Part shown: piece by piece, positions 1-64,000 of the stretch
How positions within the stretch are numbered: position 1 is the first letter of the stretch
Layout of the letters: every line of letters starts with the position of its first letter
NCBI GenBank assembly: GCA_050012135.1
Contig: JBEKHT010000002.1
Coordinates: 71,268 to 135,267 of the forward strand
Direction of reading: 5' to 3'
Origin: Anaerolineales bacterium
GTDB taxonomy: Bacteria; Chloroflexota; Anaerolineae; Anaerolineales; RBG-16-64-43
Length of the DNA: 64,000 bases
Notes under the pieces: generated by a model
What the model saw: only the letters and a program-made list of their open reading frames with translations
What the model was told of the DNA's origin: nothing
Database searches by the model: none
Program-made: the position numbers and the translations under genes

Positions 1-588
1 GAACAGCCTTGCGAGCAGCCGCCGGAGAATGCCGTGGGGGGCCAGTCGAGCGAGGGGGATAATCACCCACCGCCCGCCAGCCCTCATCACCCGCTGTGCT
101 TCGCGGATGGCCTTCTCTTGAAAGACGTACTCCGTGGGAAAGGTGGAAACGAGATTGTCAAAGACGCCTCCTGCAAAGGGAAGCCCGGTGGCGCTGGCTC
201 TCAGCAGGAGGACCTTCGAGGCGCGATGGTCAGGGCGCCGATCCTGACCTAGCCTGCGGCGGGCGATGCGACTCATGCTGGGCGAGGGGTCGAGGGCAAT
301 CAGATGCCAGCCTTGCTCCGCGAGGTCGTGGGCGAGGGCCCCCGTGCCGTGACCAATCTCCAAGACGGTCCCCGGGCGGAGAAAACGGACGGCGCACCGT
401 CTCCAGCTGGACCATTGCCCGAGCGAAACGGCCCAGGCCACGGCTTCATAGGTCCAGGCCATCTGGTTGTAGAGCAAGCTGAAGGCCAAGCGAAGCGCGG
501 AAGCAAGCAGCCGAGCTGGGCCGGAAGGAAGGCGAGAGCTGGCAGAGGCCTGGAGATTGGGCCCCTCGCTAGGCCGAGAGCCCTGCAT
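1..588 (-). CDS. class I SAM-dependent methyltransferase (3' end runs off the window)
   Basis: Own translation of the minus strand; absent from the ORF track because no stop lies in the window. MQGSRPSEG..LLYNQMAWTYEAVAWAVSLGQW..GTVLEIGHGTGALAHDLAEQGWHLIALDPSPSM..LPFAGGVFDNLVSTFP carries SAM motif I (GxGxG) and the acidic motif II. ATG at 588 overlaps the upstream gene stop by 20 nt. Confidence 0.65.
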   Translation of the reverse strand, partial: MQGSRPSEGPNLQASASSRLPSGPARLLASALRLAFSLLYNQMAWTYEAVAWAVSLGQWSSWRRCAVRFLRPGTVLEIGHGTGALAHDLAEQGWHLIALDPSPSMSRIARRRLGQDRRPDHRASKVLLLRASATGLPFAGGVFDNLVSTFPTEYVFQEKAIREAQRVMRAGGRWVIIPLARLAPHGILRRLLARLF

Positions 589-1401
589 AGCGCACCAGGT
601 CGATTCCGCCCCGCTTCATGGCTTCCCGGAGCTGTGGAGAGGTGGGTATGGCAAGCTCCGACTCGCGCTGGACAATGTGGCCGCTTCGTCGCCGCAGAAG
701 GTCATGGACCCGACCGGGATGGCATATGATCTCACTGCTGCCTGGTGGCAGGGCCTCCAGGATGGCGAGGAGGGTTGGCAGCGTCGCACGTTCCCCGTGG
801 AAAGAGGCATACAGTCGATCGGGGTGCCAAGCATTCGATTCGCCAAGCATCCGGGGCGCGTTCTCCCCGAACCAGTCCGCACGGTCCTTGGATGTTCCGC
901 GCAGGATGTCGGTAGGGTCGAGGTTCGCCACCAAGGGAGGGCGGGCCGGGCCGCTGTGCTGTCGTGCCAACCCCAGGAAGAGCCGGAGCAGGGTAGGGTG
1001 CCGGTAGGCCACGTGATGATGGTTGTCGAAATGGTCGGGTCGGACCCCGGAGGAGAAAAAGGTTTCCACCTGGGCCCGCCATTCCTTCTCACTTCCTCGG
1101 GGAGAACTTGATCGACTCGGCGCATGATGGATTCCGGGCGAAGGAACCGCCCATCCGCTCCCAAGAGGGAGGCTACCTGGCGCCGAGGAAACAGGCGGCT
1201 CTCTGCGGTGGTTTTCAAGTACACTCCGATTCCGAGACCCGGCGTTTCCGACCGAAGGCGGTCGATCTCACGCTTAACATCCGGCATATTCATCCTGACG
1301 GTGGTCGTGGTGACGATGCCCTCGCGGTGCGCCCTGCGTATTCCGGAACAGACCCCAGGTGAGACACCGTAGTCATCCGCATTGACGATCAGGTGCCGCA
1401 T
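569..1401 (-). pseudogene. ChbG/YdjC-family carbohydrate deacetylase, frame broken by an apparent 1-nt deletion near 1083-1090
   Basis: The N-terminal half, in ORF 616..1401(-) (MRHLIVNADDYGVSPGVCSGIRRAHREGIVTTTTVRMNMP..), is YdjC-like only up to ..LPEEVR. The C-terminal half continues in ORF 569..1069(-) (KEWRAQVETFFSSGVRPDHFDNHHHVAYRHP..EIICHPG). The frames join if one A is added in gaagtgagaagg. Confidence 0.75.
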
Positions 1402-2324
1402 GTCTGGGTGGCCGGGCAGAGAAGGCGCAACCGGTGGGGATGCACACGGTAGATCACCTCTTGTAGCCCTCGCGAGCTGAGCTCGCCATCCGTTTGAAGG
1501 GGAGTTGGAGTCTTGGTGCGTATGGTCCGCATTCTTGTGCGGAGCTCGTGCACCCGCGGGTCGCGCACGTGACTGCCATTGAAGGTCATGGGGAGCAAAC
1601 GCAGAAGTGCGATCCGTGAAAGCGCAGGGGCGAAAACAAAATCGAGGAGGCCGTCATCGGCCTTTGCCTTCGGGGTCATGAAGAAGAGACCCCCGGTTCG
1701 CTGGCAATTGCCCACGGAGACCAAGGTGACGGGGCCTGAATAGCTTCCATCGTCCCAGCCCAGGTCCATTTCCCAGGATGGTTTCTGGGAGATGGCCCAC
1801 AGGGCTGCCACAAGATAGCGGATCACACCCCGAAGCCATACCAGCTCGATGTTATGGATGGAGACGACCGGCTCCAGGCCGACCGCGGAATTGTTTGCGA
1901 ACAACTGTCCGTTGGCGGAACCGAGATCGATCTCGCGAAGGTGTCCAGCGGCAATGACCTGCGCCGCCTGGCGAAGATCGCGCGGTATCCCCAAGTTGTC
2001 GCATAGATCGTTGGCCGTTCCCAAAGGCAGCACTCCCAGCGGTCCCAGCCGCTCGGGCTCGTCCCGCTTTCGGCTCGTCGCCGCCTTCCCTCGCGCAAGG
2101 CCATTCACCACCTCGCCAATCGTCCCATCTCCTCCGGCGACGATTATGGGGCTATCTCCCCGCTTGACCGCCTCCTCGGCCAGGCGTGTGCAATCGCCTG
2201 GTCCGTGGCTCTCCGACAGAGTGAATTCGACGCCGGCCTCGTGCAGCGCTGCCTCAGCCTGCGGTTGCCTCGCCTTTGCCTTCCAGCGTGCAGAGTATGG
2301 GTTGAGAATGACATGAGCGGACAT
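1389..2324 (-). CDS. diacylglycerol/lipid kinase family protein (YegS/BmrU-like)
   Basis: ORF 1389..2378(-). MSAHVILNPYSARWKA..IIVAGGDGTIGEVVNGL..LGVLPLGTANDL match DAGK catalytic-domain motifs. ATG at 2324 is preferred over the TTG at 2378. Confidence 0.8.
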   Translation of the reverse strand: MSAHVILNPYSARWKAKARQPQAEAALHEAGVEFTLSESHGPGDCTRLAEEAVKRGDSPIIVAGGDGTIGEVVNGLARGKAATSRKRDEPERLGPLGVLPLGTANDLCDNLGIPRDLRQAAQVIAAGHLREIDLGSANGQLFANNSAVGLEPVVSIHNIELVWLRGVIRYLVAALWAISQKPSWEMDLGWDDGSYSGPVTLVSVGNCQRTGGLFFMTPKAKADDGLLDFVFAPALSRIALLRLLPMTFNGSHVRDPRVHELRTRMRTIRTKTPTPLQTDGELSSRGLQEVIYRVHPHRLRLLCPATQTCGT

Positions 2325-2374
2325 TGGGTCTTTCTCGGGTCGCACGCTTCGGCGGGTGCGGCTCACGGCGGATC

Positions 2375-2614
2375 TCAAGGCTGTCCGGGGGGGTACTCGG
2401 TGACCTTCAGTCCTTCCTGGCGGATGTAATCCAACGCGCGAGCGTAGTCTTCCTCCAGGCCACGCACCTCCACCAGGAGCCAGCCCACCTCGGGGGACAC
2501 CTCTGCGCGGAGTATGTTCACGTCCAGACCGAAATGGCGAATGAGCTGGTTCACAATCGGGCGATTCACGACTGTGGCAGGATAGTCGAGGCGCACCACT
2601 CGCGTGATTTCCAA
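2375..2614 (-). CDS. stand-alone NIL domain protein (copy 2)
   Basis: 79 aa. VVRLDYPATVVNRPIVNQLIRHFGLDVNILRAEVSPEVGWLLVEVRGLEEDYARALDYIRQEGLKV matches the NIL pattern known from the MetN C-terminus (FGVxVNIL..G.L.VEL.G....A..YL...G). Confidence 0.8.
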   Translation of the reverse strand: MEITRVVRLDYPATVVNRPIVNQLIRHFGLDVNILRAEVSPEVGWLLVEVRGLEEDYARALDYIRQEGLKVTEYPPGQP

Positions 2615-2621
2615 GGCGGCT

Positions 2622-3281
2622 TCATCCGCACAAGATGCGCATGAGAGTCTGTTGGCTGGCCTCTGAGGTCACGGCGATGATTTGGTCTCCAGCCTCCAGC
2701 ACGGTGTCGCCGAAGGGGATGATCGCCTTTTTCCCTTGCCGTATGACCAGCGGCAGGACGCTGTCATCGGGGATTCCCAGGGCGCGCAGTGGGCGTCCGA
2801 GCGCGGGGGAATCGTCCGGCAGCTCCATTTCGACGAAGCTGACCCCTACGCCCTTAAGGCTGAGCAAGTGAACGAGGGAATGAGATGGGATCACCTGTTC
2901 GATCTGCGACAGGATCAGTTCGGTGCTGGATACGGTCACATCAATGCCGAGTTCCCGGAAGATCTTCTCGTTCTTGGGGTTATTGATGCGGGCAATGGTG
3001 CGAGGGACGTGGAACTTATGGCGGGCAATCTGACAGACCACGAGGTTGTCCTCGTCGTCGCCCGTGACCGCAATCACGACGCCGGCTCGCTCCATGCCGG
3101 CTTCGATCATCTTCGTCACCTCGCAGCCATCGCCGTGCAGGACGCCGGTTTCCAGCTCGTCGCTGAGAGCGGAGGCGCGGGTGGCCTCCTTTTCGATGAT
3201 CAGGACCTCATGTCCATCCTCTGACAGGGACTTGGCCAGGTAGTATCCGACTTTCCCGCCGCCGACAATGATGATGTACAT
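2622..3281 (-). CDS. TrkA/KtrA-type RCK protein (TrkA_N + TrkA_C)
   Basis: 219 aa. MYIIIVGGGKVGYYLAKSLSEDGHEVLIIEKE is a Rossmann GxGxxG, and the C-terminal TrkA_C-like part reads ..ELPDDSPALGRPLRALGIP. Confidence 0.85.
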   Translation of the reverse strand: MYIIIVGGGKVGYYLAKSLSEDGHEVLIIEKEATRASALSDELETGVLHGDGCEVTKMIEAGMERAGVVIAVTGDDEDNLVVCQIARHKFHVPRTIARINNPKNEKIFRELGIDVTVSSTELILSQIEQVIPSHSLVHLLSLKGVGVSFVEMELPDDSPALGRPLRALGIPDDSVLPLVIRQGKKAIIPFGDTVLEAGDQIIAVTSEASQQTLMRILCG

Positions 3282-3296
3282 GCGCTTCCTCCACGG

Positions 3297-3695
3297 CTAC
3301 TTCGAAAGGAGCTCTTTGATGCGCATCGCCCCCCCGACAGTGGGGCAAAACGTCTCCAAGCCAAGGCCTTGATAGATCTCCTCGCGAAGCGGATCGTAGA
3401 TGCGGCACATCACCCGCGGCACTTTGAACAACCGCTTGACCAACTGGGCGGCCATGACGTTGGTGTTGTCCCCATTCGTCACGGAAACGAAGGCCTCGGC
3501 GTCCTCGATTCCCGCCCGGCGAAGAACGTCTTCATCAATGCCGGTTCCTACCACCAGCTCTCCAGGGAAATCCTCCCCCAGGCGAGCGAAGGCCGCGCGG
3601 TTGCGATCAATGACCGTCACCTGGTTCCCCTCTTTGACCAGCATCAGTGCCAGGTAAGCTCCAACTCGGCCGCAGCCCAGGATCACAACTTTCAT
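3297..3695 (-). CDS. TrkA_N-only RCK protein
   Basis: ORF 3297..3752(-) trimmed to MKVVILGCGRVGAYLALMLVKEGNQVTVIDRN. The ATG at 3695 overlaps the upstream NIL gene stop by 4 nt. Confidence 0.8.
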   Translation of the reverse strand: MKVVILGCGRVGAYLALMLVKEGNQVTVIDRNRAAFARLGEDFPGELVVGTGIDEDVLRRAGIEDAEAFVSVTNGDNTNVMAAQLVKRLFKVPRVMCRIYDPLREEIYQGLGLETFCPTVGGAMRIKELLSK

Positions 3696-3937
3696 GTCTC
3701 CTCCGTAGTCCGTGAAAGGGTATCGACTTTGACGCCCTGGGAGGCCAGCCACTCCAATCCCTGCGCAATCGCCCCGCTTTCTCCCCGGATCGCAACGATC
3801 AGCCAGCCGCTCTCCGGCCCGACATTCGCCTGCAGAATGTTTGTAATCAGGTTGAAGTCATGGATGAGCCGATAGAGTAGAGGCTCGTGCAGGAGTTGTT
3901 TCGGATAATTCAGGCGGACCCGGCTCTCTGCAATCAT
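3692..3937 (-). CDS. stand-alone NIL domain protein (copy 1)
   Basis: 81 aa. VRLNYPKQLLHEPLLYRLIHDFNLITNILQANVGPESGWLIVAIRGESGAIAQGLEWLASQGVKV matches the NIL pattern. 4-nt overlaps with both neighbours. Confidence 0.8.
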   Translation of the reverse strand: MIAESRVRLNYPKQLLHEPLLYRLIHDFNLITNILQANVGPESGWLIVAIRGESGAIAQGLEWLASQGVKVDTLSRTTEET

Positions 3938-4716
3938 GCCCTCTCCTGGGTTGCCGTCGGCTCAGAGATGGCTTCGCTGTTCTGATGGCCGGAGCGTACA
4001 GGCATCTTGGCTAGAATGACTTCACATTGGGCTCGCTTGAGCAACTCGCGGGCAGTTCTGCCCAGGCCATCCGGGTTCCTGGGGTCTCCATGCCCGGCGC
4101 TCATCACGATCGCATCCACTCCCTCCTGTCGGGCGAGGTTGAGAATACCGCCCCACGCATATCGCGCCGGAACGCTCCTCAAGTGGACGGGGAGGCCATG
4201 CTGCTTGATGATGAACTCGGCGGTGCGCAAAGCCTCCTCGCCCTTGGCGTATTCCTCTCGCAGCGGGGTGTTGAGAGACAGGGTGAAGGGGACCTCGACC
4301 ACGAAAACGAGCATGATCTCCGCTTTTTGGGAAGCTCCCAGCCGGCACGCGAGTTCCGCCGCTCCCTCGGAAGAGAGGTCGGCAGACACCGGGACGAGAA
4401 TGCGGTGCAAGGCAGAGACCGAGTGGCGCGCCTTGATCACGGGAAGAGGCGACGCCGGAGGGACAGAAAACATCCAGGAAAAGAGCGTGATCATAAGGAC
4501 GGCGAAAAGAATCGCAATCCCGATTCCAAGCGGACTGAAAACGGCCCCTCCGCCTCCCGCCCCGGCTGCTGAGAAGTGATTGGGCAGGACCGGAAACATC
4601 CGCCGACTCGAAGGGAGCGTCTTCACGAATTTCGAGGCGGACGAAAGGACCGCTGGAGCCCGAGAGTGGCCTCCAAGCCAGGGAGCGCCCGCCGTCCACA
4701 GGAAGGCCGAATTCAT
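3934..4716 (-). CDS. membrane-anchored universal stress protein (UspA-domain) family protein
   Basis: ORF 3934..4983(-). It has a TM segment (GIGIAILFAVLMITLFSWMF), then a USP fold (RILVPVSADLSSEGAAELACRL..IMLVFVVEVP..VDAIVMSAGHG..LGRTARELLKRAQCEVIL). Start is uncertain: ATG 4716 or 4599. The upstream part of the ORF overlaps a better small gene. Confidence 0.65.
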   Translation of the reverse strand: MNSAFLWTAGAPWLGGHSRAPAVLSSASKFVKTLPSSRRMFPVLPNHFSAAGAGGGGAVFSPLGIGIAILFAVLMITLFSWMFSVPPASPLPVIKARHSVSALHRILVPVSADLSSEGAAELACRLGASQKAEIMLVFVVEVPFTLSLNTPLREEYAKGEEALRTAEFIIKQHGLPVHLRSVPARYAWGGILNLARQEGVDAIVMSAGHGDPRNPDGLGRTARELLKRAQCEVILAKMPVRSGHQNSEAISEPTATQERA

Positions 4717-4769
4717 GGCGAGCGATATCCTCTTCCGAGGCAAGGAATTCGAAGGCATGTGCCCTGAGA

Positions 4770-5024
4770 TTATCTTGTCTTGGTGTCTTTCGCAGACTGA
4801 GAGCGCAACAATCGGTAGCGCACGATCCCAACATACACCCGGTAGGTTCCAAATGCAACGAGGAGCAAGGACAAAAGGAACGCGGCAGGTGTGTAGATTC
4901 CAGCGGAAACGCAGCGAACCAGGATGGCGATCCCCAATGGAATCATGAGCGCGCCAAGCAGAAACCGATAGCCGTCCGACCAAGTGGCGCGTTCGGGCGG
5001 TGGAACGAGGCGCCTCGGCCGCAT
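4770..5024 (-). CDS. small 2-TM membrane protein
   Basis: 84 aa with two hydrophobic helices (FLLGALMIPLGIAILV, AAFLLSLLLVAFGTY). The ATG directly abuts the permease stop. Confidence 0.5.
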   Translation of the reverse strand: MRPRRLVPPPERATWSDGYRFLLGALMIPLGIAILVRCVSAGIYTPAAFLLSLLLVAFGTYRVYVGIVRYRLLRSQSAKDTKTR

Positions 5025-6608
5025 CTACGATTCCTCCTCCCAGCGCGAGCGAATACCCTGCTTGTGATCGCGCTGAATCAAGGCCTCCTTGTACTGCTCC
5101 ACCATTTCAAATTCCTCCGCGCTCGTCAAGACCTCGATTTGTTCCTTTTCCCAATCGTGCTTTACGCTGCCGAAGACGGGCAGTCCACTTCGCCGGCGGT
5201 AAAAAATGTAGTACGTCACGCAGACGATGACCCACAGAGGCCCTAGAATGCGGCCGATGGTGTGGGTGATCATAACGGTCACCCAGATGGAGAAGACTCC
5301 CAGCAGGCCGAGGAACCCCAGCAGGGGCACTTCCACAACCGTACCGTCCTTGCGTTTCCAGTGGACATTGCCCGGCACCTTGTAGGGGCGAGGGCTATAC
5401 GGATCGAGAAAGCGCAGGCGGATGAGAGAAGCGAACACCAGCGTGTAACCCATCGTTGCGCCGAAGGCATAAAGGTTGCCCAGCGTGTCCAGGGCTCGCG
5501 GCGTGAGAAAGGACAAGATGGTCAATACTATGCCTACCCATCCAAAGCCCACAATGGCATTGACCGGAGTCCGGTACTTGGGATGCACTTTGTTAAACCA
5601 CTTGCTGACCAGCCGAAAATGGCTCATCGAGAAAATGAGCCGAGAATCTCCCATGACGCCGGAATTCGAAGAGGTGAGAAGGATGGTAGCACCCAGGATG
5701 GCCGTCAGGGGACCCGCGATCATGCCAATGTAGGGGATGCTGCTTGCCAGGGTGGCGATGGGGTCGCCTTCTCGTTGGGCGATCGTCTGCCATGGGAGCA
5801 CGCCCAGGCTGAGAGTGGAGAAGCACATGGCATAGATCAAAACCGTGAGAATCAAGGTCAAGGAGGTGCGTGGGATGATGGTGGCCGGGCGGCGCGTCTC
5901 CTGAGCGGCTTGGCTGATCGATTCCAACCCAACGAACGAGATGATAGCGAGCGAGGCGCCATACAGGAATTGCTCGAGGGAAGGGGCCTGGAATCTCCAT
6001 TGGTAGGCGAGAAACTCTGGCTTCCATGCGAAGAGGAACCCTGTCATGACGATTGTGGATTCCGTGATCAGGTCAAAGGCGCCCAAGACCTCATTAAAGC
6101 GAGACGACTCCCGAATCCCGCGGACATTGAGCAGGCGTAGGGCGGTGATCACGATCACGGCCTCAAGGGCCCACAGCGGATTGATGTTGACAAAGGGGCC
6201 CCAGCTCACGGTGAAGTTACGGATGAAGGGCAGGAAGAAATTGATGTAGCCTGTGGAGGCAACCGCAAACAGGGCGATGTCAATTGTGTAGTCCAGCAGC
6301 AATCCGACTCCCGCCAGGAATCCCCAGAAGTCGCCCAGCCCCCGCAGGGAGTAGTAGTGACCCCCACCCGCGACCGGATAAGAGGAGGCGAGTTCGGTGA
6401 AGGCCAAGCCAATCATTACGTAGATCACGCCGGAAACCGCAAAGGCCAGCGGGGCCATCCCCTGGGCCGCCGCAATGACAATGCCGAGCGCGGCATAAAT
6501 GTCCGCGCCGACATCGGCGTAGCCCCACATGTACGACCCCCATACGGTCACCTCCCGGCGGAGTTCGAGGCGGGGGGCCTCGGGGGCCCCTGTAGCATTC
6601 GTTTCCAT
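5025..6608 (-). CDS. APC-superfamily amino acid/polyamine permease with a cytoplasmic C-terminal tail
   Basis: 527 aa, multi-TM. GSYMWGYADVGADIYAALGIV..ELASSYPVAGGGHYY is typical of the APC family. The roughly 50-aa acidic tail is ..LTSAEEFEMVEQYKEALIQRDHKQ. Confidence 0.9.
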   Translation of the reverse strand: METNATGAPEAPRLELRREVTVWGSYMWGYADVGADIYAALGIVIAAAQGMAPLAFAVSGVIYVMIGLAFTELASSYPVAGGGHYYSLRGLGDFWGFLAGVGLLLDYTIDIALFAVASTGYINFFLPFIRNFTVSWGPFVNINPLWALEAVIVITALRLLNVRGIRESSRFNEVLGAFDLITESTIVMTGFLFAWKPEFLAYQWRFQAPSLEQFLYGASLAIISFVGLESISQAAQETRRPATIIPRTSLTLILTVLIYAMCFSTLSLGVLPWQTIAQREGDPIATLASSIPYIGMIAGPLTAILGATILLTSSNSGVMGDSRLIFSMSHFRLVSKWFNKVHPKYRTPVNAIVGFGWVGIVLTILSFLTPRALDTLGNLYAFGATMGYTLVFASLIRLRFLDPYSPRPYKVPGNVHWKRKDGTVVEVPLLGFLGLLGVFSIWVTVMITHTIGRILGPLWVIVCVTYYIFYRRRSGLPVFGSVKHDWEKEQIEVLTSAEEFEMVEQYKEALIQRDHKQGIRSRWEEES

Positions 6609-6826
6609 CGATTCCCCAATTCGAAAAGGATCAGGCTCGGGTTGCCACGATCAGGGTTCCGTCGCGGCGATGGAGGCCCTCGGCCGTCTCCCCGAGACAG
6701 CCGTCGTTCACTTCCCTACCGCGCTGCATCCTTCTGATCAGGTGCATCCTCCTCCCGGCAAATTCCTTGCTCGGGTCCCCCTGGTACCAGTACCCAATTC
6801 TACGCCAGACGCGACGAGACCGGAAG

Positions 6827-7825
6827 TTAACTCGAGCCCGCGTTCAATGCCCTCAGAGAAATCCCTCCGACCCCGAGGGGGACCCAGAAAGTAATCGCCC
6901 GATAGGCGAGAACCATGATGGCCGCGCTCTCGAGAGAGAATCCGAAGGACTTGAGAAGAAGTGTCGCAATGCCCTCCACGAAGCCGAGTCCCGCCGGGGT
7001 GGGCGCAACAATAAGGAACAGGTAAGCAATGCTGAATACGGCAATCAGGGTTCCAAATGACACGGCTTGGCCGAACGCGAGAAATACGAACAGGAAGACT
7101 CCCACCAAGAACGTCATCGCCAGAAACGAGAAGAACGCGGGCACAGCAAGCTTGCGCGGAGATTCCCGAATGGCCCGGCCTCCTTCCTCGATTTCCGCGG
7201 CAAACCTGTGAGCCCTTTCTTCTAACAGGACAGGCCGGTGCAGGAGTGGAAACAGCAGGCGATTCAGCCGTTGCGTCATCCACACGAGGAATCTCTCGAG
7301 CCTTCTGGTCGCGTTCAATCCGAGCCAGACCAGTGTTCCGAGAACGATCGCCATGGCCAGGAGGAGAAACCCGGCCGAGATGTCCGCGCCGTTCAGCCGT
7401 GAGCGCCGCAGGAGAACCACGACACCCGCTAGCACGTAGGTCAGAATCGCGAGATAGTCGAAGAGCAGGAACAACATGCCGGCCACGATGACCTTGGCCC
7501 CAGAGTGACCACGCCGTTTGGCATCCGCGAGGAACACGGCCATGCCCCCGACGCCTGCGGATGGGGCGACCACATTGACAAAAACAGAGGCGGTGGCCAA
7601 GAGCCAGAGCCTGCCCACATTCTCTTCCAGCCCGAGCGCTTGATAGATCGAACGAAAGTTGAGGGCGATGGCCACAAAATTGCAGAACTCCAGGCAGAGG
7701 GCAACCAGGAGCAACCTTAAATCGGCGCGCTGGAAGACCTGTTGGATTGCAGCTAGTTGAGAGAAGTGGGAGATAACAAAGTAGACGCCGAGGAAGAGGA
7801 CCAGGGCGAGCACCAATCTGCGCAT
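6827..7825 (-). CDS. UPF0104 / lysylphosphatidylglycerol-synthase-TM-region-like (flippase-like) membrane protein
   Basis: 332 aa, polytopic. ..NFRSIYQALG..ATASVFVNVVAPSAGVGGMAVF..APTPAGLGFVEG resembles the LPG_synthase_TM family. Confidence 0.7.
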   Translation of the reverse strand: MRRLVLALVLFLGVYFVISHFSQLAAIQQVFQRADLRLLLVALCLEFCNFVAIALNFRSIYQALGLEENVGRLWLLATASVFVNVVAPSAGVGGMAVFLADAKRRGHSGAKVIVAGMLFLLFDYLAILTYVLAGVVVLLRRSRLNGADISAGFLLLAMAIVLGTLVWLGLNATRRLERFLVWMTQRLNRLLFPLLHRPVLLEERAHRFAAEIEEGGRAIRESPRKLAVPAFFSFLAMTFLVGVFLFVFLAFGQAVSFGTLIAVFSIAYLFLIVAPTPAGLGFVEGIATLLLKSFGFSLESAAIMVLAYRAITFWVPLGVGGISLRALNAGSS

Positions 7826-8792
7826 AGGTCGAGATTATACCCGGGGATCCTGGCAACGCCGTTTCACCGTCATGCATACATCGGTTTGACCAAATAGAGC
7901 TTCGCTAGGTGTGCGATACAAGACGAGGGCGGGAGGATCATTCATCCGCCCTCGCGCATTCGTTCTTGAGCGCCTGCAGTGCCTCAGGGTCCGACGCTTT
8001 GGTCCTGTCGAATCCGGCTCCACCTCGCCCAGGCTGCTGCTGCGTTTCGCAACCACTGCCTCTCATACTCTGCCACCCGCCGGTGGTCCATAAGCGTCAT
8101 GAGCTCATCCACCAGGAAGGGTTCCGGGACTGCGCATTCAATAATAGGCGACCTCATTGCTCACGGTGCCCGGAACCCCATACCCGTCGTGCTTCTTGCC
8201 CAGATGTGGAAGGTTCGTGACCTCAAACAGGTCCGTGCGAATATTCCTGTTGGCTATCGCGAGCTTGCGGGCGAGCATAACGACTCGCGGGCCGTGAGAT
8301 CAGGTGGGAGCGGCGAATGCATGGTTGGAACAGCCCTGACCAGCTTCCCAATGTGCTCGCGGACTTGCGGAACCGGCCCATGCACTCTGCGGCTCACCAG
8401 GAGGATGCCTCAGATGAGGAAACCCAAGTCGCACCCGTCGGCGACGCCGAAGGAAGAATCCCGTGGTCCAGAGAGGGATCTCCATCGGCTAGGTGAGCCA
8501 TCACCGGCGTTTTCTCGATCTGGCACCGCTCGGCCCTCCCGCGAGCGAGAACGAGATCAAGGATCTCGGGGCGAATCTCGCCACAGGCCTCAGCCGGCCT
8601 TTCTCCAATCCGCGCGTTTTTGCGAACATGTCGCATGCAAGGACTTGATTGTTCCCTTGAGTGAATAGCATCAGCCGTACCGCTTCTTGGATCTAGGCGA
8701 AGGGCCGTCCAAATTGCTTGCAAACGTTCTCGGTCAGTAGGGAAATCTCCAAGGCTTTGTCCATGTTAATGGCCGCTGAGGAAATGATGTTG

Positions 8793-9875
8793 CTAAAGAG
8801 GAGGCGAGGGCGGACCCTTCATGGGCCCAACAGGGACAACCCGGTCCGCCGCACGACTCAGGCGGTCGTTGATCGCAAGCCCGAGCCCTTCAGGAGGAAG
8901 GGTATGGGCCAGGATAAGATCGACATGCGCGCTTTCCAGGGTTCGAAGTCCAGCAAAAAGACGCCGCGCGACCTGGGGCAGGTCGGAAATTGGCCCAAGG
9001 TCACACGTTTCTGCGGTGGTCGGCCTCATCAGCCTCAAACCTTCAGAAACGGCGATGACACCCACCCTGCGTCCCGCGCGCATCGCCTCATCCGCGATTT
9101 CCGCGAGTTCCTGCATTTGTTCTTGCAGCTCGAACCCTGAGCAGAGAACAGTTTGTGCTCTTGGGGCATAATGCCGCGCTTGTCTCCCGGGAGAAGAGCT
9201 GAGGCGCTCGTCTGGTTGCGCAATACGCACCGGCCCGATGACGGCCTCGATCTCTTCACGGGGAAGCCCGCCAGGGCGGAGGATCACCGGCGGCTGAGAG
9301 AGCAGGTCCAGCACGGTGGACTCAATCCCAAGAGGTGTTGGACCTCCATCAAGAATTAGTTCGATGCGACCTGATAGGTCGTCAAGCACATGCTGAGCAT
9401 TGGTGGGGCTGGCGTGGGCGAACCGATTGGCGGAGGGAGCGGCGATCGGCACGCCGCATGCCCGCAGAAGTCCGAGGGCCACAGGGTGTGCTGGCACACG
9501 CACCGCGACCGTCTGGAGTCTGGCGGTTACCTCGGGAGGAATCTTGTCGCTCTTGGGTAGGAGAAGGGTGAGGGGGCCTGGCCAGAACCTCTCGGCGAGC
9601 TTGAGTGCGGTCCTCGGCTGCGCAGAACTTACAAGCCAAAGGTCGTCACGGTTTGCCAAATGGACGATCAAGGGGTCGCTGGACGGCCTCCCCTTGGCCT
9701 CGAAGATCCTGAGCACCGCCTCGGGATCCAGCGCGTTGGCCCCCAGGCCATAGACAGTCTCGGTCGGGAACGCGACCAGATCCCCGCGAACAATGCTCTC
9801 CGCCGCCCGGGCGAGGATTAGCTCCTCCGGGTGCATTGGATCAACCTTGCAGACGATCGTCGAGTGATTTGACAT
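8793..9875 (-). CDS. tsaC: L-threonylcarbamoyladenylate synthase, Sua5 type (YrdC + Sua5 domains)
   Basis: ORF 8793..10058(-) trimmed to the ATG at 9875. Motifs: GDLVAFPTETVYGLGANA..KGRPSSDPLIVH..PSANRFAHASPT. Confidence 0.85.
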   Translation of the reverse strand: MSNHSTIVCKVDPMHPEELILARAAESIVRGDLVAFPTETVYGLGANALDPEAVLRIFEAKGRPSSDPLIVHLANRDDLWLVSSAQPRTALKLAERFWPGPLTLLLPKSDKIPPEVTARLQTVAVRVPAHPVALGLLRACGVPIAAPSANRFAHASPTNAQHVLDDLSGRIELILDGGPTPLGIESTVLDLLSQPPVILRPGGLPREEIEAVIGPVRIAQPDERLSSSPGRQARHYAPRAQTVLCSGFELQEQMQELAEIADEAMRAGRRVGVIAVSEGLRLMRPTTAETCDLGPISDLPQVARRLFAGLRTLESAHVDLILAHTLPPEGLGLAINDRLSRAADRVVPVGPMKGPPSPPL

Positions 9876-10658
9876 GATCCCTGACCGCACGATTATATTC
9901 TCCGACGGAGTGGGCAGGCGCCGGATAGTGAGGCTTTGGCGACCCTCTCGAAAAGAGAGTTGCTTCGGCTCGGGAACCGAAGGTCCCTGGAGGTTACCTC
10001 GGATCAGATAGGCCCACTTGACGAATGGGATCGCACGACCTGCTGGAGAACAACGCATTCAGAGCAGGGATTCGAGGGCCAGGATCTTAGCCAGTCCCGC
10101 GTCTGGGTCAGATTCCCCAGAGAGAAGGATGACCGGGCAGGGGGAAGACGGGTCCCCGGTTTTTGGAGAAAAGAAGACCGAACGAGGACGCCAAGCGTAG
10201 GAATCCCACCCTGGTCAGGGTCTCACGCAGGGCAATGGACAGGATGAGGAGAACGATCGCGAGGGGAGTGAACCGAGCGTGGAACGCAGCTGGAAGGGGC
10301 TCGGGGCACGCCACAGGTCGACTCCGCAACGTGCTCGATTAGATCGGTTGCGGGACCCGTGCGAGCAGGAATGGCGTCGAGGCAACAGCCTGTGACCTGA
10401 GCGGCGGAGAACTGGTTGCCGGTGTCGCGTACCCTTTGTGCGATGAAGGCGAAGAGGGAAAGGGGGGCCGCGGTTCCCCTCCGCCAGGATGATTCTGATT
10501 GTCGACTTCCGTTGCAACATCATGCCACGCCACAACCCCATTTGGGGGGTATATCCATATGTGGATGCGAATTGTCAAGTACCGAATATGGTGTGGCCTG
10601 CGCGCCTCGCCCTAGATACGCCGGTTGCGGAAAGCGACAAGATGGGTAGAATCATTTT

Positions 10659-13600
10659 GTGGCCATTTTCCCGCTTCCTGTAGGACCGGGGTACCGCGCC
10701 GCACGTCCTGCCAGGTTCACCGTCCCGCGCACACCGTCGGACCTTCTTGAGCGTCCGCGCCTTACCGAATTCATCCAAAGACACCTCAATCGAAAACTGA
10801 TCCTGATCTCGGCTGCGCCTGGGTACGGCAAGACCTCCTTGGCTGTAACCTTTGCCCATCAAGCCGATTTCCCTTTGGCCTGGCTGTCCCTCGACGAAAC
10901 TGACCGAGACATCGTCACCATGGTGAACGACCTCTTCCAGTCGCTCCACCGAGCATTGCTTGACTGGTTGCCGCCGCCTCCTGAGTCGCTGGGGCTTCCT
11001 TCGGCGGCGAGTCAGCCGGTAAGCCTTGGGCTTGCGCTCACACAGGCTCTGGACCAAGCCGCGACGGATTTCACCGCACTGGTCATCGACGATTTCCACT
11101 TGGTCGATGATTCGCCTGCGATCATCGAGTTCTTCGATTCCTTCTTTGAGACGCTTCCCCCGCAACTGCACGTGATCCTGCTCAGCCGGCAAATCCCTCC
11201 CCTTCGCATTGCGTCGCTCGCCGCAAGACAGGAGATAGCCGGCCTGAGTGAAGAGCACCTGCGATTCACCCCCTCTGAAGTTCAAGCGCTGCTGGAGAAG
11301 CGCAACAACCTTACCTTGCCGACCTCAGACGCAGAAGCGCTGGTCTCGCACACCGAGGGTTGGATCACCGGGATTCTGCTCAGCAGCCAGCTAATCTGGC
11401 GAGGCTTGCTCAGCAACGTCGGCCTGCGGCGTGAGCAGGAGAGCATGCTCTACGATTACCTGGCCGAGGAGGTCTTAGAGCAGCAGCCTCAAGACCTTCG
11501 CACGTTCCTGTTGGAAGCATCCGTTCTTCCCGAGATGGATGGGGCGGCCTGCGACGTGGTCCTTGGCCGTCCCGGAGACAGCGCTCGGATGCTTGAGCAG
11601 CTTGAAGCAAAGCGGCTCTTCATCAGCGCCGTGGGGGATCCGCAGCCCACATACCGCTTCCACCATCTTTTCCGCGAGTTCCTGCTGGCCAGGCTTAGGC
11701 AGAAGAATCCCCTGCGCCTTCAGCAACTCCAGCGCCGGGCTGCCGAACAATACGAACTAAGTGGGATGCCGGAGGCTGCTTTCAACCTGTATGTCGCCTG
11801 CGGAGATCTTGCTCGCGCGGGGTCTATGGCTGAGGCCAACGCACAGAGCCTGTTCGAATCCGGAAGGCGAGAAATCCTGCTTCAGTGGGGGAAGCAACTC
11901 GAACAGATTTCACTGGAGGTCCCAAGATTGCAGTTCTGGGTGAGCAGAACGCTGTGCGATCGCGGGGAGATCGAGGTTGCTCAGGAGGCTGCTGATCTTG
12001 CCCAATCGGGATTCGAGAGGCGTTCCGACAAGAATGGTCTGACGAACGTTGAACTGATAAACGCCTGGTTGAACTTCCTGAAAAGTGACTACCGTTCGGG
12101 GCTCGCTCGAGCGCTTGCAGTACTAAGTCGTGCGGAAGGGGAGGAGTTGCCTCTGGAGACGAGGGCAATTGCTGAGCGGTATGCAGGCAGGTGCGAGCTT
12201 GAGCTTGGAAGAGCTCAATCGGCGCTTGACCACCTCAAGAGGGCTGCCACCTGGTTCGCGCAAGTCGGAAACGAGTATAGCCACGCGGTGACATTGACGG
12301 ACTTAGCTCTGGTGCTAAGGGTCTTGGGCAAGACTGCAGAGGTTTCGCAAACCCAGCAGCAGGTTCTCGCCGTCTGGAGGAAACTTGGCGTCCCGGGACA
12401 TCTGGCCATTGTGCTGAACAACGTCGGTTATGACATGCATATGCTCGGGCAGTACCAATCGGCGCGAGCCGTATATGAAGAGGCTTTGGAGTGGGCCAGG
12501 AAGTCAGGCGAAAGGCATGCGCAGGCTGTCGTGCTGATCAGCCAGGCTGACCTGCTCCGAGATCTGGGTGACAGCCAGCTTGCAGCCGATCTCTATAGCG
12601 TGGCAAACAAGCTGGCGCAGGAGGCGAGTGATAATGTGTTGCTTTCTTACATCTTCTGGGGTATGGCATTCATCAATCGCTCCGCCGGCAATTTCCCGGC
12701 CTCCCTCGAATGGCTGCGCCGAGCTGACTTAGCCGTAAGTGCTTCTGAAGAAAACTCAGCGCCAACGAACGGGGCGCTTCGCGGGGCTGTGCTTACAGAA
12801 ATGGGAGACCGCGAGCAGGGCTTGAAGTGCCTTCGAAAGGCAGCAGAAGACTTGGAGGCGCGCGGAGGAGATTTTGCCAATCTTTCCTGGGTCTCTCTCC
12901 TCCTCGCCCGTTCGCTCTGGATGAATGGATCTGCGGAGGAAGCGACAAGGCGACTCAAGCGCTCATTGGATCTGGCCAGAATGCTTGGGTACGACCAGAT
13001 GCTGGTCAGAGAGGCACTTGCGAGCAGGGAATTCCTAAGCACGGTCGCAAACTCTGAGGATCTTGGGGCACAGGTCAGGTCACTGCTGTTGCGTGCAGAG
13101 AATCTGCCGCCACCCGAGCAGGGCGCACGAGAGTTGCACGAGGGAGTCAGTTCGTCTGTCGTTGAGGTCAACGCATTGGGGCCCGCAAGAGTCGTTGTTG
13201 ATGGGCGGGAGATACCACGCACAGAGTGGGTGAGCCAGCGCGCCAGGGAAATGTTCTTCTTCTTGGTTGACAAGACATCAGTTCCCCGAGACGAGCTGCT
13301 TGCATTGTTCTGGCCCGAGACTCCTCAAGGAAGGGCGCTGACGAACCTTTATCAGACCTTGTATCGGATGCGCCGAGCGCTGGGGGGAGAGGCTGTTATC
13401 TTGAGGGATCAGGTTTGTCAGCTGGCTGAGAATCTTGATGTTCGATATGACGTGGCGGCGTTTGAGGAGGGCGCATCCCGGGCGCTCGCTTTGCCGCATC
13501 AGGACCTGCGCCGAATAGGCGCCCTGGAGCACGCAGTGGATCTGTATCTTGGGGATTACCTGGCCTACCTTCCCGTCGAATGGGCTAGGCAGCGCAGGGA

Positions 13601-13880
13601 GGAATTGTCGGAGACCTATGTGCACGTGCTTCGTGAATACTCGGACGAATTGGTTGTGCTGACCAGGTATGGCGATGCGAGAGCTGTCCTCAGCCGAGCT
13701 CTCGCGGTGGAGCCACTGCGAGACGACCTGCACCAGCGCATGATGCGAGTCTTGGCGTCGCAGGGACGTATTCATGAGGTGGTGGAGCACTATCAACGCT
13801 ATTGCGAATCGTTGCGGCGCGAGATGGGACTTGATCCACCGCCTGAGACTCGATCCCTTTACGGTAGCCTAATCGCCTAA
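10659..13880 (+). CDS. STAND (MalT-like P-loop) - TPR - OmpR-type wHTH - BTAD transcriptional regulator, paralog 1
   Basis: 1073 aa. Walker A is LILISAAPGYGKTSL, followed by a long helical/TPR-like middle. The C-terminus is SARP-like: ALGPARVVVDGREIPRTEWVSQRAREMFFFLV..LFWPE..LYRMRRAL, then BTAD (..RYGDARAVLSRALAVEPLRDDLHQRMMRVLASQGRIHEVVEHYQRYCESLRREMGLDPPPET). GTG start. Confidence 0.85.
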   Translation: MAIFPLPVGPGYRAARPARFTVPRTPSDLLERPRLTEFIQRHLNRKLILISAAPGYGKTSLAVTFAHQADFPLAWLSLDETDRDIVTMVNDLFQSLHRALLDWLPPPPESLGLPSAASQPVSLGLALTQALDQAATDFTALVIDDFHLVDDSPAIIEFFDSFFETLPPQLHVILLSRQIPPLRIASLAARQEIAGLSEEHLRFTPSEVQALLEKRNNLTLPTSDAEALVSHTEGWITGILLSSQLIWRGLLSNVGLRREQESMLYDYLAEEVLEQQPQDLRTFLLEASVLPEMDGAACDVVLGRPGDSARMLEQLEAKRLFISAVGDPQPTYRFHHLFREFLLARLRQKNPLRLQQLQRRAAEQYELSGMPEAAFNLYVACGDLARAGSMAEANAQSLFESGRREILLQWGKQLEQISLEVPRLQFWVSRTLCDRGEIEVAQEAADLAQSGFERRSDKNGLTNVELINAWLNFLKSDYRSGLARALAVLSRAEGEELPLETRAIAERYAGRCELELGRAQSALDHLKRAATWFAQVGNEYSHAVTLTDLALVLRVLGKTAEVSQTQQQVLAVWRKLGVPGHLAIVLNNVGYDMHMLGQYQSARAVYEEALEWARKSGERHAQAVVLISQADLLRDLGDSQLAADLYSVANKLAQEASDNVLLSYIFWGMAFINRSAGNFPASLEWLRRADLAVSASEENSAPTNGALRGAVLTEMGDREQGLKCLRKAAEDLEARGGDFANLSWVSLLLARSLWMNGSAEEATRRLKRSLDLARMLGYDQMLVREALASREFLSTVANSEDLGAQVRSLLLRAENLPPPEQGARELHEGVSSSVVEVNALGPARVVVDGREIPRTEWVSQRAREMFFFLVDKTSVPRDELLALFWPETPQGRALTNLYQTLYRMRRALGGEAVILRDQVCQLAENLDVRYDVAAFEEGASRALALPHQDLRRIGALEHAVDLYLGDYLAYLPVEWARQRREELSETYVHVLREYSDELVVLTRYGDARAVLSRALAVEPLRDDLHQRMMRVLASQGRIHEVVEHYQRYCESLRREMGLDPPPETRSLYGSLIA

Positions 13881-14128
13881 CCCCCAATCTAGTGTAGGGG
13901 AGGACCGCTCCAGGAATAGCCACGCTTCCTCAGTGACTCCTTCACTGGGGCCTTGTGGAGAATACTTTCTTCGCGAGGCGGCAAGTCACGAGGAACAGCA
14001 GAAAGCGTCCAGAAAGCCACACCCCTCGTCGTCGGACAATCAAGGTAAAGCAAGCCGCAACACCGGGAACGGGACAATAACCGTACGTTTGGTCCGGATC
14101 TGATCAAGGGTGCGGAGTCCAGAACGCC

Positions 14129-14150
14129 TGTTCGTTGCGTGTTCGTTGCG
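14129..14150 (+). repeat. perfect 2 x 11-bp tandem direct repeat TGTTCGTTGCG (possible wHTH/BTAD regulator box)
   Basis: Read directly: tgttcgttgcg at 14129-14139 and again at 14140-14150. It lies 74-95 nt upstream of the ATG at 14224. The regulatory role is inference only. Confidence 0.9.
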
Positions 14151-14153
14151 CCG

Positions 14154-14444
14154 TCATCTGAGCGTCGAGGCAATCTTCATAAAGTATTGGCAACAGTCTT
14201 GCACGGCCAAAAGGAGGCCCACAATGAAAAGCAGCAGCACGACCCACGGTAACTTCAGGACTCCGCCATCTGGTGGCGGCAGCTTCATGCCGCCGAGTGG
14301 CGGCGGCAGCTTCATGCCGCCGAGTGGTGGCGGCAGCTTCATGCCGCCGAGTGGTGGCGGCAGCTTCATGCCGCCGAGTGGTGGCGGCAGCTTCATGCCG
14401 CCGAGTGGTGGCGGCAGCTTCATGCCGCCTTGTTGCGGGGGCAT
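14154..14444 (-). CDS. alternative reading: 96-aa proline-rich repeat protein with a C-terminal TM anchor (mutually exclusive with the plus-strand call)
   Basis: MPPQQ-(GGMKLPPPL)x5-GGMKLPPPD-GGVLKLP-WVVLLLFIVGLLLAV-QDCCQYFMKIASTLR. The uninterrupted 15-residue hydrophobic helix is hard to get by chance. There is a silent CTG/TTA Leu switch in the degenerate last repeat. The SD is only weak (AGGA), and the ATG is just 36 nt from the divergent ORF. Confidence 0.35.
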   Translation of the reverse strand: MPPQQGGMKLPPPLGGMKLPPPLGGMKLPPPLGGMKLPPPLGGMKLPPPLGGMKLPPPDGGVLKLPWVVLLLFIVGLLLAVQDCCQYFMKIASTLR

Positions 14445-14448
14445 CTAG
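14224..14448 (+). CDS. candidate 74-aa repeat peptide MKSSSTTHGNFRT-(PPSGGGSFM)x6-PPCCGGI (mutually exclusive with the minus-strand call below)
   Basis: AAGGAGG at 14211-14217 lies 6 nt before the ATG. The ORF is co-directional with the regulator upstream and the SD-led ORF 32 nt downstream. The copy-1 variant is fully silent in this frame, including an AGT/TCT serine switch. Confidence 0.4.
   Translation: MKSSSTTHGNFRTPPSGGGSFMPPSGGGSFMPPSGGGSFMPPSGGGSFMPPSGGGSFMPPSGGGSFMPPCCGGI
14263..14429. repeat. 27-bp tandem repeat, 6 full copies plus a 5-nt partial copy
   Basis: The unit is ccgccgagtggtggcggcagcttcatg. Copies start at 14263, 14290, 14317, 14344, 14371 and 14398. Copies 3-6 are identical, copy 2 has 1 change (ggc), and copy 1 has 3 changes (cca tct). 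It is open in 4 of 6 frames. Confidence 0.97.
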
Positions 14449-14480
14449 TCCTGGTCGTTGCGCATAGCTTCGGAGGCTCA

Positions 14481-14774
14481 ATGTCAGCAACAGGATTGAA
14501 TCGACTTGTGGGAAGGGCAGTGGTGAGCGAACGGTTTTGCGCGGAGCTGCTCGACGGGCGCCGTGATGAGCTCCTTACGGGATACGACCTGAGCCCGGAG
14601 GAACACAGCGCGGTGATGGGAATGCATGCAGACGCCTTGCACGAGTTCGCGGCTGCGGTCGATCACCTGATAGTCACCAGCCAGAGCAAGGCGAATGTGC
14701 CCCAGTGGGCTCCGAGCGCAAACTCGCTCGTCTGGAGAATCCGCGAGCCGAACGGAGTTCCTCGGTCACGCTAG
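14481..14774 (+). CDS. small protein with an NHLP/Os1348/LigA-like helical N-terminal domain
   Basis: ORF 14430..14774(+) trimmed to the ATG at 14481, with GGAGG 4 nt upstream. LNRLVGRAVVSERFCAELLDGRRDELLTGYDLSPEEHSAVMGMHADALHEFAAAV resembles the helical-hairpin family seen in NHLP-clan leader peptides and LigA subunits. This is a pattern recollection, not a search result. Confidence 0.5.
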   Translation: MSATGLNRLVGRAVVSERFCAELLDGRRDELLTGYDLSPEEHSAVMGMHADALHEFAAAVDHLIVTSQSKANVPQWAPSANSLVWRIREPNGVPRSR

Positions 14775-14975
14775 GCGCCTCTCGATTCTCGCTGTTTTGT
14801 TGCCAGAGGCGACTTGTTGCATCCGAGACCGAGAGACGTGAGTCAGAGGAGGCCCGATGAGCGATCGGGCCACGGCTTCGAGGATCCTGTGTGAGGGATT
14901 CCGGTTGATTTCGGTTAGCGATAGGGTGATGGAAGAACAGCTGGTTGGCTGATTGCTCGGGGCGCGCCCCAGGGG

Positions 14976-16376
14976 GTGGCGCGCCCAGCAACCAGGAGGC
15001 CGAAAACCACTGCGATCATGACGACTGAGAGAACGGATTCTGTGGAAAAGATCCCTAGCATTGCTGAGGGAGGCGAGAATTTGCCTCCCGGTTTCAACTC
15101 CGTGCCCAGTTCAATGGCAGATCGAACCCTAGATGTGGGGGGCGCTCTTTGGAACGTCCTACGCATGGCTGGGCGTGCGATAGGTGCAGACCTATCTCAA
15201 ATCTATTTACTGGATGGGGAGCAAGGGAATCTCAGCCTATCTGCGTCGATCCCCGATGGGGCTCAGGGATTCGGCGTGCCGCTTTCGATCGTCACTATTC
15301 TGAAGAACGCAATCGACACCAACTCTCCGGCGCGGTTGAACCGATCTGAATTGGGACCCGATTGGAGCCACACAAAAGTGCGAGCCGCTCTCTTTCTTCC
15401 CCTCGTTTGGGATGGGACGCCGTTGGGGGGGATGGCCTTCCTCTGGTCGGATGAGGGGCTGGAGAGAGGTGAGGGCTCCTTGGACATGGGTGCGCTCCTG
15501 GCTCCGCAAGTAGCCCTTTCCATAGAGAATGCAAAGCTGCGCGAGGCTCTCGAGAGGACACGCACTGAGTTGATGAGTCAAGTTCAAGAGCTTATTGGAA
15601 CGATTCAGCGGACCCAACATGAGGCTCGGGAATCGTCGGAGCAAACCCTGCTCTTCGGGCAAAGGCTCCGCACTCCTCTGACCACACTTGAACTCTACCT
15701 GGACCTTATCTGCGACCACCCGGACCGGGCGCGCGATTACGCGGAGGTGCTAGGCCGGGAAATCAAGCGAATGCAGTCGATGGTAGAGGAGATGTTTACA
15801 CTTGGCCAGGCGCAGGTAGCCAAGGTTGAGCCGGATCGAACAACCGTTGATCTCTCAGTGCTGGCTCGCGAGATCGTGAGTTCAACGGAGGTCCTCGCGA
15901 AATCTCAAGGCCAGATGCTTCGCCTGAGACTGGATCCCTCATGCCCATTGGTCAGCGCCGACCTGCAGATGCTAAAGCAGGCTATCGCGAACTTGCTTGC
16001 AAACGCCGTTCAATACACACCCAGAGGCGGGAGAGTTAGCTTGACCGTCGAGCCCCGCTTCCGAGGGGGTCGAACGTGGGCAACGGTGACGATTTCAGAT
16101 ACGGGCTATGGCATCTCGCATGATGAGCTCGGCCACATCTTCGAGGCTTTCTACCGGGGAAAGGCGGCGAGGGTTTCGGAGGTCGCGGGAATGGGCCTGG
16201 GATTGACGATCAGCCGGAAGATTATCGAGACCCATGGCGGCAAGATCGAGGTTCAAAGTGCGGTCGGGGAAGGATCCAATTTCACCATATGGCTCCCAGC
16301 TTGCGCAATTTCAGTCCAGATTGTGTCTCAACCCACCGACAATTCAATCAGGACGCGCGCTGAGCGGAAAACCTAG
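14976..16376 (+). CDS. GAF-domain sensor histidine kinase with a degenerate H-box (Gln at the phospho-His position)
   Basis: 466 aa. The N-terminus is GAF-like. The HisKA-like helix is LLFGQRLRTPLTTLELYL (canonical SHELRTPL). HATPase_c is intact (ANAVQYT, DTGYGI, GMGLGL). Start is uncertain: GTG 14976, ATG 15018 or 15114. Confidence 0.8.
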   Translation: MARPATRRPKTTAIMTTERTDSVEKIPSIAEGGENLPPGFNSVPSSMADRTLDVGGALWNVLRMAGRAIGADLSQIYLLDGEQGNLSLSASIPDGAQGFGVPLSIVTILKNAIDTNSPARLNRSELGPDWSHTKVRAALFLPLVWDGTPLGGMAFLWSDEGLERGEGSLDMGALLAPQVALSIENAKLREALERTRTELMSQVQELIGTIQRTQHEARESSEQTLLFGQRLRTPLTTLELYLDLICDHPDRARDYAEVLGREIKRMQSMVEEMFTLGQAQVAKVEPDRTTVDLSVLAREIVSSTEVLAKSQGQMLRLRLDPSCPLVSADLQMLKQAIANLLANAVQYTPRGGRVSLTVEPRFRGGRTWATVTISDTGYGISHDELGHIFEAFYRGKAARVSEVAGMGLGLTISRKIIETHGGKIEVQSAVGEGSNFTIWLPACAISVQIVSQPTDNSIRTRAERKT

Positions 16377-16425
16377 TCCTGTTGCAGCCCGGCTGCCGAG
16401 AGAAGCGGGCAAGCATTGACGGAGA

Positions 16426-16459
16426 AAAGACCCAGGCTGGCTTATCGAGGTCTTTTTTT
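16426..16459. terminator. candidate bidirectional intrinsic terminator between convergent genes
   Basis: Stem aaagacc (16426-16432) pairs with ggtcttt (16449-16455) around a 16-nt loop. A T-run to 16459 follows on plus, and a shorter T-run follows on minus. Confidence 0.45.
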
Positions 16460-16509
16460 CATTGCAGACCTCCGCTTGGGACCACTCGGACTTGGCCTGC
16501 GTGAAGGGG

Positions 16510-17373
16510 TTATTGCTGCTTCCCGATTCCCTTCTTGAGCTTCTTCCACTCACTTTGAAGGACCAAGGCGTCGACCTCGAGAATCGGGCTTTCGCATAAG
16601 ATTCTTCCTTCGCAATCGAGGTCCAGCAATGCCATGAGCAGATCGTGCATGCGTAGGTCGGCGTCCTTGAATGCCAGGTGGTTTCTTTCCCCCCTGGGGC
16701 CATACTCGATTCCGGAGAGGTGAATATGCAAACCCTTCAACGCCCTGGACCCCAGAGCGTGGTCGACGTGGTCCAGTACACTCCTCCATTCTCGGTAGGA
16801 GTTCATTGACCCATCCCCAGGGCGCGCATGCAAGTGGGCGAAATCCAGGCAGGGCTTCACTCCCTCGATCTCTTTGCTCATAGTGAGAACGTCATTTAGG
16901 GAGCCGAGCATCGCGCTTTTCCCCATGGTTTCGGGCCGGAGGATCACCTCGTTGCCGTCCCTCCGCAGCTCCTCCACGCAACGGCGTAATCGAGGCAGAG
17001 CAACTCGAATGACCTTTGTCGGTTCGTTCCCGAAGTAGGACCCGGGGTGGAACACGATGTCGGTCGCACCCGCCAAACGACCATAGTGGGCCGCATCCAT
17101 TAGACGCTTGCGGCTTTTTGGCCATTCCTCCTTTGAGGCGTTCAGATTGATGAAATAGGGGGCGTGAACGCTCAGTGTGATCCCTTGTTGGTCCGCAGCT
17201 AGCCGGATGGTCTCGCACGTATCCTCGCTCACCCGAACTGATTGAACCCAGGCCAGTTCGAGCGCATCCAAGCCGAGCTGGGCGGTCCGCTGGATGCCTC
17301 CCACAGTTCCCCCTGGTTTCTTGGGCGTCGAGTGAGGACTTCCTACGGTCCCAAATCGAAAGGCGTTCCCCAT
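16510..17373 (-). CDS. nfo: endonuclease IV-like TIM-barrel protein (AP endonuclease family 2)
   Basis: 287 aa. Motifs: LSVHAPYFINLNAS..IVFHPGSY..LRPETMGK..CLDFAHLHAR..LHIHLSGIEYG..NHL. Confidence 0.7.
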   Translation of the reverse strand: MGNAFRFGTVGSPHSTPKKPGGTVGGIQRTAQLGLDALELAWVQSVRVSEDTCETIRLAADQQGITLSVHAPYFINLNASKEEWPKSRKRLMDAAHYGRLAGATDIVFHPGSYFGNEPTKVIRVALPRLRRCVEELRRDGNEVILRPETMGKSAMLGSLNDVLTMSKEIEGVKPCLDFAHLHARPGDGSMNSYREWRSVLDHVDHALGSRALKGLHIHLSGIEYGPRGERNHLAFKDADLRMHDLLMALLDLDCEGRILCESPILEVDALVLQSEWKKLKKGIGKQQ

Positions 17374-17418
17374 TTGCTATCCCCTCCAGCAGCGACCTCG
17401 TCCAACCAGGAAGCCGGA

Positions 17419-17823
17419 TTAGAGACCCAAGCGGCGCAGCATCGGGGGGCCGAGGACTGCCAAGCCCAACAACACTGAAGCGACCGATGCGATGAGCACC
17501 GCCCCAGCCCCGGCGTCCTTGGCTTGTGCGGCCAAAGGGCTCTTCTCTGGCGACACTAGGTCCACAAGTGCCTCGATGGCTGTGTTCACCAGTTCTGCGC
17601 CAAAAACCAGTCCCATGGCCAGGAAGAGGAGCCCCCAGCCTACCGCAGGAACCCCGACCCATATGGCCGACAGGACAACCAGGGCTGCTATTCCTACCTG
17701 GATTCGGGCATTTCGCTGCGACCTCAGGGTAGATCGCCATCCATCAAATGCATGCCCAAAAGCTCCCCAAAGGCTTCTCGAACGCTCTGTGTACGGATCT
17801 GGGATTCCCGATTGGTGTCTCAT
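17419..17823 (-). CDS. dgkA: diacylglycerol kinase (prokaryotic DgkA family)
   Basis: 134 aa, 3 TM. Motifs: RNARIQVGIAALVV..GAELVNTAIEALVDLVSPE..AKDAGAGAV. Confidence 0.85.
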   Translation of the reverse strand: MRHQSGIPDPYTERSRSLWGAFGHAFDGWRSTLRSQRNARIQVGIAALVVLSAIWVGVPAVGWGLLFLAMGLVFGAELVNTAIEALVDLVSPEKSPLAAQAKDAGAGAVLIASVASVLLGLAVLGPPMLRRLGL

Positions 17824-18317
17824 TGTCTCGCCTTACCTTGTCCTGGCTGGATGCGCCCTTTGCGAAGGATCTCGTTCTGAATCTGCCACATTCTTGTCTT
17901 GCGGGATCGGGTGTCGTGGTCAAATCCAAGGAGATGAAGCACCCCGTGAACGACGAGCAGCTCAAGTTCTTGAGATAGCTCGTGGCCAGCATGGTCGGCT
18001 TGGCTTTTCGCTGTAGGGACCGATATGACCACGTCTCCCAGGTACCGAATTCCGCTTTCGGGATCGAACGTCTTCGAGGAGAAGGAAAGGACGTCGGTGG
18101 TCCGATGGACGGAACGAAACTCTCGGTTGAGATCTCGCAGTTCCTCATCTCCGACAAATGCAAGGGTGAGTGAACAAGGGATCAGCGCGCCCGCAAGACT
18201 CAGGGTTTCCCGTGCCAGGAATCGCAGGTGAGTCCGGGGAACAACCCTGGAGTAGCGCGGCGCGCAGTAGATTCCAATCCTCGCGCGAGAACGGCAGACG
18301 TTAGTCCAGATCGTCAT
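17820..18317 (-). CDS. ybeY: rRNA maturation endoribonuclease YbeY
   Basis: 165 aa. TDVLSF..LGDVVIS.. and the HGVLHLLGFDHD zinc motif. 4-nt overlap with dgkA. Confidence 0.85.
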   Translation of the reverse strand: MTIWTNVCRSRARIGIYCAPRYSRVVPRTHLRFLARETLSLAGALIPCSLTLAFVGDEELRDLNREFRSVHRTTDVLSFSSKTFDPESGIRYLGDVVISVPTAKSQADHAGHELSQELELLVVHGVLHLLGFDHDTRSRKTRMWQIQNEILRKGRIQPGQGKARQ

Positions 18318-20427
18318 CGGAGGGCAGCGGCGCCAAGTGAGCTCCCTCGTCCTCAGGATACTTCAGGCGCGCGTGGAGGCTGCTTCGCAACGTCTCGGTG
18401 AGGGCTAGCCGAACCTGCTCCAGGTCTTTCAAGGTCAGGTCGGTGTCGTCAAACTGATGTTGGGCCAGGCGGTCTTCGATAAGGGTTCTTACGAGGGTCT
18501 CGATTTCCCCGGCGGTTTTGGGGGCAAGTGCCCTGAATTTCGCCTCGACCCCGTCCGCCAGCATTAGAAGTGCAGCCTCCTTGGATCGCGGACGTGGCCC
18601 TGGGTAATGGTAGAGGGATTCGTCCACTTGCGAAGCCTCTCCGCCGGCAGCTTTCAGCGCCAGGTTGTATTGGAAGCTGGCGCGCAGCGTTCCATGATGT
18701 TCAGGAATCAGATCTCGCACCCGGCTCGGCAGGTGGTTTCTCCGAGCTAGGTCGAGACCATCAATTACGTGTTGCATGATAAGCCTGGCGCTAGTCGAAG
18801 GATCGAGTTGATCGTGGGGGTTCCCCTCCGGCCCCTGATTCTCCACGAAGTACTTCGGCTTAGCTGCTTTCCCGGCGTCATGGTAAAGAGCTCCGACCCG
18901 CAAGAGAAGGGTGTTCGCGTTGATGGCCTCCCCCGCATGCTCGGCCAGATTGGCCACCTGCAGGCTGTGCTGGTAAGTGCCTGGTGCGTTCCGCAGAATC
19001 ATTCGAAGAAGTGGTTGATCCGGGCGGGAGAGTTCAAGAAGCTGCATGTTCGTCGTGGTGTCAAAGAGGCTGCCAGCAAGGAGCAGAAGGCCGATAGCCA
19101 GGCTGCCCGACAGGAGCCCATTTCCGAGACTCGCTGCAGTCAACGTGAGTATTCCCGCCAGATCAGCTGAAGGTTCGGTGAGCCAGGTCATGAGCACGAC
19201 AGCGACGCCCGCGAGCGAGCCGGCCAGCCCTGCCAGAAAGAAATTGAGTGGCCTTTCCGCGCGGCCCAGTGTGAGCACGGCCATCGATGAGCCAAGGGCC
19301 GCATACAGGGCCAGATCCAACCGACCTCCCGCAATCATCCCGGACAGGACGCCAATCAGGATACCGCTGAACAAACCTAGACCAGGGCCAAATAGCGCTG
19401 CCAGGCATAGCGACAGAGAAGCCGCCGGATAGAGAAAAGGCAAGACAGTGTGGCTTGGAATCATTACTTGCGCGCCAGCGATGAACAAGAGAAAGAAGAG
19501 CGAGAGCAGCAGGGCATGCCGAAACCGCAGGGGAGGGCGCATGCGTAGGGTTCGCATGTAGAGCATCAGCAGAGTTGTCACCAGGACCACAGCAAGCACA
19601 TCGCTCAGGGTTGTGCGGGCGTCCAATCCACCCGAGTTGAGCCCGAGAGCCGTGATCGCTTCCAGGTCGGCCGCGGTGATGACTTTTCCCCGGGAGATCA
19701 CCACCTGGCCCGAGACAAAGGATCGGGTGACCGGCGCGACCTTGCTGGCTACCTCTTGCTGCAGGGCCTCCGTGCTGGCCTTGTTGAAGAGACTGTTAGG
19801 TACAACCAAGTTGTGGACGAGATCTGCAACCAGGACTGCCTCGCTTTCCGGAAGGCTGAGGCTAACGTACGCTGGCAGGGAGTCGCGCGCGTCCGCAAGG
19901 CGATCGGGGCGGATCTCCTGGCGCATTACCTGCTCGAGGACGGAGGCGCACTGGGCCTGTACGAGTTGCCAGTCCACGTCGCTTAACTGAAGGACCTGAG
20001 AGGCCGTGCTCTCGTCCAGATGAACAACCGCCATGGACAGGAGATCCTGTACCTTCTGACTCGGGGTTGAGTAAGCATCCGCGCGGACGGCGGTGATGTA
20101 GGCCAGTGAGCTCACCAAGGATTGGGCCTGTTGGCGGGCGATATTTGGATCGGCCGGGTCGTAAACGGGGAGAACTTGGCTGACCGCTTCTTGCCGCGCC
20201 TGATCAGTGAGAACTTGGCTTACGAAGGCCACGGACCGAGGGGCAAGCACATCTTGGGGCGCCACTTGGCCGAGGCTTAGCGACACAGAGCGCTCTCCAG
20301 GCATGATGGGCAGGGCGAGGAGGAGGGTCGAAGCAAGGGCTGTAGCTACCACCAGCGACCCCATGGGCAGGCCCTGAAGCAGGGGGCGAAGCCAGGAGAA
20401 AGAAGGGGTTCCGGATTGGGTGGTCAT
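18301..20427 (-). CDS. 7TM-receptor HD/HDIG phosphohydrolase (PgpH/YqfF-like)
   Basis: 708 aa with an extracellular N-domain, a 7-TM block and a C-terminal HD domain (YQHSLQVANLAEHAGEAI..GALYHDAGK). The conserved neighbourhood with ybeY and dgkA supports the call. Confidence 0.85.
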   Translation of the reverse strand: MTTQSGTPSFSWLRPLLQGLPMGSLVVATALASTLLLALPIMPGERSVSLSLGQVAPQDVLAPRSVAFVSQVLTDQARQEAVSQVLPVYDPADPNIARQQAQSLVSSLAYITAVRADAYSTPSQKVQDLLSMAVVHLDESTASQVLQLSDVDWQLVQAQCASVLEQVMRQEIRPDRLADARDSLPAYVSLSLPESEAVLVADLVHNLVVPNSLFNKASTEALQQEVASKVAPVTRSFVSGQVVISRGKVITAADLEAITALGLNSGGLDARTTLSDVLAVVLVTTLLMLYMRTLRMRPPLRFRHALLLSLFFLLFIAGAQVMIPSHTVLPFLYPAASLSLCLAALFGPGLGLFSGILIGVLSGMIAGGRLDLALYAALGSSMAVLTLGRAERPLNFFLAGLAGSLAGVAVVLMTWLTEPSADLAGILTLTAASLGNGLLSGSLAIGLLLLAGSLFDTTTNMQLLELSRPDQPLLRMILRNAPGTYQHSLQVANLAEHAGEAINANTLLLRVGALYHDAGKAAKPKYFVENQGPEGNPHDQLDPSTSARLIMQHVIDGLDLARRNHLPSRVRDLIPEHHGTLRASFQYNLALKAAGGEASQVDESLYHYPGPRPRSKEAALLMLADGVEAKFRALAPKTAGEIETLVRTLIEDRLAQHQFDDTDLTLKDLEQVRLALTETLRSSLHARLKYPEDEGAHLAPLPSDDDLD

Positions 20428-20460
20428 GGGCGGGGGGAAGGTTCCCGAGCGCGCGGAAAG

Positions 20461-20907
20461 TCATTCACTGAGGAGCTTGCGGACAGCATCGCTTGCCTCC
20501 CGACCATCTGCACGGCCCTGTAGCAAGGGAAGCAACACTTTCATCACCTTGCCCATGTCGGCCGGTCCCTTGGCATCCGTTTGCTGCATAGCCTGCTTAG
20601 CAAGCGCTTCCAGCTCCGCGCGCGAGATAGAAGGGGGGAGAAGTTGCTTGAGGAAATCAAGTTCCGCACGAGATTCGCTAGCGATGTCAGGGCGCCCAGC
20701 CCGTTCCGCGTCCGCAATCGTCTCCTGACGAACCTTTAGCTCGCGCTGAAGAACGGACCGGAAACCCGCCTCATCCAGCGGCATACGCTTTTCGACCTCG
20801 GCCAGTTTGATGGCGGAAAGAAGCATCCGCAAAGTTCGTTTGCGAACCTCGTCGCCCGCCCGCAGCGCGTCCTTGAGCGATTGTTCCAGATCCTGTTTGG
20901 TCACCAT
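20461..20907 (-). CDS. GatB/YqeY domain protein
   Basis: ORF 20461..20937(-) trimmed to the ATG at 20907. Motifs: LKDALRAGDEVRKRTLRMLLSAIK..ELKVRQETIADAERAGRPD..DMGKVMKVL. Confidence 0.85.
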   Translation of the reverse strand: MVTKQDLEQSLKDALRAGDEVRKRTLRMLLSAIKLAEVEKRMPLDEAGFRSVLQRELKVRQETIADAERAGRPDIASESRAELDFLKQLLPPSISRAELEALAKQAMQQTDAKGPADMGKVMKVLLPLLQGRADGREASDAVRKLLSE

Positions 20908-21568
20908 GTCTGAGATTATAAAGGTCACTGGACTCAATGGTCAAATCCAGTGCGAAGGATGGAGCCAGCGACCACGATGCCGCCCAAACGAGGTCCCGAC
21001 CGCCAGTAGCCCCAAGATACGGTTGAGGCCCGACGGTTACCCAGGCAGACGGGATCGACGGGAGAAACGCAAGCCCTGAACCAGAAGTCGTGCAGCAACC
21101 GCCGAAGAATCCCGCTGAAAACGACATGTGGACACTCAGAGAGAACTAAGAGGGTTCCTGGTAGGATGCGCATGAAAGGAGGGCCCTCATGAAGCCAGTT
21201 CCTTCCCTGCTGGGATCGGCGACCCGGGGCGGGCAGCTCCGGATTTCCGGAACGAAGCTGGGACAAGAGCTTGTTGGATTGGCTGGATAAGGCGGATTCT
21301 GGCGCTGGAGGCCGCAGCAGAGTGGGATCCATCTGAGAAGCTATCCCAGTTTGAGGCGCAAGGGCAAGTGAGAGTGGTCGTCCCGATGAACTGAACCATC
21401 TCAATCAAGACCTCAAGCTTGGTTGTGGTAGGAAGGTCCTTGGATCACAGGGGGATAGATCTGAGGGCCTTTCTTCTGTCATGCCCAAGGAAGCAACGCA
21501 GCGCACACTTTGTGCTTGGACGAATGGACGGCCGGAACGCTCGTCACAATGCTTGCAGTAGCAGTGTC

Positions 21569-21574
21569 TATAAT
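21569..21574 (+). promoter_or_regulatory. perfect TATAAT hexamer in the AT-richer patch upstream of regulator paralog 2 (candidate -10)
   Basis: Read directly (gtgtcTATAATtgaca). No convincing -35 lies at 17 nt. It is about 180 nt upstream of the ATG at 21754. Confidence 0.25.
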
Positions 21575-21753
21575 TGACATGACTGCAGAAAGGGAAGAAT
21601 TGGATCTCTGATCAAGGTTCTCCCGCCAAGGGTTGGCAGCACGCATGAATAAAAGAATCCACTGATTTCACGATCCCGTCAGATCGACCCAGAGTGGCGG
21701 GCGTAGCCCGGCTGGCAAAAGGGCGCCATCTTTGAGGTGGGGGGAGGCAACCC

Positions 21754-24700
21754 ATGAAGGGGGAAGAAGACCCGGAATCCGAATCCGGTGTTCGTCACGC
21801 AATCAGCCCCCCTGTTTTCGGACGGGATAAGGTCCACCGTGAACGGCTTGTGGATCTGATCCGCGCATATCTGCCTCGCAAACTGATCGTAATTGCCGCG
21901 CCGGCTGGCTACGGAAAGACAACCCTACTGGCCGATTTCTCAGCGCACTCGGAATTCCCGGTTTGCTGGGTGCGGCTCTCTGATCTGGACGCTGACCCGA
22001 TGCGACTGGCCACCTTGCTGATCGCCTCCCTTTCTCGGCGCTTTCGCACCCTCGGCCGCCATCTTGGCGCAGAAGGGCTCGTCGGGCTTTCTGCGGAAGG
22101 AATGGCTCATGCCCTCACCCACACAATTAACATAAAGGTGACGCGTCCATTCATCCTTGGGCTTGATGATGTCCAATGCCTCAACAGCTCGAAGTCGGCA
22201 CTATCTCTTCTCGACGAATTCATTCGCAATCAACCGGATCAAGTAACGCTCCTTGTCGCAGGACGAGCTGTGCCCGAGATCCCAATGACGCGACTGGTTG
22301 CAGAAGGAGAGGTGGCCGCGATCGGTCCTGCCGATCTTGCACTGACCAGGGAGGAATTGATCGCCGTGGAGCACTCGCGCATGGGAGTGGATCTGGATGC
22401 CAAAACGGCCGATAGGATTCTGGATGAGACCGGTGGGTGGGTAATGGGGGTGATTCTATCGGGGAATGCCTCTGTTCGGGGGATGCAGATTCTAGCCGAA
22501 TCGACGCAACCTGCGGTCTATGATTACCTGGCCTCAGTCGTGCTGGGAAAGCAGCCAGAAAAGTTGCGTCGTTTTATGCTGGAAGCCTGCGCCCTTCCGG
22601 TCATGACCGCAGAGGCGTGCAATGCCGTGCTCGATATGGCGCACAGTCACCATTATCTCGAGCAGCTCGTCCGACGCGGATTGTTTGTCGTGGCAGCCGA
22701 GGAACACCCGAGAACCTATGAGTTTCACTCCCAATTCCGCCGATTCCTCATTGAGGCTCTCCGCTCGACAGACGGAAACAGACTTCGGAGGCTTCAAGCC
22801 CGGTCCGCGTCTTATCTTGCCAAACATGGGGAACCGGAAGAGGCAGTCGAGCTGTATATCGAAGCGGGCGACCCGAGGAGGGCCGGGCGCCTGGCGGGGA
22901 GGAATGCGACGCGACTTGAGCGAGAGGGCAGATACGGATTGCTGGAGGCGTGGAGTGAAAACCTCCGCAGGCGCGGCGTGTTTGATCCCCATGTTGATCT
23001 GTCGCTCGCCTTTGCGTTAGTGATGCAAGGAAGAGGGCCGGAAGCGCGGGCCCTGATCAAGAAATGGAGAAGGGCCGCCGGCAGCAGCAATGCAGAATTG
23101 CGTCGGAAGTACCACCTGGCCCTGGTGCACCAACTGGTATTCGCAAGCAGATTTGAGAAGGCCATCAAGACCATCAGACGTTTCACTTGGCGGGCAAGGG
23201 CTCGAGGGGACCGGGAAGGTCGCGCAGACTGCCTGCTGCTGGAGGCTTTCTGCGACGTGGAGAGGCGAGCCGATCTGACACGGGCGGCTGATCTGGCCCT
23301 TGACGGGGTCCGGATTGGGGAAAGGCTCTCAGATGCGGTGCGACTTGCTGGTGCCCTGTCCAATGCGTCGGCTGCCGTCTGGGCCGCTTGCGGGCCTCTC
23401 GAAGCAATGCCTCTCGCGAGACGCGGAAACAAGCTAGCTTCGGTTGGCTCGTCACCCACCAGGAAAGCCGCGCTCTTGAATAATCTGGGCTCTCTTGAGC
23501 ACTCGATGGGCAGGTACGAAGCTGGATTTCAGCACCTTAACGAGGGGCTGGTTCAGGCGCGCAGGGCAGACGCACGCATGTGGGAATCGCAGCTCTCCCT
23601 CAGTCTGGCGGACCTGCTTGCCGACCTTGGGCTCGTGAACCAAGCGAGTTCCTACTACCGTTCTGCTGCTTCAGTGGGAGAACGGGCGTGGGGCATTCGT
23701 CAAAGGGTGGTTTCCTGCATCCAGGAGGCAAATTGCTACAGAAGGAACGGGGACCCGGAGCGAGCCAGGCGAGTCATGGCGTCTGTTCGCCCGGGCTCCG
23801 GTCGCCAGTGGAAGCCGCAATTGCAACTGGCCAAGGCCGCATTGGAAGTCTCCGAGCATCCCTCCGGCGCGCGCAGGATCGTTAGAAGACTCTTCACGGC
23901 AGGCCAACCTTCTCTTTATGCGGAGGAGGAAGTCTTCGCACACTATCTCCTCTCGCGAGCGGCCTGGGGTCTTTCCGAAGGAGCCTCCGCGAAGAAATAC
24001 ATGAGCGAGGCGCTCTCCAGAGCCAAGCAAATCGGTGCGGAGCAGGTCATTGCCCGAGAACTTCAGGGAGACGAAGCCTTCCGCAGCTTCGCGGAAGAGC
24101 AGTTCGCCGAGTCGGACTTCTTCGCCGTCGTTATCACTCGAATGGCGGACATGAAGGCATTCGCCAAGAAACTCAGGGCAAATGGCATGGCACCTGGCCG
24201 CGCGGCTAGGATCCGAGTCTCAGCCATGGGCGGGAATGAAGTCGCCTTGAATGAACGGGCGCTCCGCGCGCTGCCTCCACTTGCCCGCCAACTGGCGGCC
24301 TATCTGGCTGATACTGGTCAAGTTCAACGGGATCGGCTCTTGGAGGACTTCTGGCCGGCATCTTCGAAGGGTCGCCAAACAGCCAACTTCCATAGCACCC
24401 TTTACAGCCTTCGTCGCGCTCTCGGAAAGAGCGCCGTCCTTCAGGAGGCGGGCACGTACCTGTTCAATCCAAAGGCGAGCATCCAATTCGATGTTGACAT
24501 GTTTGAACAGGCCGCAGTGCAGGCTCAATCCAGCAGCACGCCGTCCGAGGATCGGCTGGCGGAACTCAACGGTGCTCTCGAAATGTACAGGGGGGAATTC
24601 CTTCCTGGATGTGGCCAGGAGTGGGCGGCCCGCAGGCGCGAGATTCTGACCGAGAAGTATCTGGCCCTCACGCGAGCCTTCGCTGAGGCCGCCCTTCAAG

Positions 24701-24921
24701 CTGGCCGTCCCCGCGAAGCGGCCGAGAGATTGCGTTCGGCCTTGGCGGTTGATCCCTATGACGACGATCTGAATCTGCTCTACCTCGAAGCGCTCGGCCA
24801 AATGGGGCGGCGCGGGCAGTTGGTCACCCACTATCATCGGTATTGCAAGCTCCTGGCCACCGAGCTGGGGCTCGACCCTCCGGACCAAGTCCGATCCCGG
24901 TATACAGACCTCATTGGGTAG
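21754..24921 (+). CDS. STAND (MalT-like P-loop) - TPR - wHTH - BTAD transcriptional regulator, paralog 2
   Basis: 1055 aa with the same architecture as 10659..13880. Walker A is LIVIAAPAGYGKTTL. The C-terminus is VSAMGGNEVALNERALRALPPLARQLAAYLA..FWP..LYSLRRAL, then BTAD (..ALAVDPYDDDLNLLYLEALGQMGRRGQLVTHYHRYCKLLATELGLDPPDQ). Confidence 0.85.
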   Translation: MKGEEDPESESGVRHAISPPVFGRDKVHRERLVDLIRAYLPRKLIVIAAPAGYGKTTLLADFSAHSEFPVCWVRLSDLDADPMRLATLLIASLSRRFRTLGRHLGAEGLVGLSAEGMAHALTHTINIKVTRPFILGLDDVQCLNSSKSALSLLDEFIRNQPDQVTLLVAGRAVPEIPMTRLVAEGEVAAIGPADLALTREELIAVEHSRMGVDLDAKTADRILDETGGWVMGVILSGNASVRGMQILAESTQPAVYDYLASVVLGKQPEKLRRFMLEACALPVMTAEACNAVLDMAHSHHYLEQLVRRGLFVVAAEEHPRTYEFHSQFRRFLIEALRSTDGNRLRRLQARSASYLAKHGEPEEAVELYIEAGDPRRAGRLAGRNATRLEREGRYGLLEAWSENLRRRGVFDPHVDLSLAFALVMQGRGPEARALIKKWRRAAGSSNAELRRKYHLALVHQLVFASRFEKAIKTIRRFTWRARARGDREGRADCLLLEAFCDVERRADLTRAADLALDGVRIGERLSDAVRLAGALSNASAAVWAACGPLEAMPLARRGNKLASVGSSPTRKAALLNNLGSLEHSMGRYEAGFQHLNEGLVQARRADARMWESQLSLSLADLLADLGLVNQASSYYRSAASVGERAWGIRQRVVSCIQEANCYRRNGDPERARRVMASVRPGSGRQWKPQLQLAKAALEVSEHPSGARRIVRRLFTAGQPSLYAEEEVFAHYLLSRAAWGLSEGASAKKYMSEALSRAKQIGAEQVIARELQGDEAFRSFAEEQFAESDFFAVVITRMADMKAFAKKLRANGMAPGRAARIRVSAMGGNEVALNERALRALPPLARQLAAYLADTGQVQRDRLLEDFWPASSKGRQTANFHSTLYSLRRALGKSAVLQEAGTYLFNPKASIQFDVDMFEQAAVQAQSSSTPSEDRLAELNGALEMYRGEFLPGCGQEWAARRREILTEKYLALTRAFAEAALQAGRPREAAERLRSALAVDPYDDDLNLLYLEALGQMGRRGQLVTHYHRYCKLLATELGLDPPDQVRSRYTDLIG

Positions 24922-25498
24922 GGCGGCCAGGCGGAAACCTACGGGTCTGACTGTGCGAACCAGCCCGTTTGTTGTTCGAAAGGCCTCATCGGTGGCTTGG
25001 CATGGCAGAACGCCTCTCGAAGGTCGGCCCCTTTGATCCCGCAAGGGACAGTCCGTGCGCCCGAGGAGGGGGACCGACGTGGCGAAGGTTCTTGGTGACT
25101 CTCCTGCAAACCGTGTCCTGTCTGGCAAGTGTCGTCTTCTGGTGTCACCAGGGAAGGGGAGGGGTGGACAAGCGCCGCAGCAGGAGGGGGCTCCCGTCAG
25201 ATCGGCGGTGATCTGGTCGCGCGAGGCGGGAGAACTCAACGGACTGTAAGGGAGCTCCTCGAGCGACCTCAAGATGGGACCGACTTGATTGCACAATCCT
25301 CCGGGATGAGACTTGGACGGTGTCGGCAGCCTGCGCCGGGCTGGATTGATCTCGTTATGAAAGGATGTCGCCACTTGGATTCTGCGCGTAATCGTGGAAA
25401 CCAGCCCTGTTCGCGACTCAGCCACGAGGAGAGGAACGAACTCATCTCCATTTTCCCTTGGAAGGTACCTTGCTTGGGAGGTGGAATGAGCTGTGGGG

Positions 25499-26140
25499 CT
25501 ATCCTCTCGGCCCTTGGGCTTGGGACATCAGGTCGATTCCAAGGACTCCGAGAAAAAGGACAACGATTCGTGCCGTAACTCCCCAGATGACATGCTCCTC
25601 GAAGGGCTGGTAAATCGGAACCCATTCCGGCCTTTCCTGTGCCGGCTTGGGCCGGGGCTGCCAGTGGAGATTCGAAGCATGTGCTAGCCACCGGAGGGGG
25701 ACGTGGAAGATCTCGCGGACCTCAATTGGAGACGGCCGTAGCAGCGCCGGCCAGGAAAAGGCGCCTACAATTGGAGTGACCAAGAAACCCGTCACGGTCC
25801 CAAGAGGATCAAGCTGTCCCAGAACTCTCACTTGGTCCGAGGCGAGGCCTATTTCTTCCTCGGTCTCACGCAGCGCGGTCTCAATGGCTGCTTCCGTCGG
25901 ACCGTGCGACTGCCCGCCCGGGAAGGAGACCTGACCCGGGTGTTCCTCCACAGACTGGCTGCGCTCCGTGAACAGGAGCCGCCAGCCCTCGTCGGCCCGA
26001 AACATCGGGACCAGCACAGCCGCCTTGCGTCCCGAGGGATGATCTTCAGTTTCACTTGATAGCCCCGCGGCGCCTTTGGCCTGGCTCAGCTGGCGTGCAA
26101 TTTCGGCCTCAGTCAGGGAGGGCGGGTAGTCCAAGGTCAC
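25499..26140 (-). CDS. NUDIX hydrolase, CoA pyrophosphatase-like
   Basis: 213 aa. AAVLVPMF.. precedes the Nudix box GQVSFPGGQSHGPTEAAIETALRETEEEIGL. Confidence 0.8.
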   Translation of the reverse strand: MTLDYPPSLTEAEIARQLSQAKGAAGLSSETEDHPSGRKAAVLVPMFRADEGWRLLFTERSQSVEEHPGQVSFPGGQSHGPTEAAIETALRETEEEIGLASDQVRVLGQLDPLGTVTGFLVTPIVGAFSWPALLRPSPIEVREIFHVPLRWLAHASNLHWQPRPKPAQERPEWVPIYQPFEEHVIWGVTARIVVLFLGVLGIDLMSQAQGPRG

Positions 26141-26149
26141 CTTGAGGTT

Positions 26150-26640
26150 TTACCTTTCAATGCCGATCGGACTCACGCAGCAGCTGCGCTCTGCAGTTCC
26201 TTCGTCAATCCACTCGACTTCGTCTGGCGGGACGCTGCCTCCGCAATGCAGGCATTTAGTGGACAACCTGCGAATCGCACTCGGCTCGGCCCCCCCAAGA
26301 AGTGGTCTCGTGGCCCTTAAGCATTGTGCTGAGCCACGCAGCCAGTTCATCTGCCTCCGTCTGCCTGGCCTAGCCCGCGCAATTCGGCCACGAAACCGTT
26401 TCCTGCGCGATCCAGGATTCTCCAGCGCTGCATCTGAGACAGGATCGAAAGCCCTTCCTGCGCAAGGGATACCACCCCTCGGGAGCCTCAGTGGCAAGCG
26501 ATCTGGCTCTGGCTGCCAGAGGGAGGAGCAGCGGGGCCCCGGGCAAACCGGCCTGGAGTGCGCCTTGGGCGAGGTTCCCAAGAATCTTGGCGGCGTCTTT
26601 ATACTTTCCCTGATCCATCAGGCGATGCGCTGTTGCCAGC
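26150..26640 (-). pseudogene. small helical protein with a C-terminal zinc-ribbon, apparently interrupted by about 3 frame changes
   Basis: Protein-like segments hop frames: MDQGKYKDAAKILGNLAQGALQAGLPGAP.., then GVVSLAQEGLSILSQMQRWRILDRAGNGFVAELRGLGQ, then TEADELAAWLSTMLKGHETT, then ..RRLSTKCLHCGGSVPPDEVEWIDEGTAERSCC. One junction sits at a C7/G7 homopolymer (26290-26296). Confidence 0.4.
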
Positions 26641-26727
26641 CTCCGTCTTGGCCCTTCCCCGAGGGGAACTCCCACAACCCAGGGATCGGGACCCCCATGC
26701 CTCTCCGAGCCACATCGGGGGGCCTCC

Positions 26728-27585
26728 TCAGCCTTCCAGCTCCGCCGCGGACTCTCCATCATCCGGCGTTGAAGCCTCTTCCGCTGCGGCCGCCTCCATC
26801 TGTCCTCCGTTTTCAGGTTCAATCACGGGGCGAGCAAAGATGAGAAATCCGGTGTGGGCGACCATGCGGTCCGTTGGGCGTAATCGCTCGGCTATGGGCT
26901 TATAGTAACGCAGCGAGATCTCGCACACCTCCACAAAGGCAAACTGATTCCGCTCGAGGGCGGAGAGCAAGAGGCTGACCTGGTTCGTCGTCGGCAGGAT
27001 GGCCCCGAAAAATCCGCCTGGGGCCAAAGCCGCCCGAACTTGAGGCAGGTAGTCGTAAGGGTTGGGCAAATCCAGGAACAGCGAGGGGACACCTTTCTCT
27101 TCGAAGCCGGAGCCGACGTCCCGCAGTCTCAAGACAACGCGGTCCGCCAGCCCCAGCGGTTGGAGGTTGCGCAACGCCACGTCCTGCATATCGGATCGGA
27201 CGTCGTAAGAGATCACACGTCCTGCAGGACCAACCGCGGTCGCCAGGGCGACCGTCATCGCACCGGAACCCGTTCCCGCCTCGATCACCGTCTGACCGGG
27301 CGTGACCGAGAGTTTGAGAAGGATATAGCCGATGTCTTTGGGGAAAACGATCTGGCTTCTGCGCCGGATGTCGCGCAGGATGTCGCTGAGCGAGGGAGGC
27401 AGCAGGTAAAAAGGGCGGCCCAGATGGCTTGTGACGAGAGTCCCCCACGGCTTCCCAATCATGTCATCGTGTTGAATTACCCCACGATGGGTTTGCACTT
27501 GAGCGCCTGCTTGCAGCTTGACCAATCGGTACTTGTGATCGCGCCCGACGAGCTGCACTAGATCCCCGGCCTGTGTGCGGTCCAC
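26728..27585 (-). CDS. trmI: tRNA (adenine(58)-N1)-methyltransferase TrmI/Gcd14 family
   Basis: ORF 26728..27711(-) trimmed to the GTG at 27585, which follows AGGAGGAGG. Motifs: IVFPKDIGYILLKLSVTPGQTVIEAGTGSGAMTVALATAVGPAGRVISYD. Confidence 0.85.
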   Translation of the reverse strand: MDRTQAGDLVQLVGRDHKYRLVKLQAGAQVQTHRGVIQHDDMIGKPWGTLVTSHLGRPFYLLPPSLSDILRDIRRRSQIVFPKDIGYILLKLSVTPGQTVIEAGTGSGAMTVALATAVGPAGRVISYDVRSDMQDVALRNLQPLGLADRVVLRLRDVGSGFEEKGVPSLFLDLPNPYDYLPQVRAALAPGGFFGAILPTTNQVSLLLSALERNQFAFVEVCEISLRYYKPIAERLRPTDRMVAHTGFLIFARPVIEPENGGQMEAAAAEEASTPDDGESAAELEG

Positions 27586-27734
27586 CGCTCCACGCCTCCT
27601 CCTGCAATCTGCTCCTGCATTGTAACTTTCTGGAATGGCGGACGCAATCTCAAGCCGGGGAGGCCAAGGGAACAGGCTCCGGTTTGCGCTCCTCAAGGGC
27701 GCAGGATACACTGCCCCGTCTCAGGAGGTTCAAG

Positions 27735-29063
27735 GTGATTGATTGGCGCAGCGCCGAGGACGAAGCTCTCCGCCACCTTCAGGCTCTAATCCGTATCAAT
27801 ACGGTCAATCCTCCAGGCAACGAACTCGAGGCAGCCCGCTACCTCGCTTCCGTTTTGGATCGAGAGCACCTGCCGCCGGTTGTGATCGAATTTGAACCCG
27901 GCCGAGGGAATGTCGTCGCCCGCCTGCAAGGCACCGGATCCGAGGATCCGCTCCTGCTCTACGGGCACACGGACGTTGTCCCCGTCGAGCGAGATCACTG
28001 GACGCACGACCCCTTTGGGGGGGAGCTCGTGGATGGGTGCATCTGGGGAAGAGGGGCCCTGGACATGAAGGCCATGGTGGTTCAGAGCCTGATGACGATC
28101 ATCCTGCTGAAGCGCTCAGGAGTTCAATTGCGGCGCGATTTGATCTTTGCGGCCACTGGAGATGAAGAGGTTGACGGGAGCGGGATTCGCTTCCTCGTCG
28201 ACCGCCACCCGGCTCTGATCCAGGCGGGTTGGGGCCTAACAGAAATGGGTGGCTTCACCCAGCACCTGCACGGCAAGCGCATCTACCCAATCAAGACGGC
28301 GGAGAAAGGCGCACTCTGGCTGCGTCTATCTTTCGAGGGGAGCCCGGGCCACGGTTCCATCCCCCACGAGGACAACGTGGTTGGGAAAATGGCTGAAGCC
28401 GTTCGCCGCCTGGGCCGCACGAACCTAGGCTATCGCGTCACGCCTCACGCCAGGGCGTATCTGCGGGCAATTGGTCGGACCTTAGGTGGGTGGCAAGGCC
28501 TCGTACTGGAGCATATTCCGACCCGCCGGCTGGTGCATCAAGTTCTCAAAGGGCTGGAGGATTCTGAACTCCGCGATTACTTGGGCGCGGTCCTGCAAGA
28601 CACGGTCACCCCGACGATACTTCGGGCCGGGGAAAAGACCAATGTGATCCCCTCCACAGGGCTGGTTTCCCTGGATTGCAGAACTCTTCCCGGGAGTTCG
28701 TCCTCCGAACTGCTCAAAAGGGTCCAAAGGGCTCTGGGGACGCCCGTGTCCGTAGAAATCGAAACAGACTCTCCGCCACTGGAGATGTCGCCCAACACGG
28801 AGCTCTTTCGCGTACTCGAATCGGCGCTCGTTCAGGGGGATCCCGAAGCAATCGTCGCTCCGTACATGGCCAGTGGCGCAACCGACGCCAAGTTCACCCT
28901 GCCTTTGGGAATCCGCACATACGGCTTCTCTCCCATTCGACTCCTGCCGGGTCAGCCGTACACAGGTCTGATCCATGCCAACGACGAGCGGATCCCAGTG
29001 GAAGGCTTCCTTTGGGGGCTGCACGTGCTTCACTCCGCCGTGGAGCGATTCTGCAGGGTGTGA
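27735..29063 (+). CDS. M20 family metallopeptidase (ArgE/DapE/ACY1/CPG2 family)
   Basis: ORF 27573..29063(+) trimmed to the GTG at 27735, which follows AGGAGG. Motifs: LLLYGHTDVVP..WGRGALDMKA..ATGDEEV. Confidence 0.85.
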   Translation: MIDWRSAEDEALRHLQALIRINTVNPPGNELEAARYLASVLDREHLPPVVIEFEPGRGNVVARLQGTGSEDPLLLYGHTDVVPVERDHWTHDPFGGELVDGCIWGRGALDMKAMVVQSLMTIILLKRSGVQLRRDLIFAATGDEEVDGSGIRFLVDRHPALIQAGWGLTEMGGFTQHLHGKRIYPIKTAEKGALWLRLSFEGSPGHGSIPHEDNVVGKMAEAVRRLGRTNLGYRVTPHARAYLRAIGRTLGGWQGLVLEHIPTRRLVHQVLKGLEDSELRDYLGAVLQDTVTPTILRAGEKTNVIPSTGLVSLDCRTLPGSSSSELLKRVQRALGTPVSVEIETDSPPLEMSPNTELFRVLESALVQGDPEAIVAPYMASGATDAKFTLPLGIRTYGFSPIRLLPGQPYTGLIHANDERIPVEGFLWGLHVLHSAVERFCRV

Positions 29064-29239
29064 CGGATTTCAGGAGAAGGTCGAGCTTGCGGGACTGGAG
29101 GCCTCGCATCGTTGCGCGAGTTTCCGCCCGACCCAATCGGGCAAGGACAATCTCTAGCCTGGGCTCATCGGCTCCGGCCGGGGGCGGTCCAACTGAGCCT
29201 GCCAGCCCGAAGGTGAGCGGGAGTTGCACGTGCCTCCGC

Positions 29240-30373
29240 CTACAGCATCAGGCCATAGCGCTCAAGGGCCAGGTTGAGGATCTCGTTGATCAGCACGTCG
29301 TAGGCCAATCCTTCGGCCCTGGCGATTATGCACATGTCGCTGACCTGCGGGTTCAGGCCGGGCAGAGTATTGATCTCGACCAGGTTGGGTTCCCCCTCGG
29401 CATTCAGGCGGAAATCCACGCGGCTGCAATCGGCCGCCCCAATCGAGAGAAACGCGGAGCGGGTGAGCCGATACATTTCCTTCTGGAGCGCGGGAGGAAT
29501 GTCAGCGGGGCAGAGATAGAGCGGGGCGCCGTCCTCCCCTGGGATGATCAGCTTGGCCTGCGCCCCGTAAACTCCCCGGCCCGCGCCCACATTCGGGTCG
29601 ATCTCCAGAACCGGGAAGTAGTGGAAGCCGTCGTTTCCATAAAGATCCGGGTTCGCCCTGCGCTTGGCGTTGCTGTGATTCCCAATGACGCCCACCGTGA
29701 ACTCGCGCCCGGGCAGAAAACTCTCAACCAGCGCGGGCTGGCGGTAGTCCTGAAGGATGCGTTGAACCTGGTCGCGCAGATCTTGGGGGGTCTGCACAAT
29801 GGAGCTGGGCCCCACGCCTTTTCCCGATCCCTCCCGCAACGGTTTCACGAAAAGAGGAAACCTCAGCGTCGAGCGCAATGTCGACTCGATGTCGCTGAAC
29901 ACCTGGAAGGGCACCGTGGGGAGCCCCCGATCGCGCCATAGCCTCTTGGTGATGGTCTTGTCCAGTGAGATGGCGTTGGCCAGGACGCGCGAGCCCGTGT
30001 AGGGGATGCCCAGCATCTCGAGCAGTGCAGGCACCTGAGCCTCGCGGGAATCGCCATGCAGGCCCTCGCAAATGTTGAAGCAGATGTCCGGGCGCGTCTG
30101 GCGAATGGTGTCAATCAGGGTCACGTCGCCGTTTAGGAAGGTGGCGCGGTGACCAGCCGTGCGCAAGGCCGCAAGCATGGCCTCCACGGTCTCTTCGCGA
30201 TCGTATTCGACAGTCTCATCCGGCGGCGCCTCGTCGGGGTGCGGAACGTCTTTCTTTAGGTTAGCGAGCACCGCGACATGGAGGGGCGGAACGAGGCTGC
30301 GCGGCTCCGCCCGACTTGCGGGGATGGTACCTGATCCAGGGGGCTCCTTTTTTCGCTTTTCGTCTTGCATCAT
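29240..30373 (-). CDS. ATP-grasp enzyme, D-alanine--D-alanine ligase family
   Basis: 377 aa. Motifs: ICFNICEGLHGDSREAQVPALLEMLGIPYTGS..DKTITKRLW..FPLFVKPLREGSGKGV..EINTLPG. Confidence 0.8.
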   Translation of the reverse strand: MMQDEKRKKEPPGSGTIPASRAEPRSLVPPLHVAVLANLKKDVPHPDEAPPDETVEYDREETVEAMLAALRTAGHRATFLNGDVTLIDTIRQTRPDICFNICEGLHGDSREAQVPALLEMLGIPYTGSRVLANAISLDKTITKRLWRDRGLPTVPFQVFSDIESTLRSTLRFPLFVKPLREGSGKGVGPSSIVQTPQDLRDQVQRILQDYRQPALVESFLPGREFTVGVIGNHSNAKRRANPDLYGNDGFHYFPVLEIDPNVGAGRGVYGAQAKLIIPGEDGAPLYLCPADIPPALQKEMYRLTRSAFLSIGAADCSRVDFRLNAEGEPNLVEINTLPGLNPQVSDMCIIARAEGLAYDVLINEILNLALERYGLML

Positions 30374-30521
30374 GCCTCCGCAAACGCTTGAGGGCTTTCC
30401 GCAGGGTCAGGCTTCAGAATTGAGCCATCAGCTCACCCGGCGGGGAGTCTATGTCCCTTCACCTCGCGTGCACCCCGGAATTATAGCGTCCTTTTGCGGT
30501 GGAATGCACCATCCCGGCCGT

Positions 30522-30929
30522 CTAGCCTGCTTTCGCCGGGTGCCGGTTCCATTGGCGAAGGTATTCCAGAACCTGCTGAACGACCTGGCGGGGTGTCATC
30601 TGATCCGTCGCGATCAGGAGGTCGCAATGCTGGCGAGCATGCTCGAGGCGGCGACATTGCTCCTGGTAGTCTTCCAGGCTCCACCGGAATCGCTTGCGTT
30701 CGGTGCAAGTCTCGTAGCTGGCATCCAGGAAGACGAGTGCCCTTGGAGTCCGCCGGTATCTCCAGAGATCCGGGACGCAGGAATGCTCCTGGGCGATCTC
30801 GGCGATCAGCAGGTTGTGCGCCTCCAGCAGCAGGGCGATCGTGGTCTTGCCAGCCCCGCAAGGGCCGACCAGGGCGATCCATAGGGAATCGGGGGTATGA
30901 CTCGAACTCAGAGAGGCATCCGGACCCAA
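30522..30929 (-). CDS. small P-loop NTPase (NMP-kinase-like fold)
   Basis: 135 aa. Walker A is LWIALVGPCGAGKTT and Walker B-like is ALVFLDAS. No Ras-type G4/G5 motifs were seen. The start overlaps the upstream PP2C gene end by 22 nt. Confidence 0.6.
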   Translation of the reverse strand: MGPDASLSSSHTPDSLWIALVGPCGAGKTTIALLLEAHNLLIAEIAQEHSCVPDLWRYRRTPRALVFLDASYETCTERKRFRWSLEDYQEQCRRLEHARQHCDLLIATDQMTPRQVVQQVLEYLRQWNRHPAKAG

Positions 30930-31606
30930 AGCCGCCGCACCTCATCGCCGGTCTCAGGTTGGACCGTGAGCACCAGGACGCTGATATCGTCGCCGGGACG
31001 ACCCTCATCCAGATCGACCGCACACCGAAGCAGTTCGTCCGCCCAGCGGTCGACCGGCAATTCGCCTTCGATCATGGAGGTCAGCGCAGCGCGGATGGCC
31101 AGGGGAGATCCCTTGCGTTCCCCGGCGTGAGTTAGCCCGTCGGTGTAGGCCAACAGGACCAACCCCGGCTCCAGGAGGATCTCGTTGATCACAGGGCGAA
31201 TGTCTCGCCTGGTTCCGACTGGAATTGAGGGTTGGTCGATCGCCGCGATCTGGCCCTGCTGGACCACGTACACCGGATCGGGATTGTTGCGGGTGACCAC
31301 GACGCTTCGGGAGGCCAAGTCGACGGAGAGGATATTGAGCGTGGCAACGACCTGCCCGGAGCGCTGCGTGAACAGGTAGTCTGAAGCGGCTCTCGCGGCA
31401 GCCCCGTCACGCACCCCCTCAGCAAGCAGGCTGATGGCTTTGCGTGCCACCAGGTTCGAAATGGTTTTCGCAGATCGGCCCGACCGCTGGCCATCGACAA
31501 GCACGAAGGACAGTCCGCCCCCTGGGCGCTCGATCATTTCGAGCGTGTCACCACTTTCAGGGGTCGCGTACTTGGCGGCCTTGGCAACAGCGACGCGCAG
31601 GTCCAT
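30908..31606 (-). CDS. stand-alone PP2C-type (SpoIIE family) serine phosphatase
   Basis: 232 aa. Motifs: SGDTLEMIERPGGGLSFVLVDGQRSGRSA..ATLNILSVDL..LLAYTDGLTHA..GDDISVLVL. Confidence 0.8.
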   Translation of the reverse strand: MDLRVAVAKAAKYATPESGDTLEMIERPGGGLSFVLVDGQRSGRSAKTISNLVARKAISLLAEGVRDGAAARAASDYLFTQRSGQVVATLNILSVDLASRSVVVTRNNPDPVYVVQQGQIAAIDQPSIPVGTRRDIRPVINEILLEPGLVLLAYTDGLTHAGERKGSPLAIRAALTSMIEGELPVDRWADELLRCAVDLDEGRPGDDISVLVLTVQPETGDEVRRLWVRMPL

Positions 31607-31770
31607 CTTGGCTCAACCAGGATTCTCCGCGGACAGGAGGCCCCGCCCCCGATTCGGCCTCTTGCGACACTTCAAGAATTCTAGCACACCCGCTTGCCCC
31701 CCTCATATTCCTATGGTATCATCCGCGCGTTCTCTTGAGGGCCGTCCTCTCACGCAGCTCGAGGTAGCCG

Positions 31771-32148
31771 ATGGCACCCAAATCCCGCGTCGACCTGATG
31801 GTCTCCCGCCTTCGGGACTTGCAAGGCAGCACAACGGACGTGGAGGCCTCCGCGGTCGTAAGCGTGGATGGTCTGATCATTGCCTCCTCTCTGCCCGCGG
31901 GGATTGAGGAGGACCGGGTTTCCGCCATGTCGGCCGCAATGCTCAGCCTGGGGGAACGAATCTCCAGTGAGTTGGGGAGAGGCACGCTGGATCAGGTCTA
32001 TATCCATGGCAATCACGGCTACGTCCTGCTCATGTCGGTCGGTGTGGACGCTGTGTTGACGGTTCTAGCAAGGGAAGGGGCAAAGCTGGGCCTGGTCTTT
32101 CTGGAGATGAGACGTGCGGCCGAGGATCTCACGAAGCTTGTGGCCTAG
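31771..32148 (+). CDS. Roadblock/LC7 (MglB-like) domain protein
   Basis: 125 aa. Motifs: DVEASAVVSVDGLIIASSLPAGIEEDRVSAMSAAMLSLGERI..LDQVYIHGNHGYVLLMSVG. Confidence 0.8.
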   Translation: MAPKSRVDLMVSRLRDLQGSTTDVEASAVVSVDGLIIASSLPAGIEEDRVSAMSAAMLSLGERISSELGRGTLDQVYIHGNHGYVLLMSVGVDAVLTVLAREGAKLGLVFLEMRRAAEDLTKLVA

Positions 32149-32203
32149 AAATGTGCTTACGATTTCCGGTCCGGGCTCCACCCGGGCGGAGCAGACGCCA
32201 GAT

Positions 32204-32230
32204 GGGGAGGTGGTGAATACCAGCCTCCCC
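32204..32230 (+). terminator. GC-rich hairpin between the Roadblock gene and pyrG (terminator or pyrG leader attenuator candidate)
   Basis: ggggagg (32204-32210) pairs with cctcccc (32224-32230) around a 13-nt loop. The downstream sequence atctccattattg is only T-moderate. Confidence 0.3.
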
Positions 32231-32259
32231 ATCTCCATTATTGTCGGGAGGGAGGGCGG

Positions 32260-33927
32260 ATGACCCAGTACGTTTTCTTCACGGGCGGGGTGGTCAGCTC
32301 GGTCGGCAAGGGGGTAACAGCCGCGGCCCTCGGCCGGCTCCTGAAAGAGCGCGGGTTTCGGGTCGCTGTCCAGAAGCTTGATCCCTACATCAATGTCGAT
32401 CCGGGCACGATGAGCCCCTACCAACATGGCGAGGTCTACGTGTTGGACGACGGGGCGGAGACTGATCTCGATCTGGGACATTACGAGCGCTTCATCGACA
32501 TCAGCCTCAGTCGGGTATGCAATGTCACCAGCGGGCAGGTCTACGCGGAGGTGATCTCCAAGGAGAGACGCGGGGACTTCCTGGGAGGCACGATCCAGGT
32601 CATCCCCCACGTGACCAACGAAATCAAGCAACGGATCGGCCTGGTGGGAAAGAGCTTGGATGCCGAAATCGTATTGGTTGAGGTGGGGGGAACGGTCGGC
32701 GACATCGAGTCACTTCCCTTTCTGGAGGCCTTGCGCCAGATGCGCTCCGATGTCGGCCGCAACAACACGTTCTACGTTCATGTAACCTGGCTTCCGTACA
32801 TCGGGGCGACCCGCGAGCTCAAGACCAAGCCGACACAGCACTCGGTTCGGGAGCTGCGCTCGATTGGAATCTCGCCCGACATGATTGTGGCTCGCTCGGA
32901 CTATCCGGTCGACGGAGACCTGCGCTCCAAGATCGCACTCTTCTGCGACGTGGAGATGCGGGCCGTGGTGCCTTTGGTGACGTCGCCGACTGTCTATCAG
33001 GTGGTGCTGGAGTTGGAGCACGCCGGTGTGGCCGACTTTGTCCTGGAGAGACTCGGGCTAACACCCCGGAAGCAACCAAACTGGGAGGATTGGCAGGATC
33101 TTGTCGCCCGCGCTCTGGTGTCCAAACCCAAAGTGCGCATCGCGCTGGTCGGGAAATACGTTGAGCTGCGCGATGCCTACATGAGTGTCCGGGAAGCCCT
33201 GAATCATGCGGGACTGGCTCTCGGCCGCGAGATCGAGATGCTTTGGGTCCACTCCGCCGAACTGGAAAAGGGAAAGGGCTGGGAGGCGCTGCGCGAGGCG
33301 GATGGGATTGTAGTCCCGGGGGGATTCGGCTCGCGGGGCATTGAGGGAAAAATCCTAGCCGCCAAGTATGCGCGAGAGAACAAGGTTCCTTACCTGGGAC
33401 TCTGCCTGGGGATGCAGGTGATGGTTATCGAGTTTGCTCGACACGCGCTGGGAAGTGAGGAAGCCAACTCGACGGAGTTTGATCGAGGGACTCCTCATCC
33501 GGTGATTGACCTGATGCCGGAACAACGTGCGATCGCAGACATGGGCGGGACCATGCGGCTGGGACTGTATCCCTGCGTGCTGCAGCCGGGGACCAGAGCG
33601 GCCGAAGCCTATGGGCTGGAGCGCACCGAGGAACGGCACCGCCATCGCTTTGAGTTCAACAATGCTTACCGTGAAATCCTGGGCAAGCAAGGAATGATCT
33701 ACTCCGGGATCTCCCCGGACGGGCGTCTGGTTGAGATCGCCGAGATCGCGAACCACCCCTTCATGCTGGGCAGCCAGTTTCACCCCGAGTTCCTCTCGCG
33801 GCCCAACCGCCCTCATCCCCTGTTCCGGGCCTTTATTTCAGCAGCGGTCCAGTACAGCGGCGGCAGGAACGGGAAAGGAGAGTTTCCGAAGCGAGAGGAA
33901 TCGTCTTCGATCCAAACTCGGCCTTGA
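32260..33927 (+). CDS. pyrG: CTP synthase
   Basis: 555 aa. Motifs: [62 protein letters not shown]. Confidence 0.95.
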
Positions 33928-34321
33928 CCTCGCGGGCAGGGGCGAGAGGGAGTCGGCTCTCGCTTTGTTCGTCCGAGGGGCCCGCAGACTGGCCTCGCCT
34001 CAATGTTTTCCTCTGGTCGATCAATTCTCTCATGAACCTTGGGCGTGTCGGATCTCGGCCGAATCCAGACCCCATGCGATCCAGGAGAAGCGTGGCAGCA
34101 CAACGGCCAAAGACCTCCTCGGGGATCCAAGTCGTCGTGACTCCGGCGCAGCCGGCCAGGACCACGTCGTTGTAGCCAATTCCCGGTAGCTGAACGGACA
34201 CATGGATTCCACGAACCTGCGACCCGGAGCCCAGGAGTACCAGCGTTGGACCTTGCTGCTCTTGAAGGACCATTCCCACAATGACGCGGCCCCACTCTCG
34301 CCTGTGCTTTTCCCATTTCAT
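33833..34321 (-). CDS. hypothetical protein (the 3' part is doubtful)
   Basis: 162-aa ORF. The first 100 aa or so look protein-like ([51 protein letters not shown]..). The last 30 aa or so run antisense into the pyrG 3' end, so the true stop may differ. Confidence 0.35.
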
Positions 34322-34479
34322 CAGGGCGGAGGATGGCTCGATTCAGAAGGCAGGAGATAAGCGGGAAGGTAAAATTGACATAAATAATCCAAAATGATTA
34401 CAATGCTGCGCAGGCCAGTTTGGGAACGTTTCCACACAACCTTTGCTGTTCCATTGCCAAGAAGTCTTTGGAGGACGAC

Positions 34480-35685
34480 ATGGCTGATTTCAAATACCTG
34501 ATCGTTGGCGGAGGAATGACGGCCGATGCCGCCGTGCGGGGAATCCGGGAGCTGGATCGGTCCGGGACAATCGGGTTGCTGGGCGCCGAGCCCGATCCCC
34601 CCTACGACCGTCCCCCGCTTTCGAAGGGCCTTTGGAAGGGAAAGCCAGTTGAGAAGATCTGGCGCCGCACTTCGGACCAGGGGGTTTCTCTTTGCCTCGA
34701 CCGCCGGGCGGTTTCGATTGAGCGCAGGAACCATGAGGTGATTGACGGTAAAGGGGAAACCTATCGCTACGAGAAGTTGCTGCTGGCCACGGGGGGAACA
34801 CCCCGCCGAATTTCTTCGGCCGCAGAGGGCGTCATCTATTTTCGCAGCCTGCAGGACTACTATGCCCTGCGCCAGATTGTGAGCCCGGGTCGCCACTTGG
34901 CCGTGATCGGAGGAGGGTTCATCGGCTCCGAGTTGGCCGCGGCCATAACCCTGGCCGGAGGGAAGGCCCTGATGATCTTCCCGGAGGCGCACATCGGCGC
35001 CAGGGTATTTCCGGGCGATCTGGGTGCCCACATCGACGAGTATTACCAGGGAAAGGGTGTGGAGCTGAGACGGGAGACCTCTCTGACGAGGATCGAGAAG
35101 AAGGGGGACCGTTTTCGAGTGTGGGCCCAGCCGCAGGCCGGGGGAGGCAAGGAAGAAGTACATGAAGTAGATGGCGTCGTAGCGGGGATCGGGATCCAAC
35201 CCAACGTTGAGCTGGCAAAGCAAGCCGGGCTCGAAGCCGAGGATGGGATCGTGGTTGATCCTCATTTGAGGACCGCCGATCCTTCCATTTTCGCCGCGGG
35301 GGATGTGGCCGCCTTTTGGAACCCTGCGCTCTCCAAACGCATGCGGGTGGAACACGAGGACAACGCCAACACGATGGGTATGGCAGCCGGTAAGGCCATG
35401 GCCGGACAGCTGGAGGAATACACCCACTTGCCCTTCTTCTATTCGGATCTTTTTGATCTCGGCTATGAGGCGGTCGGAGAACTGGACCCGCGGCTGACGG
35501 TCGTCGCGGATTGGAAGAAGCCGGGGCAAGAGGGGGTCCTGTATTACCTCAAGGGTGGGAGGGTGCGAGGAGTCCTCCTTTGGAACGTATGGAATCAAGT
35601 TGCGGCAGCTCGCCAGCTGATTGCCGACCCGGGCCCCTTCGGGAGGGAGAATCTGATCGGCCGGTTGCCAGAGGCCCATAAGTGA
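34480..35685 (+). CDS. FAD-dependent pyridine nucleotide-disulfide oxidoreductase (AIF/ferredoxin-reductase-like)
   Basis: ORF 34420..35685(+) trimmed to MADFKYLIVGGGMTADAAV. A second Rossmann motif is LAVIGGGFIGSELAA, and GDVA is present. Confidence 0.85.
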   Translation: MADFKYLIVGGGMTADAAVRGIRELDRSGTIGLLGAEPDPPYDRPPLSKGLWKGKPVEKIWRRTSDQGVSLCLDRRAVSIERRNHEVIDGKGETYRYEKLLLATGGTPRRISSAAEGVIYFRSLQDYYALRQIVSPGRHLAVIGGGFIGSELAAAITLAGGKALMIFPEAHIGARVFPGDLGAHIDEYYQGKGVELRRETSLTRIEKKGDRFRVWAQPQAGGGKEEVHEVDGVVAGIGIQPNVELAKQAGLEAEDGIVVDPHLRTADPSIFAAGDVAAFWNPALSKRMRVEHEDNANTMGMAAGKAMAGQLEEYTHLPFFYSDLFDLGYEAVGELDPRLTVVADWKKPGQEGVLYYLKGGRVRGVLLWNVWNQVAAARQLIADPGPFGRENLIGRLPEAHK

Positions 35686-35706
35686 GATCGGGGTAAGAGG
35701 ACCTGA

Positions 35707-36306
35707 GTGGAGAACCAACCGCGAAGAATCAAAGAGATGGCCCCGTCCCACCCTCAAGGACCCCAAAGGGTCGCATACACAATTGGGCACTCGACGCGGT
35801 CCCTCGAGGAGTACCTTGGGCTGCTCCGAGCCCAAGGCATCGAGCTTCTGGTCGACGTGAGGACCGTGCCCCGCTCCAGGCACAACCCGCAGTTCAACTC
35901 CGATACTCTCGCGCAGGCGCTGCAAAGCGCGGGGATCGAGTACCGTCATCTTGCGGAGCTGGGAGGACTGAGGAAACCAAGACCCGACTCGGCCAACCTG
36001 GGGTGGCGCAACTCTTCCTTTCGGGGATTTGCCGACTACATGCAATCCGAAGAGTTCAGGGCGGCCCTCGAGTCGCTCCGGCAAGGGGCCGAGCGGCGGG
36101 TGATCTGCTTGATGTGCGCGGAGACGTTGCCCTGGCGCTGCCATCGCTCGCTGATCGCAGATGCGCTGATGGTGCAGGGGATCTCGGTCGAAAACATCTT
36201 TGGGCCAGGGAAAGTGGTTTCGCACAGGATGACACCCTTTGCAAAGGTCGATGGGTCAACCGTGACCTATCCGGCGCAGCCGAGCGGAGGCACGCCAACC
36301 TGCTGA
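35707..36306 (+). CDS. DUF488 family protein
   Basis: 199 aa. Motifs: YTIGHSTRSLEEYLGLLRAQGIELLVDVR..SRHNPQF..CAETLPWRCHRSLIAD. Start is GTG 35707 or ATG 35737. Confidence 0.8.
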   Translation: MENQPRRIKEMAPSHPQGPQRVAYTIGHSTRSLEEYLGLLRAQGIELLVDVRTVPRSRHNPQFNSDTLAQALQSAGIEYRHLAELGGLRKPRPDSANLGWRNSSFRGFADYMQSEEFRAALESLRQGAERRVICLMCAETLPWRCHRSLIADALMVQGISVENIFGPGKVVSHRMTPFAKVDGSTVTYPAQPSGGTPTC

Positions 36307-36833
36307 GATCGGGAATCCGCGATACTGGGCGTCCAAGCCAACAGCTCCAGAAGGAATCCACCGGCGCAGGTAGAAGGGCATGGCTGCGGTGATGGAGGGC
36401 AAAGGGTTATCTCCTGGAGGAAGAGAACAGGCCAAGGGGAATGCGGAAAGCCTACCAAGGGAGGCCGCGTCCCTGTGGGCGGGCTGCAGGGTGCAAGGCC
36501 AACCAAGTTCTGGCCTCATCACGGTGCGAAACGGCATGTTGCGACAAACGGCGCTCAGCGGTTGGGACCGCGCCTAGATTGTCGGCAGGACAAGCTCCAA
36601 GCTGCGCAGAGTCGACCTGGGACGAGGCTGCACAGTGCGCGAAGCGTGGGATTTGTCCTTCCACGGTTCTGAAGCCGCAAGGTGGGCTCCAGCTTGAATG
36701 GCGTGGGAGGGCGCCATCTAGTCGCAACGGGCCGTCGCAGTCGCAGAAAGGAAGCACCCTGGCAGGCGACCGGGGAGGTTGAATTCGTTGTAAGATTGAA
36801 GCAACAATTCCTAACCAAGGGAGGGCGCCCGCG

Positions 36834-37511
36834 ATGGTCAAGATCGCTGCCTCCATTCTTTCCGCGGATTTCTCTCGGCTGGCCGCTCAAATCCAAGAGG
36901 CCGAGGCCGGGGGCGCAGACTACATTCACGTGGACGTGATGGACGGTCACTTCGTTCCCAACCTGACGCTGGGGGCACCGGTCCTGTCCACCATTCGCTC
37001 TGTCTCGCGCTTGCCCTACGATGTCCACCTTATGATTGAATCCCCCGAAAGGTATGTCGACGACTTCGCCCGCGCCGGAGCGGATATCATCACCGTGCAC
37101 CAGGAAGCCTGCATCCACCTGCACCGGGTGATCGAACAGATCAAGGAACTGGGCAAGCGCGCGGGAGTGGCTCTCAATCCTGCTACTCCGGCCGGAAGCC
37201 TCGAGGAAATTCTCCCCTTTGTGGACCTCGTCCTGGTGATGACGGTCAACCCAGGATACGGAGGTCAGTCATTCATACCCACCATGCCCGAAAAGATCGC
37301 GGCAATTCGAAGTCAGATTCTTGATCGCCGCCTGGAGGTGGAGCTGGAGGTGGACGGGGGAATTGCGGCGGAGACGGCCGGAATCGTTGTGGGGGCCGGC
37401 GCTTCTGTGCTGGTCGCGGGCTCGGCCATTTTTCACGATCCGGGCGGCATCCGGACAGCAATCCACCAGTTACGCCAGGCAGCGGCAGCAAGGGCCTCCG
37501 TCGGCTCGTAG
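36834..37511 (+). CDS. rpe: ribulose-phosphate 3-epimerase
   Basis: 225 aa. Motifs: IAASILSADFSRLAAQI..DYIHVDVMDGHFVPNLTLG..VMTVNPGYGGQSF. Confidence 0.9.
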   Translation: MVKIAASILSADFSRLAAQIQEAEAGGADYIHVDVMDGHFVPNLTLGAPVLSTIRSVSRLPYDVHLMIESPERYVDDFARAGADIITVHQEACIHLHRVIEQIKELGKRAGVALNPATPAGSLEEILPFVDLVLVMTVNPGYGGQSFIPTMPEKIAAIRSQILDRRLEVELEVDGGIAAETAGIVVGAGASVLVAGSAIFHDPGGIRTAIHQLRQAAAARASVGS

Positions 37512-37789
37512 CAGCCTGTGTTGCCTCCCATTCCTTTGGGCGCCTCTGGAAGCCCACGGCCATCTCTTGGTTGATGCCCCCCTCGGGTGATGCGACCCTA
37601 TTCATGCGTGCCGACCCGGTGAAGTTCGCCCGGGCGGTCATGACGGCTGTTCTTAGGGGCTGGCAGTCAACATCGCAGCCTCCGCTAGCCCGCGAAGCAG
37701 CCGCGAGTTGTGGACCCGCGGAGGCTGATGACCTGTTGGCCCGAGAGGCCAAGAAGTGGAGGACACCCGTCTTCCACGCAGTGGGTTAG

Positions 37790-38518
37790 ATGATTCAGAT
37801 CTTCCATGATCTGCCCGAAGTGCAGAAGGCTGCAGCCGACCTGTTCTTGACGTTGAGCGGGCGTTCCATCCGGGAATCCGGCACGTTCTCGGTTGCTTTG
37901 TCGGGGGGCAGCACCCCAGAAGGCATGTACCGGCTCCTGGCCTCGCCGAGTTACCGCGATCGCATCGACTGGCGGAGAATCTACTTCTTCTGGGGGGACG
38001 AGCGCTGCGTTCCCGTTTTCGACGCTCGCAGCAATGTGCGCATGGCCCGCGAGGCATTCCTCGATCGGGTTCCGGTTTCTCCGGCCGGGGTTTTTCCCAT
38101 GCGGTGCGACCAGGATCCGGCGGCGGGGGCCGCCGCCTACGAGGCGGAGCTTCGAGGCCACTTTGGCCCATCCGGTCCCCGCTTCGACCTGGTGCTCCTG
38201 GGCCTGGGCGAGAACGGCCACACAGCTTCACTCTTCCCCTACACGCCGGTGCTGGGCGAAACGCAGAGATGGGTTGCGGAGGTTTACGTGCCGGACCAGA
38301 AGTTGTATCGCCTCACGCTGACCCCGGCGTCGATCAATCAGGCGCGCGAGGTTGTCTTCCTCGTTTCGGGCCAATCCAAAGCGGAGGCGGCGCGGGCGGT
38401 CCTCGAAGGCGAACCGGACCCCGAGCGATTCCCGGCTCAGCTCATTCGGCCGCAAGACGGGGAGGTGCATTGGCTTCTGGACGAGGCCGCGGCGGCTCGC
38501 CTCTCGATCGCTCGGTGA
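37790..38518 (+). CDS. pgl: 6-phosphogluconolactonase
   Basis: 242 aa. Motifs: FSVALSGGSTPEGMYRLL..FFWGDERCVP..DLVLLGLGENGHTASLFP. Confidence 0.9.
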   Translation: MIQIFHDLPEVQKAAADLFLTLSGRSIRESGTFSVALSGGSTPEGMYRLLASPSYRDRIDWRRIYFFWGDERCVPVFDARSNVRMAREAFLDRVPVSPAGVFPMRCDQDPAAGAAAYEAELRGHFGPSGPRFDLVLLGLGENGHTASLFPYTPVLGETQRWVAEVYVPDQKLYRLTLTPASINQAREVVFLVSGQSKAEAARAVLEGEPDPERFPAQLIRPQDGEVHWLLDEAAAARLSIAR

Positions 38519-38873
38519 GGAGAAAAGAGGCCATCCTTGCACGATCCGGGTCAGGGTCCAAGCCCTCACCTTGTGGGCGGAGTTTCAATCCCAGGGGGCC
38601 GGTGGTTGCTCTCCCGTAGTGGCCTGGGTTCTCTTTGGGGTCCGCCTCCGACACCCCTTGTCCGCCCGCGGGCGATGCCAACTCCCCCACAAAAGGTTCC
38701 ACTCCCCCGGATTTGCTGTTCCTCCCGGAGCAAGCACAGGCTTCGATCCACCCGGCAGTTGCGAGACTTGCTCCCAGGCCCGGCGGCGGAACTCCTGCCG
38801 GATGCCAGGGCTGAGTATTGATATGATCGGCGGGTGAGGCGGTTGGGGAGGCACATCCATTGGAGCGGATGCA

Positions 38874-39218
38874 ATGCATGAGTTGGCAGTGAGCGAGAAT
38901 CTCCTTGAGATCGCGGTGCGGCACGGTGAGGCCGCGCAGGCCAGCCGGGTGACCGACCTTTACTTGCGCATCGGGCAACTATCCTCCTTTGTGGACGATT
39001 CCGTTCAGTTCTACTGGGACATCATCAGCAAGGGAACGATCTGTGAGGGAGCCATCCTGCACTTCGAGCGAATCCCGGCCCAACTTCAGTGCCTTGATTG
39101 TGCGACGACATACAATCTGGAGGGCGAGATCCAGCCTTGTCCCCAATGCGGAAGCCTTCGCGTGAAGGTCCTGCGCGGAGATGAGCTGAAGCTCGACAGC
39201 ATCGCGGTCGACAGTTGA
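38874..39218 (+). CDS. hypA: hydrogenase nickel-insertion protein HypA
   Basis: 114 aa. MHELAVSENLLEI.. plus the zinc site CLDC..CPQCG. Confidence 0.9.
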   Translation: MHELAVSENLLEIAVRHGEAAQASRVTDLYLRIGQLSSFVDDSVQFYWDIISKGTICEGAILHFERIPAQLQCLDCATTYNLEGEIQPCPQCGSLRVKVLRGDELKLDSIAVDS

Positions 39219-39229
39219 GGCGACGCGAA

Positions 39230-39611
39230 CCTTCTCGGCCCTGCCTGGGTCCGCCGGGCGACCTCGTCCAAGTCCCTCGATCTTTCTCTGGAGGACCAAC
39301 TTCAATTCGATCGGACGGCCCGGCGTCGCCAGAATGATTCTCTCCCAGCCACTTGCGCCTTCTTCGGCAAGCGCGGTTTCCCAGGCTTTCCCGTACAGGG
39401 CCGGGGTTTCGGGAGAGGCCAGGGCGGGGGCCTTCGACTTCTGGGCGCACCGGAATTGGCCCGTTCCATTATGTTCCTCGACCGATCCAGCCGGGCTCTT
39501 GGACCCGCTCCTCCTGCAAATGGCGCACTCTGGCCTCCCTGATCCCGGAACTACCCCAATAGCCAATCACTTGTTCAGGGTTTGGCGACTCACAATGGGC
39601 AGACGACTCAT
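39230..39611 (-). pseudogene. possible decayed hicA/hicB-like toxin-antitoxin remnant
   Basis: MSRLPIVSRQTLNK is followed by an in-frame TGA at 39567-39569. LAIGVVPGSGRP..VEEHNGTGQFRCAQKSKAPAL has HicA/YcfA-like spacing but lacks the GSH motif. ..WETALAEEGASGWERIILATPGRP is HicB-N-like. There is no stop before the frame runs antisense into hypA. The resemblance is weak. Confidence 0.2.
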
Positions 39612-40330
39612 CCCGTGGGGAGCATGCGCTCACGGGCGGCGGCCACCGTCTCATCCCCTTTGGACGCACGGGCCAGGGGCGGGCTGGCATTCCGCGATGG
39701 GATCAAACCGAGACTAATCCCAGGGCCGCTCCACGCCCTCCTCGACCCGTTCATGGCTCTTCCCTGTGGCTCGGCCGAAGCCAACCAGGACGTCTGGCGC
39801 ACCCTGTTTGAACAAGCCCGTCCGAAGAAAGGAGAGGGTGTCCCGGTGCCATGATCTCGTGATGGAACCATCGTTTCTCGCCAACATGGTCAATTGCCTT
39901 GAAACGAAGGGGAGGAAGAGCAAGGAGGCATGGGCTAGGCACTTGGTCGTGCGTAGTAACAATTCCAATGACCAAAAGCGACCACGCCCTCCGAATTGCG
40001 GTGTGTCATCTGTCGGTTCTTTCCGAGGGAAAACGAGTGAAACAGGCCAGCGGATTTCGAGAAAACGCCTGACTTGATGCTATCAGAACTTACTCCGAGG
40101 TAAGTGGTGACAAAAGTCCTAATTTGGCTCGAGGCAACATGCTAATATGAGATTTGGTGAATTGGTTCCCGCGAGCTGCGGAGCTCGCCTTTCCTCGCAG
40201 GGGCTGGGCCGGGTTGGATGGGCAGGGTGGTGCCACCGGAACGCTCGCTTGGGGCGCAGGAGGGATTAGCTCCCCAAGGTTCCCTGGTGCCGAACGGTTG
40301 GGGCCAATACCATCTCGGCGGTGGGCAGCG

Positions 40331-41026
40331 ATGGAGAGGGGTTCGAAAGGGACTGACATGGCGCGTCGTGTGGAAGTGGTAGAAAACATCCTAGGTGCGA
40401 ATGAACGGATTGCGGGGGAGAATCGGCGGCTCCTGGATGATGCGCACCTTCTTGCAGTCAACCTGATGGCTTCGCCAGGCGCGGGGAAAACCTCGCTGAT
40501 CGAGAAGACGCTTGAGACCCTCTCCCCACGCTTGCGCATACTGGTCATCGATGGCGACCTGGCCACAGACCTGGACGCTGAACGTGCCCGTGCGGCGGGC
40601 GCCGATGCGCTTCAGATCAACACAGGCGGAGAGTGCCACCTGGATGCAAACATGGTGGGCCGGGCTCTCCATCAGTTTGACCTGCAGCGGTACGACCTGC
40701 TGATCATCGAGAACGTCGGCAACCTGATATGTCCGGCCGCTTTTGCTCTGGGCTCGCACAAGAGCATTCTGATCGCCTCGGTTCCAGAGGGGGATGACAA
40801 GCCTTACAAGTACCCGACCACCTACCGGGGGGTCGATGTGCTGGTGATCAACAAGGTGGACCTGTTGCCGTACGTCCCCTTCCGAATGGACCGGTTCCAG
40901 AAGGGGGTGGAACTGCTCAATCCGGGGGTCGTGACCTTCCCGCTCTCGTGTCGAAGCGGGGAAGGCGTGAGTGCCTGGACCGATTGGTTGGTCAGGGAGA
41001 TTCGCGAGCGAAGGCCTGGGGAATGA
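40331..41026 (+). CDS. hypB: hydrogenase nickel-incorporation GTPase HypB
   Basis: ORF 40154..41026(+) trimmed. Motifs: ..ENILGANERIAGENRRLL..NLMASPGAGKTSLIEKT..ENVGNLICPA..INKVDL. Start is ATG 40331 or 40358. Confidence 0.9.
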   Translation: MERGSKGTDMARRVEVVENILGANERIAGENRRLLDDAHLLAVNLMASPGAGKTSLIEKTLETLSPRLRILVIDGDLATDLDAERARAAGADALQINTGGECHLDANMVGRALHQFDLQRYDLLIIENVGNLICPAAFALGSHKSILIASVPEGDDKPYKYPTTYRGVDVLVINKVDLLPYVPFRMDRFQKGVELLNPGVVTFPLSCRSGEGVSAWTDWLVREIRERRPGE

Positions 41027-43398
41027 CTGAGGTAAATAAGATCCGGGGCGCAAGCATACGCGTGCGGGGGGTCGTGCAGGGGGTCGGTTTTCGACCCTTT
41101 GTCTACGCCCTGGCCAGGCGCCTGGATCTCAACGGCTGGGTGCGCAACACCTCCGCGGGAGTGGAGATTGAAATCGATGGCTCGTCCCGCCATCTTGAGG
41201 AGTTCGTTCGCGACCTTCGTTTGCTTGCCCCTCCTCTCGCGCGGATCGACCAAGTCCAGGTGGAGCAGCGACCGGCCAACGGCTACAGGGAGTTTGCCAT
41301 CCTGGCTTCGGAGCCGATCCCACAGGCCTTCCAGCCGGTGTCCCCGGACATGGGCCTGTGCACCGATTGCCTTCGCGAGCTATTTGATCCTCAGAACCGC
41401 CGGTATCGATATCCTTTCATCAACTGCACCAACTGCGGCCCTCGGTTCACCATCATTGAGGACGTGCCCTATGACCGGGCCAACACGACCATGGCCGCCT
41501 TTGCCATGTGCGCTTCCTGCGCCTCCGAGTACGAGGACCCAGGCGATCGACGCTTCCACGCCCAACCGGTTGCCTGCCTGAGCTGTGGGCCTCAGATCTG
41601 GTTGGAGGAGGGGGGCCAAACTCTGGCGAAACGCGAGGAGGCTCTGCGCATGGCCCGCTCGTATTTGGCCGATGGCAGAATCCTGGCGGTGCGGGGACTG
41701 GGGGGATTCCATCTAGCCTGCGACGCAACCAATTCACAGGCTGTGGCCGAACTCCGGCGCAGGAAGTTGCGGGTCGACAAGCCCTTCGCCCTAATGGTCT
41801 GGAATCTGGCGGCGGCCCGATTGATCTGTGATCTGGACCCCGAGGAGGACAACTGGATTCAATCGCAGCAGCGGCCGATTCTCCTGCTGCGGCGAAAAGG
41901 GAATACCTCCGTTGCGAGCGAGGTGGCTCCTGGGCAGAGAACTCTTGGGGTCATGCTGCCGTACACCCCGCTGCACTTCCTCCTTCTTGAGCCGAGCGAC
42001 GGATACCCGCGCGCCCTGGTCATGACCAGCGGAAACCTGAGCGAGGAACCCATCGCCACGAACCTCGGGGAGGCCCGGCAGCGGCTGGCCGCGGTGGCGG
42101 ATGCTTTCCTTATGCATGACCGGGAGATCCGCACCCGGTGCGACGACTCGGTCGTCCGCGTGTTCTCAGGCTGGCGGATGTCAAATGGGGTGATGGATTC
42201 CCAGTCCGTCCTGCTTCCGCTTCGTCGCTCCAGAGGCTACGCTCCTTTCCCTGTCAAGTTGCCCTGGGACTCCCCAAGCGTTCTGGCCGTAGGGGGTGAG
42301 CTCAAGAACACTTTTTGCCTCACCCGTGCAGACTATGCTTTCATGAGCCAGCACATCGGGGACCTTGAGAACTACGAAACGCTTCGTTCCTTCGCTCAGG
42401 GGATCGAACATTATGAGCGTCTTTTTCATGTCCGGCCCGAGGCCCTAGCTTGCGACCTCCACCCAGACTACCTCGCCACCCGGTATGCGGAGGAGCGGGC
42501 GGCGCAAGCGAATCTCCCCCTGACTCGCGTACAGCATCACCACGCCCACATTGCAGCGTGCATGGCTGAGCACGGGGAAGATGGGAGCTCCCCAGTCATT
42601 GGGGTCGCCTTTGACGGCACGGGTTATGGCTCCGATGGGACGATCTGGGGCGGGGAGGTCCTGATCGCTGACTACGAAGGATTCGAGCGAGCCATCCATT
42701 TGGAGACAATCCCTCTGCTTGGTGGCGAGGCGGCTGTGCGCGAACCCTACCGCCTGTCACTGGCTTGGTTGTGGCGCTCCGGGCTGGAGTGGGACGCTGA
42801 CCTTCCCCCGGTGCGGCACGCCGTCGTGGCATCCAGGCAGGCCCTGAAGAGAATCCTCGAAGGAGGAACCGGAACCTCCCAGTCGGGAGGCCTGAATGCG
42901 CCTCTTACCTCCAGCATGGGCCGTCTTTTCGATGCGTTCGCGGCGCTGGTCGGATTGCGGGAGGAGGTGAACTACGAGGCGCAGGCGGCGATGGAACTGG
43001 AAGCGGTCTGCGACCCCGAGGAGCGCGGGTCCTATCCCTTTGAGTGCCATGGTCAAGTCATCAGCCCGATTCCCCTTTTCATTCAAGCCGCTGCGGAGCT
43101 TCGTTCTGGCACCCCCTTGGCCCGCATGGCAAGCCGCTTCCACAACGCGGTGGCACGGATGGTCGCGGAGACTTGCGCCCAGCTATCGCGCGAGCGAGGA
43201 CTGAAGAAAGTAGCACTCAGTGGAGGGGTCTGGCAAAACCAGTTCTTGCTCAGCCGGACCGTGCCGCTCCTGGAAGCGCAAGGTCTCGGGGTGCTCCTGC
43301 ACAACAAGGTTCCGAGCAATGATGGGGGGATCGCCTTGGGCCAGGCGGCTGTTGCTGCCCATCAGCTGGTCCGATCCGCAGGGATCGGGAGTGTCTAG
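41023..43398 (+). CDS. hypF: carbamoyltransferase HypF
   Basis: ORF 40948..43398(+) trimmed to MTEVNKIRGASIRVRGVVQGVGFRPFVY (acylphosphatase domain). It has two CxxC zinc fingers plus YrdC-like and Kae1-like parts. ATGA overlap with hypB. Confidence 0.95.
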   Translation: MTEVNKIRGASIRVRGVVQGVGFRPFVYALARRLDLNGWVRNTSAGVEIEIDGSSRHLEEFVRDLRLLAPPLARIDQVQVEQRPANGYREFAILASEPIPQAFQPVSPDMGLCTDCLRELFDPQNRRYRYPFINCTNCGPRFTIIEDVPYDRANTTMAAFAMCASCASEYEDPGDRRFHAQPVACLSCGPQIWLEEGGQTLAKREEALRMARSYLADGRILAVRGLGGFHLACDATNSQAVAELRRRKLRVDKPFALMVWNLAAARLICDLDPEEDNWIQSQQRPILLLRRKGNTSVASEVAPGQRTLGVMLPYTPLHFLLLEPSDGYPRALVMTSGNLSEEPIATNLGEARQRLAAVADAFLMHDREIRTRCDDSVVRVFSGWRMSNGVMDSQSVLLPLRRSRGYAPFPVKLPWDSPSVLAVGGELKNTFCLTRADYAFMSQHIGDLENYETLRSFAQGIEHYERLFHVRPEALACDLHPDYLATRYAEERAAQANLPLTRVQHHHAHIAACMAEHGEDGSSPVIGVAFDGTGYGSDGTIWGGEVLIADYEGFERAIHLETIPLLGGEAAVREPYRLSLAWLWRSGLEWDADLPPVRHAVVASRQALKRILEGGTGTSQSGGLNAPLTSSMGRLFDAFAALVGLREEVNYEAQAAMELEAVCDPEERGSYPFECHGQVISPIPLFIQAAAELRSGTPLARMASRFHNAVARMVAETCAQLSRERGLKKVALSGGVWQNQFLLSRTVPLLEAQGLGVLLHNKVPSNDGGIALGQAAVAAHQLVRSAGIGSV

Positions 43399-43488
43399 GG
43401 GAGGCGGCGGTCGGCCCCGACGCTGATCCTCCGGTTGTCCGAAGGCGTGCAAGCAGGTCGGTTGCGGAGTGGAATAGGGAGGTGAGCT

Positions 43489-43755
43489 GTGTGCCTAGCG
43501 GTTCCCGGGAAGATTCTTGAGATCCATCAGACCGATGGGGTTGACATGGCCCAGGTCGACTTCGAAGGAGTGCGGCGGGAAGCCTGCCTGATGTATCTTC
43601 CGGAAGCGAAGGTGGGAGACTACGTCCTGGTCCATGTCGGCTTTGCGATGAGCCTCGTGAGTCAGGAGGAAGCTCTGGCCTCCCTGGATCTTCTCCGGCA
43701 GGTTGCCAGCGCGGGAGCGGAAGACGACACAGTCGCCGGAGATGCCCTCTCATGA
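43489..43755 (+). CDS. hypC: hydrogenase assembly chaperone HypC
   Basis: 88 aa with the [13 protein letters not shown]-terminus. GTG start after GGGAGGTG. Confidence 0.9.
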
Positions 43756-44867
43756 AATACCTGACCGAGTTCCGTGACGGGCAGTTGGCTCAGCGCCTGC
43801 TGGGTGAGATCCGCCAGGTGGTCACGCGGCCCTGGGTCCTGATGGAGATTTGCGGGGGGCAAACCCACGCGATCGTGCGCCACGGGCTCGATCAGGTTCT
43901 CCCGCCGGAAGTCGAATTGGTGCACGGTCCGGGCTGTCCCGTGTGTGTCACCCCGGTCGAACTGATTGACAAGGCGATTGCCATCGCCTCTTTCCCGGAT
44001 GTGATCCTCTGCTCCTACGGTGACATGCTGCGCGTTCCTGGGTCCGACCGCGATCTGTTCTCCGTGCGGGCAGCGGGCGGCGATGTGCGCGTGGTCTATT
44101 CTCCTCTGGACGCCCTGAAGCTGGCCCAGCAGAATGTCCACAAGCAAGTTGTATTCTTTGCGGTCGGCTTCGAAACGACGGCTCCCGCCAATGTGGCCAG
44201 CGTGGTTCAGGCGCGGGCCCTGGGTATCCGGAACTATTCGGTGCTGGTTTCCCACTTCTGCGTGCCGCCCGCGATCGAGGCCATCCTCAGTTCGCCTGGC
44301 AATCGCGTTCAGGCCTTCCTTGCCGCGGGACATGTTTGCGCAGTGATGGGCTATTGGGAGTACCCGCCGCTGGCGTCACGCTACGGAGTTCCCATCGTGG
44401 TAACCGGGTTTGAGCCCGTCGATCTTCTTCAAGGGATCCTGGCCGCGGTAAAGCAGTTGGAGCAGGGGAGGGCCGAGGCTGAAAATGCCTATGGCCGCGT
44501 GGTGACCCGGCAGGGGAATCGCCCGGCCCAGGAGGTGATCCGCCAGGTATTCATGCCTTGCGATCGCAAATGGCGTGGCGTGGGCATGATCCCACTCAGC
44601 GGTTGGCGCCTGCGCCCCGAGTTTTCCGAATTCGATGCGGAACATCGCTTCCCGGTTGAATCGATCCAGCCTCACGAATCCCCCCTATGCATTGCAGGCC
44701 AGATTCTGCGCGGTTTGAAGAAACCGGAGCAATGTCCCGCGTTCGGTGTCCAGTGCACACCCGAGAATCCACTGGGGGCGCCCATGGTTTCCTCCGAGGG
44801 TGCCTGCGCGGCATACTTCCGCTACCGGCCCAGCGTGAGGTCGGAGGTCCATGCCGAGTCACTTTGA
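43752..44867 (+). CDS. hypD: hydrogenase maturation protein HypD
   Basis: 371 aa. Motifs: [37 protein letters not shown]. Confidence 0.95.
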
Positions 44868-45411
44868 CCTCTTGGCGCCTTTCTACGATCGGGTGATAGG
44901 CGCCCCAGCCATTGACCGCCTGACGCAGCTCCTGTGTCTGCCGATCGCGGGGAGGGTTTTGGAGGCTGGCGGAGGGACCGGACGCAAGGCCTCGCTTTTC
45001 CAGGGCCAAGCCGGGAAGGTGGTGGTCGGCGATCTTTCGTTCCCGATGCTCCGGGCAGCGCAGCGGCGCAGAGGGCTGGGCCTGGTCCAGTGCCGCACCG
45101 AGAGGCTTCCTTTTGTCACAGGGTGTTTCGAAAGAATTCTGCTGGCGGACGCCCTGCATCATTTTCAGAATCAAATGGAGGCCCTGGGCGAGGCCGTACG
45201 CGTCCTGCACCCAGGCGGTCGACTGGTGATCGAGGAACCCGACATCACGAAATTGTCGGGCAAGGTGCTTGCGCTGGCGGAGAGGCTGTTTCTAATGCAT
45301 AGCCGGTTTCTTTCGGCAGATGAGATCACGACCTGGATCTCTCGGCAGGGACTCCGGCCCTTGGTTGACCGGGATGATGGTTTCTCGGTACGAATCGCGG
45401 TGGACAAATGA
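44851..45411 (+). CDS. class I SAM-dependent methyltransferase embedded between hypD and hypE
   Basis: 186 aa. [64 protein letters not shown]. Overlaps the hypD end by 17 nt and the hypE start by 4 nt. Confidence 0.8.
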
Positions 45412-46469
45412 GCGAACCTCCAAGCATGGAAGGCGCCTATTGCCCCCTGCCCATAACCCAGAGAAGCCAGATCGTCATGGGACATGGAAGCGGCGGCAAG
45501 ATGACCCATGATCTGATCGCCCAGGCTTTCCTGCCGGCGTTCAATAACCCGGCCCTGATGGCTGGAGATGACGGCGCGGTCGTCGATTGTGGTGGGGGGG
45601 TGCGTCTCGCGATTAGCACCGATTCACACGTGGTGTGGCCGCTCTTCTTCCCGGGAGGAGACATAGGGCGCCTGGCCGTGTGCGGCACCGTGAATGATGT
45701 TTCCATGATGGGGGCCGAACCGCGCTATCTCACAGCCGGATTTGTGCTCGAGGAAGGACTGAGCCTCGAGTTGTTGGGGAAGGTTATCGACTCGATGCGG
45801 CTCGCGTCGGTTGAGGCGGGGATTCAAATCGTGGCCGGAGATACCAAGGTCGTGCAGAAGGGCAAGGCGGACGGCCTGTACATCAACACCAGCGGTGTGG
45901 GGATCCTTGCGGCGGGTCGGGAGCTGAGTGGTCGGAATGGCAGGGTCGGGGACGTGATCATCCTTTCGGGGCCCGTGGGCGATCACGGCATCGCCGTTCT
46001 TTGCGCTCGCGGCGAGCTGGGCCTGCAATCTGAGGTGAAGAGCGATATCGCGCCCCTTAACCATTTAACAAGAGCCATGCTGGACACGGGCGCCGAGATC
46101 CATGTCCTGCGCGATCCGACTCGAGGTGGGCTGGCGACCTCGCTGAACGAAATTGCCGTTCAATCTCAGATCGGCATCCTGATCCGCGAAAGCGCCGTGC
46201 CTGTTCGGCCCGCGGTGGCGGCCGCGTGCGAGCTGCTGGGATTTGACCCGCTGTACGTCGCCAACGAGGGCAAGCTGATCGGGCTGGTGGCGGCAAAAGA
46301 TGCCCAGGCCGTACTGGCCGCCATGCGCAAGGCGCGCTACGGCGAAGAGGCCGTGGTGATCGGCGAGGTTGTTCGCGAGCCAATTGCCCGCGTCCTGATG
46401 GAAACGGAGATTGGCAGCCATCGGATCCTCGATGTCTTGAGCGGGGAAATGCTCCCTCGTATTTGCTAG
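45408..46469 (+). CDS. hypE: hydrogenase maturation carbamoyl dehydratase HypE
   Basis: 353 aa. Motifs: ..IVMGHGSGGKMTHDLI..DDGAVV.., and the C-terminal PRIC motif. Confidence 0.95.
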   Translation: MSEPPSMEGAYCPLPITQRSQIVMGHGSGGKMTHDLIAQAFLPAFNNPALMAGDDGAVVDCGGGVRLAISTDSHVVWPLFFPGGDIGRLAVCGTVNDVSMMGAEPRYLTAGFVLEEGLSLELLGKVIDSMRLASVEAGIQIVAGDTKVVQKGKADGLYINTSGVGILAAGRELSGRNGRVGDVIILSGPVGDHGIAVLCARGELGLQSEVKSDIAPLNHLTRAMLDTGAEIHVLRDPTRGGLATSLNEIAVQSQIGILIRESAVPVRPAVAAACELLGFDPLYVANEGKLIGLVAAKDAQAVLAAMRKARYGEEAVVIGEVVREPIARVLMETEIGSHRILDVLSGEMLPRIC

Positions 46470-46509
46470 CCAGGAGCTTTGCCGTGTCGTTGGGGGTGGC
46501 AGGAGATAA

Positions 46510-46531
46510 GGGCCCGCAGGGATGCGGGCCC
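46510..46531 (+). terminator. perfect 8-bp GC hairpin downstream of hypE (terminator-like, no T-run)
   Basis: gggcccgc (46510-46517) and gcgggccc (46524-46531) flank the loop agggat. Confidence 0.3.
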
Positions 46532-46616
46532 TCGCATTGGGGGTGGCGTGCCGGGAACATTCGGCAGGGTCTTGGGCGAACGGGCAGACCGATCGTCCGC
46601 CCCGGCCGATTGACAG

Positions 46617-47270
46617 GTGGCTGCAAACTGCGTGGATTTGAACCCCCGAGCGAAGAATTCAACGGTCAAGACCCGCCTCGAGCGTCCGCAGTCATTTCGG
46701 CGGTTGAAGCTGCTCTCGGAGCCCCGCCGCTTGACTGTTCTCCCGGTGCTGACGTCGGCGCCCGCCTCGCCGACCCAGAGAGGGCAGGCGCTGGGAAAGC
46801 ATCCCGCCTGGGTTTGGCACCACCTCAAACAAAGGGAGTCCGCCGGGCGGGTCGAACTCCTTGAAACGCATTCCAGGGCGGGCACCTTGGAAAGGATCTA
46901 TCGCGCGCGCAGGTTCTGGTTTCAGGAACTCATCCTGCCTGAGGACCCGCGGCGCCCAGCCATCGTGCCGTACGGCGGCCACGACTTGGCCCTGGGACTA
47001 CCCCAATTCCACTTCCGGGAAAAGGACCTGAAGTTGGCTATTCCTCCCAGCGGTCCGTATGCGTGCTGGACCTTGGGACCCTTTCCCCTTAAGCGGAAGC
47101 GCACCGGTGGTCTTTGGCTCCCTCCGGTCTGGCCAAACGACAGGTTCCCATGGATCACGCCCACAATCCATCCGAAGCGCCTGTCCCCGGGGAGGAGGAT
47201 GCTATACTCGCCCTATGAGCATCCAGGCACCTTTATTACGTTTCATCATTCGCATCGGGGCGAGGGGTGA
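46617..47270 (+). pseudogene. ArsR-like HTH regulator with a truncated/decayed periplasmic-binding-protein-like C-terminal part
   Basis: LKLLSEPRRLTVLPVLTSAPASPTQRGQALGKHPAWVWHHLKQRESAGRVELLE is the HTH. ..QELILPEDPRRPAIVPYGGHDLALGLP is the start of a PBP-like domain. After that the sequence loses family character, and the ORF overlaps the next gene by about 55 nt. Confidence 0.4.
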
Positions 47271-48105
47271 GGTCTCGAAGCGGACCCTGGCGAAGCGACG
47301 GCAGTCTGCGTCTTTCGGAGCGGGGCTGATTCGCCCTCCGCGGGGAACGGTCATCGTGCCCGAATCGGCCGCCCAAGTTCCCGCCCGTTGGATCACCTCT
47401 TCGCAGGCGGGATCTGAGCGAGTGCTTCTGTATTTTCACGGGGGCGGCTGGGTCTACGGCTGGACGCAATTCCACGCTCTTTTTGTCGGTCAGCTCACAC
47501 GGGCCAGCAAAGCCCGGGCTATGGCAGTTGATTATCGGTTGGCCCCAGAGCATCCCTACCCCGCGGCCCTGGAGGACTGCGTACGGGCCTACCGTTCATT
47601 GATCGATCGCGGTGTGCCGCCCGGGAGAATCGTGCTGATCGGAGATTCGGCGGGTGGCAACCTCACCCTGGTCACACTGCTCGCCCTCAAAGGCGCCGGC
47701 CTTCCGCTTCCCGCCGCCGGCATTTGCCTGTCCCCCGTGACGGATCTCGCCGCAAAGCGGGATGCGTCCGTCCGGAATGTCCGTAAGGACGTGGTCCTGA
47801 ATCCTGCCTCCATGAAATTCTTCCACGAGTCCTACTTGGACGGGCAGGACCCTCACGATCCGCTCATTTCCCCAGTCTACGCAGACCTGATCGGTCTTCC
47901 CCCGCTTCTGATCCAGGTCGGCGGGGACGAAATCCTGCTGGACGACGCCGAGAAGCTTGCTGCCCAGGCTGTTCAAGCCGGGGTGGACGCAACTCTGCAT
48001 GTGTACCCAGGCATGTGGCATGTCTGGCAGCTCTTCGCCCCCTTCTTACCGGAGGCGGAGAAGGCTGTTGAGGAAATCGGACAGTTTGTTCAATCGCACA
48101 CCTAG
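47215..48105 (+). CDS. alpha/beta hydrolase fold-3 esterase/lipase (HSL family)
   Basis: ORF 47059..48105(+) trimmed to MSIQAPLL. Motifs: LLYFHGGGWVYG (HGGG box), IGDSAGGNL (nucleophile elbow) and ..YPGMWHVW. Confidence 0.85.
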   Translation: MSIQAPLLRFIIRIGARGEVSKRTLAKRRQSASFGAGLIRPPRGTVIVPESAAQVPARWITSSQAGSERVLLYFHGGGWVYGWTQFHALFVGQLTRASKARAMAVDYRLAPEHPYPAALEDCVRAYRSLIDRGVPPGRIVLIGDSAGGNLTLVTLLALKGAGLPLPAAGICLSPVTDLAAKRDASVRNVRKDVVLNPASMKFFHESYLDGQDPHDPLISPVYADLIGLPPLLIQVGGDEILLDDAEKLAAQAVQAGVDATLHVYPGMWHVWQLFAPFLPEAEKAVEEIGQFVQSHT

Positions 48106-48153
48106 GAGGGTTGGGTCGCGGTCCGTTGCACTCGCTCTCTTGCATTCAACCTG

Positions 48154-48960
48154 TTGCCCAAGGAGGGTAAAGCCATGCCCCGGATTCTTGCCAATGCCAT
48201 CCAACTGTACTATGAGGAGAACGGCGCTGGTCAGCCCCTGATGTTCATCCACGGGCTGGGATCCAGCACGCGAGACTGGGAGTTTCAGGTTCCAGAGTTT
48301 TCAGGTGCCCATCGAGTAGTCGCCTTTGATCTTCGCGGCCACGGGCGATCCGACAAGCCCGCGGGGCCCTACAGCATGCGCATGTTTTCCGCCGACACGT
48401 CCAGCCTCATGAAAGCACTGGGCCTGAAATCTGCCTCCGTAGTGGGGATATCGCTGGGCGGGGGAATCGCACTTCAACTCGCCCTGGACGCACCCGAGAT
48501 GGTCAAGACCGTGGTGGTAGTCAACAGCGGCCCCGCGATGGTGGGTCCTTCCGCCGATGCCAAGAAGGAAATCGAGACCCGGATCGGGATCGTGCGGCAG
48601 AAGGGCATGCGTGCTATGGGCGAGGCGCTCGGCAGGCAGCTGTTTCCCAAAGCGGAGCAAGAGTCCCTGCGCAGGACTTTCATCGAACGCTGGGCTGAGA
48701 ACGATCCGCAGGCGTACATCGAGACCCTGCTGGCCATGGCGGATTGGAATGTGACGAACCAGCTGGGCTCGATTCGATGCCCGGCGCTTATTATTTCAGC
48801 GGACCAGGACTATTCGCCGGTGGCTGCGAAGGAAGCCTATGTCAAGCTGATGCCAGATGCCGAGCTGGTCGTGATCACGGATGCTCATCATGCAACCCCC
48901 CTCGACCAGCCGAAGAAGTTTAACGCGGCTTTGGCAGCATTCCTGGCTAAGCACCCATGA
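48154..48960 (+). CDS. alpha/beta hydrolase
   Basis: 268 aa. Motifs: LMFIHGLGSSTRDW..AFDLRGHGRSDKP..VVGISLGGGIAL..DAHHATPLDQP. Start is 48154 or 48175. Confidence 0.85.
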   Translation: MPKEGKAMPRILANAIQLYYEENGAGQPLMFIHGLGSSTRDWEFQVPEFSGAHRVVAFDLRGHGRSDKPAGPYSMRMFSADTSSLMKALGLKSASVVGISLGGGIALQLALDAPEMVKTVVVVNSGPAMVGPSADAKKEIETRIGIVRQKGMRAMGEALGRQLFPKAEQESLRRTFIERWAENDPQAYIETLLAMADWNVTNQLGSIRCPALIISADQDYSPVAAKEAYVKLMPDAELVVITDAHHATPLDQPKKFNAALAAFLAKHP

Positions 48961-49405
48961 AAAAGACGGCATTCTAGTCATCAAGGGACCGCGAAAGGGG
49001 AGCCACGGTCTCAAGGGTCTGATTTCTAACGGCGGGCCAGATCTGACTTGGCTTCCTGCACGGCAGGAAGGGGGAAAGCAGGGTGATTTCGGCGGACTTC
49101 AGATCGGCTCGGCAACGGGCCCTTCCAGAGGACCATCGGCTTGCGAATGAGGGATTCCTGCTTTGCAAGAGGCCAGGGAATGCCTTGGACGTGGGGCGGA
49201 GCAGGGGGCGCCGCTCCAGCAGGTTCATCCTGGGATGGGTGTTTCTTTTTGCCACCTCAGGCTCTGGACTGACGGGTGGCAGCGGGCTGGGGGAGCAGGT
49301 GACGGGGCTTTCTCGGGGGTGCTCGATGAGACGCGCCATGACCCCTTTCCGATCGCCTCAACGCGACCCCAGACAGGAACCGGAGAGGAGCTCGAGGTAC
49401 GGCGA

Positions 49406-50167
49406 ATGGCAATAGCTGCTGGCTTCACTCGGATTGTGATCGTCCGAAATGGACCCTATCTGGTCAAGGGCGAGGTGCCGCTGGTCCGCAAAACCCAGGT
49501 CGTTTCCGAATATGGCGAGCCCTTGACATGGAAGAAGGAAGATACGATCGAGACGCCCCTCGGCGAATACGCCCTTTGCCGTTGTGGGCAGTCCGGTCAC
49601 AGGCCATTCTGTGATGGAACCCACCTCCAGATCGACTTTGACGGGACCGAGTCATCTGACACGCGAATGACGACCGTGCGCCAGGTGGTTCTCCAGAACG
49701 ACCCGAGGTTGGTGGTGAAGAAGGATCCGACCCTGTGTATGGACTCGGGCTTCTGTGAAATGCGCAAGACAACTCTGGAGAAATGCCTGACAGATTGCGA
49801 CGACACGCAAGCCCGTTCATTGGCCATGTCCATGGTCGAACGCTGTCCGTCCGGCGCGCTGACTTACCATGTTGGGGTGGGCGAAGCGGACATCGAGCCC
49901 GACCTGCCTCAAGAGGTTGCCGACACGACCGAGATCACCTCCGCCGGAGCCATTGCGGGTCCGCTTTGGGTGGCGGGGGGGATTCCGGTTGAACGGTCCG
50001 ATGCCCAACCGTTCGAGACGCGCAACCGAGTAACCCTGTGCAATTGCGGCCATTCCTCCAACAAGCCCCTTTGCGATGGTACTCACCGGCGTAAAGCAGA
50101 AGCTCTGGCCAGGCAGCGACCTCCAGGAACCAAGAAGCCTGGTTTTTCTCGGGAGCGGGCGCCATAA
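49406..50167 (+). CDS. CDGSH iron-sulfur domain protein (two CDGSH-type motifs)
   Basis: ORF 49163..50167(+) trimmed to MAIAAGFTRIV. Motifs: CRCGQSGHRPFCDGTH and CNCGHSSNKPLCDGTH, with a Cys-rich middle segment. Confidence 0.8.
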   Translation: MAIAAGFTRIVIVRNGPYLVKGEVPLVRKTQVVSEYGEPLTWKKEDTIETPLGEYALCRCGQSGHRPFCDGTHLQIDFDGTESSDTRMTTVRQVVLQNDPRLVVKKDPTLCMDSGFCEMRKTTLEKCLTDCDDTQARSLAMSMVERCPSGALTYHVGVGEADIEPDLPQEVADTTEITSAGAIAGPLWVAGGIPVERSDAQPFETRNRVTLCNCGHSSNKPLCDGTHRRKAEALARQRPPGTKKPGFSRERAP

Positions 50168-50407
50168 GCGAAGGCAAGACGGCAGAGGCTTGGCGCCTCA
50201 CCGAAGCCAGTCCTCATCAATTGCAGATTGCCGAGTTCCAGGCGCATACCCATTTTCCCATCCCAAGGTTGGCCCGAGCCCTTTGATCTGATCAAGAACA
50301 AGCCACGTCACCCCGTGAATGGGCGCCACTCCCTGGTGGCCTCCTCGCCGTTTTCGTCTTCCGCGCAATCAAGAGAAACAAGAACCGCCCTATCGGGCGG
50401 ATTCGAG

Positions 50408-50479
50408 TGGCGAGAGTGGGAATCGAACCCACAACCAAGGGCTTATGAGTCCCCTGCTCTGCCGTTGAGCTACCTCGCC
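50408..50479 (-). tRNA. tRNA with anticodon CAT (Met; a lysidine-type Ile2 cannot be excluded)
   Basis: Hand-folded: GGCGAGG TA GCTC AACGGCA GAGC A GGGGA CTCATAA GCCCT TGGTT GTGGG TTCGATT CCCAC TCTCGCC A. The 7-bp acceptor includes one G-U. The T-loop is TTCGATT. CCA is not encoded. Confidence 0.85.
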
Positions 50480-50669
50480 TCAGGAGAGGGGCTCATTCTA
50501 TCTTGGGGGGCTGGCAGGGTCAAGAAGCCTGAAGCGCTACCAGCCGAGAGGGGCGGTTGATTTCGTCTGCATCTGAGGCAAAGACTGAAGGTATCGGGCA
50601 TGGCCCTCGCGTGGCTGGGGCCCCCTTCCGGCCCGGAGCCGGTCAAGGCCCACCATGGGCACAGCCAGG

Positions 50670-51272
50670 TCAAGCGAGGTCTTTGCTGTTGCCCATCACG
50701 CGGCCCAAGAAATCGCGCACCACGTGGCTGGGGATGGCCACGCCTACGTCCGGACCGGTGATCATTGTGTTCAAGCCAACAAGATTCCCCCCTGCGTCAA
50801 TTAGCGGGCCTCCCGAATACCCGGGTCGCATGCGAATGGCAGCCACCAGGTACTCATGCTCCTTCCGCCCTCCGTCTGGCAAACTGTTCTCCAAGCCGAT
50901 CAACGAGCCGCAAGTTACGGCTGCCTGGCCTCCCCAGGGATGGCCTAAGGCGATGACCCAATCCCCCGCACGAAGCGACCACGAATCACCGAGCGGGAGG
51001 GGGACAAGGGCTGCGTGGGCATCGGTCCTGAGCAGTGCAAGATCCTCTTTCTCGTCCTGGGCCACAACGCTGGCCTCGATCGCCTCCTCGCCCTCGCTTC
51101 CGATTCGGACCTTGGTCGAGCCCGACACAACGTGAGCGCTAGTCAAAAGCCAACCCTGAGCCGAGATCGCCACTGCAGTGCCCAGCCCGCGCTTCCCGTT
51201 CTGGACCCAGCGCAGACTCTTCCGGGCAGCCCGGACTACCTCTGCAGATTCAACGTTTATTTCGCGAAGCAC
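50670..51272 (-). CDS. trypsin-like serine protease (S1C), no PDZ domain, no signal peptide seen
   Basis: 200 aa. Motifs: GTAVAISAQGWLLTSAHVV (His), EDLALL (Asp), RPGYSGGPLIDAGGNLVGLN (Ser). Confidence 0.8.
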   Translation of the reverse strand: MLREINVESAEVVRAARKSLRWVQNGKRGLGTAVAISAQGWLLTSAHVVSGSTKVRIGSEGEEAIEASVVAQDEKEDLALLRTDAHAALVPLPLGDSWSLRAGDWVIALGHPWGGQAAVTCGSLIGLENSLPDGGRKEHEYLVAAIRMRPGYSGGPLIDAGGNLVGLNTMITGPDVGVAIPSHVVRDFLGRVMGNSKDLA

Positions 51273-51304
51273 AGCTACTCTCTCCCATCAAGGCGGGGAA
51301 AGAC

Positions 51305-52249
51305 CTATTTTCTCTCCCCGATAGTGACCTCGAGCTCCCGCTCCTGTCCGCCTCGGATCAAGCGGGCTCGGACTCTCTGGCCGACGGTCTCCGGGCCAAG
51401 GGCGGTCATCAGGTCGTCCAAGTGGCGCACGCGCAGGCTGCCTACCCCCACGAGCGTGTCTCCCAGCATGAGCCCCGCCTGTTCGGCGGGCCCGCCTGGC
51501 TCGACCGAGATCAGGAGCAGGCCAATGTCTTGGCCAAGCTTCTCGGCCAGGGGGCGGGGCAGGTGAGCCGGCTGGGCTGTCAGCCCTAGGAAGCCTCTGC
51601 GAACCCGACCGTGCTGAAGTAGTATCTCCATGACCTGCCTGATCGTGTCGGCAGGGAGGGTGAGGCTTGCACCGCGCAGGATTCCTGAAGTGTTCATGCC
51701 CACAAAGTTGCCCTCGGCGTCCACCAAGGCCCCACCGGAGAACCCCGGGTACATGACCACATCGGTTTGCAGGTAGGCGCTCATGCGGCCTCCGGCCGGT
51801 GTCCTCCAGCTCTCTTCCAGTGAGCTCACAACTCCGAGCGTGGCAAACACGGACCTACCTGGCCGCCCAAGGGCAAGGACGAGGTGGCCGACACGCAGGC
51901 TGGACAGGGCCGCCCATGTTCCTGCAGCAACAGCCCCACCCTCCAGGCGCAGTGCCGCCAGGTCAATGGCTGGATCTCGTCCGATCAATTTCGCAGCGAC
52001 CACCCTTCCGTCGGCCAGACCGACCTGAATATCCTCCTCTCGCTCAAGGACGTGGTGGGCAGTGACAACCACCCCATCATTGGAGAAGATAATTCCACTG
52101 GCTGACAGCCGCGGTCGCCCGTCCACCCGGACAATGCTGGGCGCAGCTCGTTCGACCAATCCGGCCAGTTCATCGGCGAAGCCTCTCAGGTTCGTCCCCA
52201 TGTTCCGCCTCCCATCCATCGGTCTCCAATTCCGTCTGACGTCGAGCAT
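51305..52249 (-). CDS. HtrA/DegP-like S1C serine protease with a C-terminal PDZ domain, no signal peptide seen
   Basis: 314 aa. Motifs: SGIIFSNDGVVVTAHHV..DLAALRL..YPGFSGGALVDAEGNFVGMN. The PDZ part is GLLLISVEPGGPAEQAGLMLGDTLVGVG. The start is among ATGs at 52249, 52219 and 52201. Confidence 0.85.
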   Translation of the reverse strand: MLDVRRNWRPMDGRRNMGTNLRGFADELAGLVERAAPSIVRVDGRPRLSASGIIFSNDGVVVTAHHVLEREEDIQVGLADGRVVAAKLIGRDPAIDLAALRLEGGAVAAGTWAALSSLRVGHLVLALGRPGRSVFATLGVVSSLEESWRTPAGGRMSAYLQTDVVMYPGFSGGALVDAEGNFVGMNTSGILRGASLTLPADTIRQVMEILLQHGRVRRGFLGLTAQPAHLPRPLAEKLGQDIGLLLISVEPGGPAEQAGLMLGDTLVGVGSLRVRHLDDLMTALGPETVGQRVRARLIRGGQERELEVTIGERK

Positions 52250-52313
52250 ACCCCTCGGATCGGGTCGAGGACATCCTCCACCCGATCAGTTGAGACCTAG
52301 ACTTTCAGTTAGG

Positions 52314-52937
52314 TCAGACGGGGATCAGCCCGGATCGAGCCGCAACGACGACTGCTTCTGTGCGGCTCTGCGCTCCGAGTTTGCGCAGGATGGCATTTAC
52401 GTGGAACTTCACCGTGTGCTCGCTGATCGAGAGCTGGCTGGCGATGGCCTTGTTGGAAAGCCCTCCGGCCAGGAGCAGGAGAACCTCTCGTTCACGCGGG
52501 GAGAGGGGATCGAGAGGAGAGGATCCGTCCGGTAGAACGCGGGAAGTTATCTGGTCGGCCAACCCGGGGTCCAGGACGAGGTTGCCGCTGGCTGCGGCAA
52601 GGAGTGCCGAAGTCACAGCCTGAGGGCTCACGTCCCGAAGCAGATGTCCCCGAGCGCCGGCCTCCCAGCTGGCAGCGAAGCTGTCCGGCCCGGAAAGGAG
52701 GGCCACGACCGGGGCTACCTCCTGCAACGCGCTGATGAGTTCGTGCGGCTCGGAAGTCTCGGGACCCATCTCGAGCAGAATAGCATCGGGATGAAACAGG
52801 GCGGCTTGCTCGGCCGGATTGTCTCCGGGCGGCAGTTGGGCCACGACCTCGATTCCAGGAGCCCCTCCCAGGAGCGCAGCCAGGGCGGCTCTCGAAAGCG
52901 TGTCCTTGCTCAGAATGAGAATGCGCAGATCCGGCAT
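52314..52937 (-). CDS. LuxR/NarL-family response regulator with an atypical (non-phosphorylatable-looking) receiver domain
   Basis: 207 aa. The HTH is LSPREREVLLLLAGGLSNKAIASQLSISEHTVKFHVNAILRKLG. In the receiver, ILILSKDT replaces the DD pair, DAILLEMG has Glu at the phospho-Asp position, and HLLRD has Arg for the conserved Lys. Confidence 0.85.
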   Translation of the reverse strand: MPDLRILILSKDTLSRAALAALLGGAPGIEVVAQLPPGDNPAEQAALFHPDAILLEMGPETSEPHELISALQEVAPVVALLSGPDSFAASWEAGARGHLLRDVSPQAVTSALLAAASGNLVLDPGLADQITSRVLPDGSSPLDPLSPREREVLLLLAGGLSNKAIASQLSISEHTVKFHVNAILRKLGAQSRTEAVVVAARSGLIPV

Positions 52938-53151
52938 CGCCCTCTCGACTTAGGGACCTGATCCGATTCTCTCACAGGTCAGCGGCGGGCCGATGCTCGT
53001 CGCCTGAGCGGCCGAGTAACGTGCGAGATTGTCGCGCCGCCCCCCTCGGCAGGGCGAGCGGAATGAAACGACCCCGCCGATTGCGGATCAGCGCAGCCGG
53101 CGGGGTCTACACGCGACTCACCTTGCGGCAGAGCCCGATGGGGATTCTCCT

Positions 53152-53979
53152 TCAGACGTGTTTCTTCAGCCAGGTTTCAACGTCCGCGAAAACCCTCTCA
53201 CGCTCAATGTCATTGTGCGGCTCGTGGTAGCCCTGTTCATAGATGTGCAGCTCTTTGTCGGCAATGGGCAGGGCATCGAAGAAGAGCTGGCTGCCGCGGG
53301 GGGAAACGATCCGATCCCCGCCCCCGTGCAGGATGATGACCGGAACCCGCCAATCCTGCAGGTGAGCTTTGATCCATTCGATGGTGTTCAGGAATTCCGT
53401 GCCCCAGCGGGGGGACGACTTCCCGTGGACCAAGGGGTCTTCCTGATAGGCCTTGACCACCGCCGGATCGCGTGAGATGGCTTCGACCTCCAAGCCCGTA
53501 GTCAGGCTGAACGTTGGCCAGAGGCGCGAGAGCACCTTGGCAACCGCGATGAGGGCGGGGCTAGCCACCGGTTCGAGCGCCGAGCCACTGATCACGGCCC
53601 CGCGCAAGCCCTCCGGATAGTGCAGGGCGTAGTCCATGGAAATCAGTGAGCCCATGCTGTGTCCCCACTGGAACAGGCTTGCCTTGGGCTCTCGCCCTCT
53701 CACCAATTCCATGAATGCATGCGTATCCTCTCGGTACTCGGCCCAGGAATTGATGTGCCCGCGCTGGCCTGGGGATCGGCCGTGTCCGCGCAAATCGAAG
53801 CCATAGACCGCATAGCCACGCGGCACGAAGTAACTGACCACATTCCCGTAGCGGGCGCTGTGCTCCCCAACGCCGTGAACAATGCACAGGACGGCCCGAA
53901 AGGGCCCGTCGGGGAGCCAGTTCTGGTAGTAGAGCTCTAGTCCACCCATGCCCTTGAACGAACCTTCTGTGTGCTTCAT
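53152..53979 (-). CDS. alpha/beta hydrolase, lysophospholipase/monoacylglycerol-lipase-like
   Basis: 275 aa. Motifs: CIVHGVGEHSARY..GFDLRGHGRS..QWGHSMGSLI..ILHGGGDRIV..GYHEPHND. Confidence 0.85.
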   Translation of the reverse strand: MKHTEGSFKGMGGLELYYQNWLPDGPFRAVLCIVHGVGEHSARYGNVVSYFVPRGYAVYGFDLRGHGRSPGQRGHINSWAEYREDTHAFMELVRGREPKASLFQWGHSMGSLISMDYALHYPEGLRGAVISGSALEPVASPALIAVAKVLSRLWPTFSLTTGLEVEAISRDPAVVKAYQEDPLVHGKSSPRWGTEFLNTIEWIKAHLQDWRVPVIILHGGGDRIVSPRGSQLFFDALPIADKELHIYEQGYHEPHNDIERERVFADVETWLKKHV

Positions 53980-54500
53980 TGGGCGGCCCTCCTGAAGGGG
54001 TTTGGATCCACGGACCTTGCGAAGAATCGACCTTCGATCGCAGATGCGGAAACGCTCAGTGTTATCCTTGACCCCCGCAACTCAAGCCCGCCCAGGGGAG
54101 GCAACATGCCGGGGGCACGGGCGGAGGCCCTAATTTCAGCGAGGAGACTGCCACGGAGAGGAAAGGGACGGCTTCGGCATCGGCCGGGCGGCAGACCCCC
54201 GAAGCAAGTCGCGGGAAGCCCCGTCAAGCCGAGCGCGTCTTCCCTGGGCTGTGCCTCTGAGGGAGAAAACCGCACTTGGGAATGGAGGAAGAGTATCGCG
54301 GAGCAAGGGTTCCAGTGGTCCGATCCGTTGAGCCGTTGGCGATTCCAGGGAGCTGAATTGGGACCGTTGGGTTGGATAGCCCCTCCCTCGCTGTGATCCC
54401 GAGTTCCGCCTGGTCTTGAGCGTTTCGGCGATTTGATCGGGATTCCCCACGGGTGGGTCAACTCGTCCAGCCGCTGAGCCCGTTGTTGGGGTCGCACGCA

Positions 54501-54875
54501 CTAGACTCTGGCGCCCTTGGGCCAGCGTTCCGCGAGCCAGCCGCCCAGGGCACCCGCGAATCCTGAGCAGGGAATGGCCGCAATCAGAATCCAACTGGGC
54601 CCCAGAACGTAGACGAAATCCACGATCCCCAGGACTAGCCCAAGCGCCAGCCCATAGCGGACGCGATCTCGCCCTGCGAGCCGGCCGCTCACGTATCCGC
54701 CGGCGACGAAGGACAGCAGCGTCACGGCGACCAGAGTGACGAGCTTGTAGACGCCACTTTGGCTCAGGGGCAGAAGCCAAGCCAAAGCGAGGAGGAGCCC
54801 GAGGGCGATCAAGGCCCCCAGGCAGCCCATACCGAAAGAGAGGGCAGTCGATCCTCGGCGTTCGGCGGGTGGCAT
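54501..54875 (-). CDS. small polytopic membrane protein
   Basis: ORF 54501..55052(-) trimmed to MPPAERRGSTALSFGMGCLGALIALGLLLALAWLL. About 4 hydrophobic helices. Confidence 0.55.
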   Translation of the reverse strand: MPPAERRGSTALSFGMGCLGALIALGLLLALAWLLPLSQSGVYKLVTLVAVTLLSFVAGGYVSGRLAGRDRVRYGLALGLVLGIVDFVYVLGPSWILIAAIPCSGFAGALGGWLAERWPKGARV

Positions 54876-55261
54876 GGGAATACCTCCGCAAGAGACCAAT
54901 TCTAAGGATTGAGTCCTGATCGAGTTGCGCAGAGCACTTCTGCAGAGGTATTCGAGTTGCCCGACCTGGCGATTCCCTATCGCCATTGTCATTCTACATT
55001 CTCCCAGGGATCCAGGCAACTTGCGAAATCTGAACAAGTCGGCTGTTTCCACCGCTCAATCGTCCCACTTCTTCATGGAGATGCGAGTGGTTTTCGAGAA
55101 GAAGGCCGGGCGGGCCTGCGTGAGATTGGGACTCTCCATGGAATCAGACAATGACATTGGTCTACTCTGCCCGGGAACGGCACCTGAGGTCGGAGTGAAC
55201 CCACCGCGACATCGCGCCGGCCCTTAGCAAGGAAGTCCCACCCCGAAGGAGAGGCGATAAC

Positions 55262-55951
55262 ATGGCAGAGGTACGTGAGAGGATGATTGAGTTCCGGAGC
55301 AATTCACACACCACGCCGGCTTACCTGACCGAGCCGACTGACGTGGGGGAGCACCCCGGTGTGGTGATCATTCAGGAATGGTGGGGCTTAGTCCCTCATA
55401 TCAAGGATGTTGCCGAGCGTCTCGCTCGCGAGGGGTTCATTGTCCTCGCCCCCGACCTGTATCACGGGAAGGCCTCCACGGAGCCCGATGAGGCGCGCAA
55501 GCTCGCGATGGGCCTGGATCGAGATCGGGCAGTGGCCGAAATCGACGCCGCTGCGCGATTCCTGACCGAAATGGGTCGGGTCAGGCCGAAGAGGGCCGGA
55601 ACGGTGGGCTGGTGCATGGGCGGGGGGCTTGCTCTCTCCACGGCGGCGAGCTCGAAACTGTTGGGTGCAACCGTGTCCTTTTATGGTCGACCGGTTTCGG
55701 AGGAGGACACGGCCCGGATCGCCTCGCCCGTCCTGGGTCTCTATGGGGAGGAGGATCATGGGATCGCGCTCAGCGCACTCCGGGATTTTGAGGCAGCCCT
55801 CCAGAAGGCTCGGGTGGTGCACGAGATGCATGTTTATCCCAGAGCCGGCCACGCCTTCTTCAATGATACTCGTCCGGAGGCATACAACCCCAGTGCCGCG
55901 GCAGACGCCCGGAAGAGGATGCTCTCCTGGTTGCGGGCGAATTTGGTCTGA
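55262..55951 (+). CDS. dienelactone hydrolase family protein
   Basis: 229 aa. Motifs: GVVIIQEWWGL..APDLYHG..GWCMGGGLAL..GEEDHGI..YPRAGHAFFND. Confidence 0.9.
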   Translation: MAEVRERMIEFRSNSHTTPAYLTEPTDVGEHPGVVIIQEWWGLVPHIKDVAERLAREGFIVLAPDLYHGKASTEPDEARKLAMGLDRDRAVAEIDAAARFLTEMGRVRPKRAGTVGWCMGGGLALSTAASSKLLGATVSFYGRPVSEEDTARIASPVLGLYGEEDHGIALSALRDFEAALQKARVVHEMHVYPRAGHAFFNDTRPEAYNPSAAADARKRMLSWLRANLV

Positions 55952-56076
55952 GGGGCCGACGGGGAGACGGCGGGAGTTGGGGCCTTGAAATCCGCGCAGG
56001 CGAACGACTCCAAAGTCGCGCCGTTGCGGATCCCCGCCAACGGACCGAAGGGGTCCGGAGGGCAGGCGCACCAGTC

Positions 56077-56922
56077 CTATGCCCGACGGACGACCAATCC
56101 GATAGTCCCTGGCCCGCCGTGCACCGCTAGGGACTGGGCAAGGTCTGCCGTGAGAGCTTCCTTGACGCTGAAGTGAGCTTTTGCCCGAGCAAGCAGGCCC
56201 TCGGCCTCATCGGGGACAAGGGCGTGGATCACGGCCAGTTGCACGGGATTCTCGCGTCCCACGGACTCCTCTGCCAAGCTGAGGAGTCTGTCGATGGCTT
56301 TGGCCCGCGTGCGAACATTCTCAACCGCCTCGAGTGTCCCGTTCTTCACCGCAATGATCGGCTTGACGTTCAAGAGTGACGCGATCGCACCTTGGAGCTT
56401 TCCCACCCGGCCGCTCAGCTGGAGGTATTTGAGGGTGGAGGGGGTCAGGTAGATGAAGGTTCCGGCGCGGATTGTCTCCAGCCTGCGCAGGATGGAGGAA
56501 CGATCCTCGCCGGCCTCGGCCGACCGAACGGCCTCGAGGATCTGCATGCCGGTTCCCAGGGAGATGCTGGCCGAATCGAACACCTCCACGTCGGCGCCGG
56601 GAACAAGGGACTTGGCCAAGACGGCCGACTGGTAGGTGCCGCTGTGCTTGGAGGTGATCGTCACCACCAGAACAGGGTTCCCCTCGCTGGCCGCCTCCTG
56701 GTAGTACCGAGTGAACCAGCCCGGGGCAGGCTGCGATGTAGTCGGAATGATCCCGAGTTCCTCGATCTTTCGATAGAAGGTGTCCCGGTCGATGGTCAAG
56801 CCTTCGTCGAAGGATTCGTTGCCGAACTGAATGCTGATTGGCGCCACGCGAACACCGTGAAGCTTGAGCCACTCCGGGGGAAGATTGCACGTGCTGTCCG
56901 TGATGATCCGCAGCATGCCCAA
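56077..56922 (-). CDS. DegV family fatty-acid-binding protein
   Basis: 281 aa. Motifs: LRIITDSTCNLP..TTSQPAPGWF..ITSKHSGTYQSA..LKYLQLSGRV. Confidence 0.9.
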   Translation of the reverse strand: MGMLRIITDSTCNLPPEWLKLHGVRVAPISIQFGNESFDEGLTIDRDTFYRKIEELGIIPTTSQPAPGWFTRYYQEAASEGNPVLVVTITSKHSGTYQSAVLAKSLVPGADVEVFDSASISLGTGMQILEAVRSAEAGEDRSSILRRLETIRAGTFIYLTPSTLKYLQLSGRVGKLQGAIASLLNVKPIIAVKNGTLEAVENVRTRAKAIDRLLSLAEESVGRENPVQLAVIHALVPDEAEGLLARAKAHFSVKEALTADLAQSLAVHGGPGTIGLVVRRA

Positions 56923-57628
56923 TTCCTCCTCTACCTGCAGGGTGTTGCTACCTCATCCTTAAGGTCGTGGGCCCGTCTCTGATGGAGTGCCGGCTGGGGT
57001 TTCCGGCGCGGCCGGGATCAGAGGTTGCCCAAGCCCGTCCGGCTCAAGAGAGACGACCACATTGTCTCAGAAAGTGGACATCCTGGGCGGGGCTCTCCGC
57101 GCAAGGGGCAGCAACTAGACGTATTCTAGTCTTCTCCGGGAATCGCGCCTGTCCCCTGGGGGCCAAAGATCTCATCAGATCGAACTCTAGCCAACACCAA
57201 GGCTTTTCCCCGGCCAGGGGAATCTGGATTCGGTTCGCTTTTTGCCGCGAAGGACAGGCAACATTGTGCGGGGGTAGGAAAACCGGGTCCGGGTTGGAAC
57301 ATCTTCGTGCTCAAGGGCGGGCCCGAGGGGCGGTGCAGCCAAAGAAGGGAGGACCTCTCACGGCCAGGGGCGCGCCCACGCATCCTTCCTCCTGCGGCCG
57401 GTTGCGAGGACCCAGCATTGGCCGAGGCCTTCCATAACTCCTTGGGATTCCCTGGGTAGACGGCCGAAATGGCGGGAACGCGACCCGGCAGGTCGAGCAC
57501 ACCAGTCTGCCATCGCGGATACTGGGGTGAGGCTACGCGGCCTGGACGGAATTATGTCTGTGGGAGGATCGCGCAGGGTGGGTGAGAGGAGCGCACCTGG
57601 TCAGGCCATGGTCCTTCTTCCGGTCGCA

Positions 57629-58057
57629 ATGGTAGAATTGCGCCGAATTGGCCGCTGGGATGGACTCTTGATTCGACGATCCGTATTCGTTATTGTGGTT
57701 TCTCTCCTCCTCTTTCTCAGCGCCTGCGCTGCGTCAAAGGACCCGTCCGCTCGTGCTGTTGAGGAGCTTCTCCAGGCTCTTGTGCGGAGAGACGAGGCGC
57801 GCTACTCGGCCCTGACCTGTCCTTCCTACGAGCAGAGCGCCCTGGTGGAATATGATTCGTTCGGCCTCGTCACCGCGGATCTCAAGGATGTTTCCTGCAG
57901 GCAGACAGGCGTCGACGGGAGCACCGCGCTGGTCCATTGCACAGGCAGCATTGAAGCCACCTATGGAAATGAGGTCCAGAGCTTCGACTTGAGCCTGCGC
58001 ACCTATCATGTGAGCTTGCTAGGCGGAGACTGGCTCGTCTGTGGGTACAGCAAATAG
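57629..58057 (+). CDS. putative lipoprotein
   Basis: ORF 57527..58057(+). Signal peptide plus lipobox: VFVIVVSLLLFLSAC. The start is uncertain (57608 or 57629). Confidence 0.6.
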   Translation: MVELRRIGRWDGLLIRRSVFVIVVSLLLFLSACAASKDPSARAVEELLQALVRRDEARYSALTCPSYEQSALVEYDSFGLVTADLKDVSCRQTGVDGSTALVHCTGSIEATYGNEVQSFDLSLRTYHVSLLGGDWLVCGYSK

Positions 58058-58991
58058 GCTTTCCCTGCTTCTGGGGCTCGTCACCTTGGCCCTGGGTTCT
58101 TGCCAAGGGGTCGAAAGCCCTGCGAGCCCACCCGGCCTGGTGGCCATTGTGCCCACAGTGGCGTCCGCCGCCACGTCCGTTTCGACCTCCGCTCCCGGAC
58201 CGGCCACTCCTCTTTCACCGGCCCAGGCTGTGCAAGATCCAGCTCAGACCGCGGTGCCTTTGAATGCGGATGATTGGGAGACCTGGCCAATTGTGCCAGC
58301 GGTGCCCGACGCCATGAAGGAGCTGTTCCAGCAGGGCCAAGCGCTTGGCAATGATCCGCATGCCTTCTCGGTTTTTGGGGATTGCCAGAGTACCCCGGAT
58401 GTCTTCATGGGGGTCTATGACACGGACCCGACCCAGGTTTCTCAGCTACCGCCCGCGCTGCAGGATACGGTTAGCTATTTTGCCGGTTCATTCAATCGTG
58501 AGAGCCCCACCTCCAGGAGTGGGACGACGGCGGGCGCGTTGCTGTGGGATCAGTGGACCGAAGGCAAATACGGCTGCGCTCCGAACGAAACCCCGGTGGA
58601 CTGCGAGCTGCGAGTCCAGCGACCCTCCTTTGTTCTCATCATGGTGGGAACACACTACGAGTCGCGAAACATCGACTACCTGCGCACGATCCTCAATGAC
58701 CTCCTGGGTCACGGGGTGGTGCCCATCGTCGCCACCAAAGCCGACGATCGCGAGCTTGACGATCACCTCAACCGGGACATGGCGGTCCTGGCCCTCCAGG
58801 ACAGCGTTCCCCTTTGGAATTTCTGGGCTTCGGTCAAGGATCAGCCGAACCACGATCTGTACACCAAGCCAATTGATAAACACCTCGGCGACATCTATCT
58901 GAATGATGACGGCCTGGAGCGGCATCGCTTCACGAGTCTGGAGGCGCTCGATGCAGTTCGACGGGCTGTCGGTGATTCCCTGTCCCCCTGA
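58041..58991 (+). CDS. putative lipoprotein, possibly SGNH/GDSL-like hydrolase fold
   Basis: 316 aa. The lipobox is LVTLALGSC, followed by a Pro/Ala/Ser linker. VFGDCQS resembles SGNH block I but has Cys in place of Ser. The GTG start overlaps the previous gene by 17 nt. Confidence 0.6.
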   Translation: MGTANRLSLLLGLVTLALGSCQGVESPASPPGLVAIVPTVASAATSVSTSAPGPATPLSPAQAVQDPAQTAVPLNADDWETWPIVPAVPDAMKELFQQGQALGNDPHAFSVFGDCQSTPDVFMGVYDTDPTQVSQLPPALQDTVSYFAGSFNRESPTSRSGTTAGALLWDQWTEGKYGCAPNETPVDCELRVQRPSFVLIMVGTHYESRNIDYLRTILNDLLGHGVVPIVATKADDRELDDHLNRDMAVLALQDSVPLWNFWASVKDQPNHDLYTKPIDKHLGDIYLNDDGLERHRFTSLEALDAVRRAVGDSLSP

Positions 58992-59309
58992 GCGCCCTAG
59001 CGGCGGATTCCTCCCGCTTGAGGGGCCAAGGGGGAGGCTCTTGTCTCTGCCGGCTGAGAGGTCGGCGAAGAGAAGGGCTCGGAGGGAGGAGAGGTTGCAG
59101 GGGCACAGGCCCGGTCTCGAGAGCTGGGAGTGCAGGCCGAGACAGGCTGAGCAGGTTCCACAAGCCTGGATGGCCTGCTGCTCTTTTCGGGTTTGAAGCC
59201 CTCCCGGACCCGACCCAGATCTTGATTGCCTCGCTGGGCCGGGGGAGAGGGTCCCAATCGTCCGGCCTCAAGGGATCTTGAGGGGCTCGAAGGCCTCGGC
59301 CTGTCTCCC

Positions 59310-61001
59310 TCAACCCCCTTCGGCGAGAAGTTTGTCCCGATTGGCTCCCCGCGCGATCTTGCCGCTGCTGGTTTTCACCAGCCAGCGCTCATCGACCAGC
59401 TTGAGGGGTCCCAGGGTCACCTCTGAGCCTGTGGCAACCGCTTCGCGGATGGACAGAGAGAGACGGGCCGGATCGGCGCGCGATCGAGGATCGGTTTCCA
59501 CAACGGCGGCAACTTCTTCGGTACCGAGTTCCGGGTTGAAGATCCCAAACACGACTACCCTGCCGGGATGAACGCCAGGGACCTGGTTGACGAGGGACTC
59601 GATATCCTGCGGGTAAATGTTCTTCCCTCCCACGATCATCAGGTCCTTCTTCCGCCCGGTGATGAAAACCTCGCCCTCCGCCAGATAGCCTAAGTCCCCG
59701 GTCCGGTACCAGCCATCGCGCAGGGCTTCGGCGGTGGCATCCGGTCGGTTGAAATACCTTTCCAGCATGCAGTCGCTTTGCAGCACGAGTTCGCCCACCT
59801 CGCGGTCCGGCCGGGGAGATCCATCCGAGTCGAGTACTCTCACCTCGCAATTGCGAAGCGGGGGGCCGGCCGAGACGACTTCAACCACGCGTGCCGAACC
59901 GGGTTCGGCCGGCCGCGCCAGAGCCTGACGTGCGAGGACATCGCCATCCACGCGATCGATCCGAACGGCCGCCCCAATTCCGCCCTGGCTGACGGCAAAC
60001 ACATTCTCGGCCATGGCGTAGCAGGTGGCCAGGGCGTCTTCGCTCAGTCCGCAAGCTCGAAAACGATTTGCGAACATGCGGTGGCTTTCCGCAGCCATCG
60101 GCTCGCTGCAATTGATGACGGCTCTCCAAGATGAGAGATTGACCCCAGACAGCTCGCGGTCCGGGATCCGCGCGGCGCTGAAGTTGTATGCAAAGTTGGG
60201 GAGCCACGAGAGCGTACCATGGTAGGTGCTCACCGCCTGAAGGAGCATCCAGGGTGCGCGCACCCATTCGAAGGGCGAAAGCATAACAAGTTTCGCGCCC
60301 GCCAGTATGGGAAGCAGGAATCCGGCAATCAGCCCCATATCGTGGTAGAGGGGGAGCCAGCTCACGATCACGTCCTGGGTGGAGAAGTCGAGGGCTGGAA
60401 GGTACGCCGCAAGCTGGCGCAGCACGGCTTGATGCGAGAGGGCCACCCCCTTTTGTAGCCCAGTGGTCCCCGACGAATGCTGCAAAAGGGCGAGCGAGCT
60501 CCCCTCCACCTTGAGGCCCTCCCATGAGCTGGGTTCGGGGATTCCCGCGCCGTCGAGGTGGTTGCCCGGGTCGAGAACCGCCTTCACTCCTTCCGCGTGG
60601 CCGAATCGGGCTCGCAAGACCGCGGCGAAATCCGATTCCGCGATCAGGGCCGCTGGACGGGTGATCGCGACCAGGGAGTCCAGGCTCTCTCTGTAGCGGT
60701 TGGGGTCGAGCTTCTCGGTCAGGAAGGGTAGGATGCTTGGAATCGCCCCGATCAGTGCAGCTCCGAAAAAGGAGTAAAGGAGATCTTCTCCGGGGGACAG
60801 GAGATCGACCACTACCTCCCCGGGTTGGATCCCGGCTGCGTGGTACCTGAGGGCGTACCCAGCCGCACCCTCAAAGAGGTGTCTGACCGTAATCAAGGTG
60901 TCGCCCCTGCGAAAATGGAGAATTGCAGCGATCTCTTCCGGCTCCTCCCGGTAGCGGCGGAAAAGGATCTGGGCGATGTTGCTCTCTGTGCGGATCATCA
61001 T
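59310..61001 (-). CDS. acyl-AMP ligase (adenylate-forming enzyme, FAAL-like)
   Basis: 563 aa. Motifs: LLQHSSGTTGLQKGVALSH..WLPLYHDMGL..YRTGDLGY..ITGRKKDLMIVGGKNIYPQDIE. 4-nt overlap with the ACP gene. Confidence 0.85.
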   Translation of the reverse strand: MMIRTESNIAQILFRRYREEPEEIAAILHFRRGDTLITVRHLFEGAAGYALRYHAAGIQPGEVVVDLLSPGEDLLYSFFGAALIGAIPSILPFLTEKLDPNRYRESLDSLVAITRPAALIAESDFAAVLRARFGHAEGVKAVLDPGNHLDGAGIPEPSSWEGLKVEGSSLALLQHSSGTTGLQKGVALSHQAVLRQLAAYLPALDFSTQDVIVSWLPLYHDMGLIAGFLLPILAGAKLVMLSPFEWVRAPWMLLQAVSTYHGTLSWLPNFAYNFSAARIPDRELSGVNLSSWRAVINCSEPMAAESHRMFANRFRACGLSEDALATCYAMAENVFAVSQGGIGAAVRIDRVDGDVLARQALARPAEPGSARVVEVVSAGPPLRNCEVRVLDSDGSPRPDREVGELVLQSDCMLERYFNRPDATAEALRDGWYRTGDLGYLAEGEVFITGRKKDLMIVGGKNIYPQDIESLVNQVPGVHPGRVVVFGIFNPELGTEEVAAVVETDPRSRADPARLSLSIREAVATGSEVTLGPLKLVDERWLVKTSSGKIARGANRDKLLAEGG

Positions 61002-61240
61002 CGGCGCAAGCGAATGAGCTGGGCGAGCTGGTTCAAGGTATCGAAGGTGCCTGGATTGAGCTCCGTGTCGTCGATCCGCACTCCGAATTCGGATTCGACG
61101 AAAAGTGCGAGGTCGACAAGATGGAAAGAATCCACCAGGCCGCTGGTGAGCAGCGCTTGTTCCGTGGGGATCTGCGCGGGAGGCAGGTGAAGGCAGTTGT
61201 CGGCCAAATAGGTACGCAACCGGTCCTCAATATCGTCCAT
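60998..61240 (-). CDS. acyl/peptidyl carrier protein
   Basis: ORF 60998..61306(-) trimmed to MDDIEDRLRTYLADN. The phosphopantetheine site motif is SGLVDSFHLVDLALFVE. Confidence 0.8.
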   Translation of the reverse strand: MDDIEDRLRTYLADNCLHLPPAQIPTEQALLTSGLVDSFHLVDLALFVESEFGVRIDDTELNPGTFDTLNQLAQLIRLRR

Positions 61241-61625
61241 GGATCTCTCCTGGATACCGGGCCAGAGTCTATCATGGGGGCCCGCGACCTCCACATCACG
61301 ATCCAAGGCGGCTCCAGAGTATCAGAGCCCAAGAAGCCAGGCGGAAGGCCACGCGCCGAGTTGGCGCTCTTCAGCCACATTTGCCGCATCGGGCGGCCGA
61401 TCCCTCTTGTCGACAGGTTGGCGACTGATTGTTTCCCAACTCGACCCTAGCGGGTTGTCAGTCGCAACCCCCGAGGAGGGCTTGGTTTTCGTGCCTCCGG
61501 GGGCCGAACCCACAGGCTGGTTTGCCCTGGGAAGAGTTTCAAAAGGAGCGAGCCTTGTCCGCCGGAGAGAGCCGCACATGAAGTCAGAGGGCGAGGCTGT
61601 TCCGGGTCGCGCGACTCGCGGCTCG

Positions 61626-62768
61626 TTAGCTGCAGGGCTGCGAGTGGATGGCCTCTGAGACTTCCTCGGCCAGGATGGATTCGCCTTGGACGGTCAAGTG
61701 AATGGGGCTGTTCGTGAATTCGCTGGCCGGAACGGTATCCCACACGTCCAGGTACGGCCAGCCAATCTGTTTCGCAAACTGACTCAGCATGAGACGGTAC
61801 TGGTCGTAGGCCCAGCGAGGGTAGAAGAGGTTGTAGCGGATATCGCTGTTCTTGCCAGAGCTCATGAGGATGGGTTCGTTGACGAGTAAGATGGGCACTT
61901 TCCCGGCCGCAAGCTGGCCGGCGGCTAGCACTCCGAAGGCAAGTTGGGATGGCTGAAGCGTGGGGCCGGAGGAACCGTTGAAGGAAGCATCCGGCTCAAA
62001 GTCCCGCTGGGCAGGCGTGAACGAGGCTGGGTAGACCTGATCCACCCCGGTCGCGGCCCACATCACCCCGTACAATTGAAGACGGACAAGATCGGCCAGA
62101 TCTCGCCGGCGGCCGATGATGGTCTGACTCCAGAAGCTCTCTGGAGGGAAGGCCGGATTATTGGGATCGAGCCCCAGATGATATCGGGCGATCAGATCGC
62201 GCACCCGGGGAGCATTGTTGGCCACTACGGGGGAGGCGAGCTGGGTCGAGAGAGGGAATGCCTGCAGCGTGGTGAACCAGAGGATGAGATCCGGTTGATA
62301 ATCCGCAGCTTGGTCAAGGATCATCAAGTCCTTGACCAGGGAGATGGTCGGATACCCCAAGTTGTAGAAGCGGGCCGGCTTGCCGCAGACAGCCAGGTGG
62401 TCCGTATTGAGAAGACCTGCAACGGTGTCCTCAGGCTTGAGGAGCAGACCCCAGACGGACGAGTCCCCCAGGATCAGGACCCGATACTGATCGGCAGGCT
62501 TGCTCCCGGCGGAAAGGACATGCGAGGCGAACATCGCATCGACGTCGTAGAGGCTGAGGTTGTAGAATTGCCCCGAATTCTCGCCAAACGGAAAGCGTTC
62601 GCGGCCGGGCACAAGAAGGTTGTAGGCCGAAATGCGACCAAGTCCTGAAGGATTGGCCGTGGCAAACCCCAAGTTGGCGAGGACAAATAGGATGAGTGTC
62701 TTGGCCAGGAGACGAAATGGGCGGATCGGCCGTCCAGGACCGTGGGGATTCCCAGGGGCCGTCATCAA
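61626..62768 (-). CDS. membrane-anchored SGNH-like protein (DltD-like)
   Basis: 380 aa. N-terminal TM is TLILFVLANLGFA, and VLILGDSSVWG is SGNH block I. 4-nt overlap with the MBOAT gene. Confidence 0.65.
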   Translation of the reverse strand: MMTAPGNPHGPGRPIRPFRLLAKTLILFVLANLGFATANPSGLGRISAYNLLVPGRERFPFGENSGQFYNLSLYDVDAMFASHVLSAGSKPADQYRVLILGDSSVWGLLLKPEDTVAGLLNTDHLAVCGKPARFYNLGYPTISLVKDLMILDQAADYQPDLILWFTTLQAFPLSTQLASPVVANNAPRVRDLIARYHLGLDPNNPAFPPESFWSQTIIGRRRDLADLVRLQLYGVMWAATGVDQVYPASFTPAQRDFEPDASFNGSSGPTLQPSQLAFGVLAAGQLAAGKVPILLVNEPILMSSGKNSDIRYNLFYPRWAYDQYRLMLSQFAKQIGWPYLDVWDTVPASEFTNSPIHLTVQGESILAEEVSEAIHSQPCS

Positions 62769-63988
62769 GGCACTCCTGCCAGCCGGCGGAGGAAGGCGAG
62801 AGTGAGCGAGGGTGTTGGCAACGCGAAGAATGCCCAGCCAAGGGCCACGTAGTGAAAGGTCACCAGCACGCCGATCACCTCCAGGAAGGTTCGACGGGGA
62901 GAAGATCGCGCCCAGGCGCTGATCGGTCTGCGCGTCAATTCACTCCAGCGATTCTGGAGAAACAGTCCGATGCCGTGCCACAGTCCCCAGAGCACAAAGT
63001 TGGTTGAGATCCCGTGCCAGAGACCGATGAGCAGCATCGTGCTGATCTGCGAAACGAAGACGATGGCACCGACCGGAATAGCATTCTTGCGGCTTCGTAG
63101 CGCGCGGGTCAGCGGATTGAAGAAGTAGGAACGGAACCACTGCGTCAAGCTCATGTGCCAGCTGTTCCAAAACAGCGCCAGATTGGACTTGAGGTACGGT
63201 GCGTTGAAGTTCTCGGGTAGCTGGATGCCCATCAGTCGTCCAACCCCGATGGCAATATCGGTGTACCCGCTGAAATCAAGATAGATCTGGAATGCGTAGG
63301 CATAGAGGAGCACCCAGGCCCAGCCGGCGCTTCGAACCTGGGTGGCGTTCGTCCCGTTGAGTGCGATGAGGGCCAGCGAGTCGGCGAGGACGAACTTCTT
63401 GAACATTCCTGTGACCAGACGCCGTCCTGCGGCCAACCACCCTTCCTGACCCAGGGCGACGGGGTGGCGCAGGTCTTGGATGAAGCGCTCAATTCGATCG
63501 ATGGGCCCGGCCGTCAGCGAGGGGAAGAAAATCACATAGGTAACATATTCGGCAAGGCTTACATCGGGAAGACGCCCGCTCTGCCGGTCGCGAAAAGTGT
63601 GGATCATCCGGAAGGCGATGTAGGAGAATCCGAGCCACTGTAGATCGGATACCGCAGCCAGGTTGGTCGGCTGCCCGGTCACAGCTCGGACTCCGGCGCT
63701 CGCTGCAATGCCCAGGGCGGGGGTCTTTAGGACGACGAAAACCGCCAGGAGGGCCGCGGTGAGCAGCCATAGGCCCGCGAAGGATTTGCCTCGGGATCGG
63801 GTGAGGCTGAAAAATGCAACCCCGACGGCCGCCACCAAACCGAGGATCGGTTCGAATTGCGGAGGGCGACTGGCCGTAAGAATGGGTTCAAGGTTGAGGT
63901 AGCGAGTCAGACCCAGCAGCAGGATGAGGCCCAGCACGATCGCGGCTGCCACCCAGTTCTGCGCTTCGCGACGGGAGGAAACCGGCAC
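62765..63988 (-). CDS. MBOAT family O-acyltransferase (DltB/AlgI-like)
   Basis: 407 aa, polytopic. Motifs: GFSYIAFRMIH..FFPSLTAGPIDR..WNSWHMSLTQWFRSYFFNP..GLWHG. Confidence 0.9.
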   Translation of the reverse strand: MPVSSRREAQNWVAAAIVLGLILLLGLTRYLNLEPILTASRPPQFEPILGLVAAVGVAFFSLTRSRGKSFAGLWLLTAALLAVFVVLKTPALGIAASAGVRAVTGQPTNLAAVSDLQWLGFSYIAFRMIHTFRDRQSGRLPDVSLAEYVTYVIFFPSLTAGPIDRIERFIQDLRHPVALGQEGWLAAGRRLVTGMFKKFVLADSLALIALNGTNATQVRSAGWAWVLLYAYAFQIYLDFSGYTDIAIGVGRLMGIQLPENFNAPYLKSNLALFWNSWHMSLTQWFRSYFFNPLTRALRSRKNAIPVGAIVFVSQISTMLLIGLWHGISTNFVLWGLWHGIGLFLQNRWSELTRRPISAWARSSPRRTFLEVIGVLVTFHYVALGWAFFALPTPSLTLAFLRRLAGVP

Positions 63989-64000
63989 GGTGAACAGCCA

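Follow-up and report, generated by a model that had tools for sequence, protein, structure and literature searches.

To our knowledge, RCK rings of the type considered here regulate inorganic-cation transporters, namely Trk, Ktr, Kef/Kht, and K+ channels, and we know of no SLC7 protein with such a ring. In crystals, TM1088A and TM1088B of Thermotoga maritima form a ring of eight subunits, 4+4 (PMC4380455). This ring is encoded next to the TrkH homologue TM1089, with which it works. The K+/H+ symporters KimA (YdaO) and Kup, of the KUP family, have the APC/LeuT fold, and an aspartate in TM1 (D23 in Kup, D36 in KimA) binds K+ (PDB 6S3K, 8B70; PMC6994465). For c-di-AMP sensing, KimA has a cytoplasmic domain fused to it. 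GkApcT is an amino-acid transporter in which the backbone NH of Gly44 binds the substrate carboxylate. Small TM partners are also known, with MgtS packed against TM5 of GkApcT and LATs paired with 4F2hc (PDB 5OQT, 6F34; PMC5803215). The "Trk" system of M. tuberculosis is reported to consist of CeoB and CeoC (PMC8358298). Mutants of the adjacent gene, Rv2690c, show the ceoB phenotype, and both are described as the Trk system (PMC12216072).

Here, we describe an operon that points to a regulated cation (probably K+) uptake system, undescribed so far. The initial annotation knew of no characterisation of the pairing of its genes, and our literature search likewise found no published characterisation of the permease/USP/RCK system.

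Organization of the operon

The window is a stretch of 64,000 nucleotides from an Anaerolineales bacterium. It contains seven minus-strand ORFs with spacings of 0, 53, −4, −4, 15, and 7 nt; ORF positions and Pfam matches confirm the genes, domains, and spacings initially described. Downstream of an intergenic leader (6609..6826, minus strand), the first gene (5025..6608) encodes an APC-fold permease of 527 aa (Pfam AA_permease_2, 2.5e-35). The start codon of the ORF for an 84-aa 2-TM peptide (4770..5024) abuts the permease stop codon. The following genes encode a TM-anchored USP-domain protein (3934..4716; Pfam Usp, 6.4e-11), NIL1, a stand-alone NIL protein of 81 aa (3692..3937; Pfam NIL, 2.3e-16), an RCK_N-only subunit of 132 aa (3297..3695; Pfam TrkA_N only, 2.3e-26), an RCK_N+C subunit of 219 aa (2622..3281; Pfam TrkA_N, 4.9e-31, and TrkA_C, 9.2e-14), and NIL2, also a stand-alone NIL protein (2375..2614; Pfam NIL, 2.9e-18).

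The USP protein has a single N-terminal TM helix followed by the Usp domain. The motif of the TM anchor, LG..A..FA..MG.LLWWMLH.P, is conserved. Residues 1-58 of the ORF are not conserved among 72 orthologues, and translation may in fact begin at Met40, around position 4599, which would widen the gap from 53 to about 170 nt. Nor do the orthologues conserve the ATP motif G-x2-G-x9-G-S/T. A 2-TM ORF of 64-113 aa with a G-x-YR motif fills the same slot as the peptide gene in distant phyla, and the peptide was detected by tblastn in Chloroflexota and Aminicenantes loci. Related permease subfamilies are APC::USP fusions, in which the TM1 motif is GYG[DN]VGSSIYY, as opposed to YADVGADIY.

A conserved and mobile five-gene core

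The permease motifs WGS[YF][MT]WGY / ADVGADIY are encoded in 422 GTDB species. Among 80 loci examined, synteny was counted in the 62 best orthologous loci with enough flank. The USP gene lies beside the permease gene in 61 of these 62, the RCK_N gene is present in 58, and the RCK_N+C gene in 57. All three accompany the permease in 57/62 loci (92%) from at least 12 phyla, including Chloroflexota, Acidobacteriota, Zixibacteria, WOR-3, Thermodesulfobacteriota, Ignavibacteria, Nitrospirae, Elusimicrobiota, Bacillota, Armatimonadota, Myxococcota, and Methylomirabilota. The core order is APC permease, 2-TM peptide of about 80 aa, TM-anchored USP protein, RCK_N-only, and RCK_N+C, and independent gene calls in orthologous loci give the same order. 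Since this order recurs so widely, the arrangement is not due to chance. Synteny is kept even in some loci whose permease gene and USP-RCK genes point in divergent directions. The gene content of relatives and the comparison with the same-genus relative G001 (see below) show that the cassette moves as a unit. The module is horizontally mobile and comprises five genes, with NIL1 as a sixth in Chloroflexota. The proposal of the initial annotation that the RCK and USP proteins are tied to an APC permease rather than to a TrkH/KtrB pore is upheld by this conserved association, and it is highly probable that the module forms one RCK/USP-regulated APC transporter.

The RCK pair might merely neighbour the permease and act on an unlinked target, such as an unrecognised channel or KdpFABC. 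In other bacteria, RCK and USP domains participate in the regulation of Kdp, and one locus has kdp genes behind the cassette; however, this was seen in that locus only. The high synteny with the permease across phyla, with divergent loci included, and the travel of the cassette as a unit also argue against an unlinked target, which we regard as very improbable.

RCK subunits and the missing canonical partners

The RCK_N-only subunit carries the GxGxxG...D Rossmann motif and matches TM1088A of PDB 3L4B (2.4e-25), and the RCK_N+C subunit matches TM1088B of the same structure (3.9e-34). The initial annotation noted that the window contains no TrkH, KtrB, or Kef gene. This holds and extends to the whole 97%-complete genome, in which we found no TrkH/KtrB (PF02386), no CPA/Kef (PF00999), no K+ channel (Ion_trans_2), and no Kup; a canonical trkH/ktrB partner encoded elsewhere was thus sought genome-wide and not found. 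KdpA is present, and Kdp is the only K+ system found. The only real TrkA_N matches and the only NIL matches of the genome are the proteins of the present operon. The lack of TrkH is the lineage background, as only 1 of 41 relatives has it, irrespective of cassette carriage, and this speaks against the reading as a K+ importer. Since TrkH is missing from the relatives irrespective of the cassette, these relatives manage without either system.

Permease binding site and candidate substrates

TM1 of the permease carries the invariant motif W-G-Y-A-D32-V-G-A-D36-I-Y, and further acidic residues are found in TM3 (D106 and D110) and TM6 (E229). D32, D36, D110, and E229 are invariant among 24 permease orthologues. 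In the alignment to GkApcT, D36 sits at Gly44 and D32 replaces Ile40, while D106 aligns with Glu115, E229 aligns with Asp237, and D110 is extra. GkApcT, an amino-acid transporter, has acidic residues in TM3 and TM6 as well, which leaves only the Asp residues of TM1 as diagnostic. The sequence Y-A-D32-V-G resembles the KUP TM1 motif VFGD/IYGD. In sequence, KimA is more distant from the permease than are the amino-acid transporters CAT and BcaP. Among solved structures, CAT4 and GkApcT match best (about 1e-20); KimA scores 1.7e-6, and the permease has no match to Pfam K_trans. The AF2 model of the permease was weak (pLDDT 65), and a fold search did not discriminate between the candidate identities. 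Conservation extends to the charged tail at the C-terminus (residues 475-527), which is predicted to form two helices.

In 12 of 36 orthologous loci, the permease gene is immediately preceded by a c-di-AMP riboswitch (RF00379). An Rfam scan of window positions 1-12000 gave no matches, so the leader of the present operon contains no c-di-AMP riboswitch, and the riboswitch is missing from all Chloroflexota and Aminicenantes copies scanned. A DAC cyclase is encoded in the window's genome. In locus L114, the only one with kdp next to the cassette, a second c-di-AMP riboswitch and kdpA/kdpB follow it. Osmolyte and amino-acid transporters are likewise found under c-di-AMP riboswitches.

Taken overall, the best explanation, and one that we consider rather likely, is an APC-fold importer of cations, probably of K+, that is regulated by RCK and USP proteins. 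Whether the transporter carries K+ is, taken by itself, evenly balanced. The same assembly of APC permease, peptide, USP protein, and RCK ring could take up an organic cation or osmolyte (polyamine, agmatine, ethanolamine, or a choline-type amine) or a cationic amino acid, and the RCK and USP proteins would then tie this uptake to the energy or osmotic state. Among solved or curated proteins, CAT, BcaP, and ethanolamine permeases come closest, the JGI annotation of the orthologues is "basic amino acid/polyamine antiporter", and an acidic pocket with Asp in place of the carboxylate-binding Gly suits amines equally. Osmolyte uptake is also controlled by c-di-AMP riboswitches and RCK_C proteins. 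However, the known RCK rings act on inorganic-cation transporters, TM1 contains the KUP-like Y-[GA]-D-V-G, the kdp operon of L114 with its own c-di-AMP riboswitch adjoins the cassette, and, Kdp aside, the genome has no Trk/Ktr, Kup, or K+-channel importer. We therefore judge such a substrate possible but rather unlikely.

Different histories of the two NIL proteins

The initial annotation placed NIL at the core of the proposed assembly, which is contradicted by its distribution. NIL is present in about 9-11 of 80 loci, all of them in Chloroflexota, and is missing from more than 80% of the cassettes and from all other phyla. In the NIL tree, NIL1 groups with 12 Chloroflexota cassette NILs and NIL2 belongs to a resident clade of stand-alone NILs of the order, both with support of 99/97. 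The NIL1 gene is always located between the USP and RCK_N genes, whereas orthologues of NIL2 adjoin DAGK, LPG_synthase_TM, Sua5, or YdjC and have no RCK or APC gene nearby. The resident backbone is Sua5–LPG_synthase_TM–NIL–DAGK–YdjC, into which the cassette was inserted, and NIL2 adjoins the RCK genes only because of this insertion. In G001, blastn collinearity is limited to window positions 17-2846 and 6858-7843. The missing segment of about 4.0 kb (2847..6857) spans the APC promoter region, the genes that follow, and the RCK_N+C gene up to codon ~144. G001 has cleanly deleted the cassette and still holds an RCK_C stub and NIL2. NIL2 is not part of the mobile cassette but is now probably co-transcribed with it. 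A loss of NIL-RCK adjacency in relatives, which would speak against the initial proposal, is thus seen for NIL2 in the relatives of the order and not for NIL1 in Chloroflexota cassettes.

An assembly of both NILs, the RCKs, and the USP protein, in which NIL is the defining ligand sensor and trans-inhibits the APC permease as in MetN, would agree with the 4-nt overlap of the NIL1 ORF with each flanking gene, with the conservation of its slot in about 11 Chloroflexota cassettes of at least two classes, and with the start of NIL2 7 nt downstream of the RCK_N+C gene. Given the many cassettes without NIL, the resident origin of NIL2, and its retention in G001 despite cassette loss, we consider such an assembly improbable. 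NIL1 is a Chloroflexota-only accessory, and NIL2 is a bystander.

Proposed mechanism

In the cation importer that we favour, the APC-fold permease would be the translocating subunit, joined in the membrane by the 2-TM peptide and the single TM helix of the USP protein. The two RCK subunits would form a TM1088A/B-like 4+4 gating ring in the cytoplasm, which may dock on the permease, probably via the charged two-helix tail. The ring would open or close transport in response to nucleotides, such as ATP, ADP, or NAD(H), and possibly c-di-AMP at RCK_C. The transported species is most likely a cation that lacks an alpha-carboxylate; we favour K+, imported in symport with protons as by KimA and Kup. 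NIL1, translationally coupled between USP and RCK_N, may serve as an additional, Chloroflexota-specific ligand-sensing subunit, and NIL2 would be a resident gene made a neighbour by insertion. If K+ is the substrate, the module would be a constitutive K+ importer beside Kdp.

Comparison with known systems

NIL1 and NIL2 resemble the C-terminal NIL (C2) domain of MetN from the methionine ABC importer: they match PF09383 over the full length and also the MetN C-terminus in TIGR02314. Unlike that domain, they stand alone, at about 80 aa, without fusion to an ABC ATPase, and are tied to the RCK/APC cassette (NIL1) or to a lipid-kinase neighbourhood (NIL2).

With GkApcT-MgtS and the SLC7 (CAT/LAT) proteins, its best sequence relatives, the permease shares the 12-TM APC architecture, the pair of TM3 Glu/Asp and TM6 Asp/Glu, and a small TM partner. 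It differs in TM1, where the carboxylate-binding G-[ST]-G is replaced by G-A-D and Ile40 by Asp. KimA and Kup share with it the APC/LeuT fold, the acidic residues at TM1, TM3, and TM6, and the Y-[GA]-D-V-G type motif; the riboswitch found upstream of a third of the orthologous operons is a further likeness to kimA/ydaO. However, the permease is not a sequence member of their family, and its tail is short, so that sensing presumably occurs in the separate RCK and USP proteins rather than in a fused domain.

As in the TM1088A/B pair, an RCK_N-only protein (~140 aa) and an RCK_N+C protein (~218 aa) are encoded side by side. In contrast to Thermotoga, the conserved neighbour here is an APC-fold permease with the peptide and the USP protein, in a genome without TrkH/KtrB. 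The nearest analogue may be mycobacterial CeoBC with Rv2690c, where, as far as can be compared by description, two TrkA-type proteins (CeoB and CeoC, Rv2691 and Rv2692) adjoin an APC-type membrane protein. Like the present genome, M. tuberculosis encodes Kdp, and it is not known to have TrkH. CeoB and CeoC are presumably both N+C proteins, unlike the RCK_N-only and RCK_N+C pair described here.

Organization of the Operon

The operon consists of seven minus-strand genes. An APC permease (5025-6608, 527 aa) is followed by a 2-TM peptide (4770-5024, 84 aa), a universal stress-type (USP) protein (3934-4716, 260 aa), the NIL-domain protein NIL1 (3692-3937, 81 aa), an RCK_N-only protein (3297-3695, 132 aa), an RCK_N+C protein (2622-3281, 219 aa), and a second NIL protein, NIL2 (2375-2614, 79 aa). 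All seven ORFs lie where the initial annotation had placed them, its gaps of 0, 53, -4, -4, 15, and 7 nt were reproduced, and each domain it had named was confirmed by Pfam. LPG_synthase_TM (6827-7825) flanks the operon upstream, and a YegS/DAGK lipid kinase (1389-2324) flanks it downstream. A promoter and terminator scan yielded nothing over shuffled expectation.

At the family level, the permease has the AA_permease fold (Pfam PF13520, 2.5e-35; PF00324, 5.4e-26). NCBIfam returned only sub-threshold matches, which were to TrkA and to permeases for amino acids, ethanolamine, and polyamines, and all scores of the permease against NCBIfam equivalogs were far under the cut-offs. NIL1 and NIL2 both have the NIL fold (PF09383, 2.3e-16 and 2.9e-18) and are stand-alone ORFs of 79-81 aa without an ABC ATPase fusion. 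In this they differ from the NIL domain of MetN, which forms the C-terminus of an ABC ATPase and serves in trans-inhibition by methionine.

Conservation and Extent of the Cassette

The permease is unusually conserved, with orthologues 60-92% identical across phyla. When one genome per GTDB species was scanned by pattern, 422 species showed a relative carrying WGS[YF][MT]WGY / ADVGADIY. By tblastn with the window proteins, the order permease, peptide, USP, (NIL), RCK_N, RCK_N+C is near-universal among the best 80 loci, and independent gene calls with precomputed Pfam annotation give the same order. USP is present at 61 of the 62 loci with enough flank, RCK_N at 58, RCK_N+C at 57, and all three at 57 (92%). 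The USP-RCK genes of some Aminicenantes and Terriglobales run divergently from the permease yet adjoin it. No recurrent ORF was found in the larger USP-RCK_N gaps. Different genes follow RCK_N+C (a sigma-54 response regulator at 5 loci, an H+-PPase at 4, and hydrolases elsewhere), which indicates that the module ends there.

These 3' neighbors include some recurring types. The response regulators directly 3' of the cassette are sigma-54-dependent (NtrC type), and their five loci come from a Pfam tally without locus names. By ORF size (~450 aa), L096, L097, L098, and L101 (~10420-11800) account for four; they belong to MAGs of Thermodesulfobacteriota and 'delta proteobacterium'. A membrane H+-pyrophosphatase gene is directly 3' of the cassette in Chloroflexia, at the four tallied loci and at locus L057 (5307-7346). 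Judged by ORF size rather than per-locus Pfam, the tallied loci are probably L084, L085, L088, and one of L077, L086, and L090. In the Aminicenantales loci L053-L056 (11513-11971), a PTS_EIIA_2 (EIIA-Ntr-like) gene directly follows the RCK pair, and in L079 this slot (10477-10935) contains an equally long ORF (152 aa). Since EIIA-Ntr binds TrkA in E. coli, the PTS_EIIA_2 gene may, by analogy, provide another regulatory input.

Variation in copy number is also seen. Some genomes contain two permease copies, in tandem or a few kb apart (L104, 7001-10507; L126, 880-8473), with the USP/RCK set beside one copy only. Upstream of its cassette, L116 has another RCK_N/RCK_N+C pair (4355-5710). At L072, L080, and L081, the permease and USP occur with the RCK genes absent within 7 kb, and these loci are natural 'RCK-less' variants.

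The 2-TM ORF occupies the same slot even where it is too diverged for tblastn, with a length of 64-113 aa and a retained G-x-YR motif. The N-terminal TM anchor of the USP protein is conserved. Because residues 1-58 of the USP ORF are unconserved among 72 orthologues, its true start may be Met40 (4599). Assignment of USP to the ATP-binding UspFG type was rejected, as the G-x2-G-x9-G-S/T motif is not conserved.

A physical link between permease and USP is supported by gene fusions. An exhaustive HMMER search against 1.84 billion representatives returned 135 proteins at E<1e-30. Among the relatives at 30-40% identity, many have lengths of 610-820 aa, and four of the ten scanned with Pfam carry a C-terminal Usp domain, forming APC::USP fusions. 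Small membrane partners of APC carriers are known, such as MgtS on GkApcT and 4F2hc on LATs (PMC5803215).

Two NIL Proteins with Different Histories

The initial annotation had proposed a NIL+RCK(+USP) assembly acting on an APC transporter. Part of this NIL-centered model stands, since NIL1 does travel with Chloroflexota cassettes. However, a NIL gene is present at only ~9-11 of the 80 loci, always between USP and RCK_N and only in Chloroflexota, and NIL2 has another origin. The maximum-likelihood NIL tree has two clades with 99/97 support each. The cassette clade comprises NIL1 and 12 cassette NILs, and the resident clade joins NIL2 to the stand-alone NILs from the order of the window. The resident NILs adjoin DAGK, LPG_synthase_TM, Sua5, or YdjC, without an RCK or APC gene nearby. 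The backbone of the window has the corresponding order of Sua5 (8793-10058), LPG_synthase_TM, the cassette, NIL2, DAGK, and YdjC (616-1401).

Among 41 genomes of the order, only that of the window has a permease match. The genome G002, of the same genus, keeps the remainder of the operon on a contig that ends inside the USP gene. Another genome of this genus, G001, is collinear with the window on both sides of 2847-6857. It shows a clean deletion of ~4.0 kb, from the permease through codon ~144 of RCK_N+C, and a 76-codon RCK_C stub stands directly upstream of NIL2 (L034, 7781-8310). The cassette is thus a mobile unit. NIL1 is a companion of the Chloroflexota cassette. NIL2 is a bystander and probably now shares a transcript with the cassette.

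The resident NILs of the order are vertically inherited as one clade and lie within a housekeeping block (window 616-2614 and 6827-10058; L035-L052). The block reads Sua5 - NIL - YdjC in genus g2, LPG_synthase_TM - NIL in genus g3, and NIL - DAGK (a YegS-type lipid kinase) in at least four other families. The recurring lipid-kinase and flippase neighbors may be meaningful. In g3, which belongs to the same family as the window, a NIL of the NIL1 clade also lies by LPG_synthase_TM (L050, 5613-5846; L052, 7983-8216; L028, 41-274), and permease, USP, and RCK genes were not found near these loci. This cassette-type NIL may be the relic of a cassette lost at the same insertion site.

The RCK Pair and Its Missing Partners

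In the textbook view, RCK/TrkA rings control TrkH/KtrB pores, K+ channels, and CPA2 antiporters. The two RCK proteins have TrkA_N and TrkA_C Pfam matches, score 5.8e-42 and 8e-30 against TrkA in the PDB, and both retain the GxGxxG...D/E Rossmann motif. RCK_N resembles TM1088A (2.4e-25) and RCK_N+C resembles TM1088B (3.9e-34), the Thermotoga maritima pair of PDB 3L4B. An adjacent N-only and N+C gene pair of this type was found at 57 of 62 loci. TM1088A/B forms a 4+4 octameric gating ring (PMC4380455), a stoichiometry known only for TM1088.

The membrane partners of such rings were searched genome-wide in the host assembly (3.1 Mb, 97% complete). TrkH/KtrB (PF02386) had no match in this genome, while the same search matched 11 of 14 control genomes. 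Ion_trans_2 K+ channels, CPA/Kef (PF00999), and Kup likewise had no match in the genome. The absence of TrkH/KtrB/Kef that had been noted for the window thus extends to the whole 97%-complete genome. KdpA and a DAC-domain c-di-AMP cyclase were found. The genuine TrkA_N matches and all NIL matches in the genome are confined to this operon.

TrkH occurs in just 6 of 50 cassette-bearing genomes and in 1 of the 41 genomes of the window's order, with or without the cassette. An anti-correlation between TrkH and the cassette was considered and dropped as evidence, because 40 of these 41 genomes lack TrkH and only one, that of the window, matches the permease. The absence of TrkH is a lineage background, from which it follows only that TrkH cannot be the partner of the RCK pair.

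Substrate Pocket of the Permease

The closest solved relatives of the permease are CAT4 and GkApcT (~1e-20). KimA scores 1.7e-6 against the 1e-20 of the CATs, and the permease is not a sequence member of KUP/KimA. The K_trans family (PF02705) gave no permease match at E<=0.01. In the HMMER alignment, TM1 Y30-A-D32-V-G34-A35-D36-I-Y38 falls on I-G-A-I40-I-G42-T43-G44-I-F of GkApcT. D32 aligns with Ile40, whose carbonyl binds the substrate amino group, and D36 with Gly44, whose backbone NH binds the substrate carboxylate; Thr43 and Gly44 act in a TM1 loop whose backbone binds the substrate alpha-carboxylate (PMC5803215). D106 aligns with the proton-coupling Glu115, E229 with the conserved TM6 acidic residue Asp237, and S314 with the thin-gate and selectivity residue Met321 (PMC5803215). 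D110 falls on Ala119, for which no role is described in GkApcT. Across 24 orthologues, D32, D36, D110, and E229 do not vary.

The TM1 G-[SAT]-G loop of SLC7/CAT proteins is not matched in the permease, which reads G34-A35-D36, invariant in orthologues. As read from this alignment, an Asp at the expected site of the substrate carboxylate speaks against an alpha-amino acid and in favor of a cation. In the NSS family, an Asp replacing LeuT Gly24 separates monoamine from amino-acid transporters. The permease also has a conserved charged C-terminal tail of 50 residues, predicted by AF2 as two helices. The AF2 model of the permease (pLDDT 65) leaves the TM1 and TM6 breaks unresolved, and Foldseek returned LATs, AdiC, KimA, and CATs alike and was not discriminating.

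KUP proteins have a conserved TM1 VFGD/IYGD motif, and acidic residues in TM1/TM3/TM6 are essential in Kup (D23/E116/E229) and KimA (D36/D117/E233) (PMC6994465). Y-A-D32-V-G, D106-Y107, and E229 of the window permease look analogous to these, as a resemblance and not as membership. D32/D36, D106/D110, and E229 were placed by the GkApcT alignment and motif comparison with the KimA paper, the AF2 model being weak. The related APC::USP fusion subfamily reads G-Y-G-D-V-G-S-S.

Regulatory RNA elements bear on the direction of transport. Upstream of the permease, at most ~330 nt 5' and on the coding strand, an Rfam scan detected the c-di-AMP riboswitch (RF00379, 71-102 bits) at 12 of 36 orthologous loci, from Thermodesulfobacteriota, Zixibacteria, Nitrospirae, Ignavibacteria, Moorellaceae, Clostridia, and Bacillota. 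The Chloroflexota, Aminicenantes, and WOR-3 copies scanned are without it, and none was found in the window, either by an Rfam E-value scan of positions 1-12000 or by a gathering scan over its full length. Since the c-di-AMP riboswitch serves as an OFF switch in front of importers of K+ (kimA, ktrAB, kdp) and of osmolytes, it favors uptake over export. L114, a Thermodesulfobacteriota MAG locus, has two such riboswitches in tandem operons (6786-6913 and 10628-10754), one 5' of the permease cassette and the other after the cassette, where it precedes genes for two small proteins and then kdpA and kdpB.

K+ is the most likely substrate. The main rival keeps the same machine with an organic cation as the substrate.

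Proposed Mechanism and Comparison with Known Systems

With K+ as the preferred substrate, the operon would encode one regulated transporter with the APC-fold permease as its carrier. The peptide and the USP anchor would sit beside the permease in the membrane, in parallel with MgtS-GkApcT and 4F2hc-LATs. A cytoplasmic TM1088-like RCK ring would read the nucleotide state, and NIL1 would be an extra sensor in Chloroflexota. The substrate, stoichiometry, ligands, and transport direction are all points that we infer.

We tentatively propose, with a little less than even confidence, a widespread and undescribed class of K+ uptake systems (at least 422 species and at least 12 phyla). In this class, a two-subunit TrkA ring and a membrane-anchored USP would gate an APC-fold permease that has a 2-TM peptide, with c-di-AMP controlling the system. 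This would supply the membrane partner lacking in 'TrkA without TrkH' genomes, including the one for the mycobacterial CeoBC 'Trk', and Chloroflexota would have recruited a stand-alone NIL as an added ligand sensor. If the conserved pairing of RCK with an APC carrier is true, it would represent a new way to gate a secondary transporter and would give a function to many orphan TrkA genes in genomes without TrkH. Hundreds of genes annotated as 'basic amino acid/polyamine antiporter' would be reassigned. The proposal also suggests a K+ route for many uncultured lineages (Aminicenantes, Zixibacteria, Anaerolineae, and others), would offer a first context for stand-alone NIL proteins as accessory sensors, and provides a concrete hypothesis for the membrane component of mycobacterial CeoBC.

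A literature search found no paper connecting 'NIL domain' and TrkA, none treating CeoB, CeoC, and TrkH jointly, and no description of the APC family with a TrkA/RCK system. As in M. tuberculosis, which is not known to encode TrkH, the window has two TrkA-type genes adjacent to a membrane protein of the APC type, and its genome lacks TrkH. The M. tuberculosis 'Trk' system consists of CeoB and CeoC (PMC8358298). The TrkA-type genes lie by the APC-type gene Rv2690c, whose transposon-mutant phenotype is shared with ceoB (PMC12216072). By gene arrangement, the nearest analogue of the module is M. tuberculosis CeoBC with Rv2690c.

Follow-up and report, generated by a model that had tools for sequence, protein, structure and literature searches.

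An array of six 27-bp tandem units on a contig of an Anaerolineales bacterium is very probably the coding sequence of a real plus-strand gene, ORF1, as judged by comparison of orthologous loci. ORF1 is likely to belong to a conserved gene cassette and to be controlled through direct repeats located upstream of it. The cassette is conserved and was previously undescribed in Chloroflexota; we found it in metagenomic contigs, and its known taxa are Anaerolineales MAGs. As an overall explanation we propose, with somewhat less than even confidence, that ORF1 and ORF2 are a gene pair under the adjacent regulator (REG) with an AfsR/AfsS-like mode of action.

The repeat array and its coding strand

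The window analyzed here is a 64-kb stretch of DNA, and the features of the repeat locus are collected in Table 1. By far the strongest array that Tandem Repeats Finder reported in the window lies at 14271–14429 (period 27, 5.9 copies, 98% matches, score 311). The six head-to-tail copies described in an earlier, sequence-only reading were confirmed both by this program and by the sequence itself, as was the identity of copies 3 to 6. Unit 2 is one base off (GGC for GGT), and unit 1 has CCA TCT in place of CCG AGT; as had been stated, TCT versus AGT is silent on the plus strand and reads D versus L on the minus strand. The Shine-Dalgarno (SD)–led plus-strand ORF was likewise found as described, with AAGGAGG 6 nt before the ATG, and so was a second SD-led ORF, ORF2, whose ATG (14481) follows the ORF1 stop by 32 nt. 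The ORF1 ATG is located 343 nt past the stop codon of REG.

Table 1. Features of the repeat locus, with positions counted in the 64-kb window.
Feature	Position	Strand	Basis or remark
REG, 1073 aa: MalT-like STAND NTPase, TPR sensor, C-terminal SARP (OmpR-type wHTH + BTAD)	10659–13880	+	Pfam, NCBIfam
Perfect 2 × 11-bp direct repeat TGTTCGTTGCG, candidate SARP box (afs-box-like)	14129–14150	+	Tandem Repeats Finder, 100% identity
Weak −10-like hexamer TCATCT (TAATCT in L010)	14154–14159	+	3 nt past the box
Antisense 96-aa ORF, (GGMKLPPPL)n and hydrophobic end	14154–14444	−	ATG-led; judged no gene
Conserved block TAAAGTATTGGCAACAGTCTTGCAC	14180–14204	+	23 of 25 positions invariant in five orthologues
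ORF1 Shine-Dalgarno sequence AAGGAGG	14211–14217	+	6 nt before ATG 14224
ORF1, 74-aa repeat peptide MKSSSTTHGNFRT(PPSGGGSFM)x6PPCCGGI	14224–14448 (stop 14446–14448)	+	Intact in five of five orthologues
Six 27-bp tandem units, each encoding PPSGGGSFM	14263–14424	+	Tandem Repeats Finder, translation
ORF2, 97-aa Os1348/Frankia_peptide-like (NHLP-clan) small helical protein	14481–14774	+	HMM matches
Terminator-like hairpin with T-run, after ORF2	14882–14901	+	Consensus match only
Cytoplasmic GAF-HisKA-HATPase histidine kinase	15081–16376	+	Pfam domains

The coding strand was assessed in five orthologous loci from Anaerolineales MAGs, which are all the related species or strains found (L007, L008, and L010 among them); one related MAG was matched in a genome-contig search with a single ORF2 protein as the query. 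In all five orthologues, ORF1 has an SD, an ATG, a 13-aa leader, five or six units, and a stop right behind the repeats. Across the clade it is 65 to 74 aa long and is made up of five to six 9-aa repeats and one partial unit. The SD core GGAGG and its spacer to the ATG are kept in every orthologue and the full AAGGAGG in four (L007 has GGGAGG); the stretch just 5′ of the SD differs in length by 2 nt. The plus frame is the one maintained in the orthologues, and the repeat, present in all five, is neither absent from relatives nor variable junk. The coding strand, which the sequence-only reading had considered genuinely unresolved, is thus settled by this comparison in favor of plus.

Repeat position 3 reads Ser on the plus strand through AGC, AGT, TCA, TCC, TCT, or TCG, or else Cys. 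The units of L008 and L010 have diverged at synonymous sites with PPSGSGS invariant (pN/pS of the repeats, 0.18), and since PPSGSGS is strictly conserved through both Ser codon families, we argue that selection acts on the peptide product. Within L008 and L010, units differ among themselves at two positions. Between strains, all units change in concert (PPSGGGSFM, PPSGSGSFM, and PPCGGGSFM variants), because the array evolves by slippage or unequal exchange. Over the whole ORF, pN/pS is 0.34 in the plus and 0.30 in the minus frame, and in the 13-codon leader the minus frame seems more constrained (0.31 versus 1.16 in plus); as a strand test these values are uninformative, since both frames share third codon positions.

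The antisense frame had been read as a possible tail-anchored, proline-rich membrane protein made of (GGMKLPPPL)n and a C-terminal helix, a reading that the orthologues refute and that we consider extremely unlikely. The 96-aa ATG-led ORF does exist. Gene callers chose it in four of the six same-species contigs listed, and a shortened 69-aa version makes up the other two minus calls. The hydrophobic stretch LLLFIVGLL is unchanged over three substitutions between the window and L008; its DNA is conserved because the same DNA carries the SD, the spacer, the ATG, and the first codons of ORF1. The low minus-frame pN/pS is likewise expected, because the third positions are shared with ORF1. The frame is broken in three of the five orthologues. 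In L010, it terminates immediately past ...GGVLN, ahead of the “helix”; in L008, neither the repeats nor the stretch preceding them offers an ATG, GTG, or TTG; and a 2-nt indel truncates the “helix” of L007. Moreover, the bases of repeat position 3 read L, D, H, or E on this strand, and the orientation is opposite to that of all cassette neighbors. The minus ORF is no gene; its frame is open as a by-product of the repeat. Public gene calls at this locus are mostly on the wrong strand, with nothing called otherwise, so that the whole ORF1 family is nearly invisible in protein databases.

ORF1 has no meaningful family match in Pfam or NCBIfam. A profile of the five ORF1 sequences searched against 5.8 billion proteins yielded one match, a 103-aa (PGSGSGxFL)n ORF of Chloracidobacterium; it adjoins kdp genes, an unrelated context. 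Comparison of 13700–15200 to Rfam returned just sub-threshold eukaryotic snoRNA/miRNA noise, and PADLOC defence models gave nothing specific.

The regulator and elements upstream of ORF1

Pfam assigns AAA_16/AAA_22, TPR_12, TPR_MalT, and BTAD (residues 931 to 1069) domains to REG, and NCBIfam places MalT over residues 17 to 532 and the AfsR SARP region over residues 829 to 1067. Differences between REG orthologues are concentrated in residues 421 to 830, the TPR region. Such faster change is frequent in TPR regions and argues only weakly for co-evolution.

The GTTGCG-N5-GTTGCG core of the direct repeat between REG and ORF1 is kept in five of five orthologues, and the window has no other exact copy of it and no second copy of the 22-bp box. 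Direct repeats of 6 to 12 nt with a period of 11 to 12 are present 38 to 95 nt 5′ of ORF1 in 12 of the 14 cassette lineages; the chance rate of such repeats per 160 nt is 5% for those of at least 6 nt and 0.3% for those of at least 8 nt. We infer that this box is a REG binding site. The −10-like hexamer behind it falls within a conserved CGT(C/A)ATC block. SARP promoters typically have direct repeats immediately 5′ of a poor −10 (PMC10936776), and the geometry of the box and the weak hexamer appears to resemble this paradigm; across lineages, the best −10-like hexamer lies at differing distances from the box. A scan for consensus sigma-70 sequences found no promoter.

The conserved block TAAAGTATTGGCAACAGTCTTGCAC carries one change each in L008 and L010, and its flanks diverge. 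A sigma-54–like TGGCA-N6-TTGCA at 14188–14203, inside the block, is the single exact match to this pattern in the window. A sigma-54 promoter was not favored here: transcription would start inside the SD, no enhancer-binding protein is encoded nearby, and the pattern is unenriched in the window. The 5′ region including the block folds no better as RNA than shuffled sequences (z = −0.07).

ORF2 and the cassette in relatives

ORF1 and ORF2 probably form a two-gene (bicistronic) unit. ORF2 has its own SD (GGAGG at 14472–14476), which is conserved in the orthologues. The terminator-like hairpin behind it is weak evidence for such a unit, with one consensus match found versus 1.2 expected by chance.

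ORF2 had been proposed to be NHLP-like, and this holds: residues 5 to 63 align end to end with the NF038399 (Os1348 family; E = 1.1e-9, 38.3 bits, cutoff 40) and PF14407 (Frankia_peptide; E = 7.3e-9, 36.2 bits, cutoff 48) models, just short of the curated cutoffs in both cases. A homologue from a related cassette, L031, scores 51.2 bits with NF038399, above the cutoff. A profile search with ORF2 collected 201 clusters at 50% identity that share a conserved N-terminal domain of ~65 aa and have variable tails. In the AlphaFold2 model, helices span residues 3 to 70 (pLDDT 70 to 80) and most of the tail (72 to 97) is below 50. The C-terminal tail is conserved within the clade, with residues 73 to 97 being 80 to 84% identical in orthologues whose N-domain is 64 to 67% identical. 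Searching the PDB with the model (Foldseek) gave no match with an E value below 4, and sequence and family-profile searches of the PDB gave no relevant match. No second ORF2-like gene was found in the window, including beside the second regulator.

More than 20 related loci, most of them on contigs of 1 to 7 kb, were compared; the query of the metagenome scan was an alignment of 10 closer sequences. The gene order of the cassette is a STAND-TPR-SARP regulator, repeats with an 11- to 12-bp period, a small ORF with P-x-x-GGGG at its end, a gene for an Os1348-like protein, and a signaling gene. Wherever the sequence suffices, a REG homologue (27 to 59% identity) is located directly upstream on the same strand, with a match at 14 loci, and the REG-ORF1 arrangement is kept in the five orthologues. 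The GAF kinase is syntenic in five of five orthologues (gene callers start it at 15081 or 15042, and the longest ORF starts at 14976); in related cassettes, its slot is taken by a REC, a REC-GAF-HD, or an (inactive) M78-like protein.

A small ORF ending in a glycine run is present in ~20 related loci with enough upstream sequence, although the one in L036 can be read through only if an apparent frameshift is bridged. The ORF1 proteins of 15 related cassettes start with a basic region, followed by a hydrophobic helix, in many cases an AxA site, and then a Gly-rich tail of 7 to 20 aa that is often Cys-flanked. These transmembrane-type proteins can be aligned as a single family, in which the Pro ahead of the Gly run is nearly invariant, and have no PP motifs. 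L020 and L021 encode a single-unit ORF1 without a transmembrane helix, MNSRCEAVKRALRQPPYDGGGGG. The peptide of each 27-bp unit contains P-x-x-GGG, the terminal motif of the ORF1 proteins of related cassettes, and the window ORF1 is a locally tandem-amplified form of this conserved glycine-tail peptide. Since most related ORF1s have a transmembrane or signal-like helix with the Gly tail predicted outside the cell, an arrangement that would suit an intracellular cofactor less well than an exported peptide, the window clade may differ from its relatives.

Proposed mechanism and alternative explanations

Our proposal is that REG probably activates the ORF1-ORF2 unit through the direct repeat at 14129–14150. 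The ORF1 repeats would then serve as multivalent short linear motifs that bind a protein partner in return, the TPR sensor of REG being the most plausible one, and this binding would tune REG output. Such AfsS-like feedback, proposed by analogy, is tentative, and we give it clearly less credence than the plus-strand assignment or the control by direct repeats.

The sequence-only reading had likened the locus to a multi-core RiPP locus with no maturase adjacent. The missing maturase was borne out: Pfam and NCBIfam searches of 30 of the larger ORFs at 7979–62768, with precomputed Pfam calls on matching contigs for the preceding 4.5 kb, showed housekeeping genes, a second STAND-BTAD regulator, and hydrogenase maturation genes, and no radical SAM, YcaO, LanM, ATP-grasp ligase, peptidase, or ABC exporter among the scanned ORFs of the 64 kb. 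The single ATP-grasp found, a Ddl-like protein at 29243–30373, was rejected as a graspetide ligase; its matches are to models of D-Ala-D-Ala ligase, the distance is 15 kb, and its neighbors are housekeeping genes. Searches of the available flanks of 20 or more related loci (annotation, and tblastn for cassette genes) also gave no maturase, peptidase, or exporter, a result that comes mainly from the few loci with at least 7 kb of flank, since most related contigs have 1 to 7 kb. We consider it rather unlikely that ORF1, as a multi-core precursor, and/or ORF2, as an NHLP-type precursor, is modified by an unlinked maturase (for example, by azol(in)e formation or crosslinking in the Ser/Cys/Gly-rich units), cleaved, and exported. 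Parts of the RiPP reading stand, namely, the match of ORF2 to NHLP-clan models, the conserved repeat, and the preserved plus frame, and the ORF2 family, with its conserved N-domain and hypervariable tails, is built like leader/core precursors. The Ser/Cys swap at one repeat position points the same way, and the Gly-rich composition is reminiscent of TOMM substrates. Os1348 itself has been tied to antibiotic activity, but it was also detected as a stable full-length dimer (PMC7726476). The multi-core RiPP context, however, is unsupported: the constant neighbors are regulatory, two-component, or second-messenger proteins, and the ORF2 helical domain is followed by no Gly-Gly or similar cleavage motif. 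The ORF2-type domain is also found fused to a receiver (REC) domain and to an M78-like domain, which suggests regulation rather than a cleaved leader. ORF1 shares head-to-tail units in a small ORF, and copy number and unit sequence that vary between relatives, with multi-core precursors (cyanobactin, graspetide, and fungal dikaritin-type). It differs from them in its leader of only 13 aa, in having no spacer, recognition, or cleavage sequence between units, and in the lack of a nearby maturase, protease, or exporter at the loci examined.

RRNPP systems place a small ORF beside a TPR regulator, and ORF1 could accordingly be the pro-peptide of a cell-cell signal. Its P-x-x-GGG units would be set free and exported, and they would be detected through the GAF kinase or, once re-imported, by the TPR region of REG. 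With six units, each translation would yield six signal copies, and strain-specific unit changes would be pherotypes. The helix-bearing ORF1s of the 15 related cassettes, the concerted variation of units between near-identical strains, the concentration of REG divergence in the TPR region, and the putative autoregulatory repeats upstream of ORF1 are consistent with such a signal. Yet ORF1 of the window clade has no hydrophobic segment or recognizable export signal, the scanned parts of the window encode no transporter, processing protease, or oligopeptide permease, the two variable unit positions in L008 and L010 leave no single defined signal, and there are no basic or other obvious cleavage sites between units; we hold this explanation to be unlikely. 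More improbable still is that ORF1 is translated only to control ORF2, with its seven PP[S/C] motifs and Gly runs stalling ribosomes depending on EF-P or on the Pro/Gly/Ser-tRNA supply and thereby modulating how ORF2, 32 nt further on, is translated or how stable its transcript is. In favor of this, EF-P is known to relieve ribosome stalling at diprolyl motifs, Pro-Pro opens every unit, the spacing to ORF2 is short, and the ORF1 peptide matches no family in Pfam or NCBIfam. Against this, ORF2 carries a conserved SD of its own, the ORF1s of related cassettes are membrane-type proteins that are conserved and lack PP motifs, PPSGSGS is maintained in the way that we attribute to selection on the peptide, and the 5′ region, with its fold no better than that of shuffled sequences, showed no attenuator-like structure.

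A broader possibility, also unlikely in our estimate, is that the cassette is an undescribed Chloroflexota peptide-sensing system. The NLR-like STAND-TPR-SARP factor would find its ligand in the peptide encoded beside it, namely, in the P-x-x-GGGG motif. In most lineages, a signal or membrane helix would carry this motif out of the cell, and in the window clade it would be amplified into an intracellular multivalent repeat; the NHLP-clan protein would be an adaptor to REC, GAF-kinase, or HD-GYP proteins and not a RiPP precursor. If true, communication or feedback of the RRNPP or AfsRS kind would occur outside Firmicutes and Actinomycetota, and the NHLP clan would have a non-RiPP role. If the AfsR/AfsS-like mode of action is correct, the pairing of an NLR-like SARP regulator with an adjacent small repeat protein would reach far past Streptomyces, to uncultured peatland Anaerolineales. 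The locus would then offer a defined cis-element and a set of naturally occurring variants with which to examine the tuning of a STAND regulator by short repeats. ORF2 marks an NHLP-clan (Os1348/Frankia_peptide) subfamily partnered with signaling proteins, not maturases, which is relevant to genome-mining tools that take every NHLP-like ORF as a RiPP precursor.

Comparison with known systems

ORF2 resembles Os1348 and Frankia_peptide proteins in being helical over ~65 aa with a variable tail behind, and differs from them in its partners, which are regulators and signaling proteins. The Os1348 cluster has GNAT, HEXXH, and SagB-type neighbors (PMC7726476), and the original Frankia_peptide context has an ATP-grasp (PMC8939145); the ORF2 locus has none of these. 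RRNPP cassettes (Rap-Phr, PlcR-PapR, NprR-NprX, and AimR-AimP) also combine a cytoplasmic TPR regulator with a small ORF, and the related cassettes come close to them with a small ORF that encodes a signal-like helix and a short C-terminal peptide. REG, however, is a STAND NTPase with a SARP output and not an RRNPP fold, and the window locus has an ORF1 without an export signal, has no linked Opp-type importer, and belongs to a different phylum.

AfsR, a global regulator of Streptomyces with SARP, NOD, and TPR domains, activates the adjacent afsS via a 22-bp box of two 11-bp repeats (PMC10936776). AfsS has 63 to 87 aa and two to five short repeats, through which it binds AfsR (PMC10832544, PMC2267785), and is only 17 to 38% identical between species (PMC10832544). 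The order of domains differs, being NTPase-TPR-SARP with a MalT-like NTPase in REG and SARP-NOD-TPR in AfsR, and the PPSGGGSFM unit is unrelated to the NTHITD motif published for Streptomyces avermitilis AfsS (PMC10832544). The cassette further includes an Os1348-like second small gene and a linked two-component protein, both of which afsRS lacks; it occurs in Chloroflexota rather than Actinomycetota; and most relatives of ORF1 are, unlike AfsS, membrane or secreted-type peptides. What the two systems share is a large regulator with a SARP, a STAND/NOD ATPase, and a TPR region, and, immediately downstream on the same strand, a gene for a small protein with short tandem repeats (65 to 74 aa and five to six repeats in ORF1). 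The 22-bp box of afsS lies beside a poor −10 (PMC10936776), and ORF1 is preceded by a candidate box, likewise two 11-bp repeats in 22 bp, with a putative weak −10 beside it. In both systems, the small protein evolves fast between species with its repeat organization kept. By this analogy, the cassette looks more like the AfsR/AfsS regulator pair than like an antibiotic gene cluster.

ORF1 is encoded on the plus strand

Tandem Repeats Finder identified the most prominent tandem array of the window at 14271–14429 (period 27, 5.9 copies, 98% matches, score 311); in the register used by the sequence-only reading, its units span 14263–14424. Units 3 to 6 are identical, GGC replaces GGT in unit 2, and CCA TCT replaces CCG AGT in unit 1. 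As that reading had described, the six 27-bp units lie inside a plus-strand ORF led by a Shine-Dalgarno (SD) sequence (ORF1), and a second SD-led ORF (ORF2) follows.

Coordinates of features at the locus and in related cassettes
Feature	Position	Strand	Description
Perfect 2 × 11-bp direct repeat	14129–14150		TGTTCGTTGCG; from sequence
Antisense ORF	14154–14444	−	96 aa; open reading frame
ORF1 SD	14211–14217	+	AAGGAGG; from sequence
ORF1	ATG 14224, stop 14446–14448	+	Reads MKSSSTTHGNFRT(PPSGGGSFM)x6PPCCGGI
ORF2	14481–14774	+	Starts 32 nt past ORF1; preceded by GGAGG 14472–14476
M78-like protein, L013	4182–4697		After ORF2 homologue; Pfam threshold-level Peptidase_M78 score
M78-like protein, L014	4434–4964		As for L013
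M78-like protein, L024	6400–6888		As for L013

The coding strand had been left open between this repeat peptide and a minus-strand, tail-anchored, proline-rich membrane protein. In all five versions of the locus, the SD and ATG are retained, the leader has 13 codons, 5 to 6 units follow, and a stop lies immediately past the array. The third residue of the repeat is Ser (AGC, AGT, TCA, TCC, TCT, or TCG) or Cys (TGT) throughout 15 distinct units, and the same nucleotides read on the minus strand give L, D, H, or E. That Ser persists although codons of both families encode it is a hallmark of selection on the plus-strand peptide. The minus frame has a stop immediately past ...GGVLN in the related locus L010, so that its product would lack the helix; in L008 there is no ATG, GTG, or TTG ahead of or inside the repeats; and in L007 the helix is shortened by a 2-nt indel. 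Judged by these losses, the minus ORF is not maintained across orthologues, and its seeming LLLFIVGLL conservation reflects the conserved ORF1 SD, spacer, ATG, and first codons. Nei-Gojobori pN/pS ratios for the plus and minus frames (0.34 and 0.30 for the whole ORF, 0.18 and 0.28 for the repeats, 1.16 and 0.31 for the leader) do not separate them, since third codon positions are common to both. Our assignment of the plus strand uses the intactness of the ORFs and the switches between codon families rather than pN/pS; the plus-frame reading of the repeat thereby stands, and the minus-strand protein is refuted.

Gene callers reported the antisense ORF (96, 89, or 69 aa) in most contigs (L001–L009), plus-strand ORF1 in two contigs only, and nothing in L010–L012. 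As a result of these wrong or absent calls, ORF1 is nearly missing from protein databases.

Evolution of the repeat array

The identical ORF2 protein is present on many peat metagenome contigs, and the NCBI label for it is hypothetical protein of Anaerolineales MAGs. Besides the window's, the locus was recovered in four versions.

Versions of the locus in related contigs
Locus	ORF2 identity	ORF1 peptide
L009	98%	(PPSGSGSFM)x6 PPCGAGS
L007	91%	(PPCGGGSFM)x6, one PPCAGGSFM among them, then PPCGMGS
L010–L012	68%	MNSRHSTLGQFRT PPSGSGSFM/FV/HV/FI/CV PPSGSGS
L008	67%	MNSNRKIRGVWRT PPSGSGSFV/LV/HV/LV/LM PPSGSGS

In the window, L009, and L007, units are near-identical inside each genome, and every copy carries the same one-residue difference from one genome to the next (PPSGGGSFM, PPSGSGSFM, and PPCGGGSFM), a pattern that indicates concerted evolution through slippage or unequal exchange. 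The units of L008 and L010 match one to one (unit 3, for example, is ...SHV in both); most of their differences are synonymous or affect the final two residues, and PPSGSGS is invariant. Six units are present in the window and in four JGI assemblies (L001 and L004–L006), and three, with identical flanks, in L002 and L003 (9755–9964), both ENA MEGAHIT (k141) assemblies. The difference may represent true copy-number polymorphism or assembly collapse of identical units. In L009, a 1.02-Mb contig, a 1-nt frameshift at ~4945–4965, close to codon 926, divides the regulator gene into a 926-aa part and a 142-aa part with the BTAD; either the strain has a pseudogene here or the long-read assembly contains an error.

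ORF1 relatives end in a glycine run

In the ~20 related loci with sufficient upstream sequence, a run of Gly closes the ORF that precedes the ORF2-like gene; in L036 it is reached only over an apparent frameshift. Fifteen of these small ORFs align as a single family in the order basic N-region, near-invariant Pro and Arg, hydrophobic helix, near-invariant Pro, and GGGG. Tails past an AxA-type site include CPLGSGGGCVG, CGLASGGGCGG, CPSTAGGGCGGA, CPAASSGSGGCKY, and TPVSGGGGGTGG; those past the helix include MPSGGGGGV, APIGGGGGGY, APGNGGGGI, and GPVGGGGGS. Loci L020 and L021 encode a short helix-less form, MNSRCEAVKRALRQPPYDGGGGG, made of a 14-aa leader and one PPxxGGGGG unit. By cassette position and common motif, the window peptide follows this design, its unit amplified to (PPSGGGSFM)x6 behind a 13-aa leader, homology being unprovable at such short length.

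A 103-aa ORF of a Chloracidobacterium sp. MAG (GCA_017354435.1; L037, 902–1213) holds five 9-aa units PGSGSG-x-F/L-L/V closely resembling PPSGSGS-x-x; kdp genes adjoin it, and gene calls place no regulator or ORF2-like gene near it. The resemblance may reflect convergence, or the ORF may be spurious and lie in a DNA repeat.

ORF2 belongs to a family with a common N-terminal domain

The proposal that ORF2 is of NHLP type held at the level of alignment: residues 5–63 align end to end to the NF038399 (Os1348 family NHLP clan; E 1.1e-9) and PF14407 (Frankia_peptide; E 7.3e-9) models, but the scores, 38.3 and 36.2 bits, lie under the respective cut-offs of 40 and 48. An exhaustive profile search recovered relatives in 201 clusters at E 1e-3 or better, mostly small proteins (~70 to 130 aa) plus a few longer fusions, which have in common an N-terminal domain of ~65 aa followed by unrelated tails. 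In the window clade, conservation is higher in the tail (80 to 84% identity) than in the domain (64 to 67%). The AlphaFold2 model of ORF2 is helical at residues 3–70 (pLDDT 70 to 80) with a low-confidence tail; Foldseek and PDB sequence searches gave no match in the PDB. Two fusions join the N-terminal domain to a response-regulator receiver domain (P0013, 205 aa) and to a Peptidase_M78 (IrrE-like) domain (P0126, 324 aa), the same two protein types that are encoded separately after ORF2 in related cassettes.

The locus is a conserved regulatory cassette

Contexts of distant ORF2 relatives were taken from two look-ups and 22 metagenome loci. The common gene order is regulator, small ORF, ORF2-like gene, and a last gene. 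Wherever sequence reaches, a STAND-TPR-SARP regulator homologue (27 to 59% identity) lies immediately upstream on the same strand, except that it is on the opposite strand in L036 and no upstream match was found in L029 and L030. The last gene encodes a probably inactive Peptidase_M78-like protein (162 to 176 aa), a single-domain response regulator, or a REC-GAF-GAF-HD protein; in the window clade, it encodes a GAF histidine kinase. The HExxH motif is not present in the M78-like proteins of L013 and L014, whose complete sequences were inspected (e.g., ...RRYGMACALFSAL...), and such proteins are probably inactive, peptide-binding pseudo-peptidases. The cassette proteins are unnamed hypotheticals. 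Some gene finders call a 31-aa plus-strand ORF between ORF2 and the kinase (14857–14952); it overlaps a terminator-like hairpin with a T-run (14882–14901).

The window scan covered 30 of the larger ORFs beyond the first 6 kb, at 7979–62768, plus precomputed Pfam calls on matching contigs for the 4.5 kb upstream of that range. The neighbors are Sua5, an amino-acid permease, YbeY, a 7TM-HD protein, NUDIX, TrmI, an M20 peptidase, a Ddl-like ligase, CTP synthase, Rpe, HypF/D/E, hydrolases, HtrA, and an acyl-CoA-type ligase. Within this scope, the scan revealed neither a RiPP enzyme nor a protease or exporter. By its gene content, the locus is a conserved regulatory cassette, not a biosynthetic cluster.

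A paralogous STAND-TPR-BTAD regulator (1055 aa, 21754–24921, plus strand) has no ORF1/ORF2-like partner downstream. In L010–L012, its equivalent place holds only a 134-aa BTAD fragment (14617–15021), so this regulator appears to be decaying in that related species. A hydrogenase maturation set at 40154–46469 (plus strand; CobW/HypB-like GTPase, HypF, HypD, and a HypE-like AIR-synthase-family protein) is unconnected to the ORF1 finding.

Direct repeats precede ORF1

The 11-bp direct repeat upstream of ORF1 occurs once in the window, and its GTTGCG-N5-GTTGCG core is retained in all five orthologues. An exact direct repeat (6 to 12 nt, period 11 to 12) lies 38 to 95 nt 5′ of the ORF1 start in 12 of the 14 independent lineages of the cassette, its sequence varying from lineage to lineage; the chance of such a repeat per 160 nt is 5% (≥6 nt), 1.4% (≥7 nt), or 0.3% (≥8 nt). 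Direct repeats one helical turn apart, adjoining a poor −10, are the signature of SARP binding sites (PMC10936776). From this pattern and the match of the regulator's C terminus to the SARP region of AfsR, we infer that the regulator activates ORF1–ORF2.

A separate 25-nt block at 14180–14204 (TAAAGTATTGGCAACAGTCTTGCAC) is invariant at 23 of 25 positions in the five orthologues, with diverging flanks, and holds the window's only exact sigma-54–type TGGCA-N6-TTGCA. A sigma-54 site is disfavored: the predicted start would fall inside the SD, and there is no enhancer-binding protein nearby.

Discussion

The sequence-only reading proposed a multi-core RiPP locus. This proposal was partly right, about the family of ORF2 and about the plus frame, but the scanned ORFs, among which no RiPP enzyme, protease, or exporter was seen, give it no support from context. 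One rival account is an orphan RiPP whose maturase is encoded elsewhere; another is an exported RRNPP-like peptide signal. ORF1 could also be a stalling upstream ORF. The reading that we favor, by analogy, is an AfsS-like role, in which ORF1 would be a repeat protein induced by the regulator and its units would engage a protein partner as multivalent linear motifs, the regulator's TPR sensor being the likeliest candidate. Regulator differences between orthologues cluster in the TPR region (9.8% versus 2 to 5% elsewhere in L007), a weak hint at this partner since TPR regions often change faster. The transmembrane-type ORF1 relatives are a better fit to an exported peptide.

Full-text literature searches turned up neither a description of the cassette, nor one of an Os1348/Frankia_peptide subfamily linked with STAND-SARP regulators, nor one of Gly-tail peptides in such a setting. 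In Streptomyces, AfsR (SARP, NOD, and TPR) directly switches on its immediate downstream neighbor, a small gene, via a 22-bp box made up of two 11-bp repeats (PMC10936776). AfsS proteins have 63 to 87 aa, 2 to 5 short tandem repeats, and 17 to 38% identity across species; their repeats bind AfsR with affinity rising per repeat, and AfsR promoter occupancy is raised (PMC10832544, PMC2267785). ORF2 has no counterpart in AfsRS. The window locus reproduces the regulator type and has a candidate 22-bp box, and ORF1 reproduces the place, size, repeat build, and fast evolution of AfsS, which is why an AfsS-like role is favored. The locus is real, and we read it as an AfsR/AfsS-type pairing of a regulator with a small repeat protein, here with an NHLP-clan partner, in Chloroflexota.
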